Positions 1 through 64,000 of a DNA stretch of 64,000 nt are shown here, one piece after another. Origin of the DNA: Callorhinchus milii (taxonomy: Eukaryota); the NCBI RefSeq assembly GCF_018977255.1, contig NW_024704742.1, positions 32,118,001 through 32,182,000 of the forward strand, written 5' to 3'. Every line of letters starts with the position of its first letter. Position 1 is the stretch's first letter. Under the pieces are notes generated by a model. The model did not search any database and was not told where the DNA came from. It saw only the letters and a list, made by a program, of their open reading frames with translations. The translations under genes were made by a program, and so were the position numbers.

Positions 1-3000
1 CTCAACAATCATAATAATGATCCTTGCATTTAATTGCTTTTAAAGTTTTCAAAGTGCTTCACTTTGCTGTCAAGTGTAGGATGCTATCATACAGAAATAG
101 CCAAAACATCTTCCACAACTGCACAGGCTGTCTTAAAAAGTCAAATTGAATGCCTGTAATTAGGCAGCAGCAACAATACATCAAAGTCTGGAGATACTGT
201 ATTTTAAAGTCTGAGATCCATTGAATAAAGGTTACTGATATACTTTTAACTTGAAATAGGCACTAATATGTAAAGGATGTATATTGATGGAACTAAGAAA
301 TCTTGTATTATCCTGATAAGGGATTTAAATGTGTAGAGCTCGTGAATAATTATATACCTAGTGGTATGACTCAGGGTTGGTTTAGAAGGAGATAGAAAAT
401 GTAAATGGAGAAACAGAAAACCAATCCAATTCATTGTCTCAACTGCTATAATTTTACAGCCTCCCAATCTTGCCCCATTTTTTTCCCTGCCACTCCTAAA
501 TGTGGTGACTTTCTGGGATGCATTTCTATGGGTGGTATCCATCATCTAGTAACTTGCCTAAGTGATCATTCTTCATGTACGATCCTTAACAGTGAGTGTC
601 TGCAGCATTTGACCAAGGGAGCAAAATAGATCATTTTGGTTCTTTTCCCACCCAATATCCATGCGCACTTTCAGCAGTGTTAATAATGCGACAGGAGGTG
701 ATAAGAGTATAGTGTTTACTTTATAAAACAAACAGTAAAGCTCACTATCTATAATTAACTTTGACATAAAACAATACAATAATAATGACACAGATATAGG
801 AAACAAACACGTGTCCAGACACTGTTCCTTTCTCCAGACCAAAGGAGTAGTACTGACGATACAGGTACAACAACACATATCCAGGTACTGTTTCATACTC
901 CAGACTAAACAGTAGACCTGGGATCACAACTTGACATACACTGGAGAGATCAGCCCCTGGAAATACCCTGAGAGACAACTGACTCTTGTAATACCAACAC
1001 TAATCAGGGACTGGTGATCGGTAAACCCTTGGACCCAACAGTCATACCCACCAATATTCATTCAACAATGGGAACAGCAAATCACAAAGAGTGGCTCCGG
1101 TAAACTCAACAGACACAACGAACTGTTAGCCCAGACCTAACTCATACTGCCTAACCTGACTCCTGGGTTTCCCTGGAGCAACTACTACTACTGTTATTAC
1201 TTCTCTGCTTAGCAAACAGAACCCAAACCACATTACCCACTATTCCCCCTCTTTCACTTTTAATGGTCACTTTCTTATTGGAGGTAAATTCCCTCACCCT
1301 GTAGATACAGTAGAATTGATATCGATTCCATTTGGGAAGTGTGCTGACCTTCTACGCAACTCTATTTCCAAGTTACATCTTTCTTTTACTTGTTTCCAAC
1401 TCCACCTATACCCTTATCACAGAGATAGCCCCCACCCTTTGCATCTGCTTTTCACAGACAGCGATATAGACAACTTCTGGGCAGCCTTCCACAGCCTGCG
1501 TGTTCCTCAGCCTTGAGGCAGGTGTCTGAGGCTGCAGCACTTTTCTTTCTGTGGTCCAATATTCTTACATCTATGTTCAAGGTCCCGATTGGTCATTATC
1601 TCAGAGAAGTGAACATCTTTCCAGGAAAATATGAAATGTAATCAGAAGCTGACCTCAGCCCATCCAGCAAAGCTACTTTTAACTATTTAACTATCAAATC
1701 TTCTGGAACATTCGGTTACTGTTTGAAATATACCAATGTATCCCGAGGTGATAGTCAATATATTTCAACAGCACAGGTCATGGGATATAAATCGGAAACA
1801 AATATCCTGACTTATTTTTGCTCAGGAATATGGAAGCCATTTGTAGCACTCAATTTTGTTGTGGATGACGCAACTTAATGGTAGGTACTCTACAAGCGGG
1901 ACAATTATCCACTGAGACAACGAAGGTGCCCATCTCTGCAATAGGCTATTCATGACAGAAGGTTGTAGGTCTTTGCTGAGTGAGCTGATTTCAGCCATGG
2001 CGGTTATTGAGGTGCCACAATTGACCTCAACACCATTGTGTCAGGGAGCAGGAAATCAATCAGTATTCCTGCTACTGATCACTCTCCAAAGTCTTAAAAT
2101 TATCATGGAGCAACATATCCTATATTAAACGCCAGTTTAAACAATTAGAATTGCACATGCCAGCACATAAATTATTAAATAAGGTCTGTATAGAGACAGA
2201 TAAATTCAGCAGACTGGAGCCAGAGGAAATAAATTCCTCAAAAAGTGCCAAAGGTCAGTAGGTTACTCAGCAACAGAGATTAGAATAAGAAGACAGAATC
2301 CTAAAGGAAGGTGATAATGTTCCAGCCTCATACTAAGTGCATGACCTATAACCTAAAGTATGTTTGATGGTTACAAAGGGATGAGAAATATGTAGAGACT
2401 TAAGTCAAAGAGCTCAGGACCAGGAGTTTCTAGAGATTGAAACAGTAAATTGTCACTCCATCTTACATTGGGAGCTAACAAGCTTTCTATAGGATTTGGA
2501 ACAAAAAGGGAATAAGATTAAAATAATAAGAAACAGATTGTTGTATTTGTTTAAAGTACAAACATTCGGGTTGAAAGCTAGTTTGACTAATGTACTTTTC
2601 CAAAATTCTCCTTGGTCTCAAAACTTATTATGTTTGCACCCGTAGTATTTACTTCAAAGTGTAGCTTCAAAGTGTAATGTTTCATTTTTCAATAATAGGT
2701 GAATCATCTGTCTGCATTTCATGTTTTGAGAGTCATATTTTAATTCCTTTGGCAGTTAATCAGATTTTACCAGGTGACATACATATCACTTTACACAGGT
2801 GGGGCTCTGGCCTAAAATTATCATGGTCTTGGCTTTTGGACCATTGTCTTAAAAGTTATAAAATTGCACAGAATTTTGTAAAGTTCTTTAATTCAATATG
2901 AAAAGCTTTGTTTTCTACAATACTCCAAAACACCATTAAGCAAAACAAAATTAAAACTGAATATAAGAATTGTTTTTTTGTTTCCACTTGTCTCCTATGC

Positions 3001-3845
3001 CTGTCTGTTGTTTAAAATATGTTGAGCAGAAGAACCCATTAGTCAAGTTAGACCTAGTTGTAGGGACTTGCATTCATTAGTGAGGATTGAAGATAAGAGG
3101 CCACCCAGTACACTCTGCGAGAGAGCGATCCATATCGTGGGTGTACACATAAGGGTGATAGAACCGTCTCAAGAGATATTTATTGGAAAGGAATGCATGC
3201 ACTTTCCCTGGAGGAAAACATCCTGCTTACCTAATTCCGGAAAGCAATGGGGACGGGTTGACAAGAGCCAAGACTTGGGGGCCCCAGAGCGTGTGTAGGG
3301 GTAACTGCTGGAGTCTAACCAGCTAAAACCACACAGCTTGCCATTGAAGCACTGCCTGGCAAACGTTCCCGCTGCTTGTCCAGCTCGGACCATCCTACCC
3401 ATTATGGCTTTGGTTCAGAGGGTTAACAGGAACTGAGCGCGAGGATTCCCCGCCCCCAGTGACTGGTCTGCCCTTCCAGGTCCGGCCGATGTGCCATCAT
3501 CAGCCGTGCCCTGGAATAGTGCAAACCCGCCCGGCGCAGGAACCGGACTGCAGGGACCGCCACACAGCGTTCTGACATCCCGTCGCCAAACACGTCACGT
3601 TAAGCTTTACGGAGACCCCACTTCACCTCCATCCCAAGGAGGATAACTCTAGATTATTATTATCATTATCATTATTTGCACGTTCACGTTAAAATTTTAA
3701 AGATGTAATAAAGCGGGAAAATTGCATTTTGATTTGATCGGATTGGATTTGTAATAAAGGCACCTGACTGGCACTTTGTGTTGCAGTCGCTGTGGCGCAA
3801 ACCTGACACCAAACAGCAGCCTTGAGCTCTCTCCTGCTCCACTGC

Positions 3846-4173
3846 AGACAGACAGTCAGACAGACAGACAGTCAGTCAATCAGACAGTCAGTCAGTCAGA
3901 CAGTCAGTCAATCAGACAGACAGTCAGTCAGTCAATCAGACAGACAGACAGTCAGTCAGTCAGTCAATCAGACAGACAGACAGACAGTCAGTCAGACAGA
4001 CAGTCAATCAGACAGTCAGTCAGTCAGTCAGACAGTCAGTCAATCAGACAGACAGTCAGTCAGTCAATCAGACAGACAGACAGTCAGTCAGTCAGTCAAT
4101 CAGACAGTCAGTCAGTCAGACAGTCAGTCAATCAGACAGAAGAGGATCTGTCAGACAGACAGTCAGACAGACA
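3846..4173. repeat. Compound (CAGA/CAGT/CAAT)n tetranucleotide satellite
   Basis: Directly visible tandem 4-mers with an internally duplicated block. Confidence 0.95.
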
Positions 4174-4490
4174 GAGGATCTTGCGCAGTGCGTTGCTGGG
4201 CGACGACGTCACAACGCCTCCAAGTGACGACGCCACAAAGGGTCGTTGCCGTGGGAACGGCGGCTCAGAGCGGAACGTGAGCACGACAGAGACGGACGGA
4301 GGGAGAGAGAGAGAGAGGGAGAGGGAGAGGGGAGGGGGCGCCTCGCGGCCAATGGAGCAGCTACAGTTTGCGGCAGTGCTGTCTGCGCCACTGAGAGCTG
4401 AGAGCTGAGCCGAGCCTCGAGGCCGCCCTCCCGCATTGCACCCGCACGATGCGCTGCAAGTTTCAGTTGTAAAATACAGCCTCGTGCGGA

Positions 4491-4530
4491 ATATATATAT
4501 ATATATATAGATAGATAGATAGATATAGAT
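4491..4530. repeat. (AT)n(AGAT)n microsatellite
   Basis: Directly visible, inside the CpG island upstream of the MATCAP2 ATG. Confidence 0.95.
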
Positions 4531-4758
4531 GACATATGATTATTTATTATAGATGCATAGGATTTCCAAAGAGTGCACCGGTGCCTCCACGCTGTCCCGG
4601 GCGAGTCAGAGAGGCGCTGTCGTTATCGCTGTCTGAACGAAAACCGTCTGTGCCCTCCGGACTGCGGGGGAGGGGTGGGTGGGTGGGGGCCGAGGAGGGG
4701 GCGGGAGGGGGACCGACCTGGCGGACTGGACCGTGTGCAGTGCCGGAGTTTGCTGGGG

Positions 4759-4783
4759 ATGCTGGAGTCAATTCGAGTGACCG
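4759..4783 (+). CDS. MATCAP2: MATCAP2/KIAA0895 coding exon 1 (MLESIRVT + first base of E)
   Basis: ATG CTG GAG TCA ATT CGA GTG ACC G|GTACGT. Matches the vertebrate KIAA0895 N-terminus MLESIRVTEKL as I recall it. In-frame upstream TAG at 4558-4560. Splices in phase 1 to exon 2 and lies in a CpG island. Confidence 0.93.
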
Positions 4784-5511
4784 GTACGTGCTTTTCTTCG
4801 CCACACGTTGTCTGCAGAAACCGCACCTCTCGGTGTGTTGTGAAAGGTCCTTCTCGTCGTCGTCCCCCGTCCCCCCCACAAAATGTCACTGGGGGGGGGG
4901 GGGGTCGAGGCGAGTTGTGGCTTATCTGCTCCCATTCAATCTCCAGAGCACTGGGGGTTCGCCCCCCCCTCTCCCCCCCACCCCCGACGCATTGCAGCTG
5001 CAGTCGTGTGTGTGTGTGTGTGTTTTTTTGTGTGTGTGTGTGGTAAAAATTTTTTTTAGCATTAAATCTCTCTCTCGTGGCTCGAACATAACGTGTTTAT
5101 TCAAGTAGGAGATGTTTAGTAATATTTTCAGGGATGTGCAATAGGACACCCCCCCCCTCCTCCCCCCCTCCCCCCCCCCTCCCCTCCCCCCGAACTTGGA
5201 CTCATTTCGTAATGCATATACCTTTTTTTTAAAAAAACAACTCCCCAAATCAGAGCAATGTTATTGACTGGTTGATGCTGAATGATTGATTCAACCAGGA
5301 GACTGGGTTTGAGGAGTGCACTTGTTGTGATAATAATAATAATAATAATAATAATCCAGAATATTCTGGAGTTTTGATTTGATTTACATTTGAATGATCG
5401 GAGGGTATCTTAATTGCAGAGCCTTCCCTGCCCCTGGGGTTTTGGTGAAATGAAGTCCATGGTGGGCTGTTGGTTTGTTGTACGTGGTCTGTGAGAGCAA
5501 TGGGCTTACGT

Positions 5512-5840
5512 GGAGTCCTGTAGCTCGGTGGTTAGAGCGCTCGCTCTGCAAGCGAGAGACCTGAGTTCAATTCCAGGCAGAGGGCGAAACCTTGGGCAAG
5601 TTTCCTTACTCCACACAGAGCCTAATAATAATAATCCCTCCAAAAAAGCAAAAACAATAATAAATTGGTCGTTTTCGATCCACGACTGTTTGTGGGACAT
5701 CGCTGTGCGCCATTGGCTGCCGCGTTCGCCCACAAATATACAGTCAATTCACTTTACAGTGTGTTCTGTGAAGCGCTTTGGGACGTCCTCCCGACGTGAA
5801 AAGCGCTATATCAAATGCGAGGATTAGTATTATTATTATT
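5512..5840 (+). mobile_element. tRNA(Ala)-derived SINE, short young subfamily, full length
   Basis: A box TAGCTCGGTGG, B box GAGTTCAATTCC, CTCGC-loop-GCGAG anticodon-like arm, L2-type 3' stem-loop, (ATT)n tail. Many near-identical copies in the window. Confidence 0.9.
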
Positions 5841-6754
5841 AATGGACTGAATGACACTTTCTCATTCCGTGCATTGTGATTCATACGATTCTTGCCAATT
5901 TGTGCAATCCTGCTGACTGAATTGCATTTAAGTTTTTTTTAAAAAAACTAATGTCATTTTAAAGGGAAATTACCTACATAGAAAGAAGTGTTTGACAAAC
6001 TAGTCCTCATTTGCTTACATTCAACCTGTTGTATCCTCGTGGATCATATCGGATTGCATCATCATATCAGTTGTGCGTGATATTATTTTGGTGAACATAA
6101 TGGCTGGTTCTTGGCTCTCAAGATGGGAAATTCTCTGATTTGCTGCTCTTTTTGTGTACCACTTCGACCGAGGCCTAAAATTCCACCTAGTCTTAGCCTC
6201 CTGCGGGGAAGGAAGTAAGCCGAGTCTCCTTGAAGTTGAGCTGGCTGCAAGGCTGTAATCAAGGCAATCCTCTGTGGTGGTCTGAGTCGTCCAGTTCATG
6301 AGCCAGACAGGTCTGCAAATCTCTAGGGCGCTGCTGGTGACAGACCAACCAGCCTGGCTTGTCAGTAGGATTCGGAGGGGCAAACTAGTCACTGGGAGCA
6401 GGGAGTATTCACACTCAACCTGTTAACCCTGCAAGTCAAAGACCAAAACACACAGTCAATTCACTTTACAGTATATCCTGTGAAGCACTTTGAGATATCT
6501 CAAAGACGTGATAAGGCGCTATATCCAATGCAAGGCTTATTATTATTAAATGTGGGTCGTGGCTCAACAAGTAGTGGGATGTTTGCCACACAGTGTTTCA
6601 GTGGCAAGCTAGCTGGTACCCCAACACGCTCACTGGTTTCCCTAAACATTGGTTCTTGCCAACCTGTTCATATTCTCTGAATTTAGGTATACATGGTGCA
6701 TCTCTCCAGGGAGAGCACCCGTTTTATTATGGGCACAGGGAAATTTCCATGTAT

Positions 6755-7460
6755 AACAACAACAACAGAATTATATTTGCATAGCGCCTTTCACGTCGGG
6801 AGGACGTCCCAAGGCCGCTGGACAGTCAGCTGAGGGTCGGGATTGGGAGGGTGGAGGACGGGGGGAAGGAGGGTGATCAAAGGCACGGTTGAAGAGGAGG
6901 GTCTTGAGATGGGTCTTGAAGATGGCAAGGGAGGGATTGAGGTAGAGGGACTGCGGGATGGAATTCCAGAGGGTGGGGGCAGAGTAGCTGAAGGCTCGCC
7001 AGCCAATGGTGGGGCAGGTGCGGTGGGGGACATGAAGCTGGCCAGAACCCGCTGAGCGGAGGGAGCGGACAGATTGGTAGGGGGTCAGGTGGTCGTAAGG
7101 GAAAGCAAGGCTATCGAGGGCTTTGAAAGCGAAGACCAGGATCTTGAACTGTTTCCTCTATGTGATGTGAAGCTAATGGAGTTGGATGAGGATGGGAGTG
7201 ATGGAGCCTGGTGCAGGAGAGGACATGGGATGCTGAGTTCTGGATGATCTGCAGCCGATGGAGGGAGGAGTTGGGAGCTGCCGACAAGCAGGGTGTTTGC
7301 ATGGTCAAGCCTAATGTTATGAATGCGTGTATGAGGGTTTCAGTGCCCTGTGGTGTGAGACTGGCAGAGCCGAGCGATGTTGCAGATGTGGAGGAAGGCA
7401 GAGCGGGTCATAGCATGGATGTGGGGTAGAAAGGATAGTTGAGGGTCAAACAAGACGCCA
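6755..7460 (-). mobile_element. L2-clade LINE 3' fragment
   Basis: Degenerate ORF2 end (LHRLQIIQNSA...), 3' stem-loop and (GTT)n tail. Confidence 0.85.
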
Positions 7461-9826
7461 TGTATAAGTGGCATGCATACGTGGAACTCTGTATGGTTGG
7501 ATACTCTTAGTGATGCGTTTCTGCATGCGTTCGACACCTGGATGACCATTTTGCTTTGAAGTATAAGATCTGTGGAAAAATCTTAAATTCAAGTCTTAAT
7601 ATTGGAAGCTGATTTTTTTTAAGAACTACAAAAGACTTCCAAATAAAACTAAACGTATGAATTTTTGCAACTCTGCATAATCCAAAACTTTGAAAATAAA
7701 ATAGTCTTGCAGGCCAAAACTGGATGGAATTTGAGCCTATGAAGTTGAGATTCTTTATGAGTAAACACTTGGGTATGGTCCTGGGAGGCCATCTGATAGC
7801 CTGGAAATAAATTTTGTATCTTTCTAATCATGATTGTGTAAAACAAGAATACTGAAGGGACAGTTGAACCTCACTACAGTTGCCTTTCCCAAACTCATTG
7901 CACTCTGTGGAATGTACTTTTATGATTAAACTCCTGGATCCTGATTTATTTTCTGGAGCTTAAATGGTTAAGGTGCCTATAAAGAGAGGTAAGTAGGCAG
8001 TCATGCGTGCTACAAGTCAACCAACAGACTGATATAATGGACTAGACTCTACACTGATGTAGAAACATTCGCTACATTTTGGCTTGTTTCTACTACACCT
8101 TTGTTTTTGTGATGTTTTATATGTAAACAGTGAATTGTGAAAGTAAAAGGCAGAATGAATGAATCAGATTCTGTGAGGCGAGTGATTGTTTTGAGAAGTG
8201 CAATGATCTGCAATATCAATAACTATTTGTGAATGTTATTGTGACCAAAATGGATAAAATTGAAATTGTGTGATTAGAAACTGTCTGTGTGGTGACCTAC
8301 TTAATGTCTGTATTTTAATAACTTCAGAGACTTCTTGGAAATTGAATGTCAATTAGGGATAAAATTCAAGTGGAGTAAGAACTTCAACATATCTGTTTCA
8401 GACCATCTCAATTGTGTGCAATGTTTTACTTACTGTATAAGCAATCAACTCCATTCAGTAGTGTATTCTGTATCAACAAATCACCTGTGTTTGATGAGGT
8501 ACATGGATTGCAATCTTGTTTTGGCTTCCAATATATTTTAGAGGTTAGTTTATAGTTTCCAGAGATGATTTATCTGGGACCAGACTTGTTCCATTCATTA
8601 AGTATGTCCATATCTGCCAGAGAGGATAGAAGAATCACTGAGGATTCAATTCATTGAAAAGAGGTGCAAAATATGGTTACTCTTGTTTGGTCTTTAATGT
8701 TTTGTAAAATATATCAAAGAGCTGTTAAAATGGAAGAATTAGAATTACAACAACAATTCACAAAAATTTGTACTGATATAGTGCCTTCCAGCAGAGTGCT
8801 TAACTGACGGAGCCTGATGACTATTAAAGATTAGTTTGTCAGGAAAAAAAATTAAAATTAAAGTTTTGACTTGCAAATTACAAAACCATTTGGAAACACT
8901 GACATCTGGAGCTTCTATCTAATTTATTGTTTCCAAATCAGATTTAAATCCTGGAACTGATATTTTAAAAGTCAACATAGATGTTCACATTCCTTCATTG
9001 TTATATTAATTAGGAGTGATTGTTCACTCCTGCTTTGAAAATGAGAAAACAATTGCTGCTATTAACATTGGGAACATGCTTTTCATAGAAAACAGTATAA
9101 GCTGCAGCAACTCCTTTTATGTTGTCACAGAGGACTTGTGATCTCCTTACACAACATAAGGCCTTGTATTGTATTTGCATCTCCATTCTTTTCTCCAGTC
9201 ATCTGTTAATCTGTGTCTTGGAAACCAGGAGGGTTAGCAAAAGAATCGGGAGAATGAAAGAAATGTCTTAATTTGGAGTGTTGTTAAGGTAGTGTATTCA
9301 TTTGCCACAAGTGGTTATTGAGGCTGGATCAATTGAATTATTTAAAAGGAAACTGGATAAGCAGCCAAACAGTAAAATGGAATGAGCCAGAAAGCAGGAT
9401 TAATAATAAAAGGTGAAAGAAAATCCGGTACTAGTGGCAGATACATCGGTTAAATTGGCTTCTCTGCTGAAAATTTATTTTTTAAACTTTTGGAGTACTA
9501 TTGTTTTACATTTTAGAGCTTCATTTAATTTCTACATGAGCGTTCGCCAAATGTTTTTGTACTTTTTTTGTTGCTGGTTTTCTATTTTTATTGGAACAGA
9601 ATTGAAGGACTTGATATGAAGATGTTGGTTACCAGCATTACTGTGATTCATTGCCATTGGTCAATCCAGCAGCCAGCTTTATAAGTTTTAAAGAACTTAT
9701 TCTCTTTCCACTGCCTGAAACCCTTGTGCTTGTATCGATCGCTTACATTTTACAACCAGCTGTTGGCTGCTTCAAGACTGTTGATGAGATTCAGTAGGAA
9801 TGCCTGCAATCCGTTTTGTAAAAAGG

Positions 9827-10139
9827 AATAATAATAATAATAATCCTTGCATTTGATATAGCGCTTTTCACGTCGGAAGGACGTCCCAAAGCGCTTCACA
9901 GAACACACTGTAAAGTGAATTGACTGTAAATTTGTGGGCGAACGCGGCAGCCAATTGCGCACAGCAATGTCCCACAAACAGTCGTAGATTGAAAATGCCC
10001 AATTTATTATTGTTTTTGGAGGGATTATTATTAGGCGTGTGGAGTAAGGAAACTTGCCCAAGGTTTCGCCCTGCCTGGAATTGAACTCAGGTCTCTCACT
10101 TGCAAAGCAAGTGCTCTAACCACTAAGCTACAGGACTCC
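9827..10139 (-). mobile_element. tRNA-derived SINE, short young subfamily
   Basis: Reverse-complement match to the 5512 copy from head to (ATT)n tail. Confidence 0.9.
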
Positions 10140-10214
10140 AGGGGGAATGAAGACAGGATGGTGTCACTTGATGCTTCTCATTGTTTTAAGCAAAGTCTCG
10201 GAGCCCAATTTGTA

Positions 10215-11120
10215 TAACAACAACAATTTGCACTTATATAGAGCCCTCCCTGCAGGGAGCATCTCAGAGCACTTAACAGTGGTGGAGCCTGACTCCGATC
10301 CAGGGGGAGGTGTCCGAAAGCACGGTCGAAGAGGAAGGTTTACAGGCAGGACTTGAAAAGGGGGAGAAAGGGGGCAAGGCGGAGGGATTGAGGGAGAGTG
10401 TTCCAGAGTTTTGGGAGCATAGTGGCTGAAAACGTGACCTCCGATGGTGGGGCGGAGGGTGCGAGGGATGAGCAGGAGGTCAGTGCCAGTCGAGTGGAGG
10501 CACCGAGTGGTGGATTGGGGAGTGAGGAGGTCAGAAAGGTAGGGAGGTGCCCAGGGAGTGGATGGATTTCATTCCCGGGGGCTCGAACCGGACGCCTAGA
10601 TTGCACAATGGTTCGGTGAATCTGAGGGAGAGATCAGGAAGGTTGAGGAGTTTAGATCTGCAGGAGTGAAGAAGTTGATGGGATCCAAATAGTATGGACT
10701 CCATCTTGTCCACATTCAGCTGCAAGAAGTTTGCACTCATCCAGGCCCTGATGTCAGGCAGACAAGCTGAAAAACATCGGCGGACCTGGAGTTGGTACTG
10801 GAGGAGGCAAAGTAGATTTGTGTGGAAGTTTACCCCGTGTCTGCGGATGACATTGCCCAGAGGGAGCATGTAGACAAGGAAAAGAGGGCCAAGGATGGAA
10901 CCCTCGGGTATCCTGCAGGTGACCGAGCAGGGGTGTTAGGAGAAACCATTTGCCGAAGTGAAACGGAGGCATTTGGTTAAGTAGGACTCGAACCATGCGA
11001 GTGCGGTCCCACTAAGGTGAATGAGGGAGGAGAGGCAGTGGAGGAATATGATGTGGTAGACTGTGTTGAACACGCCAGAGAGATCCAGGAGGACGAGGAG
11101 GCAGAGGGAGCCCCGGTCAC
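10215..11120 (-). mobile_element. L2-clade LINE fragment (second subfamily), internally deleted
   Basis: [29 protein letters not shown]; (GTT)n tail at ~10215. An inverted homologous piece lies at ~11190-11410 (+). Confidence 0.8.
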
Positions 11121-11431
11121 AGATAGGGAGGATGTTGCTTGTGACTTTGACAAGCTGTCTCCGTTCTGTGGGCAGGATGAAAACCAGATAATCTCCTCAC
11201 TTCCCAATCCACCACCCGGCGCCTCCAATCGTCTCTCGCACCCTCCGCCCCACCATTGGAGGTCGTGCTTTCAGCCACGACACACCAAATCTCTGAAACA
11301 CTCTCCCTCAATCCCCCATCTTGCCCCTTTTATAAATCCAGCCTGAAAACCTTCCTCTTCGACCATGCTTACAGCCACCTCTACTGCCCCCCCCCCCCCC
11401 CCCACGGCTCAGAGTCAGGCTTATTTTTTCA

Positions 11432-11765
11432 AAATAATAATAATCCTCGCATTTGACATAGTGCTTTATCATGTCTTCGAGACGTCTCAAAGTGCTTTGC
11501 GAATATACTGTAAAGTGAATTGACTGCAATATTTTGTGGGCGAAACGTGGCAGCCAATTGCGCACAGCAATGTTCTACAAACAGTCATGGATTGAGTAAC
11601 CAAATCATCATTTATTTATTTATTTATGGAGGAATCGACTAACAACTGGATTCCTACTTACTGCTAGGTAAACAGACACGTGTGTGGGGTAAGAAAATTT
11701 GGCATAAGGTTTCACCCTGCCAGGGAATCAAACGCGGGTCCTCTCGCTTGCGAGGCGATTGCACT
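11432..11765 (-). mobile_element. tRNA-derived SINE, older long subfamily
   Basis: Has the TGTTTACCTAGCAGTAAGTAGGAA central segment and a TCGAA-loop tail. Confidence 0.85.
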
Positions 11766-11978
11766 GCTGTGTAAGAAGCAAAGTGGGCACTTTCTTTCAC
11801 AACCTATGTGCACCACTCACATCACGAGCTGGTCTCTGTTAATTCAGCGCAATGGCTCAGTGGCAAGAGAGGAGAGCAGAGATGAAAGAGGGAAGCTTTG
11901 TCGCCGTTTGAGGAGAGTTTGTGCAGTCAGGTGCTTCTTGAGAGGGGGGGGGGGGAAAGCACCCGGCTCCGAGGGCAC

Positions 11979-12818
11979 TCACTGCGCAAGGGACGCTGCC
12001 TCCTGTTGGGCCTCTTTATATTGGGTGTTCCATGTTTTGGGGTCTTGGTTGTCATGCATCTTTGCCACAAACTCCAGCACTTTCATCTTGGAGGTCTCTC
12101 TGAAAGCTCGGGCGCCCCAGCGGAATTCATACTCCACCGGATCCGTGTGAGCCACTCGGCAGTACTCCAGGTACCGCTGCCGGACGAACTCCTCCGTGAC
12201 CAGTTTCTTCACGTCGCCGAAATCGTCGTGCCTCTCCGCGGGGTCGACCCGCAGCCTCTTCAGCGCGTGCCAAAGCAGGGAGTCCTTCACCGCGTTGCCC
12301 TTCATGAAGATGATGGAGAGGATCACCAGCAGCAGGCCCGTCTTCGGGGTGGCGGGGCCCCAGTTCATGCGGTCGCCCTCCCGCCTCGGCAGCCGGTTCA
12401 CCAGAATGTAGGCGTGGTTCTTCGTGTCGATCTCCACCAGCTCCATCCCGAAAACCTGCCGGAAGGTCCGGGCGGTCCGCCGGATGATCTCCGAGTAGAT
12501 GGACCTGTACTCCTTCAGCACGTTCTTCGTGATGTCCTTGCGCTTGACCGGCACTTTCCGCTGCTCCATGATCAGCACGTACTGGACCACCTCGCTCACC
12601 TTCCGGTCGACCACGGCGGCCGGGGTCAGTTTGGACAGGTGGCGCTGAACCTGCGAGGCGGTCGGAGTCTGGGAGCGGCTGCTGCTGCTGCTGCTGCCGC
12701 CGGCGGCCGCGGCCACGGCCTCCTCCTCCTCCTCGTCGTCGTCGTCCTCCGGGTCCAGCTCTTCAGCCTGCAGGCTCGGCCGGCCGGCGTGGCGGAGCGA
12801 GGCGCTCGCCCGCGGCAT
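11979..12818 (-). CDS. NSMCE3: Single-exon MAGE-homology-domain protein, NSMCE3 (NSE3/MAGEG1/necdin-like 2)-like SMC5/6 subunit, 279 aa
   Basis: Uninterrupted ORF with both MAGE winged-helix halves: VVQYVLIMEQRKVPVKRKDI, VFGMELVEID, PKTGLLLVILSIIFMKGN, LWHALKRL, HDDFGDVKKLVTEEFVRQRYLEY, YEFRWGARAFRETSKMKVLEFVAK. Acidic, poly-Ala and poly-Ser N-terminus; A at -3 of the ATG. The MAGE family call is firm; NSMCE3 orthology is inferred from the single-MAGE state of non-mammalian vertebrates. Confidence 0.92.
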   Translation of the reverse strand: MPRASASLRHAGRPSLQAEELDPEDDDDEEEEEAVAAAAGGSSSSSSRSQTPTASQVQRHLSKLTPAAVVDRKVSEVVQYVLIMEQRKVPVKRKDITKNVLKEYRSIYSEIIRRTARTFRQVFGMELVEIDTKNHAYILVNRLPRREGDRMNWGPATPKTGLLLVILSIIFMKGNAVKDSLLWHALKRLRVDPAERHDDFGDVKKLVTEEFVRQRYLEYCRVAHTDPVEYEFRWGARAFRETSKMKVLEFVAKMHDNQDPKTWNTQYKEAQQEAASLAQ

Positions 12819-13040
12819 CGTCAGCGGGGGGGAGGAAAAGCGAAGCCTGGCTCCGCTAGGCCCTGCCGCGCAGCCGCAGTGCTGGCTCGCCAGCAGCGCC
12901 GCCGGCGGTTGGATGCGCGCGCAGGTTCCGCCCGCGCGGCGCGGCGCGGCTGGGGGGGGGGGGGGGCGGGGCTGACGTCCTGACGTACTTCAGGTCCTTT
13001 TGGTCGCAGCCACAGAACGGGCACTACAGGCTCGAGAGGG
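12819..13040 (-). promoter_or_regulatory. GC-rich promoter / 5' UTR of the nested NSMCE3 gene
   Basis: Very CpG-rich. Palindromic TGCGCGCGCA (12914-12923, NRF1-like), G-tract plus GGGGCGGGGC GC box (~12952-12972), two TGACGT CRE half-sites (~12973-12987). Ends abruptly at an (AAT)n tract. Confidence 0.7.
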
Positions 13041-13044
13041 GCTG

Positions 13045-13272
13045 AATAATAATAATCATAATAATCATAACAATAATCATAATAATAATCATAACAATAA
13101 TCATAATAATAATAATCATAATAATAACCATAATAATAACCATAATAATCATAATCACAATAATCATAATAATAATCATAATAATAATCATAATAATAAT
13201 CATAATAATAATCATAACAATCATAATAATCACAATAATAATCATAATCATCATAATAATAATAATAATAAT
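13045..13272. repeat. Interrupted (AAT/CAT/AAC)n trinucleotide microsatellite, expanded SINE tail
   Basis: Directly visible and continuous with the (ATT)n tail of the adjacent minus-strand SINE. Confidence 0.95.
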
Positions 13273-13584
13273 ATTAATCTTTGCATTTGATATAGCGCTT
13301 TTCACGTCGGGAGGACGTCCTGAAGCGCTTCACAGAACACACTGTAAAGTGAATTGACTGTATATTTGTGGGCGAACGCGGCGGCCAATTGCGCACAGCA
13401 ATGTCCCACAAACAGTCGTAGATTGAAAATGACCAATTTATTATTGTTTTTGGTTTTGGAGGTATTATTATTAGGCTCTGTGTGGAGTAAGGAAACTTGC
13501 CCAAGGTTTCGCCCTCTGCCTGGAATTGAACTCGGGTCTCTCACTTGCAAAGCGAGTGCTCTAACCACTGAGCTACAGGACTCC
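13273..13584 (-). mobile_element. tRNA-derived SINE, short young subfamily, full length
   Basis: Near-identical to the 5512 copy; tail expanded into the adjacent microsatellite. Confidence 0.9.
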
Positions 13585-14319
13585 AGAATGGCCCTACATA
13601 TTGTTCCTAATGCTACTCCTAATACCTCTCTGTGCGCATCTTTCTTTTAAACTATTACTTAATAATAATAGTAAGATTCATTTGGTCATTTCAATCCACG
13701 CCTGTTTGTGTGGGGTGGGGTGGTGGGTGGGGGGGAAAACGCAATTGGCTGCCGCGTTTCGCCCGCAAAATACACGGTCCAATCCACTTTGCAGTCTATT
13801 CTGGGAAGCGCTTTGGGACGTCTCGAAGACGCGATGAGGCGCTATATCAAATGCAAGGATCATTGTTATCGATTCCCGTCTCTTCAGCGTTCTGTATGAA
13901 AAATATTTTGTGACCTCAGTTATGACCATCTTAGTTCTGAATTTAAGCATTTCCCCCCCCATGTACCTGACCCCTCTACCAAAGGGTATAGTAGTTCACT
14001 ATATAACCTTTCAAATTCTTTATTGTTTTAAATGCCTCAATCAAATTTGAGTTAGTATGCCTGACAGACTTTTAATTCACAATTCCGAGGAGCATTCGGG
14101 TTTGTCTAAATCGTATTTATATGCTACAGTAAATCTTTGTCAGACACATCTGTCACCAAACCCTGGTTAGCTTTGGTTTACCTCCATCTGTATTATCTTC
14201 ATTCAAATAAACACATTTTCTCTTTCAACGTTATATTCAGTGTTCTACGGGAAACTGAGAAACCCAGTGTTGTAATTGGAAATAGTTACACTGTTTTATT
14301 GAATTTACCCCCTTGTTTA

Positions 14320-14603
14320 GAAGCAGAGCACAAGGCATGCGATTCAGGAGGGGGATAAATTCAAAACGAATCTGCGGTAACACTATTTGTGTTCAATGTA
14401 TGGAACAGGCTCCCTAGGGAGACGGTGGAGGCAGAAAGTGTTAATTCTTTCAACAGCAAATTAGATTTATTTTAGGAAATAATATCGTGGGATACAGTAT
14501 ATAGTTTGGGACGTGACACGTGCATGTGACTGCCAGGATGGTGGAAGGCGAACTGGATGGACCTTGTTTTTCTTTCGTGTAGCAATTCTTATGTTCTTAT
14601 GTT
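14320..14603 (+). mobile_element. CR1-clade LINE 3' end
   Basis: WNRLP..VEA.SVNSF-type remnant ending in TTCTTATGTTCTTATGTT. Other CR1 remnants at ~9220-9370, ~34310-34590, ~46350-46562, ~51215-51500, ~55665-55850 and ~61085-61145. Confidence 0.7.
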
Positions 14604-14770
14604 GGGGATTTGACCTATCCCAAAATGGACAACATTGGAATGGAAATAGTGCCTCTCCAATCCAATTTGTATGATGATCTTGCTGTTTGGAAGGTGGTTG
14701 TGTGCTCAGGATTGAGATGAAAATATCCATGTAAATTAATTGTACCTTTCCATTTTTGTTTTCCATGCAG

Positions 14771-15438
14771 AAAAGCTTCGCTGGCCAGAGGTAGAGCTCA
14801 CCAAGAAGTCCATACTGCTGAATCCTACTGGAAAAGAATATACAAGCCAAACTGGGTTCCAAGAAGTTTCAGTCAGTATTCTCAAAGAAATCTTCAATGG
14901 AACCAATGGCTACAATGTTTTATTGCACTCAAAAGGAGAGAAAAAACACTTGTCCTCCAGCCTTCATAAGAAGCATAGGAAATCCAGCAAGCCATCAGCT
15001 GTCTTGCGGAGTAAAGAACGCCGAGCCCCCAGCGCCCCTCTTCCATTGGTGGGCAAGGAGTGGTACCTTGGTAACCGGTGCACTCCCCTGATTGTGGGAA
15101 GTCTAGTTTCCAGCACTATGAAATTCCCTTGCAGCATATCTGTAATAGGAAGTGGCATTGGGCTGTCCCAGAGACCTAAAAGCAAGATAAAAAGGCTGTA
15201 TTTTACAAGTCTGCAGAAGTCCAAGCCCACGGTCGGCCACGTTCAAGTGAGGGACAGCGAAGGCTCTGTTCGTCGGCAGTGCATACTGAGTGCCATCAAA
15301 CCTTCAAACGTGGAAAAGGAACGGATCAAATTTTTTAAGTCTGACTTCACCTACAATCCTCAGTTTGAGTATGCTAATCCTGTTTCACCCCACGTGTTGG
15401 CAAGGCACAGTAATGCTTCCGATACATTTCTTATTCAG
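14771..15438 (+). CDS. MATCAP2: MATCAP2 coding exon 2
   Basis: Acceptor ttttccatgcag|AA AAG CTT CGC TGG CCA GAG (E-KLRWPE). Contains CILSAIKPSNVEKERIKFFKSDFTYNPQFEYANP. Donor CAG|GTACAG. 668 nt. Confidence 0.96.
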
Positions 15439-17179
15439 GTACAGCAATGTTTGATTGAATGGGTTTTAAAAAAATGTTGTAGTTATTGATTTGTATGAAA
15501 TTGCTGTTAAAGCAAAATTTATTTTATTGAGTTCTGAAATGCAGAATTCTATTTAATGACTGTAAATTTTAATTTAAACATATGGGTGGAAAAATCTGAC
15601 AATTTATTACAGATTTGATAAACATTTATTCCCAGCAATTACCTGTGTTGGCGATCCTCCTCTTCCTCTCCGCTCCCCCACCCGCCCCCCAAAAAAAAAT
15701 CCTTGCCAGCAGGACCCAGTCATGAATAGATGACAAAATACAATGCTTCTTAAGTGACAAAGAAATGTAGTGCAAGGGAAAAATACGTTCAACAGGTAAC
15801 TTTTTTTTTAAAAAAGCATGGGGTTAAATCTGGATTTGGAGTTGTTATCCTTGAAAAAGTCATCAAATGATGGTGTAGTGAACAGTGCTTCTAAAATGGC
15901 TCACTCTCAGTGAGGCTGATGTAGCCCCAAATTAACTATCAACTATTAAAGTATAGTTGGATTTGCACTGAAGAGAATCTAAATAATGTATAAAGAATAA
16001 AGTATACTTTAATAGTTGTACTTAAATTTATGTTAAGATCTTTTAAGTTATGAAAAATAATTTGTTGTAGTTGTTGTATTCTGTGATGTGGCATTATACT
16101 GTGACTTCCTGAGTGGACTGGAGTAGGACAGATGTTTTATGCGATGTCCTGGCCAACAATGTCACTCACTCCATGTCTGTTTTTTGGGTCATTGCTATGA
16201 GCAACTGGCTGCTTGCTGCATTTCGCCCACAAAATTCACAATCAATCCACTTTGCAGGATATCCTGTGAAGCATTTTGAGATGTCTCAATGACATGATTG
16301 TAGTAATAATCCTTGCATTTGATATAGCACTTTTCAGGTCTTCTGGACATCTCAAAGCGCTTCACAGAATATAGTGTAAAGTTAATTGACTGTATATTTG
16401 CGGGCAAAAATACAGGCGCTATATCAAATGCAAGGATTATTATTAATAAAGTGGATCTAACCATTACAAAAAGTAAAATATTGGATGCTTCAGGATCACA
16501 CAGTGTGGATAACAGTCCAAATGGTGCTTAATTCGATGTTCACTGAAAAGTCTTGCTTACCCTTCCACCTGGTGTGACCTGGGACTTGCGCCAATTACTT
16601 GTTATAATTAACAAGCTATAAGTAACTAAGATGCCAATTTGCATTATATCTCTTGGCAAGACTGACATAATGATGGTAAGTATCTGTTTTCTGTTAACAG
16701 GAACAAGAAAAGGAGAAGTATTTTTGAATGGTCTTGGTTGTTCATTTTCTTAAACGCATCTCTCTCTCTCTCTCTCTCTCTCTTTTCCTCTCCGCCTTAA
16801 TCACGGTGAAGCTTTTTCAGCAGAGGTCAGTAAAAATCAGTAGTGCAAGCAAATCAAAATACGAATGGGAAAGTACCAGAAAAAAATACCAAAGAGAGCA
16901 AACATAGTTTGTTAGCATGTTCAAGACCTTATAAGTCACTCAACCATCACACTACAATTGACACTATCTTCCTAAATTCTGGGATCATTTCAATTGAAAT
17001 AAACTGAAACTGGAAAAATAACTTGCTTCTAGTATTCTTCCCCCTCAACTTTTCATTGTTAATAATGACAATTCATTCTTATAATATCCTTTGTATTAGT
17101 TAGGACATATTGTTTTGGACACCACTAACCTAGGACATATCGTTTTTGCCACCTCTATTTACTAACTGTGAATGGTTGA

Positions 17180-17527
17180 ATAATAAGCCTTGCACTTGAT
17201 ATAGCGTCTTCAAGATGTCTCAAAGCTCTTTGTAGAATATACTGGAAAGTGAATTGACTGTATATTTTGTGGGTGAAACATGGCAGCCAATTGCACACAG
17301 CAGTGTCCCACAAACAGTCGTGAATTGAGCGACCAATTTTTTTTAAAGGGATTGTTACTCCCGGGAAAGCGATCCGACAATTGACTAACAACCGGGTTCC
17401 TACTTACTGCTAGGTAAACAGAGGCAAGAGGAGTAAGGAAACTTGCCCAATGTTTCGCCCTGCCGGGAATCAAGCCCAGGTCTCGCTTGCAAGGCGAGCG
17501 ATCTAACCAATACGCTACAGGATTCCA
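17180..17527 (-). mobile_element. tRNA-derived SINE, long subfamily
   Basis: Head, central segment and tail are all recognisable. Confidence 0.85.
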
Positions 17528-17834
17528 CATTATCATGAACTGCTCAAATTATCCTGTCCAGATGTGAACACATTGTTTAGTCAACAATCTCTTTTAATTT
17601 GCTTCTCTCCAAAGTTTTGAACTAATAAATCGATAAGCCACACATTTCTTTAACTCTCACTTGAATTATCTTGTAACCACTTTATCCACTTTGAGTCAAT
17701 GATTAAAGAATAATTTTTTTCCACAGCTAAATAAATTATTAAATATAAATACTTCTATTTCAGTCTTAGTAGCGCGTGAATTAATTCTGTTGTCATTACA
17801 CCATCAATTATTAAATTGATTCATTCAGTAGTGA

Positions 17835-18570
17835 GCTAATTGGACAGTAGTAGTGACATCTGACAAGCATAGATTTGAGCCCTCACTAGATGGATAGCAG
17901 GTACCAGGAATTCCCTGCGAGCTTCCTGGTGGACAACACAATTCAGCATGAAATGGGTGAGAGTATTGCCAGTATCTTCCTGTCTACAGATTGGACATAA
18001 ATCCCTTCTGATGAGTGATGGTTTCACCCTTTGGAGGTGCGTTATTTCTCTGCAAACCAATTGGGGTTGATTCCAGGGCCTGGGTGTATGAACGTGTTCA
18101 TGAACTCAGACTCCAAGTAACGCCTTCCAGCACCTGTCACCCCAAGCCTCAGAGTTTCCTCATCAGCATGGTGGGAGGACCTTTACAGCATAGCTTGTGA
18201 TATTCCAGCCATCTTATGTTCTCAAGGTCCAAGTTCATTGGCACGTTCCAGGCTTACTCAAGACCAGCTGCTTAATCCAGGTCCTTGTGTGAGGGGCTTT
18301 GGCAAATAGACGTGCCTGCTGTGAAGTGTTATAGGTCAGTGTAGGCCAGTGTCCTTTCTGTGTTTGCCACAAATCCACCTCATGTTTGTTGCAAATGGGC
18401 CAGAGTTATCCTCTCCACTGCATCCCCAGGAGCTCAGAACCATAAAGAAGAACTATTTACACACAGGTCTTGTATGCCACAAGCTTGACCTGGATTGGGA
18501 CCTTGCTGTCCGTGAATAGACAATCACGATCAGACTGCCCTTCGCCCTTTCTCCTCACAATCCTTCACGA
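17835..18570 (-). mobile_element. Degenerate ORF2 3' end of an RTE-group (RTEX-like) LINE
   Basis: Minus-strand translation KLVAYKTCV*IVLLYGSE (RT thumb-type motif) and a C-terminal CPIC-x10-H-x4-C zinc knuckle. The clade assignment is inferred. Confidence 0.6.
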
Positions 18571-19031
18571 CAACCTTTGAGTAAGTGTACACTTTATAAT
18601 GGAATTTTATGTCAATAATTCACACCACTAAAAATCTGTGAATTTACAAAAAGTAAGATTACCCCCACCGTCCCCATGCAGAATTTTGACCAGCAGAACC
18701 ATCACTTGTCGCTGTTTATTCACTTGTTGTGAATTGCAGAACAGTGTTATTATAAGCTGACTGCCTCTACCCAGAAATTGATGGATTTAATTGAGCAACT
18801 CTTTAAAAATGCTTATCGTTATTCTTGCAAAATCCTCATTTTTTTTCAAACTGTTCATCTGTATAGTGGATCACTGCATTTATTGATATTTCTGAACTAA
18901 TTAGAGAACTGTACAACAGCACTACCACCACGGCTACTGTGCAAAGTGAAAAAATATCGTTATTTGCAATCATTAATTGTTGAAGTTTACAAGGTCCACC
19001 TTACTATGCACATCAGTAATATAAAGTTTTT

Positions 19032-19310
19032 GAACATAGGAATTAGGAGCAAGAGTAGGCCATTCGGCCCCTCGAGCCTGCCCCGCCATTCAATAAGATC
19101 ATGACTGATCTTCTAATGTAACTCCATGCCCGCCTTATCCCCATATCCGTTAGTCCCTCTATCCTTTAGAAACCTATCAATCTCAGTCTTGAATATGTTC
19201 AAGGACGGAGCATCCACAGCCTTTGGGGGTAGAGAATTCCATAAATTCACTACCCTCTTGAGTGAAGAAGTGTTTCCTCAACTCTTCGAAAGGGCTGTCC
19301 CTTAAGACTG
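19032..19310 (-). mobile_element. CR1-clade LINE 3' end
   Basis: AACATAGGAATTAGGAGCAAGAGTAGGCCATTCGGCCCCTCGAGCCTG, a typical chondrichthyan CR1 tail. An adjacent + strand CR1 piece lies at ~19395-19580. Confidence 0.75.
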
Positions 19311-22079
19311 TGATCACTATATATATTTTTCCTATCCTTTGTGTATTGCAATAGCATTTCTATAGACAAAACAGTAGTCAATGTAGAGTTTGTCTAAAAC
19401 TGTAAATGATCTGTCATATTTCGACAGAGCAACCATTTCCTCTGGTGGGGGAATCCAAAACAAGGGAAGCATCATCTTAAAATTAGAGCTAGGCCATTTA
19501 GGAGTGAAATCAGGAGGCATTTTTTCACCCAAAGTGTAGTGGAAATCTGGAACTCTCTCCCCCAAAAGGTTGTGGATACCTATTCACCCTGCCATTTGCG
19601 TATCTCTTGGATCTTCTACCTTTAAGTCCTGCCTCAAATCCTACCTCTTTCAACATGTTCAAGGTTACTTCTGACACGGGTCACAGAGCCTCTATTTCCA
19701 ACCTATTCTGATTTGTAAACATCAGCTATAAAATTATACAGTTTAAAAAATGTTATGAAAGGAGTGCAATTATCTTTTAAACTTATCCGGATCTTTGATG
19801 CTTGAAGAAATCTGAAGTGTAATATATTAGGTTTGTCGTGTAAATTTTCTCGTGTAATGTTGGTCATCAAGTGCAAAGGAAAGCTTGCAAGGTCAGATAT
19901 TTAATGTTTCAAACTCTGAAGCATTGCTAATGTGGAAAAGTGATGGATATCATGATCAAAATTTCGACTTGTATTGAGCTGGTAAGAAGGCCGAACCTGG
20001 TTCATAAAAGGGAAAAAAATATTGTATCTGTAGTTTAACATTAATAAATAACTTGCAGCTTGCCTAGAGAATAGAGGAGGCTTTTGCAGTCTGAAAGTCT
20101 ATAATTGCTCATCAAATGCAATTAGATGCAGTTGGAAGCCTGGTGCTTTTTAACGTCCATGAGGAACGCTACAGAATGACGGACCACAATAAGTTTGTAC
20201 AGAAATGACAGCTAAGAATTGAGTGCTTCAGAAAATGAACACAAAGGGATTAATAGGTTAGCTGGCAGGAATCTGGGACATGCATTTCCTTAATAGCAAT
20301 GGTGTAGTGTAATAGTAAATAATTAAATACCACGTTGGGAACTGAATAACAGTCCCAGCAGACAGTAATGAATTCTGTCTCTTGGCCAAGTAGGGAAATA
20401 CTGCATTTAATTAAAGGAATTAGACATTTTTACAATGGTGGAAGGGATTGAGGGTTATTAGTGTAAGATGGTGTTTCAAAATGAGACCACCTGGATTAAT
20501 GGTAATGATATTTTCCAACCATGAACAGTCTTGTGTTCCTACAACATTTATTTTATGTGACCTTGGTATTGCATTTCTTCTGGGTGAAACCTGATGTGTG
20601 AAGAGACTGGCAGCTGGAAATGTGAAGTGCTTTTTACAGAGACTTTTTTTTAAAAAGCCTTGCATGGAGATGGCATTGCATTTCTATTTCACATTGATTT
20701 TATTAATTGCTAATTATTTCACTACAACAGAGTGTATTTAAAGGGTGGATCCAATAGGTTTTCAAAATATGACTGATTTTGATTGCTTAAATTGAGAATG
20801 ATTGATTGATTGGTTAGTTAGCTAGATAGATAGTTAGTAACAAGAAAATGTAAATTGGTTTTCGGAAGAAAAGAGTTTAGAAGACACACCCAATATCAAG
20901 ACAAAGGGTTGTGGACCCGAAACATTGACTCACTTTCCTTTCTTCCATAGATGCTGCCTGACCTTCTGAATGTTCCCAGCGACTTCTGTTTTTGTTTCAT
21001 ATTTTCGCAGAAGGCTGTTGACATATGAAATGTCTTACACAAAATAACTCAAGCCGGATCAATGAGGGCCATTAAGAGAAAAACTGGACAGGAAGTAATA
21101 TTAAATGGTTTAGGCAAAATTGAGGGTAATTCAGAGCAGATAGCCCCAGTGAGGAGCTCTGACACGAGTGGCAAAATCTTTTTTTGTGCTGTAAACGTTC
21201 TTTGATTCTATTGTCAACATTTAAACAAAACCTCCTGGGGAAAGGTGTGCACAAAGAAAATAGATAGAATGAGGAATAGAATAACAAAAATTTAGAAAAA
21301 AGGAAATCATCGCTAAGAAGGCTACTTCACTATGACTAGAAATGGCAGATCTCGTGTTTGTTTCTTTTCAAATTCATCACTAGATGGCGTTTTATTTTCA
21401 ATATGTACAGTATGAACATCCATTTTTCCGTGATCCAGTAAAATACTGCAAATGATTTTAGTTTTTTAAAAAAAGGTGGATTTGTTGTGTGTGACTTGCA
21501 TAATATTGTCTCAATGGTCTTTTCCTTTCATTGTGTCCAGTAAAAGAGATGTTACGCTGGGAATAAATAGTTTGAATGTGGAAGAGCAACTCCTGATCCT
21601 CTTGAATTGGAATGATCAGGTATCATTTTCACTAAAAGATCCTTTTACAGTGCAACTGACCTGGAAGAAATCAACAGCTACTGCAAAAAGAGTTCAAAAA
21701 CAATTCAACGAAGATAACAACCCTCAATGCACTTTTTGTAAAACTGTTGATAAATGATCTGTTAAGAGTTTCGTTGTGTAGCTCTGATTGTAAGTTGTTA
21801 AATTTGTGAAGTTTTGCTGCTCTTATGTCAGGCCTGAACATGTCCATGTACTGTTCCTGATAAATCTGGTCCCAGTGGGGGCTGGTTTAGGACATCAGAG
21901 CCCCACATTTCTCATGCTCTTTACCTTAAGCCTAAAATGGTGAGGTTTTCAGGCCTCAGTTTTCAAATTCCAGACTGAACCTGCTGTATTACACAGTGTC
22001 AAAATATTCAATCTTCTAGGAGACAAATTAAATTTCAAGCAAGGCGTGAGAAGTCTACTATTGCCCAAGCTTACCATTG

Positions 22080-22890
22080 TTTTTTTGGTCAGCCGGGTGT
22101 CTGATGCATGCGGAAACCCATCACCATGCTTAAGTGTATCCAAACCAAACTGAGATTTCCATGCTTCCCACCTACACATATAAATCCCAGAGACATTATT
22201 GGAATGGAATGTGCACTCTCTCCCTGGAGGGACACATCCTGCTTATCTAATTTCAGAAAGCATTAGGCGCAGATTGGCAAGAGCCTTTGGACCCCAGAGT
22301 GTGTGTTAGGGTACTGCTGGAGTCTAACCAGCTAAAACCGCATAGCTTGTCATTAATATTGCTGTCCGGCATGCATTCCCGCTGCTTGTCCAACTGGGAC
22401 CACCCTACTTATTAGGGCTTTGGCTTGCAGGGTTAACAGGAGCTGAATGGTATGGCTCCCTGCCCCCAGTAACTAGTCTGCCCTTCCAGGTCCTGCCAAT
22501 GAGCCAGGTTGGCTGTGTTGTCATCAGCAGTGCCCTGGACTACTGCGGACCCGCCTGGCTCAGGAACCAGACTACGGACGCATCCTGCAGACTACAGACC
22601 ACCACATAAGGCTGGTTCGATTCTGACATTCCACGGCCAGGCATGTCACCTTGCAGCCAGTTCAGTTCCAAGGAGACCCTGCTTACCTCCCCCACTGCGC
22701 CCCCCCCCCCCCCCATGGATAGTCACTAGTTGGTTCGACATCCGACAAGAGCAGGTTTGAGCCCTCACTAGGTGGATGGTAGGTACAGTGATCTCCCTGC
22801 AAGCTTTACGGTGGGTAAACGTATCTCAGCATGAAATGGGTGATAGCATTGCCACTATCTTCCTGTCCGCAGCTCAGGCACACATCCCTT
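22080..22890 (-). mobile_element. Same LINE family: ORF2 end + ~650-nt 3' UTR + poly(A)
   Basis: 22730-22890 aligns to 17840-18010. The remainder recurs at ~3165-3640 (-), ~6195-6755 (+, split by a SINE piece), ~28226-28645 (-) and ~43005-43435 (+, ending GGCTGACTC-A9). Confidence 0.75.
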
Positions 22891-23013
22891 CCCATTCTCA
22901 TTTGTCTTTGCTTCAAAAGTAGGATATACCAATATCTGTTTTAAGGGCAATTTTTTTTTGTAAGCTTCCTGTTTTATATTTAATTGCATTTGGTCTTTTT
23001 TTCCCCTTCTTAG

Positions 23014-23157
23014 GCTGTGAGGATAATGAAGAGGGCACTCCGGAAATACGGCAGCTATGAGAAATTTGAACAAGTGACAGGAGGCAGTCTACTATCCAAG
23101 AGCCGTATCTGGTATTTTGTGAAGAAATACATGGAAAAGGAGGACTGTCTGGGTGAC
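23014..23157 (+). CDS. MATCAP2: MATCAP2 coding exon 3
   Basis: Polypyrimidine tract + tag| then AVRIMKRALRKYGSYEKFEQVTGGSLLSKSRIWYFVKKYMEKEDCLGD |GTAAGC. 144 nt, phase 0-0. Confidence 0.96.
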
Positions 23158-25393
23158 GTAAGCTCTACGTGCAAACTGAGTTTGTTTCTTTTTGATAGTC
23201 ACTTGACACTAATACTGTATGTATAAAGTTTCTTTTCGGTTGGTAAATCTTGCTCAGATCCAACATTTTTCATGTTCTTAGCTTAAAACTACTGTTTTAC
23301 AATTTAAAATAACGCAGAAATTTGAAAAACAACCTTTAATTAAAAACAGCCTTAATTTGAAAGGCAATTTTCTGTGGGTTTTTTTCTTGTTGTCGTGGAA
23401 AATCAACCTCCAAATTCTATTTGAATCTAAGATTTTTTTTCCCCAAATTCCACAAAATCTTAAATTTATACAGTGCTCTTAAGCCTAAAAACATGAGAAA
23501 TTGTGGACCTAGATTAAGGATATTCTTGGTGTCTGGAGCTCAGGACCACTCCAGAGCCATTGGTGGAGATGTCCAGATTATTAATGCTCTGTGTTGGGGA
23601 AGGGAATATTAGACGGGGGGGGGGGGGGTGATAGACTCGAGGAGTTGAAAAGATGAGTCAAATACCTCTAAGGGGAGGGGAGAAATGCAGGGGAAAATAT
23701 CAAAGGAAACCAGTGGCAAAAATTAAAACGATCACACTATATAATAAGAATAATTCTTGCAAGAATGACATGATAAGGCACCATATCAAATGCATTTATT
23801 TAGCGCCTTTCATGCAGGGTAGAGTCCCGGAGCGCTTGACAGAGGCAGCCTGACACAGAACCGAAGGGGAGGTGACGTCTCAAAGCGCTTCATAGGATAT
23901 ACAGTAAAGTGGATTGATTGTATCTTTTGGATCAAACTATAAACAATTTGTATGTGTGCAGGTCTTATGGTAATTTCAGGCACCTGCTGTAAACTCAGAA
24001 TGGTTAGTGTTATATTTGGTATTTTGAAGACTCATGTCGAGTACCTGATTTGTAGGTAGCTGGCTACTGGTTCAAGTCCCAGGCTGCAGGCTGGTTGAAC
24101 TCAGCAATTTGCCAGTCTGACCTTATTATAGTGTATACTTTGCTCCCCTTGCAGGTCATCTATTGAAATGAAAGTTGTTGAAAAATAATTGGAATTCAAA
24201 TCTTTCCTGTAGCATCCTTTGGGATTCAGTCAGTGGAAGCTTTTGTATTTGCTCACATTTTTTCCAGCACGTTGCAATCTGATAAAGTGGGAGCAGGCTG
24301 AGGAATGTGAGGGATGGCTAAATATGGGCAAACATTTTTTGAAAAATATACATTAAAAAAAACAAATACAAGGAACCGAAAGGAGACACTTATTTAGTAG
24401 AACTGGTTTTATCCCATTATAACAAATGTTTGCCAAGAGGAACATCTATTTTTGCATAGCAAAGAAATACGTAAACTGTTTTCTTCTTTTTGTTGCTAAG
24501 GTCTACATTATGTCACGCAATGTAAAAACACGGAGCTTTTGTTTTTCTGTCCAAACTAAATTGGTAAGACAATGAAAGCAGATAGGGTTGTTGGCAGAAT
24601 TATTGTTGTTTATACTTGTAAAGCTATATCTAGGGCCAATAGAAAATTATGGAAATTTTTGCCCAAAATTAGCCATTTCCCAGAGTTTATTTCCTGGCAC
24701 CCAGTCATTTTAAGCATGAATACTTATGTTGTATTAGTTGGTTAGCCTAAACCCTTTCCCAGCATAAGTGATTGGAATAAATATGTTTCAGAAATAGATT
24801 TTTTTAATAAACCCCAGAAATATAGATGTATATTTACATTATAACAAAGTACAGAGTACAAAGCTCTGGAAAAGGGAATCCACCCTATCTACATCAACCC
24901 TACCAACCTGGCCATTCGCTTCACTCAGCAAACATCGACCTGCTTCATGTCCCTCACACTATCCACACCACCATCAGAAGGCAAGCTTTCAGCTATCATT
25001 CCTCGCTCTCTAGAATGCCATCCAGACTCCCTCAGTTTGCTACCTCCCTCAGCTTATTTGAGGTCTGTTTCAAGGCATACCTCTTTGATTGTGCTTTTGG
25101 TCATCTTTCTCCTCTCCATCTGTTTTGCCTCCATGCCTGGCTTGGCTGCCCAGCCAGCGGTATAAGTGCTTCGAGACTTCTTACCAATGTGAAAGACACT
25201 ATATTAATGTAAACTGTATTCTATTTGTCTGGTTGACTGGATACAATTGGTGTGGTTTTGAGATAGGCGCTGCAGTATTATTGGTGTTTCCACCACATGG
25301 TAAAGTTTACTTGTTACAGTCTTGAATAAAATGATAGTTGGTTGCCTCAGATGTTCTTCTACCACACCAATTCCAATATGTTTCCTTTTGCAG

Positions 25394-25526
25394 ATTGCAG
25401 TTCATCTGACAGATGATCTGCTCTCACGTGCATCCATGACTATAGTGAATGGACGCCCAACTCTGACAATCAACGTGTCAACTGCTCGAGAGCACTGGCT
25501 GGAGGGAATGCTGAGACACGAGATAG
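25394..25526 (+). CDS. MATCAP2: MATCAP2 coding exon 4 (HEI of the HExxxH zinc motif)
   Basis: ttttgcag| then IAVHLTDDLLSRASMTIVNGRPTLTINVSTAREHWLEGMLRHEI-G |GTGTGA. 133 nt. Confidence 0.96.
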
Positions 25527-26227
25527 GTGTGAGAAATCCCATTGGTCTTTCGTAGCTCAGATTAAGGTGTAGTTTGGAAGTAGATGAGACAGCGCTACGA
25601 TCTGTAGGTCAACACACTTAACCCTTGAAGTTTGTTCATTGGTGTTTCTTCCAGCAATGCCAAGTTCAACTTTATTCATCAGGGAAAAGGTAAAAATGAA
25701 GATGGGGATGGGAAGAGGTGCAGGGGTTTCAATTAACAATTCGTAATTAGATCATAATTACCTGGATACTCTGGAGGTGAGTCCCTCAACGCTGTTCTTA
25801 ATGCTTTGTGTGAAACCAGGCTGGACATTCTACTGTCAGGTAGTGACATTATGGCTACTTTGAATTTTATTCAGTAAAATGCAAACTGGCAGTAATTAAG
25901 GAACCAGTTTTATGGAGGTCAGCCTAAAGAACTGTGGGGGTAGAGGATGAGTTTGCGTTTGACACATTGATGGTAAATCCTAATTGATTTCAATTAAATT
26001 TTCTAATTTTAGTTTAGTACAGAAAGCTGTGGGGAAGGTCCACTTCCCAACTAGGAACATTTGCATTCAGAATGGCAGCTGAAGTAAAGTCATCTTGCAT
26101 TTTAGTTAGGGTAGAGTCTAGGTAGAGCAAAATACCTCTGTAAATGCGGGAGACAATATGCCCCATTTTTCAGCCAGGAATTTTAAATGTTTGTTTTCAA
26201 CATGAAAATCTTGGGCTCACTGTGCAG

Positions 26228-26533
26228 GTACCCACTATCTTCGAGGTTTGAACAACAACATGCAGCCCTGGTGTAACTGGAATGGTCGTAAGAAGCATGC
26301 ACTTAAACCAGTGAACCCAACTGAAGAGGGACTGGCCAGCATCCACAGTGTCCTGTTTCGCAAGGACCCTTTCCTCTGGAGGGCAGCTCTCCTCTACTAC
26401 ACAGTCTACAAAGCCAGTTTTATGTCCTTCAGTGAGCTCTTCCGAGATATTAGCAAGTTTGTGAAGGACCCAAACACTAGGTGGGATTACTGCGTGCGAG
26501 CTAAGCGTGGTCAGACTGACACATTACAAGCAG
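26228..26533 (+). CDS. MATCAP2: MATCAP2 coding exon 5
   Basis: tgtgcag|GT ACC CAC TAT. Encodes THYLRGLNN...NPTEEGLASIHSVLFRKDPFLWRAALLYY...RWDYCVRAKRGQTDTLQA-G |GTAGAC. 306 nt. Confidence 0.96.
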
Positions 26534-28902
26534 GTAGACACTCATTTTGACAATGCAAGTGTTTCCATTGATCAATATGTGAAATGGGAGTGTGTGGAAC
26601 TTAAAACAAATCCATTTGCATCTCATACTAAGTGGCTAATGTCATTTTGTGAAGAAGTGTGTATCATAGATTATGAGAACACAATGTTATTTAATGTTCA
26701 GATTTATTCAGTTGTAGGACAGCACTGAGTCCTCATCACAGTGAAAAAATGTTCTGCAAATTGTATTTTATTCATTTACATTAAGGGAAATCCCATTAAA
26801 AAGACCTGGGGAAAAGATTTTCATTTTTAGTGATCAGCAGACAATAGACCCTCTTTTGGGAGGCTATTTTACATGACCCTGACACAATAGAGGGAGGAGA
26901 CTCACTTCATTTTTCTGTGTTCCAACTTGCATGCAATCCAGATATTCATTTTAAAAACAGCAGATCAGAAGATGACATTTCAAAATGCCAATTTTATAAT
27001 TGGAACTTCAAAAGTCCAAGAATACTAGCCCTTTAAAATATTCCTATCATCAAATATAAATATGTACACCTAACAGTTGTAATTCAAATTCATGGGATGT
27101 TGAACATGGCACATAAAACTCGCCCAGAAGCATCCTCTACACCGATCAAAATACAAGTGAGTTAGCAATGAAATTCATTCATTTCCATCATTATTATTAT
27201 ACTTGGGGTAACTATTCAGTGCTAAGCTATCTGATTATGGAATATGTTGCCCTTGGGGTTAGAACGTAGTCAATTCATATTTATTTCAAAATATTTAGCT
27301 GGCTTCATTGCTTGCAAATTACCCACTAAAAGTTCTTTTTTCATATGGTTTTAAACATTTTGAAACCACAAGATTCAATTCCCTTCCCTTTCCTATCTCG
27401 TGTGTCTATATACCACTTTACCCTGCAAGAAGTTAAATGTGATCCCTTCCCCCCCCCCCCCCAGGAATGTTACAACAATTTAGCATGGGGAAGTCTCATT
27501 TATTATCTAACCCTTGATGGATCTGCACCTTCCATAGCCATAGCTTAAATGAATACCATAAGCTGCAACATACGACAGTGTAATTTATAAGACTTTCAAA
27601 TCTTGATTCTTTTGCACTGGACTAGATGGTGGCTACTACTCAAAATGTGTTGATGGAAAATTTGTAGAGATAGAAATCTTGCATTCACTTCTGTAGGATT
27701 TCTATACAGAGAATCAGAGCATTGGATTAGTCAGGGGTACATCCCATGACCAGGAGACTGTTTGGACAACTGTAAAACTGGACCAGTTTGCTTTGAATAA
27801 ACTGCAAATATTTCCAACTAATAAATATAGCAAAGGGAATGCAATGCCTATTAAATATGGGAAATAACAGGCAGAAATTAGAAGGTTCTAAACATGATTA
27901 TGATTACAACTATGAAAAAAGCCCCAAATTGATTTTTAAAAATTCTTCCTCTTATTCTTCTGTGATTCTTTTTGCAAGACCTTGTAATTTCTAAAAATAA
28001 ATAAAAATATAAGAAATGGTCTCACATCCACCATTGCCATATGATGAAATCCCATCCTAGTTTGCCATACAGTTCCACCATCAAGTAAAATGTGAGAGTA
28101 CACTCTCTATTGAAATGCACAAAGTGCAGGAAAGGCACAATGTACTTTTGGAATCCAATCCAAGTTCTGCCTTGTGTTTAGATTGCTTCTTGGTAGCATG
28201 TGTTATCTGAAGTGAAACGGAAACTTTTTTTTTGGTCACCCGGTGTCTGATACATTCGGAAACAAACCAAGCTGAGGTTTCCATGTACTCCCAGAGATAG
28301 ATTGTTCAGATGGAATGCACACTCTCTACCTGGAGGGATGCATCCTGCTTACCTAATTCTGGAAAGTATTAGGAGCAGGTTGGCAAGAGTCCAGAGTATG
28401 TGTTGAGGTACTGCTGGTATCTTTACCACCCAAAACTGTACAGCCTGCCATTGATATTGCTGTCTGGCAAGCTTTTCCACCGTTTGTCCAGTTAGGACCA
28501 CCCAACCCATTAAGGCTTTGGCTTGCAGGGTTAACAGGAGCTGAGTGGTATGACTCCCTGCCCCCAGTGAGTGGTCTGCCCTCCAGGTCCTGCTGATCAG
28601 CAAGGTTGGCTGTGCAGTCATCAGCAGTGCCCTAGAATACTGCTCAGCGAAACATAACATGGCATCACCAAAGTTCTGTAATGGACAGAAATGCAAAGGC
28701 TTCAGAAGTATTAGTAAAAGCATTTGGAGTTATTCCAACTGTGAGCTTCACATTATAAGCAGCATTAATAGAACTCCATGTAGGCCTTTAAGACACTTAA
28801 ATGAGCAAAAAATGAAAATCGTGCTTTACACTGAGTGATTAGAATTGAATAAATAAGTGGAGACCTGACCTGATTTCCTTTATGACGCTTGTTCTTCTTT
28901 AG

Positions 28903-29000
28903 GTTGTTTTAGCAAAGATCAAGTATATCTAGATGGCATTCTTAAAATTTTGAGACACAGAAGTAGCATCAACTTCCAGCTTTTAACAGCACTGGGAAAG
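28903..29000 (+). CDS. MATCAP2: MATCAP2 coding exon 6
   Basis: ttcttctttag|GT TGT TTT AGC AAA GAT CAA. Encodes (G)CFSKDQVYLDGILKILRHRSSINFQLLTALGK |GTCAGT. 98 nt; too short to appear in the ORF track. Confidence 0.95.
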
Positions 29001-30390
29001 GTCAGTGAAATGTAATGCTTGTTTGGAATTGTGTATGTCTTTCCTGTGAGCTTTGGTAGGAACATAAGATTATACAGGACCAGAAAAGATCATTATAGTC
29101 CATCTAGCCATTCCCTAAAGGATTTTGATGCTTGTAAATTAAATATAAAACAATTGTGACACTGTGTACATTGGGTCAACTAAGAAGAACTTGCATTTTG
29201 ACAGTGCCTTCTCACACAAACATATTAAAGTACAACACAGGTCATTATAGTCAAGATGGCAGCCTGTCTTATCTAGTCTGATACTCCAGTGCAGTGCTTT
29301 GTCAGAGATGCTTGTTATTCTAATGTGATGTTAAATTGAATTACATCTACCTTTTCAGGTGGAGGTTGAAGGTCCCATTGCACTATTTAAAATGAGAAGG
29401 GCTATTCTTCTAGTGTCCAACAATCCCCTGATAAAATTGGTTATTCACTTCATTGCTGTGTGCAAAGAGGCTGCCACCTTTGCCTATAAACATATAGTCA
29501 CTACACTTACAGTAAATCTGAAGTGCTTTGAAACACTTCAGTGCTGTGACACTGAGCATTTGTAAGAACATGGAGCATCATTTTACTGCCTCTTTCTTGT
29601 TATTTTCATTCTATCTCATCTCCACATTGCAAACACCTTTTTCACAGAAGTGTGTTAGTTCCCTACTTGACTCAAAACAAACTTGTTTTGTGGCATGTTT
29701 AACTTCCTTGTCAGGTCAATTGTCACTGCTGCAGTCTCACTTCACAAAACTTACATGTTTAATATGGAATTTATTTTCCCCCAAAATATGCAAACCAAGT
29801 GGTGGAAGCCCTGACAATTCTAATGTGTAGGTGTGCCGATTTTAGACATTTTTCGTGGTTTGACCAATGAATGTTTATTTTTCAATTCTTACCATTGTTT
29901 GGTAAAAAATTCTAAATGGCCGACTTGCAGCTTGGCATAACACCATGAACATCACAAACAGACTATATGTCTGTGACACGGAAATCAGCCACGTTTTGTT
30001 TAACATGATAAAAAAAAGTCTGCAAAAAGTATTGATGAGAATTCAGTTCAGTCGAAGTAGGACAAACCAATGTCTATCACACTAGCAAGCCTGTATGTAA
30101 TGCCATCTTTTAAAGAGACAAGTCCCAGTCTTCCCATATTTGGTTGATGGCTTATGTGTCAGGTTGGACAAGACTCAAAGATATGGCGAGTAATCTAACA
30201 TTGCAGAATATTATCCAGGCATATTCTTTAAAAAAGATATTTATAATGCGGAAGAAGGCCATTCAGCCCATCATGTCTGTGCTTGCTCTTTTGAAGAGCA
30301 ATGTGCATAGGAAGTGGTTTGGACAAATGTTATATTTATTGTGCATAGAAAAGCAAACATGATTAGTCTCTTATCTTTTGTTTCTGTCAG

Positions 30391-30549
30391 GTTTCTTATG
30401 AAGATATAGAGAAGCTGAAGAGTATTGCTATGTTACACCATGTGCAAATACCTCACTTCCTGCGGGACCAGACTCGATACAAGGACGAGTTGAATAAGAT
30501 CATGGAAGTGAATGGGTTGACGGACAGTGAACTCCAGTTATTGGTCTAA
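30391..30549 (+). CDS. MATCAP2: MATCAP2 terminal coding exon 7
   Basis: tttctgtcag| then VSYEDIEKLKSIAMLHHVQIPHFLRDQTRYKDELNKIMEVNGLTDSELQLLV-TAA. Total CDS 25+668+144+133+306+98+159 = 1533 nt (510 aa). Confidence 0.95.
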   Translation, partial: VSYEDIEKLKSIAMLHHVQIPHFLRDQTRYKDELNKIMEVNGLTDSELQLLV

Positions 30550-31599
30550 AAAAATCCTTAAACTGATACAAATATTGAGATCTCCAAACAAATATATGAC
30601 CACATTCATCTTTGCTAAACTAAGGTTGTCATTCAGAGTTCGAAACTTGTTTAACAGGCAATTTATCTTTGGCTTGGTCCACTATTTTCAGTTACTAAAT
30701 CACTGAAAGAGGATCAGAAATTTCTAATTGAGGTGTGAAGTACTAATATTAAATTAAATAGGTATATTTTATGTTTTTGTCACCGAGATCAAAACTAAAT
30801 AACGTTTTGTAAAACAAAAAAATTAAAATCTGCGGGAGAAGAATTGCCTAAAAAACATTAATTTGTACAAAATAGAACACAAAGATAAATTGAATTACAA
30901 CTATTCTAAGTAAAAAAAGAAGCAAGGCAAAAAAGTGTGGCCAACAGCATGATATTTAGAAGATAACACCTGTGCCCATATACGTATAGCACCATTTATC
31001 TGTACATCACCTCATTGTGGTATACTATAAAATGCTGCTGTTCTGTTCTTGACACATCCAGCAGCATTCACTTGTAAAAAAATTCACAATATAATATAGT
31101 AAACTAAATCTCCACAAGTACAGAAGAACTACGACAATGGTCACATCACAATGGAATTTCTGTGGAATAAGAATGCTCTACCTGTACATTTCAAACATAC
31201 CATTATTATAAATTGTTCAATTCTGTAAAACTGTAAATTTTTTAAAAAGTATAATTTTCTTTGATCTGCAGGAGCGTTCACTAGGAAGTTAGGAACACAG
31301 GAACACATCAAGAACACAGGAGGTATTGATGTCAAAGAAACTGAGACTTGAAAGAAGGCTATATATCAGAGGAACAGTTATAGCTGATGGGGCCAATTAT
31401 GGGATTAGTAGTCCTTTATATTTTGGAAGATACTTGAAAGAACCTCCAGAAGTTTCAGTGGGTTCTTTTATGTTAAGAGAAATGGTTTATCTCTGCACTC
31501 ATAGACAAATAAAATATAGTCCTTACAGCATCTAGTGCCAGAGGTCAAGTCCAACAAAGCATAGATTTATCAACAGGATTTGAAATAATTTATAATATA

Positions 31600-31960
31600 T
31601 AATAATCCTTGCATTTGATATAGCGCCAGATTACGTCATTGAGATGCCTCAAAGTGCTTCACGGGATATAATATAAAGTGGATTGACTGTGTTTTTGGTG
31701 GGCGAAACGCAGCGGCCAATTGCGCACAGCAGTGTCTCACAAGCAGTCGTGGATTGAGTGAGCACATTTTTAAAAATTTGTTCTGAGGCATTACCCCTGG
31801 AAAGCAACCCACCAATCGACTAACAGCTAGATACCTACTTACTGCTAGGTAAACAGGTGTGTGGAGTAAGGAAGTTTACCTAAGGTTTCGCCCCAGCCTG
31901 GGAATCAAACCTGGGTCATCTCGTTTGTGTGGTGAGCGCACTAATCACTATGCTACAGGA
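31600..31960 (-). mobile_element. tRNA-derived SINE, long subfamily (possibly within the MATCAP2 3' UTR)
   Basis: Same family as the 17180 copy. Confidence 0.85.
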
Positions 31961-33017
31961 ATTGTATACATTGAGACTTTTCAGGAAATCAAGTATAGAT
32001 AAGAAAAGGATACACAGTATAAAAAATCTTCACTGCTATGCACTCTTATCCAACTAATTGAAACTTGAGAAAAGAAAATAGCCATAGGAAAAACACCGAT
32101 CGAGAACTGTAAATGAAAGATGAGATCTTTTGTTCCCTCGTGAATCTCCAATTTGTCACTTATTGCTTTAATACAACTTTATGCAGTTAGAGACATACCT
32201 TCTCCTAAGGGGGTAATTCACCCATTTACCTTTTACCAGTTTGCATTACCCTGAAGGTAAATATTCTTGGACCATTGGGAAATAACATCCAGTGTTGATA
32301 AGGATCTTCTCTAAGGTTAAAATTCCTTTAAGGTACTTTCTGAATGCTGATCTAGCTTTATTGGTAAAGAAGTGTATATTGTTCTCCATTTTCATTTACA
32401 CCCTGACATTCGACACAAAATATGATATCTGGAGGAATTTTCATTTGTATTTGAAATTGATGGGATTGCCTGAAAGTCAACGTCTCATTGGATACTCTGA
32501 AGATATTAAATCGTCCACTTGGGCGGACTGCTCTAAGATGCACTTTGGCATGCAATGGTGAACCATCCTCATTGCTAATAGAGTTCCACAACTATTGATG
32601 TTAGTGTGTGCTTGTGTCCTAAATTTAATATTTCGTAATTAATGGAACAACTGGATAGGGGAAGGGGTACCAATTGTCAGGCCTTGCTTTCTTATATAAT
32701 ATGTGCTTTTTCACGCATTACGTATCTCAATGCATTATGGTGGAAGATGACACAAAATGGTAGTGCATGTCTCTTATGTGTTATCACTGAATTGCCTTTG
32801 TCACTGCCTCTGTTTAAAGGCATCCATGTCTTTGCTCTTGAATGTTTGTACTGGTGTTGGAGTGAAGTGTTTGCAGTAAGATTATTTGTTTGTTCAATGA
32901 ACATTCAGCACTTTCAACCTTTGTATCAGTGGCAAAAATTAAATGCAAGTTACAAATTTGCAATCTTTTAGTCCTATTTAAATGAATAGTAAACTGTTAC
33001 GAACCTACAGATGAATT

Positions 33018-33023
33018 AATAAA
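33018..33023 (+). terminator. Candidate distal poly(A) signal of MATCAP2 (proximal candidate AATAAA at 31508-31513)
   Basis: AATAAA at the end of an AT-rich, UTR-like stretch, just before an L2 insertion. Usage cannot be shown from sequence alone. Confidence 0.4.
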
Positions 33024-33042
33024 ATTAACGACCAGTATTTTT

Positions 33043-33061
33043 ATGCCACTAGATGTCACTA
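33043..33061 (+). promoter_or_regulatory. CTCF-like motif
   Basis: ATGCCACTAGATGTCACTA, same orientation as the 38565 site. Confidence 0.5.
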
Positions 33062-34290
33062 CAACAACAACAACAAAATTACATTTATAGAGCGCCTTTC
33101 AGGTGGGGAGGAGGTCCCAAAGCGCTGAACAGTCAGATGTCGGGGCCCGAGCATGGGGGAGGGGTGGTGTAGGGGTGAGGGAAGGCAGAGAGGTGGGAGG
33201 GAGACCAAAGGCACGGTCGAAGAGAGGGGTCTTGAGACCGGCCTTGAAGGATGCAAGGGAGGAAGCGAGGCGAAGGGACCGTGGGATGGAGTACCAGAGT
33301 GTGGGGGCAGAGAGGCTGAAAGCCCGGCCACCGATGGTAGGGCGGGTCGGGCGGGAGACATGGAACAGGCCTGAGCCTGATGAATGGGCAGGTTGGTAGG
33401 GAATCAGCAGGTCAGAGAGGTAGGAGGGGGCAAGGCCATGGATGGCCTTGAAAGTGAGGATGAGGATCTTGAACTCGATCCTCTGGGGAATGGGGAGACA
33501 GTGGAGTCGGGTGAGGGTGGGAGTGATGGGGTCACGGAACCTGGTGCGCGAGAGTACACGAGCTGCAGAGTTTTGGATGATCTGCAGCTTGTGAAGGGAA
33601 GAGTTGGGAAGGCCGATGAGGAGGGAGTTCCCGTAATCAAACCCTGAGGTGACGATTGCGTGGGTGAAGGTTTCGGCAGCCTGAGGGGTGAGGCAGTGGC
33701 GGAGTCTGGCAATGTTGTGGAGGTGGTGGTAGGCAGTGCCGGTCATGGCGCGGATGTGGGGGAGAAAGGACAGTTCAGGGTCAAACAAGATACCCAGGTT
33801 CCTGACTGGCTTAGTGAGGTTGAGTGTGCAGTCGTGGAGGCTGATGCTGCCAGTGCCTGAGGTGTGGAGACGCTGGCGTGAGACAATCAGGATGGCCTCG
33901 GTCTTGCTGACGTTGAGTTGGAAAAGTTGGCCCTAGTCCAGGACTTGATGTTGGACAGGCAGTCGGTCAGGACCTCAGTAGTCCTGGAGTTCAGGGTGGA
34001 GGCAGAGAGGTAGAGTTGGGTATCATTCGCATACATGTGGAAATTTACCCCATGTCTGTGGATGGCGTCAACAAGGGGGAGCATGTAGAGGGTGAAGAGG
34101 AGGGGTCCGAGGACAGAGCCCTGAGGAACACCACACAAAGACAGTTCAGGGGCTGGAGGAGAAACCGTTTGCCGCGACGAAGTGGAGGCAGTGTGAAAGG
34201 TAGGACCTGAACCAGTCAAGGACAGAACCTTGAAGGTTGAGGTGGGAGGAGAGGCGGTGGAGGAGGATTGAGTGGTCCATGGTGTCAACA
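33061..34290 (-). mobile_element. L2-clade LINE, 5'-truncated, frameshifted RT
   Basis: [44 protein letters not shown]; (GTT)n tail at 33061-33075. Confidence 0.92.
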
Positions 34291-36626
34291 CTAACACGTT
34301 TCAGTGTTGCACTTCCTAAATCCAAAACTAAAGAGCATAAATGTAAGATCGCCAGTGATATATCTAATAGGGAGCTTAGGAAGAAGTTCTTCATGTGTAG
34401 GGTGATGAGAATGTGCAGCTCACTGTCCAAATCTGTGGTTGAAGCAAATAGCATCAATGTATTTAGAGAGAAAATTTAATTCATACATGAAGAGAGAGTT
34501 AGAAGGGCAAAGGTGGGATGGGTCTTGTGTGGAGTTTAAACACCAGCACAGACTTGTTTAGCTGAATGGCCTGTTTCTATGTCATATCACTATGTAATTC
34601 CACGTAATAGTAAGCTATGCTTAGTCAAAGGTAAGAACATTCTCATCAACTGATTACAATAGTTTTTCATGATAAAGATGAACAGTCGATCATGATTAGA
34701 ACATTTTGTAAAACAAATTTAATATCAGAATTAAGCTTCCTAGTTATTTAATGCACATTAACTTTCACATTCTTTTGCATTCATTATCTATTATGCATTC
34801 CAGATACTTGCAGGAAATCTAGACCCACTGGGTAGATGGTACATTGTTCAATGATACACTGCATGAACACATAGTACTCCTCTGCACATTTTATAGGGAA
34901 TGGTTAGGTTGAACTGTGCAATCTGGAGGCAAATTATGGCTTGATGCTATCTTTGGAGCTACAATCAACCACCCAAAAAGTTTGAAAGAGTGACATTAAA
35001 TATTGATACTGTATTTAGTTAATAACATAGTTCATGATTTGCACTTAGATCAGTGATTATGAGTGAGTAATGTAAATCAGAATTCTAGCATCACAACTTT
35101 CAACCGCTCTAAACTTCATTTTATCTGCATTCTCCATCTAAATGAGTTTACCTGGCCTGGGAGATCTTGTTGGCAACATTTGGTGCCTGGAAAGATGGCA
35201 ATCCCTTCATTATGATTAATACTTTTTCACCCCACAAAAAGAAGAAACCTCACTTTCAACATTTTTTTCTCAGGAGAATTCATTTAAACTTTGCATGTGT
35301 GGATGGGAGAGAAAAAAACACTGCTGAAAGTTTTTAAAAATGTTACAAGTCAAAATAAAACTCTCTTTCAACAAGATATCCCAATGCTATTTTTCAATCC
35401 AGCCAAATTAATTCAGCCGCAGATCACTGTTTTCATTGATTTCTTTGATCAATATAAATTTCCTGGGTTAAAGGAGAGAAAAATGTCACTTTCCCAAGCT
35501 CAAAATGAACTGTTTAAGGAAACCTGAGGCCAAGGTTGGGTTTATATTATAATCCTTACATTTGATACAACACCTTTCACAACTGTCATGACACTCGTTT
35601 AGCTTCACAAGATATACTCTTAAAGTGTAATGATTTATACTTGTATGTTTAGGTGCCAATATGCACGTAGAAATGTCCCACAAATAGCAATGAAGTGAAT
35701 GACAAATTTTATTTGGGGGATTGTTGGCCAGGTTACCAGGAGAAACAGCAACAATATTGTGCTTTTCACTTTGGGAGGACATCTCAAGAAACTTTCGAGT
35801 AGTGCTATGAGATCTTTAACATCCACCAGAACAAGCAGACATGACTCAGTTTACCATCTAATTCAAAGGATGGCCAACAATAAACATCTCCAGCAATGCC
35901 CTGGGGGTCAAAGTTACAATGTGGAACCTAAATCAACAACCTTCTGACTCAGGTGAGAATTGAGAATATTAGGAACTGAAACAAGCATTAAAAAACCTCA
36001 GCATCACTTAAGTTTAAGTTTCCTTTTGATGGATCAAGCAGATAAAATACCTAATAACTAAAAATTAGGCCAGGTGACAAAAAAATAAAAAAACAAAATG
36101 ATGACGTTCAGGGGAGCTGATGAGGTTTATAATAATAATAATCCTTACACTTGATATAGCGTATTTTCACATCAGCGAGTCGTCTCAAAACGCTTCAGAG
36201 TTTTGAGACGTTACTTTACTTTATTAATTTATTTAATTTATTAATTTATTTAATTCACTTTACAGAGTTACTGTAAAGTGAATTGACTGTATATTTTGTT
36301 TGAACCCTAAACATTGTCCAAAACACTTTGAACACAGTTACGCAAGGTACCAAGTGCAAGATTCCTTTAAACCCAGAGACTGGCCAGCCCACTTTTACAC
36401 CCACTGACACAGACCAATAACCAAGCTCTCACCACACGGACCGAGAAGCTGGAATGAATGTCTTTAACCTAACAGAAATTAATCCTCTGCCCTGGCTGTT
36501 TCTCAAAGTGTCTGTCATGAAGTGTTTGGCTATGCATACCCGCTCACCAGCAGGATTTCCATTATTACATATAACTGTTTTTCCAGGAGCAAAACTCTGC
36601 TCCCAAGGAAATAAAAAAACTATAAT

Positions 36627-36900
36627 GTAATAATAATAATAATAATAATAATTCTTGCATTTGATATAGCGCTTTTCACGTCGGGAGGACGTCCCAAAGC
36701 GCTTCACAGAACGCACTGTAAAGTGAATTGACTGTATATTTGTGGGCGAACGCGGCAGCCAATTGCGCACAGCAATGTCCCACAAACAGTCGTAGATTGA
36801 AAATGACCAATTTATTATTGTTTTTTGTTTTGGAGGAATTAGGCGTGTGGAGTAAGGAAACTTGCCCAAGGTTTCGCCCTGCCTGGAATTGAACTCAGGT
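36627..36900 (-). mobile_element. Young short-subfamily SINE, 5'-truncated, abutting the tail of an older Deu-domain SINE
   Basis: Near-identical to the 9827 and 13273 copies. Confidence 0.88.
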
Positions 36901-37280
36901 AATAATCCCTGCATGTGATGTAGCGCCTTATCACATTGTCGAGACACCTCAAAGTTTCACAGAATATACTATAAAGTGGATTGACTCTGTATTTTGTGGG
37001 AGAAATGCAGCCGTGGAGTGAGTGAACAATATTATTTGAGGGATTGTTGGCCAGGAGACTGTTAGAAACTCCCTTCTCTTTTCGAATAATGCCATGGGAT
37101 CTTTAACATCCACCTGAACAGGCAGACAGGACCTTAGTTTCACGTTCCATCTGAAGGATGGAACCTGTGACATCGCAACACACACCACCAGTACTATGTT
37201 GAAGTGTCGTCTTAAACTATGTGATTCCCAATCCAAACAGGGCTTGAACCCGCAACGTCTGACTGAGAGGCAAGAGAGCT
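36901..37280 (-). mobile_element. DeuSINE-like element (SacSINE1/AmnSINE-type Deu domain)
   Basis: Minus strand CAGGTGGATGTTAAAGATCCCATGGCATTATTCGAAAAGAGAAGGGAGTTTCT...CCTGGCCAACAATCCCTCA matches the Deu domain as I recall it. More degraded copies at ~29330-29565 (+), ~35545-35970 (-) and ~50480-50700 (-). Confidence 0.75.
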
Positions 37281-38564
37281 TCTACTGAATCAGGCTGACA
37301 TACAAATTTCCTTCAGTGAAATAAAATAAACTGCTCCCAGAGAAATAAAACATAACTGCTCTGAATAAATAAAACAATTCTGCTTGGGTCCACTGGCTCC
37401 CCATCCCCCAGTGGATGGAGTTTAAGATTGTGGTCCTTACCTTTAAAATCCCTCCATAGTCTTAACCCACCCTAACTACCTCTCCGACCTACTCAAACCA
37501 ACAAACCTGATCCCTCCCTCCACTTCTCACACTCAGCCTGTTTCACGTCCCCCATTCCACCACTGATGATCGTGTATTTGCCCCGACTCTTCATCCTGGA
37601 GTCCCTTTGACTTACCTCTTCCCTTATCTCCTTATAATAATAATAATCCTTGCATTTGATATAGCACTTTTCATGTCTTCTAGACGTCTCAAAGCTCTTC
37701 ACAGAATATACGGTAAAGCGGCAGCCAATTGCACGCAGCAGTGTCCCAAAAACAGTTGTGAATTGAGAGACCAAATTTTTTTTTTNGAGTTTCCTTCTAG
37801 GTCTCCCTCAAGACCTTCCTCTTTGCCCGCGCTTTCAGCCATCTTCGCCCACCTCACACCCAAACCTTAGTCTGTCCGTGATCTTGGGGCGTCCTCCTGA
37901 CGTGAAAGGCTTATATAAATGTAAATTTGTAATGTATTGTTTTCTAGTTACATTTGTGCTCACTTAGTAATCTTTTATGTCAACCGTAGCCCTGTTGTTA
38001 TTTACCTTGTACTTTGTTTTGTAGCCTAGAGAAGTCGGATCACGGGATATTCTCCCGATGTGAAAGCGCTATACAAATGTAATTTTGTATTGTACTGTAT
38101 CGTATTCTGGAGTTTTTAAATGGCCACCTGGACCATCTGCTGAAAGCCGTGAACGGATTACACCTCATCCTCTAAGTCCCATCAAGGAACGTTATTTGTT
38201 CCATAAAGACTGAGCGCTTTCAACCGTTACAACATCAATGACTTCTCATTGTATTGTCACTGGCAAAACTAAAAATGATGCGAAATATCCATTGCGATGT
38301 GTATCTCTGACAAAATATCTATTAAAACAAAGCATTTTCAACCACTGTAATCAATGATTGTGGAGTTAACAGCCTAAATGTGTCCCATTTTAAAATTTGC
38401 AATGTGACACATCACTGGGAAACATAAAGACGAATTAACATGCAAGGTAGAATTCAAATGTAAGAGACAGAGACGCAAAGTTTTCATCCTATTGCAGTGA
38501 ATAGCTAACGATTTGAGAAACCATCATAGGCTGTGAATGAAATGAATTGTCGCTGCTGCTTCTT

Positions 38565-38583
38565 TGGCCGCTAGATGTCACTA
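38565..38583 (+). promoter_or_regulatory. CTCF-like motif
   Basis: TGGCCGCTAGATGTCACTA, a good match to the CTCF core, in non-repetitive, locally CpG-retaining sequence. Confidence 0.6.
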
Positions 38584-38844
38584 AAGACTTTCTGCCTGAG
38601 CGACAGTACTGGTGACTGTGGCTGGTTTAGGATTGCGTTCTTAATTCGCATATTTCTGATCGTTGACCACGACCTTCTAGCAGTAGCAATCGGCGTGTGC
38701 TCAGCTAAACTTGTCAAAGTGAGGATATTCAATAAGGCGGGGGGGGGGGGGGGAAATAGTTGGGATTATAGTATAAGAATCATTAGTATTGATCATGTAG
38801 TGAATAGATGAATTAAGTAGAATACAATGCCATCCTGACCATCT

Positions 38845-40105
38845 GTGACCAGGGCTCCCTCTGCCTCCTCGTCCTCCTCGACCTATCTGCAGCATTTGAT
38901 ACGGTTGACTACGCTATCCTCCTCCACCGCTTGTCCTCCCACCTCAACTTTCAAGGCCCTGTCCTTGAGTGGTTTAGGTCGTACCTCTCCCACCGTCTTC
39001 ACTTTGTCTCCTCAAATGGTTTTTCCTCCGGCCCCCGCACTGTCTCGTGCGGTGTCCCTCAGGGCTCTGTCCTCGGTCCCCTCCTCTTCACCCTCTATAT
39101 GCTCCCCTTGGTGACATCATCCGCAGACATGGGGTTAACTTCCACATGTATGCGGATGACACCCAACTCTACCTTTCCTCCTCTACCCTCAACTCCACGA
39201 CCACCGATGTCCTGACAGCTGCCTGTCCGACATCGAGTCCTGGACGAGAGACAACTTTCTTCAGCTCAACGTGCGCAAAACCGAGGCCCTCCTGATTGGC
39301 TCACGTCAGCGCCTCCGCACCTCAGGCGCTGACAGCATCAGCATCCAAGGCTGCACTCTCCACCTCTCAAAGCCGGTCAGGAACCGGTCAGGAACCTCCG
39401 CGCCACAACTGGCACCGCCTTCCATCACCTCCGGAACATCGCCAGACTACGGCACTACCTCACCCCTCACGCTGCTGAAACTCTGGTCCACGCCTTTATC
39501 ACCTCAAGGCTGGACTATGGGAACTCTCTCCTCGCCGGCCTTCCCGGCACCTCCTCCACAAGCTGCAGGTCATTCAGAACTCTGCAGCTCGTGTACTGTC
39601 CCGCACCAGGCTTCGGGACCACATCACTCCCACCCTCGCTCACCTCCACTGGCTCCCCATCCCCCAGAGGATCGATTTCAAGATCCTCACCCTCACCTAC
39701 AAGGCCATTCACGGCCTTGCTCCCTCCTACCTCTCCGACCTACTATCCCCCTACTTACCTGCCCGTACCCTCTGTTCCTCCGGCTCCGGTCTGCTCCACA
39801 TCCCCCGCCCCAACCGCCCTACCATCGGTGGCCGGGCCTTCAGCCTCTCAGCCCCCAGGCTCTGGAACTCCATCCCCCAGTGCCTTCGCTGCCTCCTCCC
39901 TTTCCTCCTTCAAGGCCGGTCTCAAAACCTTTCTCTTTGACCGTGCCTTCAGCTCCCCTCTCGACTCTCTACCCCTCCTCGCTCCCTCCCTTCCCTCCCC
40001 TCACCCTGACCATTTCCCCCCGATGCTCGGGTCCTGACCCAACTGTACAGCGCCTTGGGACGTCCTCCCGACGTGAAAGGCGCTCTATACATGGAATCTT
40101 GTTGT
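38845..40105 (+). mobile_element. L2-clade LINE, 5'-truncated, frameshifted RT
   Basis: [29 protein letters not shown]; intact 3' stem-loop and TTGTTG tail. Confidence 0.92.
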
Positions 40106-41316
40106 TGTAAAAGAAATAAAAACTGCCATGTGACACACACACACTCACACACAGTCCTAGTAAAGAGGCACCGAGCTAGTAGTACAAGGGCATGTGACCC
40201 ATGGCCAGGGAAGATAAGGATAGCTGGATCTAGAGAATGGATGGTAGGCCATCTGCGCTTACAAGGGCATGTGACGTACAGACAGGAGAGATAGGAACCT
40301 GGGATAATTGGACCAGGAGAATGGATGGGATACAAACTTATCAGAAAACTTAAAGTGAGCAGGTCCCATTGACAGAGTTAGAAAAAGGACTGAAGCTTCA
40401 GGGACATAGAGTCAGGTGGTTTGGTCAGGCTAGATAAGATGGAATAAGAGGAGTATTGTTCTCTTGCAGAAGATACTACGAGCTGGTACAAGGAGAAACA
40501 ACTTGAAGATAGGAAAAGAATGCCAGGAAAGTGCAGAGAGTGTGAGAAAGAAGTCTTGGGAAAGAGTTAGAGCGTAGCAAAAAGGGATATATGAAAAAGG
40601 GTATAAAAATCGATAGCCAAAACTAGTTAGCAGAGAGAGAGAAAAAAAAGAGAAGAAAAGAGGAGAAGAACTGTGGGAAGAGCCGCAGGACCAGACTCGG
40701 AAGAGCCTCGAGAGGAGACTTGGAAGAGCCGGGGAGAAGAGCCTCTGGAGAGTCTCTGAGGAGCCTCTGCGGAGCCTCTGCGGAGCCTCTGAGGAGAAAG
40801 GTAGAAAGGGGAGAAAGTGAGAAAGAGAAGAGAAGGGAGTGAACCGGAAAGAGGATAAGTCCAGCTCTCGCCGGAGTTGACCTCAAAGAGGACAAGTCCG
40901 GCCTTAGACGTTTGCAGCCAGCAGCAAGCAAGAGACAGTATTTAACTTTTGTGCCAGCCTTAGAACTTCGTCACGACTTCCTGCCTGCTTGGTAGTATCT
41001 CTCCTACTTACTAAAACACGCACCCAACATACATACAAAACAGTTAAGAGATTATTTAGGCACATTTCATATATCACATCGTTTTTTTATATATGTTTAG
41101 AATTTTAGTGTTGAGTGTATTTTCTTAAGTCGTAATTTAGTAAGCTTTAGCAATGTACCTTGTTAAGATGTGCTTTAGTAGTCATTTAAGTGTGATGAGT
41201 AACGTGTCGGGTGTAATGTGATGCTTATGCTTGTGTGTCTTTATATTTGCTAATAAAGCGATTTAATAATATCCTTAGTGTGGTTTCTGATAAATACTTG
41301 AACCCAAAATTTCACA
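40106..41316 (+). mobile_element. LTR-like element (probable solo or orphan LTR)
   Basis: TGT...ACA ends, repeated CATGTGAC motifs near the 5' end, TATAAAA at 40602-40608, purine-rich tract with tandem GAGCCTCTGNG, AATAAA at 41252-41257. No target-site duplication found. Confidence 0.5.
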
Positions 41317-41729
41317 GGGGGTCTCTATCCTGGTTTGTGGAATTCATTAGGGAGTCCTGGAGCTCACGGTTAGGGCACACACCTTTTAATTAGTTGGATA
41401 AGAGTGCATAGCAGTGAAGATTTTTATACACACCCTTTTCTTATCTATTTCTGATTTTCCCCGAAACAGAAAAACCTTTCTCACTCGATTTGGGCAGGGC
41501 AGGGGTGGGGGGGAGGGGGGGGCAAGGATCTGTAACTAAAACTTCCATCCTTGGGGCTTTGGATTTACTAAATAAGAAATTAACAAGAGGCTATCCCAAG
41601 ATAGACAGCTGTAAGCTAGAAATATCCCTTCAAGATGGTCTGCCTTATTTGTACTCTAAAGTTAAAACATTGTTTCAAAGCTTGCAATGTATGCAATTCC
41701 TGTTGCGTAGTAATTACTGCCCTCGCCAC

Positions 41730-42066
41730 ACAACCGAGAGATCCAGGTTTGATTCCGGGTGGGGCGAAATTTTAGGTAAACTTCCTTACTCCACACGCCT
41801 CTGTTTACCTAGCAGTAAATAGGAACCCGGTTGTTAGTCGATTGGCGGATCGCTTTTCGTGGGCAATAATTCCTTAAAAAAATAATAAATTGGTCACTTC
41901 AATCCAGGACTCTTTGTGGCACACTACTGTGTGCAATTGGCTGCAGCATTTCACCCACAAAAAACATACAGTCAATTTACTTAACAGTATATTCTGTTAA
42001 GCACTTTGAGACATCTCGAAGACTTGATGAGGCACTAAATCAAATGCAAGGATGATTATTATTATT
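41730..42066 (+). mobile_element. tRNA-derived SINE, long subfamily
   Basis: B box, central segment, TCGAA-loop tail and (ATT)n. Confidence 0.85.
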
Positions 42067-44295
42067 GTTAATAGTAGGAATGTATTCCTCAGAAGGTTCA
42101 TGGGACTGAGGAGCCTTCTGGCTGTGGGCACCTTGCTTGATGGCCTCAAAAATTTTCTGACTGCCCATAGCTTCTCAGTGGTGATTGAAATACGTTAGGA
42201 CTTGAATTTCAAAGATGGAAGAGATACATTTACTTACAATGCTCTCTGCTCGTTTTCCAAAGTTTGTCAATTACATGACATTAGTATGGGGATCAGAATA
42301 GCGCAGCGATTAATCATGCGATTCAGTCGCTTGTGGACCCTTTGCTTTTCAATTCCATTGCTTCTGTGTCAAAAAAGTTGATAGTACAATACAGGATGAT
42401 AGCAGGTCAGAATGACTAATATCCCTTGTGCTCCTAGTGATTATGCCATGGTACACAGCCGTGTGAAGGATATTGCTGAGCATAAACCTGGCAAGAGCTC
42501 CAAAGAAAAGCTAATAGCTCTAGCATTGAAAAAGACTTTGCTGCTGAGGACTGTTGATTTGATGCTGACATGATACATTATGTGGCTTCATCAATATTGT
42601 GCTGACAAAGCTCAGCTAATCCTTCACGCCAAACACTGGCTTTGGTTTGCACAGGCTTTCACCACTTATGCTTTTTTCATTTGGTACAATTAATCTTGAG
42701 ACTTGTCAGCATTACCTCAATAAAAGACTGTCAGGGAGATGTACAAATCCAGGGAGGCAAGAACAGAGATAAGTTGTTGTGCTGACATATATTACAAGGT
42801 ACCCAGGGACCACATTCTTGAAATGTAGTTTGGAATTGTGGTGGAAGATAAAATCTATCCAATGGATGAAGTTTCTGATACTTATAACCAACTAGCTGTA
42901 TCGTTACAGTCAGGGATCGGGGGTGGGGGGCCGCAGGGGGCAGGGTTGGGATGAGGGAAGGCAGAGAGGTAGGAGGGTGGCTGAAGGCACGCTTGAAAAG
43001 TACAGCCAGCCTGGCCCATTAGCAGGACCTGGAAGGGCAGATCAATCACTGGCAGGGAGTCATCCTACTCAGCTCCTGTTAACCCTGCAAACCAAAGCCC
43101 TAATGGGTTAGGGTGGTCCTAGCTGGACAAGTAGCGGGAAAGTGTGCCAGACAGTGTTATCACTGGCAAGCTCCGCAGTTGTAGCTGGTTAGACTCCAGC
43201 AGTACCCGAACGCACACTCTGGGGTCCACAAGCTTTGGCTCTTGCCAACCTGCGCCTAATACTTTCCACAATTAGGTACGCAGGAAGCGAGCGAACATTC
43301 CATTCCAACAATTTTATCTCTGGGATTTCCACGTGTTGGTGGGATGCATGGAATTCACAGTTTGTTTTGGATACTCTTAAACATTGTGATGGGTTTCCGC
43401 ATGTGTCAGGCTCCCGGCTGACTCAAAAAAAAAGAAACCCATGATTCTTACAAAACACGAAAAAAAATCCAGCAGTTGCAATCCAAGGAAATAACAATTA
43501 ACCCAACAATCCTGCTTGTAATTTTCTTAAATCAGATTTTATGTACTTGAAGTTTGCTTCTTTGGTCAGATGACAAGTTCATTCCACTCACAAAGGAAAA
43601 TGGATTATAATACACATCCTGCACTGTAGGGCAAGCCACAGTAAATGCATTTTTAAATGATTATGCACCAAAAGGCATTGCCTTTGATCCACTTTTTGAT
43701 CTTATGATGCTGGTCTGTGAGAGTCAAAACCCATCAGTTGTGCTTGCGTCTGCAAATTAAACTGAAGCATTTGGAAATCTAAGCCCAGAAGTTGTAACTT
43801 CCAATTCTTACTCTCATATGTGGACATGAATCCATTATCTACCAGGTTGCTGGACAGAGCACTGCGCAGGAACAGAACATTTGTTCTGTTAATCATGGAG
43901 CTACCCTGCAAATTGTTGGACAGTCTGGATATTGGAACACTCCTTACTTCAAACTGCAGGAATAAATGAGTCAGTGAGGCTTGAAAAAAAGGATTGAAAA
44001 CTGGAAAGAAATTTTCGAGAATGTTTAGTTGGTTAAACCTTTAAACAGCAGTAACCAACACACACACTGGGATCTCCTCTTAATTTGGCTCTTACCAGCC
44101 TGCGCTTAATGCGCTCCAGAGCAGAGTAAGCAGGGTGTGCCCAACAACAAAAACAACTTGCATTTGTATAGTGACCTTGATGCGGTATCTCAGAGTCCCT
44201 CCAGAGTGCGTATTCCATTCCAGAGGCCCTAAAATTTTCATGTGTAGGTGGCAATGCAGGTGAAACTCTGCCTGGTCTGAATACTCTTTCAGTAT

Positions 44296-44665
44296 GAAGT
44301 CCTGTAGCTTAGTGGATAGAGCACTCACCTTGTAAATGAGATGACCTGGGTTCAATTCCCAGCAGGGCAAAACGTTGGGCAAGTTTCTTTACTCCACATG
44401 CCTCTATTTACCTATCAGTAAGTAGGAACCTGGTTGTCAGTTGATTGGCAAATCGCTTTTCCGGGAGAAATAATTATTTTTAAAATAATAATAATTTGGT
44501 CAATCAACCACGACTGTTTGTGAGTCACTGCTGTGCACAATTGGCTGCCGCTTTTCACCCACAAAATATGATGTTAATTCACTTCACAGTGTATTCTGTG
44601 AAGTGTTTTGATTTGTCTCAAAGACATGATAAGGCGCTATATCAAATGCAAGGATTATTATTATT
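44296..44665 (+). mobile_element. tRNA-derived SINE, long subfamily, full length
   Basis: GAAGTCCTGTAGCTTAGTGG head through (ATT)n tail. Confidence 0.85.
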
Positions 44666-46562
44666 GTCAGAGGTCCCTTATTATTATGGTGATGGGTTTC
44701 CGCATGTGTAGGCACCCATCTGTCCAATACAAAAAAAATTAATGTTTGATATACAAGGCATTTGATGTTCTCTGTCATAAAGAGAAAAATCTTGGGGGCT
44801 CTCGTGTCAACTTCATTTTCTACATCTGTTGAATTATGGGCAAAATGGATGAAACCAAATAGCTACATATCTAGCTATGCTATCTACATAGAATCTGAAA
44901 GAAAGGTGGTTTAGCTCTGTAATTACTTATTAATGCTAACAAGTCATCTCTGCTTAGCATTTTATTTGTTGAAATAATGTGCATATGCCCACAAATATGC
45001 AGTCAATTCATTTTACAATATATTCTTTGAAGCGCTTTGAGACATCTAGAAGATGTGAAAAGCACTACACCAAATGCAAGAATAATTATTATATTATTGT
45101 AACATCTAGACTTTGAAATCTTTGCCCTGAGTGTGCACCCTTAATTCCACATCAAACTATTAATAGTCCTTTATTGAAGCTATTCGAGTAAAATATTTTA
45201 TGCACTTTATAGAGATTAAGAGTTACAAACACTGCATTTAATCCCATGTGTTGACCTCTGCTAAAGTTTGTCTTAAAGGATAAAAGGCTTTCTGAGTGAA
45301 CAATAACAGCTCCATCAGTTACAAAGGAAGTTGCACAGGCCAGAAGGAGGTCAAATGATTTCCTGTCACTGCAGAAATCCACTCACTCTTTCCTGTGCTG
45401 TTCATACACTTGTTCTAGTTGAGGAACTGAGTAGTGTTGCTGATTGATAGATGTCTAATAACTGCAAGTAGCGAGCTAAAAAGATGGAAAGGTAATGTGT
45501 AACCGGAGTAACTTCATTTCTGACATAACATTGTAGCACTTTTAGGACAGGAAAGATCATCAGAGTGATTTGATTGAAGAAAGCTCTTCAGCCATTTTGT
45601 TTCATCCATTTTGCCCGCAAAATATACAGTCAATTTATTTTACACTATATTCTGTGAAGCACTTTGAGACATCTTGAAGACGTGATAAGGCGCTATTTCA
45701 AATGCAAGGATTATTATTATTATCTTTCCAGAATACCCATCCCAGTGTTCTCCCAGAAAGAATTATGATTAACATCCGTTGCTATTGATGTCACTGGGGA
45801 AACTGACTCAAGAGTAATTAATGAGGGTGTTAATTAATAGCAGCAGACAGACTGCTATCAGTGAGCCCTCTGTATTAATGATTTTCACACTGCATGTTAA
45901 CTCATCTTCTTGTATCATCTCATTGTACCCAATGGCCAAAAAAAGCATTTAAAGAAAATCAATATAAATTGGATCAAATGCATAGTTCTTCCAGCAAGAT
46001 GACACAGACAATATGGGCCAAATGGCCTCCCCTCTGTATTATAATCCTTGCTGTATTGTAAAATTGAATAATAAAAAAATCCTTGCATTTGGTATAGCAC
46101 TTTTCATATCAGGAGGATGGCTCAAAGCGCTTTACAGGATTTACTGTAAAGTGGAATGCCTGTGCTTTGTAGGAAATCGCGTCAGCCAATCTGCGTACAA
46201 GATTTATTAATGGATTTGCAGACCCAGTGTAAGATGTGGAATCACAGGGGACAACAAGGGTCTTACAAAGAAAGCTTGATAGGGTATGCATATGGACTGA
46301 TACTTGGTAAATTAAGTTTAATATTAATAAATGCAAGATACTACATATAAGGATCTAAGAATAGGAAACCCAAATGCTTTGTGGATGCCATTGAAATTGC
46401 CAAGGGGGAAACTAAAATAAATCTAGGGGTGTTAGTTGACTCATTGTTCTCTACATCAAAAGAGTGTGAGGCAGCAAAAAAACAAGGCAATCAGGATGCT
46501 GAATATTGCTAAATCAGTTGATCTTAGATCCCTAGACGTCATTCTTAGGCTGTACAGTGCTC

Positions 46563-46876
46563 TGCAGCTCAGTGGTTAGAGCACTCGCTTTGCAAGCGAG
46601 ACACCTGGGTTCAATTCCAGGCAGGGGGCGAAACCTTGGGCAAGTTTCCTTACTCCACACAGAGCCTAATAATAATCCCTCCAAAACCAAACAATAATAG
46701 ATTGGTCATTTTCAATCCACGACTGTTTGTGGGACACTGCTGTGCGCAATTAGCTGCCGGGTTTCACCCCAAATATACAGTCAATTCACTTTACAGCATA
46801 TTCTGTGAAGCGCTTTTGAGACGTCTGGAAGACATGAAAAGTGCTATATCAAATGCAAGGATTATTATTATTATTA
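46563..46876 (+). mobile_element. tRNA-derived SINE, short body with old-type loop
   Basis: Short-subfamily centre (CTCCACACAGAGCCTAATAAT) but tail ACGTC-TGGAA-GACAT. Directly follows a CR1 fragment. Confidence 0.85.
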
Positions 46877-46928
46877 TGGTCACTGTGACATTAGGGGGCT
46901 TTCTAGTCCCTAGAGTCAGTATAGAATT

Positions 46929-47062
46929 CTGACAAAAGATCTGAAACATTAACTCACTTTCCTCTCTCCATAGATGCTGCCTGACCTGCTGAGTGTTCCC
47001 AGCGACTTTTTGGTTTTTATTTCAGATTTCCAGCATCTGCAGTATTTTGCCTTTAGTTTTTC
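46929..47062 (+). mobile_element. Penelope-like pseudo-LTR remnant (second copy ~20897-21006)
   Basis: Both copies share GAAACATT.ACTCACTTTCCT.TCT.CCATAGATGCTGCCTGACCT.CTGA.TGTTCCCAGCGACTT, preceded by decayed hammerhead-like core nucleotides. The family call is from recollection of shark repeats. Confidence 0.5.
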
Positions 47063-48324
47063 AATGTTATGGTTTGATTTTCAAAAAAATAGATTCCTCA
47101 TAACTATGACATTCATGTTTCGTACTTGACTTTTAACTTGTCTATCCCTGTTCAGCTTTCACTGTATGTGGGTTTGGAATACAGCATTATGATACCCTCT
47201 TTGAAATGATGATTCAGTGGCTTGGGAGTTACAGGCTGTGTTTAAACCGGGTTTCAAATCCCAAGGCTTTGTGTGTTGCTCACATCATCCTTCATAGTTG
47301 CGATGAGTGCAGGCAGCCGGCTCTTATTTAAGTCAAGGGGATGGTGGTCCTGATAGGGTTGGGGGGTTGTTAGTTGTTGTGTGTTGGTTTCTCTTTATTT
47401 GAGATATTTGGTAATCTTAGAAGTAATCTGATGGTGTATTTTAGTGCAGAGAAAGGTTATGTTAATGTGGTCTCCACTGAGGGACAATCAGGTGAAACAA
47501 AAAATCACTACAAATAAGCCTTAGATCGAAGGCTGTGGCATTTTTCTCCTGCTCTTGGGAAGATTTAGTTTATTCAGAAATAAAAACAGCAAAGTGAAAG
47601 CTTCAATATTGTAAAAAAAAGTCTTCCTCAGAGTGTGATTATTAACCCCTCAAGTTTGTTCAACTGAGCAGGGGCTAACAACCATCATTAAAGTGGTGGA
47701 TTCCCCTCCTCACAGGAGATCCACAGGACCCCCTCTAACAATCAATGGCAGAAGAGATGGCAAATGCTGATTTGCTTCCGCTTGAACAGCAAATTCAGAA
47801 TGATGCTGAAGGAAGAGGCCAGAGAATGAAATAGATGCTCCTTATTGCTTCTTCTGTACTTTGGTGGCTTTTTAGAGATTGAGTTAACTCTTCCCATCCC
47901 TTTTTGAGAATCCCATTAATTGAATAATAACTCTTGCATTTGATATAGTGCTTTTCACGGCTTCTTTCGTTTTTCAACCAAAATTTAAAAAAACAAGCAC
48001 ATGAACCAAACAAATGAATGCATCATTAGAAAAAGCAGCTTCAACAATTAACCAATTAAAATAATTATCATCAAACATTCAACAAAGAGACGATTTTGAT
48101 GTTAAAAATTATTGAAAGTTGGTTCCTTTTACCTCTCCCCCTGTAGGATTTAAAACCATATTTGCAATCTAGGTTTTGTTTCCCAAATGTTTTATTAAGC
48201 GCTCTGAGCAGCTGCCCCACGTGAAGGGCAATTTGTTGTTATCTGAGGAATACTCGATGGATAAAGAAGTCCTGCTGAGTTTATGGAAAGACGGCAGCAT
48301 CATAAATAAAATAGTACACAACAA

Positions 48325-48875
48325 CACGTGCAGCAGGCCGGAGCTTGCTGAGCGGAGGGAGCAGGCGGGTTGGTAGGGGGTTAGGAGGTCGCAGAGGTAG
48401 GGTGGGGCGAGGTAATGGAGGGCTTTGTAGGTGAGGACCAGGATCTTGAACTGGATCCTCTGAAGGATAGGGAGCCAGTGGAGTTGGCCGAGAATGGGGG
48501 AGATGGGGTCACGGAGTTTGGTGCGGGAGAGGACACAGGCGGCAGAGTTCTGGATTATCTGCAGCCTGTGGAGGGAGGAGTTGGGAAGGCGGACGAGCAG
48601 GGCGTTTGCATAGTCGAGCCTGGAGGTGATGAAAGCATGAACAAGAGTTTCAGCGGCCTGAGGGGTGAGGTAGTGGCAGAGTCGGGTGATATTAGGGAGG
48701 TGGGGGAAGGCAGAACGGGTCATGGCTTGGATGTCGGGAAGAAAAGACAGTTGAGGGTCGAACAAGACACCTAGGTTCCTGACTGGCGGTGAGTTGAAGT
48801 GTGCAACCATGGAGGTTGATGTTGCCAGAGCCTGAGGTGCAAAGGCGCTGGCGCGAGCCATCAGGAGGGCCTCAG
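48325..48875 (-). mobile_element. L2-clade LINE fragment
   Basis: VRNLGVLFDPQLSF...SRLDYANALL...LHWLPI. Confidence 0.88.
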
Positions 48876-49196
48876 TTTTAGGATTTTATTAGGATTTTAG
48901 AGAAGGAAGCATTGTAATACCAGTGTCTGAAGTCAAAAGGATTTGTTAATCCAGTGATAAGCAGTAAAACCTCACTATATTAACCCTCCAGTGTTGGAAT
49001 GGGGCAGGAGCAGTCTCAGTTACTATACAAATTGATCCTAAATTACATTATGATGTTCAATGTGTGTATTTTTTTAAAAAAAGCACTTGGCATTAATTGC
49101 ATTCCAGTTATAAAGATCATTTAAAATTCTCAGAAAACAGTTTTCTCTCTCTCTCTCTCTCTCTGTGATTCAATGAGCTGCAAGTTTATACTACTA

Positions 49197-49505
49197 CTAA
49201 TAATAATAATCCTTGCATTTGATATTGTGCTTTTCACATCTTCTCGACATCTCAAAGCGCTTCACAGAATATGCTGTAAGGTGAATTGACTGTATATTTA
49301 CGGGTGAAACGCGGCAGCCAATTGCGCACAGCAGTGTCCCACAAACAGTCATAGATTGAAAATGACCAATTTATTATTGTTTTGGAGGGATTATTATTTG
49401 ACGTGTGGAGTAAGGAAATTTGGCCAAGGTTTCGCCCTGCCGTAATTGAACCCAGGTGTCTCGCTTGCAAGGCGAGTGCTCTAACCACTGAGCTACAGGA
49501 CTCCA
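49197..49505 (-). mobile_element. tRNA-derived SINE, short subfamily
   Basis: Head to tail recognisable. Further partial copies near 6450, 13730, 16200, 37635, 44985, 45605, 46070, 51530, 54280, 55540, 57700, 58590, 63490 and 63760. Confidence 0.85.
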
Positions 49506-52500
49506 CGAGTTTGCATAACGTTGTGTCTTTCGAAGGTTAGAAATGAAAGTCTACAGTTTATCAGAATCAGCTTTGGATTTGTGCCATTATAAGCTTGTTC
49601 TCACTTAACTTAATTTGTTCCTAAATGGTACCTCTAAGGTGTCCAAATTCAAAACAAAAAAAAAATCAGGAAAACAAAATAGTTGAGAAGACAATCTTGG
49701 CAACATTTAACAGAACTGATTCTCAGAGAGAAGCAAGACTGCAAGACGCTGTATTTCAGTTCCAGATCAGTGGGTGAGTCTCAATGTCTTGCTGTGAAAT
49801 GTAAACCACCTGCACAAAATTAATATGCAGTGTGAGGAAACTGAATTGCCTTTGATTCATCCCATTTATTTTCTGCCCAACATCCTGGAGAAGGTATCAA
49901 TCAGTGTGAGATTCTTTGTCTTTTCAACAGTTGGATGAGACTTCTGATATCATCCATCAAAGACTCGTGGAGCTCGAGGATGCATCATTAATAATAGGAG
50001 AGACGTCACTGTCAACAGCTTGGAGCTGCTCACTAGCATATTGATAAAGCAAAGGGAGAAGAAGCAAGAAGCAATCCTGTTAAATTGATGTGGTGAAGAC
50101 AAGAGGGACAGAACTAACACATTTTGATGCAATGGTAATCTTAGGATTTTAGGAATTTTGTGATAGAATTGTTTACAGCACAGAAGAAAGCAATTCTTTG
50201 TCAATCCCAGACCTTTTAATATCAATTTTTCTGATCCATTTTTTCCCTTCTTCCTCACCTTTCGTCTAGTTCTGATCAATGCACTTCGACAGATTCCAGT
50301 TGCTCGCTCAGTTCAAACCTGTCCTCACCCAATATCCATACACACACACCTTCCATCTCTTGTCAAGGAGACTGAAAATGTACAAAGGTTGATCCTTTGA
50401 TACCAGATAAAAGTCTGTTCAGTTCGTTTAAAGTGGCTCTGCAGATTGTGACCTGCAACTTCAGAAAAAAAGTACAGTAACATGGCCCTGTGTGGACAGC
50501 AGTGTATGTAACTGAGCTCAACCAGTCTTCATCAGCGTCCACCTGACCAGATAGATGGGACCTCTGACAATGCAACACTCCCGAGTATTGAACTGGAGTG
50601 TCAGCTTAGAGAATGTGCTTCCGAGTCCCCACATGGGGCTTGAACGCACAACCCCAAATAATTCCCCACATGCAAAGTGAAAAAGTGTATGCTGCTGACA
50701 CAATATAACAAGCCCTGGATGGACTCTGGATGATACATCCTAGGTATTCTGATGGAATGAGCTGGTTAACCAGTCACTTGCCTTCGATGTGCTATTGTGC
50801 ATGCTATGGTGAATGACTGATTTGATACAGTCATTAACAAGTGTGTTCATCATTAAATCCTGTTTCCCTTCCATTCCTACTCATTCGTGCTCTGGATAAT
50901 GGTCACCATTGACAGCTGTGACCCAATTTACAGATATTCTTTTTCAACCAACTCTTACATAAATCAAAATATCTGGCCAGCTATTTATTTTTAATTGTTT
51001 CTTCCTACTGCGCTTGCAACTGTGTTCAGAAGCAAATTATTCAAGGATTTACTGATCATGAAATCTGTATCTGTAGGTCTTAATACAGTAGAATGACCTA
51101 TACAGTACTTATGTAGCGATAGTTAAACAGTTACACAGTTATTAACAACAACAACAACAAGATTACATTTGTATAGCGCCTTTCATGTCGGGAGCACCTA
51201 TTTAAGTGTTTGACATTAGGCTTTTCCAGAACTGAACCAATCACAGAAATTTACATCACAGAATTGATAGCTTTCTCTGAAAGCCAGTGCTATTCCCTGC
51301 CCCGCCCTATTTCCATACTCCTTCAAGCCTCTATCTTTCACATGCCAGTCTTCTTTCTTCTTGAAACCCACAAATGGACTCTGCCTCTCCCACTTTACTT
51401 GGAACGGCATTCTACGTCCCTTCAACTCTCTTTGTGGTGTGACGGACTGGATAAAATTGTGTGGGTTAAGGATCTTCTGAGAATTTCTGATCATAGACCA
51501 GATCAATCAGCCAGGACATCGAGGGCCACATTTTGCCCAGTCAATTCACTCTACAGTGTATTCTGTGTAGCGATTTGAGACATCTCAATGACATGACAAG
51601 GTGCTTTATGAAGCACTTTGAGACGTCTCGGAAGATGTGATAAGGCGCTATTATCAAATATCAAGGATTACTATTATTATTTCAAATGCAAGGATTGGTA
51701 TTATTATCATTGCCCAAAAAGCTGTTTGTTTAGGACTTTGGAAACGACCAAGTAAAATGCTCCCCCACAATGTTAAACATCCTAATTCAGTCAGGGTGGA
51801 GGCTATAATGACAGTGGACATGAAAAGAAACCTGCAAGAGCTGGGAATCTGTGGGTCACCTGCAAGTTTTAGAATACTGTAAGTCTATTTACATTTTACA
51901 ACCAGACCATACAACACAGCACTGTTTTGCATAAAAATATTCTCCAAACTACTGGATTATGAATGGCAAAAGGTTACTTCCTAAAACTGATATCATCGTG
52001 AGTTTACCATCTAATTTATAACAGTGGTAAAAGAAATACAAAACTTGCAACAAAGGGAATACTGAAAACCTGACCTGAAGGTTCTCAAAGTAATTTTTGA
52101 TTGAACACAGCAAACTGAAAAGTGGGTATTGTTAAAATCACCAATTTTATTTTATTTCCAATGAAGGGGGGGGGGGGGGGCGGGCTCGACTTCCAAAAAG
52201 ATATGTGGTCAAAGGACATCAATGTAGTGACAGGAAAAGGCACCAAGAGACATTGTTCTTTTGTAAGGAATAAGGACTGCTTCTCTTTTCCTTAAGATAA
52301 TTTGGACGGAAATGATTTATGCATTTACAATAGAGAATAAGGGATCAATTCTGAGTGATTATAAAGCTCCATAGTCTAATTGAGGCATTTGTACAAGAGA
52401 CTCATGCAGACAATTAGCTGCTTATCTGAACTGCTGACAAACAAAAAACAAGGTGCCAGAGAGCATTTTCTGGGTTGCACACCGCTTCCTACCCTCATTT

Positions 52501-52699
52501 AATCACTCAGTTTTGGTGCTGACTGTGGCTGCCAGTGCTATTGCCTGGATCAGTGATAACATTCACACAAAAGGATTAATAGCCTGTGACATCACTGCTG
52601 CAGATTAACCCAGAAATAATCTTTTATTCGTTGCTGGGAACTTCAGCAACCAGTACACTGTACTATACACACCAGGGCAGCACTTTGCTGAAACAAGCA

Positions 52700-54280
52700 A
52701 TCGTTTTGCAGCCCATGTCGTTTCCCGCACCAGGCTCCGCGACCCTATCACCCCCATCCTCGCCCAACTCCACTGGCTTCCCATCACGCAGAGGATACAG
52801 TTCAAGATCCTGGTCCTCCCCTTCAGAGCTTTCCATGGCCGTGCTTCCCCCCCCTACCTCTGCGACCTCCTAACCCTCCACCAACCTGTCCACTCCCTCC
52901 GCTCAGCGGACTCCGGCCTACTTCATGCCCCCAGCCCCAACATTTGCGGGCGGACCTTCTGATGATTGGGCGGTCGGGCTGGAGACCTGGAGCATTGGAG
53001 GCAATGAACAGGTTGATAGGGAGGTCAGAGATGAAGGAGAGGGCAAGGCTGGGGAGAGCCTTGAAGATGAGGACGAGGATTATGAATTCTATCCTCTGAG
53101 GGATGGGGAGCCAGTGGACCCGGGCGAGGTTGATGGGGTCATGTGGTCTGGTGTGGGAGAGGACACGAGCTGCAGAGTTCTGGATGATCTGCAGCTTGTG
53201 GAGGGAAGAGTTGGGGAGGCCGACAAGGAAGGAGTTTCCATAGTCAAGCCTTGAGATGACAAATGCGTGTATGAGGGTTTCGGCGGCCTGAGGGGTGAGG
53301 CAGTGGCGGAGTCGGGCAATGTTGTGGAGGTGGGGGAAGGTAGAGCGGGTCATGGCACGGATAAGGGGGAGAAAGGACAGTTGAGGGTCGAACAGGCTCA
53401 TTCACAGCTCTTGGGTACATTTAGTATAATAACAAGAGCCTCAGCAGTTCAGAGGAAAACATTGCGAGTAATTCTTTGAGGCACTAAAAACAGCTGCAAT
53501 CACCTCCACCCTGAAAAACCCTTCCTTGGACCCACCCCTGCCTTCTAACTATCAGCCCATCTCCAACCCCCGTTTTCTTTCGAAGGTCCTCAGAAGAGTT
53601 GTTGCTTGCCAGCTTCACTCATTCTTCTACCACTCCCTTCACGAGCCCCTCCATTCCAGTTTCTGTGCTGCTCACAGCATGGAAACTGCTCTGATCAAGG
53701 TGACAAATGACATTTGTCTGCCTCCTCATCCTCCTCAATCTCTCTGCTGCCTTCAATACGGTGGACCACTCCATCCTCCTCTACCGCCTCTCCTCTCACC
53801 ACAACCTTCAAGGTTCTGTCCGTGAATGGTTCATGTATTGCCTCTCACACCATCTCCAATTTGTCTCAGCCATCGATTTCTCTTCCAGCCCCCGCAGTCT
53901 TGTGTAGTGTTCCTCAGGGCTCTGTCCTCGGCCCCCTCCTTTTCAACCTCTACATGCTCCCCCTTGCTGACATCATCCGCAAACATGGGGTCAACTTCCA
54001 CATGTACGCAGATGACACCCAACTCTATATCTCTGCCTCCACCCTCGATTTCAGGGTCTGTCAGATTGACTGTCTGACATCAAGTCCTGGACGGTAGCCA
54101 ACTTTCTACAGCTGAATGTCAGCAAGACTGAGGCCCTCCTGATTGGCTTCGTACCTGGGCGAAGAACCCTCCTCTTCGACTGTGCCTTCAATTACCCTCT
54201 TTCCCCCCCCGGCCATCCACCCTCCCCGATACTGACCCCCAGCTCAAGTCCGAAACATTGACTGTCCAGCGCCTTGGGTT
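52700..54280. mobile_element. Cluster of three L2 fragments (+ ~52700-52940, - ~53005-53397, + ~53486-54280)
   Basis: RT motifs [18 protein letters not shown] and YADDTQLY, and SRLDYGNS, on alternating strands. Confidence 0.85.
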
Positions 54281-55859
54281 GTTAGTCGATTCAAAGATTG
54301 CTTTTCCAGTGGTAATAATCTCTTAAAAAAAACTAATAATAATTTGGTCATTCAATCCACAACGGTTTGTGGGAAACTGCTGTGCACAGTTGACTGCTGC
54401 GTTTTGCCCATTAAATATACAATCAATTCACTCTACTGTGAAGAGCTTTGAGATGTCTCAAAGACGTGATAAGGTGCTATATCAATTGCAAGGAATATTT
54501 TATTATTTAGAAGCATTCAAGGAATGGTACATCTGGGATCCCAGGTTTGTTCACAGCTGTTGGGCACATTGAATATAACAACAAGAGCCTTGGCAGTTCA
54601 GAGGAACTCATTGCAAGTAATTCTTTGAGGCACTGTTTTGTGTTTAATTAATGAGTTACATTTACAACCAGAATTACAAGTACTAGATTTCCATTCAATA
54701 GTAAATACTGCAACAAAAGACAAACGGGGTAATTCTTCTGTAAAGAACAATGAAAATCAGATGTTGATGTAGTTTGTTTCAACTTGGCATCAGTCCAATG
54801 GTTTGCACTCAAAATTTCTCTGCTCTCGATTGTGGCAATCAACATGTGAATTCTGCTAAAAACAGGACAATTACTGAATTCAGTTAATACATAGTGAAGT
54901 AGCTTAAATGTTGTTTCTGTAACCTAAAGTAATTGGATCAGCCATATGACCACATCCCAAGCACTAAGATAGTGGCAATTTTGGGGTGTTCACTGATTAT
55001 GGCCATTCTTTGTTGGAAATTTGTGGCATTTCATAATGTGCTATGTTTCAACGACAATTTATTTATCATAGCGGGAGAACATCTCAAAGCACTATTCACA
55101 GCTAACTGGGAGCCCAAGGTTGGGGTGGCGGGGCTGGGGGGGGATCAAAAATATTCACATTGAATAGAGTGGAATTTGAAACAATATGAAAATGCTTAAT
55201 TCTTAATGTCATGATATTTTGGATTTATGCATTTTGATGCATTTTTATGATTAAAGCTCAAAATACAAATAAAATATTTATTTCCAGCACAACTGATCCT
55301 TGGGCCTCCTGAGAAAGCAACAGAATTGATTCTGTTTGTTAAAGGAACTATAGGACTCTTAAACCTCAAAAAGACAGACATCAAAGGGGTCCGAGAAAGG
55401 TTTGCAAGATGCTTAGAGAGAAAACAAACCCAGAACAATCCAATAAGATATGCCAAGGTACAAGGACACATTACATAGATTATACAGCACAGAAACAGAA
55501 TACTCGGTCCAACCAGTCCAAGCCGGTGTTTAAATCCAAGGCAATTGGCTGCCGCGTTTCACCCACAAAATATACAGCCAGTTCACTTTACAGTATATTC
55601 TGTGAAGCGCTTTGAGACGTCTCAAAGTCGTGATATCAAATGCAAGGATTATTATTATTACTTTACTCCCTTCTATTTTCATCTCCAACATTCTGAAGAT
55701 CAACACTATCTGATTCAACCATCAATGGATGCAGCTACACTATCAGATTCAACCATCACTGCAGGCAGTGAGTTCCACTATCTCACCAGCATTTGGTGAA
55801 GTAGTTCCTCCTAAATACTACTCTAGATCCCTATCTATCATTTTGAATCCAAAATCGAG

Positions 55860-57510
55860 CGATACGTTCCCCCACCTCTGTCCTATCCACCACCACCCCC
55901 ACATCACCTCTCCCACATGACCCACCCCTCACCCATTCCCCTTCGACCCTATCGCTCCCTCCTCCCTCACTGCCATCATTTGTAAACTTAAACCCACCAC
56001 CTGCTCCCTCGATCCCATCCCCATCTCTCTCCTCATGCCCCAGCTCCACCTTCCGGCCCCTCTCTTGTCCGATGTCATCAACCTCTCCTTGGCCACCGGT
56101 TTAGTTCCCACCCACCTAAAGACAGCTGTTTTCACCCCCACCCTGAAAAAATCTTCCCTGGACCCATCACTCCTCTCCAGCTACCGCTCCATCTCTAACC
56201 TCCCATTCTGCTCTAAGGTCCTGGAACGGATCATTGCGTCCCAGCTCCACTCCTTTCTCTCTCGCCATTCCCTCTTTGAACACCTCCAATCCGGCTTCCG
56301 CGCTGCCCATAGCACGGAAACAGCCCTGGTCAAAGTGACTAATGACATTCTGAACATGTGTGATCAGGGTTCCCTCTGCTTCCTTGTCCTCCTCGAATTC
56401 TCTGCACCTTCGACACTGTAGACCACTCCATCCTCATACACCGCCTCTCCTCTTTACTTAATCTTCGCGGACCTGCCCTTGCCTGGTTCAATTCCTATCT
56501 CTCTCACCATCTTCACTTTGTTGCCTCTAAAGGTTCCTCCTCCAGTCCCCGCACTGTCAAGTCTGGCATCCCCTAGGGCTCTTTAATATCTACATGCTCC
56601 CCTTGGTGACATCATCTGCAGACATGGTGTCAACTTCCATATGTATGCGGATGATACCCAACTCTATCTTTCTGCCCCCACCCTCAACTCCAGGACCACT
56701 GCTGTCCTGACAGACTGTCTGTCGGACATCAAGTCTTGGATGAGGGCAAATTTCCTACAGTTGAATGTGAACAAGACTGAGGCCCTCCTGATTGGCTCAC
56801 ACCAGCGCCTCTGCACCTCAGGTTCTGGTAGCATCAACCTCCATGGTTGCACACTTCAACTCACCGCCAGTCAGGAGCCCGGGTGTCTTGTTCGACCCTC
56901 AACTGTCTTTTCTTCCCCACATCCAAGCCATGACCCGCTCTGCCTTCCCTCACCTCCGTAACATCGCCCGACTCTGCCACTACTTCATCCCTCAGGCCAC
57001 TGAAACTGATATTCCAGAACTCTGCAGCCCGTGTCCTCTCCTGGACCAAACTCGTGACCCCATCTCCCCCACACTTGCCTGACTCCATTGGCTCCCTAAC
57101 CTTCAGAGGATCCAGTTCAAGATCCTGGCCATCACCTACAAAGCCCTCCATGGTCTCGCCCCACCCTACCTCTGCGACCTTCTAACCCCCTACCAACCCA
57201 CCCTATCCCTCCGCTCAGCCGGCTCTGGCCTGCTCCACGTCCCCTGACCCACCCACCTCACCATTGGCGGGAGCCTTCAGCCACTCTGCCCCCAACCTCT
57301 GGAATTCGATTCCCCAATCACTCCGCCTCGCCCCCTCCTTAACCTCCTTCAAGTCTGCCTCAAGACCCTTCTCTTCGACCATGCCATCAGTCAGCCCCCC
57401 TCCCTCTCCCTTCTCCCTCCCTGACCCCAGCTCGGGTCTGAAAAGCTGTACACTGGGCCTTGGGACATCCTCCCGACATGAAAGGCACTATACAAATGTA
57501 ATCTTGTTGT
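55860..57510 (+). mobile_element. L2-clade LINE, longest fragment in the window, degenerate
   Basis: [45 protein letters not shown], 3' stem-loop tail. Multiple stops and frameshifts. Confidence 0.92.
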
Positions 57511-60119
57511 ATCTTATATTTGCATCCCCTGGTTACTGACTTTCCAATCAGTTAAAAATACCAGGAAGATATTTCTTTATGCAGAGGGTTGAAGCTTCAA
57601 GCAACGTTACCAATAATAACCTCACATTTAATATCATGCCTATAAATGTCAAAACACTTAATCTTGAAGCACTTTTTAGATAATTGATAATTGGTGTAAA
57701 GCACAATGACTGTGGGACCTTGCTGCGTGCAAATCAGCAGTTTCATTTGCCTGCAAATATTGCACTACAGGTCATCACACTTTGCAGTAAAGTCCAGTGA
57801 AGTACTTTGAGATATTGACAATGTGATAGGGTGCTATATTAAGTGCAAGGATTATTATTGCAATATGTCTCAGTGCCTAGACATCGGATGGAAAGTTCAG
57901 CAGCAATTTCAGTGACCTTTTTGGAAAGTCTCCAATATGTAGATGTCAGATGAAGAATGGCGATTTAGGCAAATATGATGCCCATGAAACTTTACTCAGT
58001 CTGTGCCTTCAGCAACATGTTTGTTCACCATCCACTCTTACACTCTCCAAATGGCACCCAGTGAATACACTCATACAATATTATGGCTGAGTAAATTTCA
58101 ATAGCAGGAATGCAGTGAAGAAGCTATTTTACTGCCGCAAACCCTAACAAATAATTTTTTTTCTCTTGTGAGTGTACCACATAATATATAATGTATAATA
58201 CAAATCAAAAGCATAAACAAATATCATACTCTTGTCAGGTTACAGTCAGATTTAATAAAGGAAATTAATTTTATTGCTTTATTTATTGATTGGATAAAAA
58301 AAATCAATTCATTAACCTGAAATAGAAGCTCCTATTAAAAGTGATTGAAAGATTATCAATGCTGAACATGGAAAATAATCAACAAATAATTTCCTGTACT
58401 TTGAAGAAGTACAAATTATCATCATCATGAACAATAAATCTGGTTATAAATGCCACAAACATTTAAAGTGCAACTAACAGTTTGACAGATGTGTTGGTTC
58501 CTCTGATTGAAGGTGGAAGATCCTAATTTCGTTATGTGGTGGTTTTCCCAAAGTTCAACATTTATACAGATCTCAGAATAGGAGGTTTAACAATAATAAT
58601 CCTTGCATTTGATATAGCACCTTATCACATCATTGAGATGTCTCAAAGTGCTTCACAGAATCTACTGTAAAGCAAATTGACTACATGTTTTGTGGGCAAA
58701 ATGTGACATCCAAATATGCACAGCTGTGTCCCAAGAAGTCGTGGATTGAATGACCAAATCATTTATTTATGCATTTATTTTTAAAGGGATTTATTACCCC
58801 TGGAAAAGCAGTTCAGCAATCGACTAACAACCAGGTTGCTACTTAATGCTAGTTCCTCATTCTGCATAACATCTTAAACAATGACGAGGTTGGAGTAACC
58901 CAGCCCTGCAAATTCAAGGCATCGACCTATAATAAACAACCAGAACACATTACCACATTGCTGAACTACATGAAATGGTTTGTCCAAGATCAACGCATGT
59001 TAGGCAACAATATGTTGCAGTTTGTACAGAAAAAAAAGGAAGCTATTACTGTACTCTGCTTGTCAAATACTGCCACTATCTTCAGTAGCACAAATAGTTT
59101 AATAGTCCAACAATCAAAACAGCACATGAAGAGTTTGGTCCCATTTGCTGTCAACATTTATTAGCTCATTTCAATGTGCAATTTAGAGTCACACAGTTCA
59201 TATTACAGTTATATTTGTAGTAACAGTCATAGAAGGTACCATTTTGGTGCTCAAGTCACAGGCTCGGTAGACAGTCAGCCCTCAAGTGTCTGTGGACTCT
59301 CACTGTCTGCCAACAGGCCAGCTTCACCATCAGAGGGGTCTTGTAACTCAGAATCTTCCCTTTACTTCCCACCATGTAAGCAAAATGTAGCACCACATCA
59401 GCATCAATAGCACACTGCCTACAGGGAACATGTGCAATCTTCCTGTAGCCATTCTTGTTTTATAATATATATATATTTTGTAGTACCATCAAGTTCAGTA
59501 CAAATAAAATCCAATATTCAATTTATGATATTGCTATGCCAGACTTGGCAACTACGGTTCTGTGCAAACAAAACAAAATTACAGAGTAAAACGATCTTCC
59601 CCATCACGGCTATTCCAGCTTGCTAGTTACACAGGTCCAACCTTTCACTTCAGCAGACCAATACCGTTTGCCAGGAGTTTCTGTGCTCTAGCTAGGTATA
59701 GGTTAGTGGTAACAAACAAAAATAGTGCAGTACTTTGTAGAATATTTTTGGGGGCTATAGAATATTTATGCCTTTCTGTTGCATTTTTTTAAAATTACTT
59801 TTCGTTTAAACAGGATGCATTAGTTTGCTATCCATCGCCAAGTTACTTAGCATAAAGTGTCTTTTCATCCATTTTTAAAAAAAAATCATTTCCCCTCCCT
59901 CTAAATTATTATTAGGTATATTCTTTTATTTATTTTCATATAAAAAAATACTCATTTGCAGCAGAAGGTAAATACTAAATCACAGACGAAGGTTAATTGT
60001 TAAAAGGCAGATTAGGTTCTTTCACATTCAGTCACTCACAGGCTTCATTGAGGATATGATGAATAATTCTCGCTCGTAATTAAAGTCTAATAACACGGTG
60101 TGGAATAGTGAGTTGTGCG

Positions 60120-60319
60120 TCATCGTTCATCCTTTGTGCTTCCTTCTGTTTGTTCAACAGTCACTCCATTGCCATTTCCAAATGGCCCTTTTCTGTTCAA
60201 GTCTTTTTCCACATAGAACTCTGCCCAGACAGGACAGTGATCAGATGCCACTCCACCCCATGACCAGTTGTCAGGAATCCACGGATTAGTCAGCCCTTCC
60301 CTAACAACGGCCCACTGAC
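60120..60319 (-). CDS. EEPD1: EEPD1 terminal coding exon (SDH motif)
   Basis: ccctattccag| then (G)QWAVVREGLTNPWIPDNWSWGGVASDHCPVWAEFYVEKDL...STKDER-TGA. Closely matches the vertebrate EEPD1 C-terminus. Confidence 0.95.
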
Positions 60320-61259
60320 CTGGAATAGGGCGGAAGGGAAGAGAATAAAACATTGAGAAAGGCAAGCCATGGAAAGTCCAAAGGACCATGAATAGGAAAC
60401 CATCCGTGTAATAGCGCGTCATGCTTGTGGACGCAGAGTGAAGCTTCAAAACCCTGTTGGAGCGCAACCAGGGGTTTCGTCTCTGCCTCTGTTCCTCTCA
60501 TCCTCCTATCCCTATTCTCCCTGGCCTCCACCCTTCCTGATCCCAAACCCCTGCTCGGGTCCAAATCCCTGACTGTCCATTGCCTTGGGACGTCCACCTG
60601 ATGTGAAAGGCGCTATTCAAATGTAATTTGTCGTTGTTGAATCTGGGAAGCAAACTCGGAGATTAAAGGGGGACAGGGAAAAATTAACCCACCAAAAAAC
60701 AAACCCTTACAACAATCCAGTAATTATACAAAGGAAATGACAGATGGAATTCTCAATCAAGGCAAGTCTGGAAAAACAAGAAACCTGTGCAGCAAATAAA
60801 AACAACTGAGCAGAATAAATTAACTGGGAGTGGAGAAATGAGAATCACATGACAGTAGCAGCTAAAACTACCCAAATGCACCAATTAAAAAAAAACAGTT
60901 CAAAGTACGTGGAAAATGGTATGAGAGCAGCTTTTACATAAAGTGGTAAACTGTGTTGTGGATACACTACTCTTTGTTTTTTTTCGCACCATCACAATTT
61001 ACAAGGTTTGCACCACATTTACACCAGGAGTAATCAGTGATGCTAACTTACAATACAAATTTACGTAGCACCAATCCTGTTGGGAGAATCTAATAGAATG
61101 GTGGAACAGGCTTGAGCGGCTGAATGGCCTATTCCTGTTACTCTGTAATTGTCCCAAGACACTTAACAGTCCTGGCTTGCACCCGAGCTGGGGATGGAAA
61201 CCAAGGTGGTTGCACAGCTATCTTTGTTGAAAGTGGACACTGGGAAGGATATCATTATA

Positions 61260-61630
61260 GCAACAACAACAACATCTTGCACTTATATAGCACCCTCCAC
61301 GAAGGGTAGCGTCTCAGAGCGCTTAATAGTGGCAGGAGTGGGGGTAGGGTGGGCAGGTGGCCGTAAGCACGGTTGAAGAGGAAGATTTTCAGGCGGGACT
61401 TGAAAAAGGGAGGGGGCAAGGTGGAGGGATTGAGTGTTCGAGAGTTTTGGGGCGTAGTAGCTGATAGGGTGACCTCCGATGGTGGGGCGGAGGGTGCAAG
61501 GGACGAGCAGGAGGCCGGTGAGTCGAGAGGAGGCACCGGGTGGTGGATTGGGGAGTGAGGAGGTCGGAGAGGTCGGATGTGCCAGGGATTTGAACACGAG
61601 AGTGAGGATCGTACTCGTAATGTGGGGTAA
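61260..61630 (-). mobile_element. L2 3' fragment (second subfamily) in an EEPD1 intron
   Basis: Homologous to 10215-10560; (GTT)n tail. Other short L2 tails at ~24880-25220, ~37790-37930 and ~60490-60640. Confidence 0.8.
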
Positions 61631-62393
61631 TGTGTATCCTGTCCCTCTACCTTTCCACACTCAACACAGACTGAGGAACTTACCAGTTTGGAGTTTTGCA
61701 AAGCACCCAAAAAATGCTGCTGTGTGCAAAACCCGCAAGTTTATCAAACTGTGCAACTTCAGATAACAAATTGTGAATCCCCAATTGGCAATCTGATACT
61801 CACAAACCACAAATCACAATTATCCACAAATCCATTTGTTTGCAAATATCTCAGTTTAGATTTCAATCTGTGGTCAAGTTCCATAATTTTACAAATAACA
61901 AAAAAACCTAAATGCTTTGACACTGTGTCTACCTGAAGCGGCACCTAACCAAATTAGTGCTCACGTATTTTTCTCTTCCAGATGCTGATTGTCTCGCTGT
62001 AAGCGTTTCTGATTTTGTATTAAGGATACACTATGATGACTGGTTTCATATATTTTTTTAAAAAAAACAGTATTTGTTGGTGATTAATTCACTGAGAAAA
62101 GGAGGAAAATAACTGACACCCATTGGAGAGGATACAATTATTCCATTCTCAAGCAGCATAAGCATTGCCAAAGAACAGACAGGCTCACAGCATGTTTGCT
62201 GTCGTCTTGTATCCTGTGTGATTTTAATGTCACAAGATGGCACCAATGGAAAGTGCACAGGAACATCTTAATTGAATTCACATGACATCTGTTCCTTGAA
62301 TCACATGGTTTATTTTAATTGGAAAATAATCCAAATTGCAATCACTTGTCCCACGTACCCAATCTGTGCTGATAAGATCCGTCCAGTACATAC

Positions 62394-62588
62394 CTGAGTA
62401 CATCTTCTTCAGTGAGCGACTGATCCAGATATTATCTGTAGACTTTGAGCCCTGAGGGTTCTTAGTGCTAATGTTTGTGAAGGTATTTGCTGGAACACAG
62501 TGAACAAACTTCTCTTTCCGCAGGAGATCAATGTCGCAGGAGTCTGGTGACAGACTGAAGTCTCCCAAAATAATGATATCCTTCCCAC
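62394..62588 (-). CDS. EEPD1: EEPD1 penultimate coding exon (EEP domain, ILGDF motif)
   Basis: tttcatttcag| then (G)GKDIIILGDFSLSPDSCDIDLLRKEKFVHCVPANTFTNISTKNPQGSKSTDNIWISRSLKKMYS-G |GTATGT. 195 nt. Confidence 0.95.
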
Positions 62589-63262
62589 CTGAAATGAAAG
62601 TATGAGCAAAGTGATCATTTTATACAGTCCAGAGAACAGCATCATTTACCGAGGCGATGTTATCAGAATGAAACCCAACTCTGTCATGGTTCTGCCACCA
62701 ATATGGAGAAGTGTGAGCAGAAAGCCCATGCATTCATACTTGGGGCAATTTGGCAGCACCGAGCCACCAGTGAACTAGAAACTCTGATTCCATTGGGAAG
62801 TTGAGGAAATGCAGAGCTTTCCTTCTGTGATAAAACTGGTACTTGAGTAGCTCTGGTTTGATGCAAAGCCATTTTCTCATTCGTAACAGCAATGTGATCT
62901 GCCTGTCAGCATTTCTGATTTTGCATTAAGGATCCACCGTGAGGACTGGTGGGGACATTACCTTCAATAAAAAGTGGGTTTTCGGCTTGAATGTGATACA
63001 GTGTGATACTGAATCATAAAGAACAGAGCGGTCTTAGTTTGGACCTTGATCTGTACTAAGTTTCTGATCTCACATTTAGTGGGAACACCACATTTAGCCT
63101 CAGCATTCCAAAGTCTAGCGAAAGGGCTGAGAGTGGGGAGGGGCGGGATACGTAGACCTGCGTTTGTGGAAATTTGGGGTTTGGGTTGCATGCAGTGTGT
63201 AGTGGATGGGGGTGGGTAGGGAGGGTATTCTGTTCTCCAAAGATCGAAAGTGTGTTCTTTAC

Positions 63263-63398
63263 CTTTCAGGGTATCTTGCAGCACATCTGTAAACAGGGAG
63301 GTTTTCTGGCCCTCGGGATGAGGTTTCACTGTGTTCTCTCCCAGGGCAACAGCAGCTTTCATGTGAATATTGACCAGCATTACTTCAATTGTTCCAAT
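63263..63398 (-). CDS. EEPD1: EEPD1 third-from-last coding exon
   Basis: Minus strand ttctgtactcag| then IGTIEVMLVNIHMKAAVALGENTVKPHPEGQKTSLFTDVLQDTLK-G |GTAAAG. 136 nt; splices in phase to the next exon. Confidence 0.88.
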
Positions 63399-64000
63399 CT
63401 GAGTACAGAAACAAGTCAGAGTGAAATCACCTGCGGTGGAATGCTGCAGCTTGTTGAAATAAGTATATGCTTCTCTATCAGGAGGTTAATAATAAGATAA
63501 TCGTCCTCGCATTTGACATAGCGCTTCCACATCAGAAGGATTGCCCCAACACGTCCTTCATAGGACACACTGCAAAGTGCAGCAAATGTGTAATTGTAAA
63601 CAAATGCGGCAACCACTTTGGGCCCAGCAATGACCCACAAATAGCCCTGAAGTGAACGTCCATTTTTATTTGGGGGCTTGTTGGCCTTCTTTTTTTGAAT
63701 AGTGCTTCTGGCAGGCTGACGCAAGGATAGTGATTAAAAAAAATCTTACAGACACAGGTGCAATAATAATAATAATCCTTGCATTTGATATAACGCCTTA
63801 TCACGCCTTCGAGACGTCTCATAGCGCTTCACAGAATATATTGTAAAGTGAATTGTCTGTATATTTTGTGGGCGAATGAAGGAGACTCACTCAGTCATAC
63901 TCACTCCTAAGTGCCCGTTCTTCGTGCCTCTTCTAACTTGGTTCTGTGGTTGTACTGTAAGTGTTGCCCTATGTTTTCTGATTAAAACTCACAGCCATTT

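Follow-up and report, generated by a model that had tools for sequence, protein, structure and literature searches.

The window analysed here, a 64,000-nucleotide stretch of contig NW_024704742.1 of Callorhinchus milii, carries an intronless NSMCE3 gene (NSE3/MAGE-G1/necdin-like 2) within the first coding intron of MATCAP2. We estimate the probability at about 65% that this gene was retroposed into MATCAP2 intron 1 on the Callorhinchus branch and kept under selection there, while its parent was lost. The mechanism of retroposition, its timing, the loss of the parent, the promoter and the SMC5/6 function are the parts of this reading that we infer from the comparisons described below. We also lean towards a broader claim, that the gene is an orphan retrogene and the sole MAGE/NSE3 gene of a chimaera, independent of the mammalian ones, so that an essential SMC5/6 subunit would have been replaced at least twice in vertebrates.

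The NSMCE3 gene and its product

NSMCE3 occupies positions 11979..12818 of the window on the minus strand. Its ORF comprises 840 nt including the stop codon and runs from ATG to stop without interruption over 279 codons. The predicted product contains a full-length MAGE homology domain (Pfam PF01454, E 1.2e-31, profile positions 1-206 of 207). Its best match among solved structures is 7dg2_C, annotated as 'MAGE domain-containing protein' (E 1.5e-84). Human NSMCE3 (9lwi_E) is matched with an E value of 2.6e-72, residues 9-273 of the query aligning to residues 22-288 of the 304-residue chain, and MAGE-A and MAGE-B structures match far more weakly (1e-31 to 1e-39). All named homologues are either NSMCE3 or necdin-like 2. 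The N-terminal start MPR is common to the window protein and its shark, ray and bony-fish orthologues (alignment A1); together with the near-full-length match to 9lwi_E, this places the complete NSMCE3 CDS in a single exon. The protein is 79-80% identical to the shark orthologues and carries the shared residue at each of the 63 positions that show no variation in alignment A1.

A 309-aa ORF is present on the opposite strand of the same GC-rich stretch, so an open frame alone is weak evidence for a gene here. As judged from the comparisons above, it is homology, not the open frame, that takes the NSMCE3 call beyond chance. The gene is most likely the functional NSMCE3 of C. milii. In other organisms MAGE-type NSE3 binds NSE1 and NSE4 in the SMC5/6 complex, and the same role is predicted for the window protein from orthology. 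A near-identical C. milii protein of 282 aa, located on C2, is publicly annotated as 'non-structural maintenance of chromosomes element 3 homolog' (XP_007887901.1). The gene itself is already in the public annotation, and it is its reading as a retrogene that appears to be new: our literature search, which covered sources outside subscription journals, found no paper on an intronless NSMCE3/MAGE gene in Callorhinchus or other cartilaginous fishes.

The gene differs sharply in composition from its surroundings. Its ORF has a GC content of 64%, a CpG observed/expected ratio of 0.95 and a GC3 of 88%, compared with 45%, 0.44 and 50%, respectively, for MATCAP2 exon 2; the unique part of the intron at 7600-9200 has 34% GC and a CpG ratio of 0.11. 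In the 12400-13000 region the values rise to 70% GC and 1.01. The CpG island at 12400..13020 (GC 70-75%, CpG ratio 1.0) spans the 5' coding part and the upstream flank of the gene and is defined by composition; it is presumed to be the NSMCE3 promoter. For an old insertion, a GC3 of 88% inside an intron of 34-40% GC is accounted for by none of the readings discussed here. Hypomethylation of the CpG island is one possible cause; others are biased gene conversion and selection acting on a transcript without introns. The initial annotation of this DNA had described an intact 840-nt single-exon MAGE ORF on the minus strand, richer in GC and CpG than the MATCAP2 exons and provided with its own CpG island, and in all these points it agrees with our data, the island on composition only.

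Expression and constraint

Contigs of four sequencing runs were aligned to positions 4000-16000. Three of the runs (X1, X2 and X4) come from three studies, amount to 24-73 Mb of contigs and are labelled 'RNA?'; their contigs give neither strand nor transcript ends. In each of the three, contigs are collinear with the gene and unspliced from 11647/11850 to 12884/12908, and the unique intron bins at 7609-8811 have no cover. X1, X2 and X4 behave like transcriptomes that contain the intronless ORF. Run X11, which is genome-sized, has cover in each of the 30 bins, the NSMCE3 ORF among them, with a depth of 5.7-9.1 over the ORF and 8.5-10.9 over the unique intron. The intronless ORF therefore exists in independent genomic DNA. 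On the evidence of the RNA-like contigs, the 5' UTR extends at least over 12819..12908 (collinear up to 12884-12908) and the 3' UTR over 11647..11978, both on the minus strand. An X11 DNA contig also ends at 12909, beside a microsatellite, and position 12908 is not a read-out of the transcription start.

The CDS shows two single-base variants, one at 12792 that separates the assembly copies described below and one at 12237 that all three RNA-like runs carry; both are synonymous. The length variants of the CDS measure 3, 6 and 6 nt, all multiples of three, and fall in an acidic, Ala- and Ser-rich tract. The 332 nt of the 3' UTR contain six variants. Small as these numbers are, the pattern fits purifying selection. 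In a tree of 26 NSMCE3 proteins representing the groups found among 134, the branch of the window protein (0.22) lies within the range of shark path lengths (0.16-0.24), and by this measure the protein is conserved and not accelerated.

A reverse-oriented counterpart of the whole window lies on C2, where the block takes up about 22.05-22.14 Mb (32.11-32.19 Mb on C1, the window's own contig). Identity to it is 98.9% for window positions 1-4174 and 99.4% for 3845-64000. The 10 kb on each side of the window match C2 at 99.4-99.7%, so that the assembly contains two copies of a block measuring at least 84 kb. The duplicated block had not been mentioned in the initial annotation. The ORFs of the two assembly copies differ by one synonymous base and by length changes of +3 and +6 nt. 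At 12 of the 29 sites compared, the variant of run X11 is the C2 letter, and at the other 17 it matches neither copy, with one letter per site. This pattern resembles alleles at one locus and therefore favours false duplication over two fixed paralogues. We regard the block as probably a false duplication, by about two to one over a real one, although contigs drop variants and the hint is a weak one; the two annotated NSMCE3 copies are then probably one locus. Whether the duplication is true or false, the C2 copy is not a parent gene.

These data bear on the possibility that we are dealing with a processed pseudogene free of constraint, or with an artefact of assembly or cDNA contamination. 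GC-rich frames can stay open by chance, as the ORF on the opposite strand illustrates, and the block is duplicated in the assembly. The conservation relative to sharks and at the invariant columns speaks against a pseudogene, the more so as the true NSMCE3 fragments of this genome (see below) are riddled with stops, and this appears to be the only MAGE gene available for an essential complex. An artefact is difficult to reconcile with the presence of the ORF in X11 at a single-copy-like depth. RNA-like contigs from three studies contain it as well. We consider this reading already contradicted and the least probable of all.

A probably derived intronless state

According to PMC3112145, zebrafish NDNL2 consists of about 11 exons; zebrafish, frog, chicken, platypus, opossum and human MAGE-D share coding exons that measure 64, 80, 95, 80, 43, 63 and 115 nt and agree in phase. 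For zebrafish, frog and chicken, the multi-exon MAGE gene to which the initial annotation had appealed is thus in print there. Eutherian NDNL2 is a single-exon processed gene (PMC3112145, Katsura and Satta).

For elasmobranchs, exon structure was read from differences between protein isoforms in alignment A1, not from gene models. Between the Carcharodon isoforms X1 and X2 there is a one-residue difference at TSQ|K. In Heptranchias X2, exactly 36 residues are missing, the last of them directly before VSEVV, and Hypanus X1 has two additional residues at KRK|D. The segment from VSEVV to KRK comprises 21 codons, which with one further nucleotide make up the conserved 64-nt exon, whose start is in phase 0 and whose end is in phase 1. 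Since the elasmobranch isoforms differ exactly at conserved junctions, ancestral introns appear to be kept there and the Callorhinchus state to be derived. Sharks and rays most likely keep the ancestral NSMCE3 introns.

The remaining junctions were mapped onto the ORF from the conserved exon sizes (PMC3112145), anchored on the 64-nt exon. They fall at 12536/5, 12456/5, 12361/0, 12281/0, 12238/7, 12175/4 and 12060/12059 (exon 10/11), and the junction before exon 4 lies at 12600/12599. All eight conserved ancestral junctions are seamless in the NSMCE3 ORF, alignment A1 has no gaps there, and both the RNA-like and the DNA contigs align collinearly.

The parent gene and processed fragments

A six-frame search of the 991.5-Mb assembly was carried out with four queries: the window protein, the shark orthologue, the Pfam MAGE profile and the N-terminal half of the domain, which is equivalent to exons 4-7. 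The window protein found four places and the shark orthologue the same loci, and each of the other two queries found only the window locus and the C2 copy. Beyond the window locus and its duplicate block, the assembly contains no other intact MAGE locus, and no intron-bearing parent or exon-sized relic was found in the assembled sequence, where exons of 21-38 aa could escape such a search. The suggestion of the initial annotation that the retrocopy may have replaced its parent agrees with this result.

The two additional loci are decayed NSMCE3 fragments, L003 at C2:83.96 Mb and L004 at C5:56.85 Mb. L003 corresponds to residues 199-279 with 77% nucleotide identity, one frameshift and one stop. 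L004 spans residues 164-270 or so, is broken by several stops and deletions, and continues into some 190 nt of 3' UTR collinear to the window down to 11788. Its homology stops about 15 nt past an AATAAA, where the window has CATAGG. This end of homology right after the AATAAA position marks 11788 as the former end of the NSMCE3 mRNA. L003 is uninterrupted over junctions 9/10 and 10/11, and L004 over 7/8 to 10/11. Both share a YC motif with the window protein (Cys220), a position occupied by S, A or N in sharks, rays, gar, coelacanth and frog. By their structure L003 and L004 are old, 5'-truncated processed copies made in this lineage. Being intronless and 5'-truncated and carrying the derived YC, they indicate that NSMCE3 mRNA has been a substrate for retroposition in this lineage. 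The ttttag at the 5' edge of L003 looks like a splice acceptor but was dismissed as an exon boundary, as it lies inside ancestral exon 9 and in the wrong phase and as L003 crosses junctions 9/10 and 10/11 without a break.

From this one assembly, the parental NSMCE3 would seem to have been lost in C. milii. The window gene could instead be an extra expressed retrogene whose intron-bearing parent is unassembled, has exons too short for the search or has diverged too far. Exons of 43-115 nt are hard search targets, the six-frame search scores few first-look candidates (2-5), and the assembly consists of 1762 contigs with at least one misassembled or duplicated block. Yet the same search caught a broken fragment of 88 aa at 42-47% identity, so a conserved exon of 32-38 aa at about 80% identity should be within reach, and the Pfam MAGE and N-terminal queries gave no further matches. 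The X11 depth over the ORF is similar to that over the intron, with no near-identical second copy inflating it. We therefore think a hidden parent unlikely and continue to favour its loss.

The host gene and a probably derived location

MATCAP2 lies on the plus strand of the window. Shark MATCAP2 proteins map to seven blocks on this strand, from 14770-15486 (the end of the first block being approximate) through 30361-30546, with further exons at 23014-23163, 25394-25552, 26218-26535 and 28839-29006. The translation of 14770-15450 is 68-72% identical to shark and ray MATCAP2/KIAA0895, and the match of an RNA-like contig of X4 begins exactly at 14770. These protein matches start at residue 9. 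The first eight residues (MLESIRVT) are encoded at 4759-4782; coding exon 1 (4759..4783) adds one nucleotide to them and is followed by a GTACGT donor. Exon 1 lies in a second CpG-rich stretch (4300-5100, GC 57%, CpG ratio 0.81). NSMCE3 is thus placed antisense within the first coding intron of MATCAP2, which is about 10 kb long. Nesting between MATCAP2 exons at 4759 and 14771 had been proposed initially, and the exons were recovered at 4759 and 14770. Among the joints listed for the four runs in 4000-16000, no contig joins exon 1 to exon 2, and the nesting accordingly rests on homology. Single MATCAP2 exons had no match in Pfam, and the identity of the gene comes from the shark and ray proteins. 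Further downstream, ORFs at 60-63.5 kb, which we take to be EEPD1-like, had no Pfam match either.

The position of NSMCE3 relative to MATCAP2 in other vertebrates was judged by the size of the longest contig per protein cluster, compared between the NSMCE3 and MATCAP2 lists with species names matched by eye; some of the clusters have several members. Twelve species could be compared in this way: Carcharodon, Chiloscyllium, Megalops cyprinoides, Chanos, Conger, Xyrauchen, Scophthalmus, Lepidogalaxias, Ambystoma, Bufo, Malaclemys and Gopherus. The two genes are on contigs of differing size in all 12 and on the same contig in none; in Carcharodon, for example, the NSMCE3 contig measures 9.48 Mb and the MATCAP2 contig 233 Mb. 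A nested gene must share a contig with its host, so the location in MATCAP2 appears to be derived. Among the species compared, these data support a MATCAP2-intron site specific to C. milii, the nesting being common to none of the 12.

A different route to the same structure would be loss of the introns in place, through the gene's own cDNA, combined with a DNA-level move into MATCAP2; alternatively, MATCAP2 could be the ancestral home that NSMCE3 left in the other species. Gene conversion mediated by cDNA also leaves no introns, no poly(A) and no target-site duplication. Against both versions stand the separate scaffolds of the two genes in all 12 species, which include two sharks, teleosts, amphibians and turtles. 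In addition, homology to L004 does not extend past the mRNA end (11788), which is the pattern predicted for an insertion of mRNA sequence alone, and intron loss in place needs an extra rearrangement that nothing else supports. We find these alternatives very improbable and prefer insertion of a processed copy.

Flanks and timing of the proposed insertion

A poly(A) remnant and target-site duplications are hallmarks of young retrocopies and are expected to decay. The initial annotation had seen neither, and neither was found at the flanks: there is no A-run past the former mRNA end at about 11788 and no credible direct repeat flanking the NSMCE3 unit. Short G-rich flanking repeats were considered as a target-site duplication and dismissed as chance matches between low-complexity G-runs.

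Directly downstream of the former mRNA end lies a tRNA-related SINE (11433..11765, minus strand). It holds AATAAA repeats at about 11606-11629, and RNA-like contigs read into it; these repeats may now serve as the NSMCE3 poly(A) signal. A SINE of the same abundant family is located upstream of the gene (13260..13585, minus strand). Between it and the gene, an (AAT)n-like microsatellite at 13012..13297 abuts the upstream flank of NSMCE3; in our reading it is the expanded tail of the upstream SINE. As both flanks have been overwritten by SINEs, we infer the mechanism of retroposition rather than document it directly. A LINE reverse-transcriptase remnant is present in the window (Pfam RVT_1 at 33887-34300).

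In the favoured scenario, a fully spliced mRNA of the ancestral NSMCE3 with its approximately 11 exons would have been reverse-transcribed, presumably by a LINE enzyme, and the cDNA inserted antisense into MATCAP2 intron 1. The insertion would have occurred on the Callorhinchus branch, once this had separated from that of sharks and rays, a timing for which Callorhinchus is the sole holocephalan compared. The retrocopy would have been transcribed from the CpG island at its 5' end and kept under purifying selection, and the intron-bearing parent would then have been lost, leaving an orphan retrogene.

The phylogeny is consistent with this timing. The chondrichthyan NSMCE3 clade has a support of 100/98, and within it the nine elasmobranch rows form the sister group of the window protein (97/95); the latter does not group with tetrapods, which argues for an origin independent of mammals, as had been claimed. 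The initial annotation had assigned the retrogene to a cartilaginous-fish lineage in general; the retrogene itself is supported, and the lineage can be narrowed to the Callorhinchus branch after the elasmobranch split.

An older retrocopy, dating to the chondrichthyan stem or earlier, might have existed alongside its parent until chimaeras lost the parent and elasmobranchs lost the retrocopy. The hallmarks of insertion are fully erased and nothing dates it. In the stingray Hemitrygon, additional NSMCE3-like models of aberrant form (P0108, P0130) lie on the same chromosome, indicating that NSMCE3 copies arise in elasmobranchs too. Such a history needs two losses where the later insertion needs one. 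In the tree, the window protein branches as a plain sister of the elasmobranch sequences as a whole, at no added depth, and no listed shark or ray protein groups with it. On balance an insertion of this age seems quite unlikely, and we retain the Callorhinchus branch as the preferred one.

Comparison with other MAGE genes and orphan retrogenes

In the textbook view, vertebrates other than mammals retain a single MAGE gene with several exons, and processed MAGE copies arose as a novelty within mammals. The C. milii gene resembles eutherian NSMCE3 (NDNL2/MAGE-G1) in belonging to the same family, in encoding what is by sequence the same SMC5/6 subunit and in having a single coding exon. Eutherian NSMCE3 was processed from a multi-exon MAGE-D-like ancestor (PMC3112145). 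The C. milii gene would represent a separate event, its protein falling inside the chondrichthyans in the tree, and its host site, a MATCAP2 intron, is specific to C. milii among the species compared. Moreover, intron-bearing MAGE-D genes persist in mammals, whereas no intron-bearing MAGE gene was found in C. milii.

The multi-exon ndnl2/nsmce3 genes of zebrafish, frog, chicken and presumably sharks and rays are orthologous to the C. milii gene, with 54-80% protein identity, the same MPR start and the same domain layout. They have about 11 exons with conserved phases (PMC3112145); the C. milii gene is without those introns and stands in another chromosome context. Its product also carries an extra insertion of about 19 residues in the N-terminal tail, rich in acidic residues, Ala and Ser and varying in length between copies, which is not present in the multi-exon orthologues.

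Retrocopies that outlive their parental genes have been described in mammals under the concept of orphan retrogenes (PMC4772013). Like these, C. milii NSMCE3 is intronless and conserved, has RNA-like cover and has no detectable parent, and it fits as a further case of this known category. It differs in that the organism is a chimaera, the gene an essential single-copy one, and the parent loss read from one assembly.

A chimaera with a processed and relocated sole MAGE gene would mean that the tendency of MAGE genes to retropose is older than the mammals and not tied to them. It would also mean that an essential housekeeping gene can pass wholly to a retrocopy nested in another gene. If true, the finding would point to an unusual, recurrent retroposability of MAGE mRNAs, which may be due, for example, to germline expression, and would provide a natural experiment on re-promoting an essential gene inside a foreign intron. 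C. milii NSMCE3 would then be an unfit proxy for the ancestral structure or synteny of this gene.

Duplicated block and its interpretation

At least 84 kb of the C. milii assembly, MATCAP2 and NSMCE3 included, is present in two copies, as found by aligning the window with 10 kb on each side to the second contig (C1:32108001-32192000 and C2:22055857-22140120 of assembly G000). The copies are inverted relative to each other, are 98.9-99.7% identical and both lie on chromosome-scale contigs. In an independent genome-sized DNA run, some letters are C1-type, others are C2-type and others again are private to the run, and each site shows a single letter. Because of this mosaic with one letter per site, the data suggest that the block represents two haplotypes of one locus, i.e., a false duplication, and not two paralogues.

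NSMCE3 and its surroundings

The NSMCE3 reading frame (11979-12818, minus strand) has a GC3 of 88%, versus 50% in MATCAP2 exon 2 (14770-15486, plus strand), while the intron around it has 34% GC; such a GC3 would be unexpected if the insertion is old. A GC-rich tract of variable length (12667-12758) codes for an acidic/Ala/Ser-rich N-terminal insertion. It is longer by 3 and 6 nt in the C2 copy and shorter by 6 nt in one RNA-like contig. Elasmobranch orthologues lack about 19 residues of this insertion.

The NSMCE3 unit is bracketed by copies of a tRNA-related SINE with an (ATT)n-type tail, one on either side (11433-11765 and 13260-13585). The family is very abundant, contig depth reaching 10^5 in the DNA run, and other copies in the window include 5511-5841, 9827-10141, 36628-36900, 46562-46877 and 49188-49505. 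One SINE tail has grown into a 285-bp microsatellite (13012-13297).

Other features of the window

Minus-strand ORFs (60120-60497 and 62278-63485) are labelled putative EEPD1, as we take them to resemble its C-terminal exons; EEPD1 is the neighbour of KIAA0895 (MATCAP2) on human 7p14. A Pfam search with two of the EEPD1-like ORFs of this region gave no match. LINE remnants with long open frames occupy 33099-34300, 48169-48885 and 52823-53401 (minus strand) and 38817-40110 and 55921-57082 (plus strand), RVT_1 scoring over the cut-off at 33887-34300 and slightly under it at 55921-56421. Upstream of MATCAP2 exon 1, a tandem repeat (3758-4408) is open in three plus-strand frames with SQSDRQTV-like translations.

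Additional NSMCE3-like sequences

Two decayed, 5'-truncated, intronless NSMCE3 fragments are located elsewhere in the genome: L003 (1428-1689 of the locus, C2:83957457-83957718) and L004 (1308-1758, C5:56845704-56846154), the latter retaining about 190 nt of 3' UTR with AATAAA where homology ends. The derived Cys220 motif of the window NSMCE3 is present in both fragments. In the stingray Hemitrygon akajei, the chromosome with the normal NSMCE3 also holds two additional aberrant NSMCE3-like models (P0108 and P0130), one of them lacking the exon-4 region and carrying unusual substitutions. These may be NSMCE3 copies or pseudogenes in an elasmobranch.
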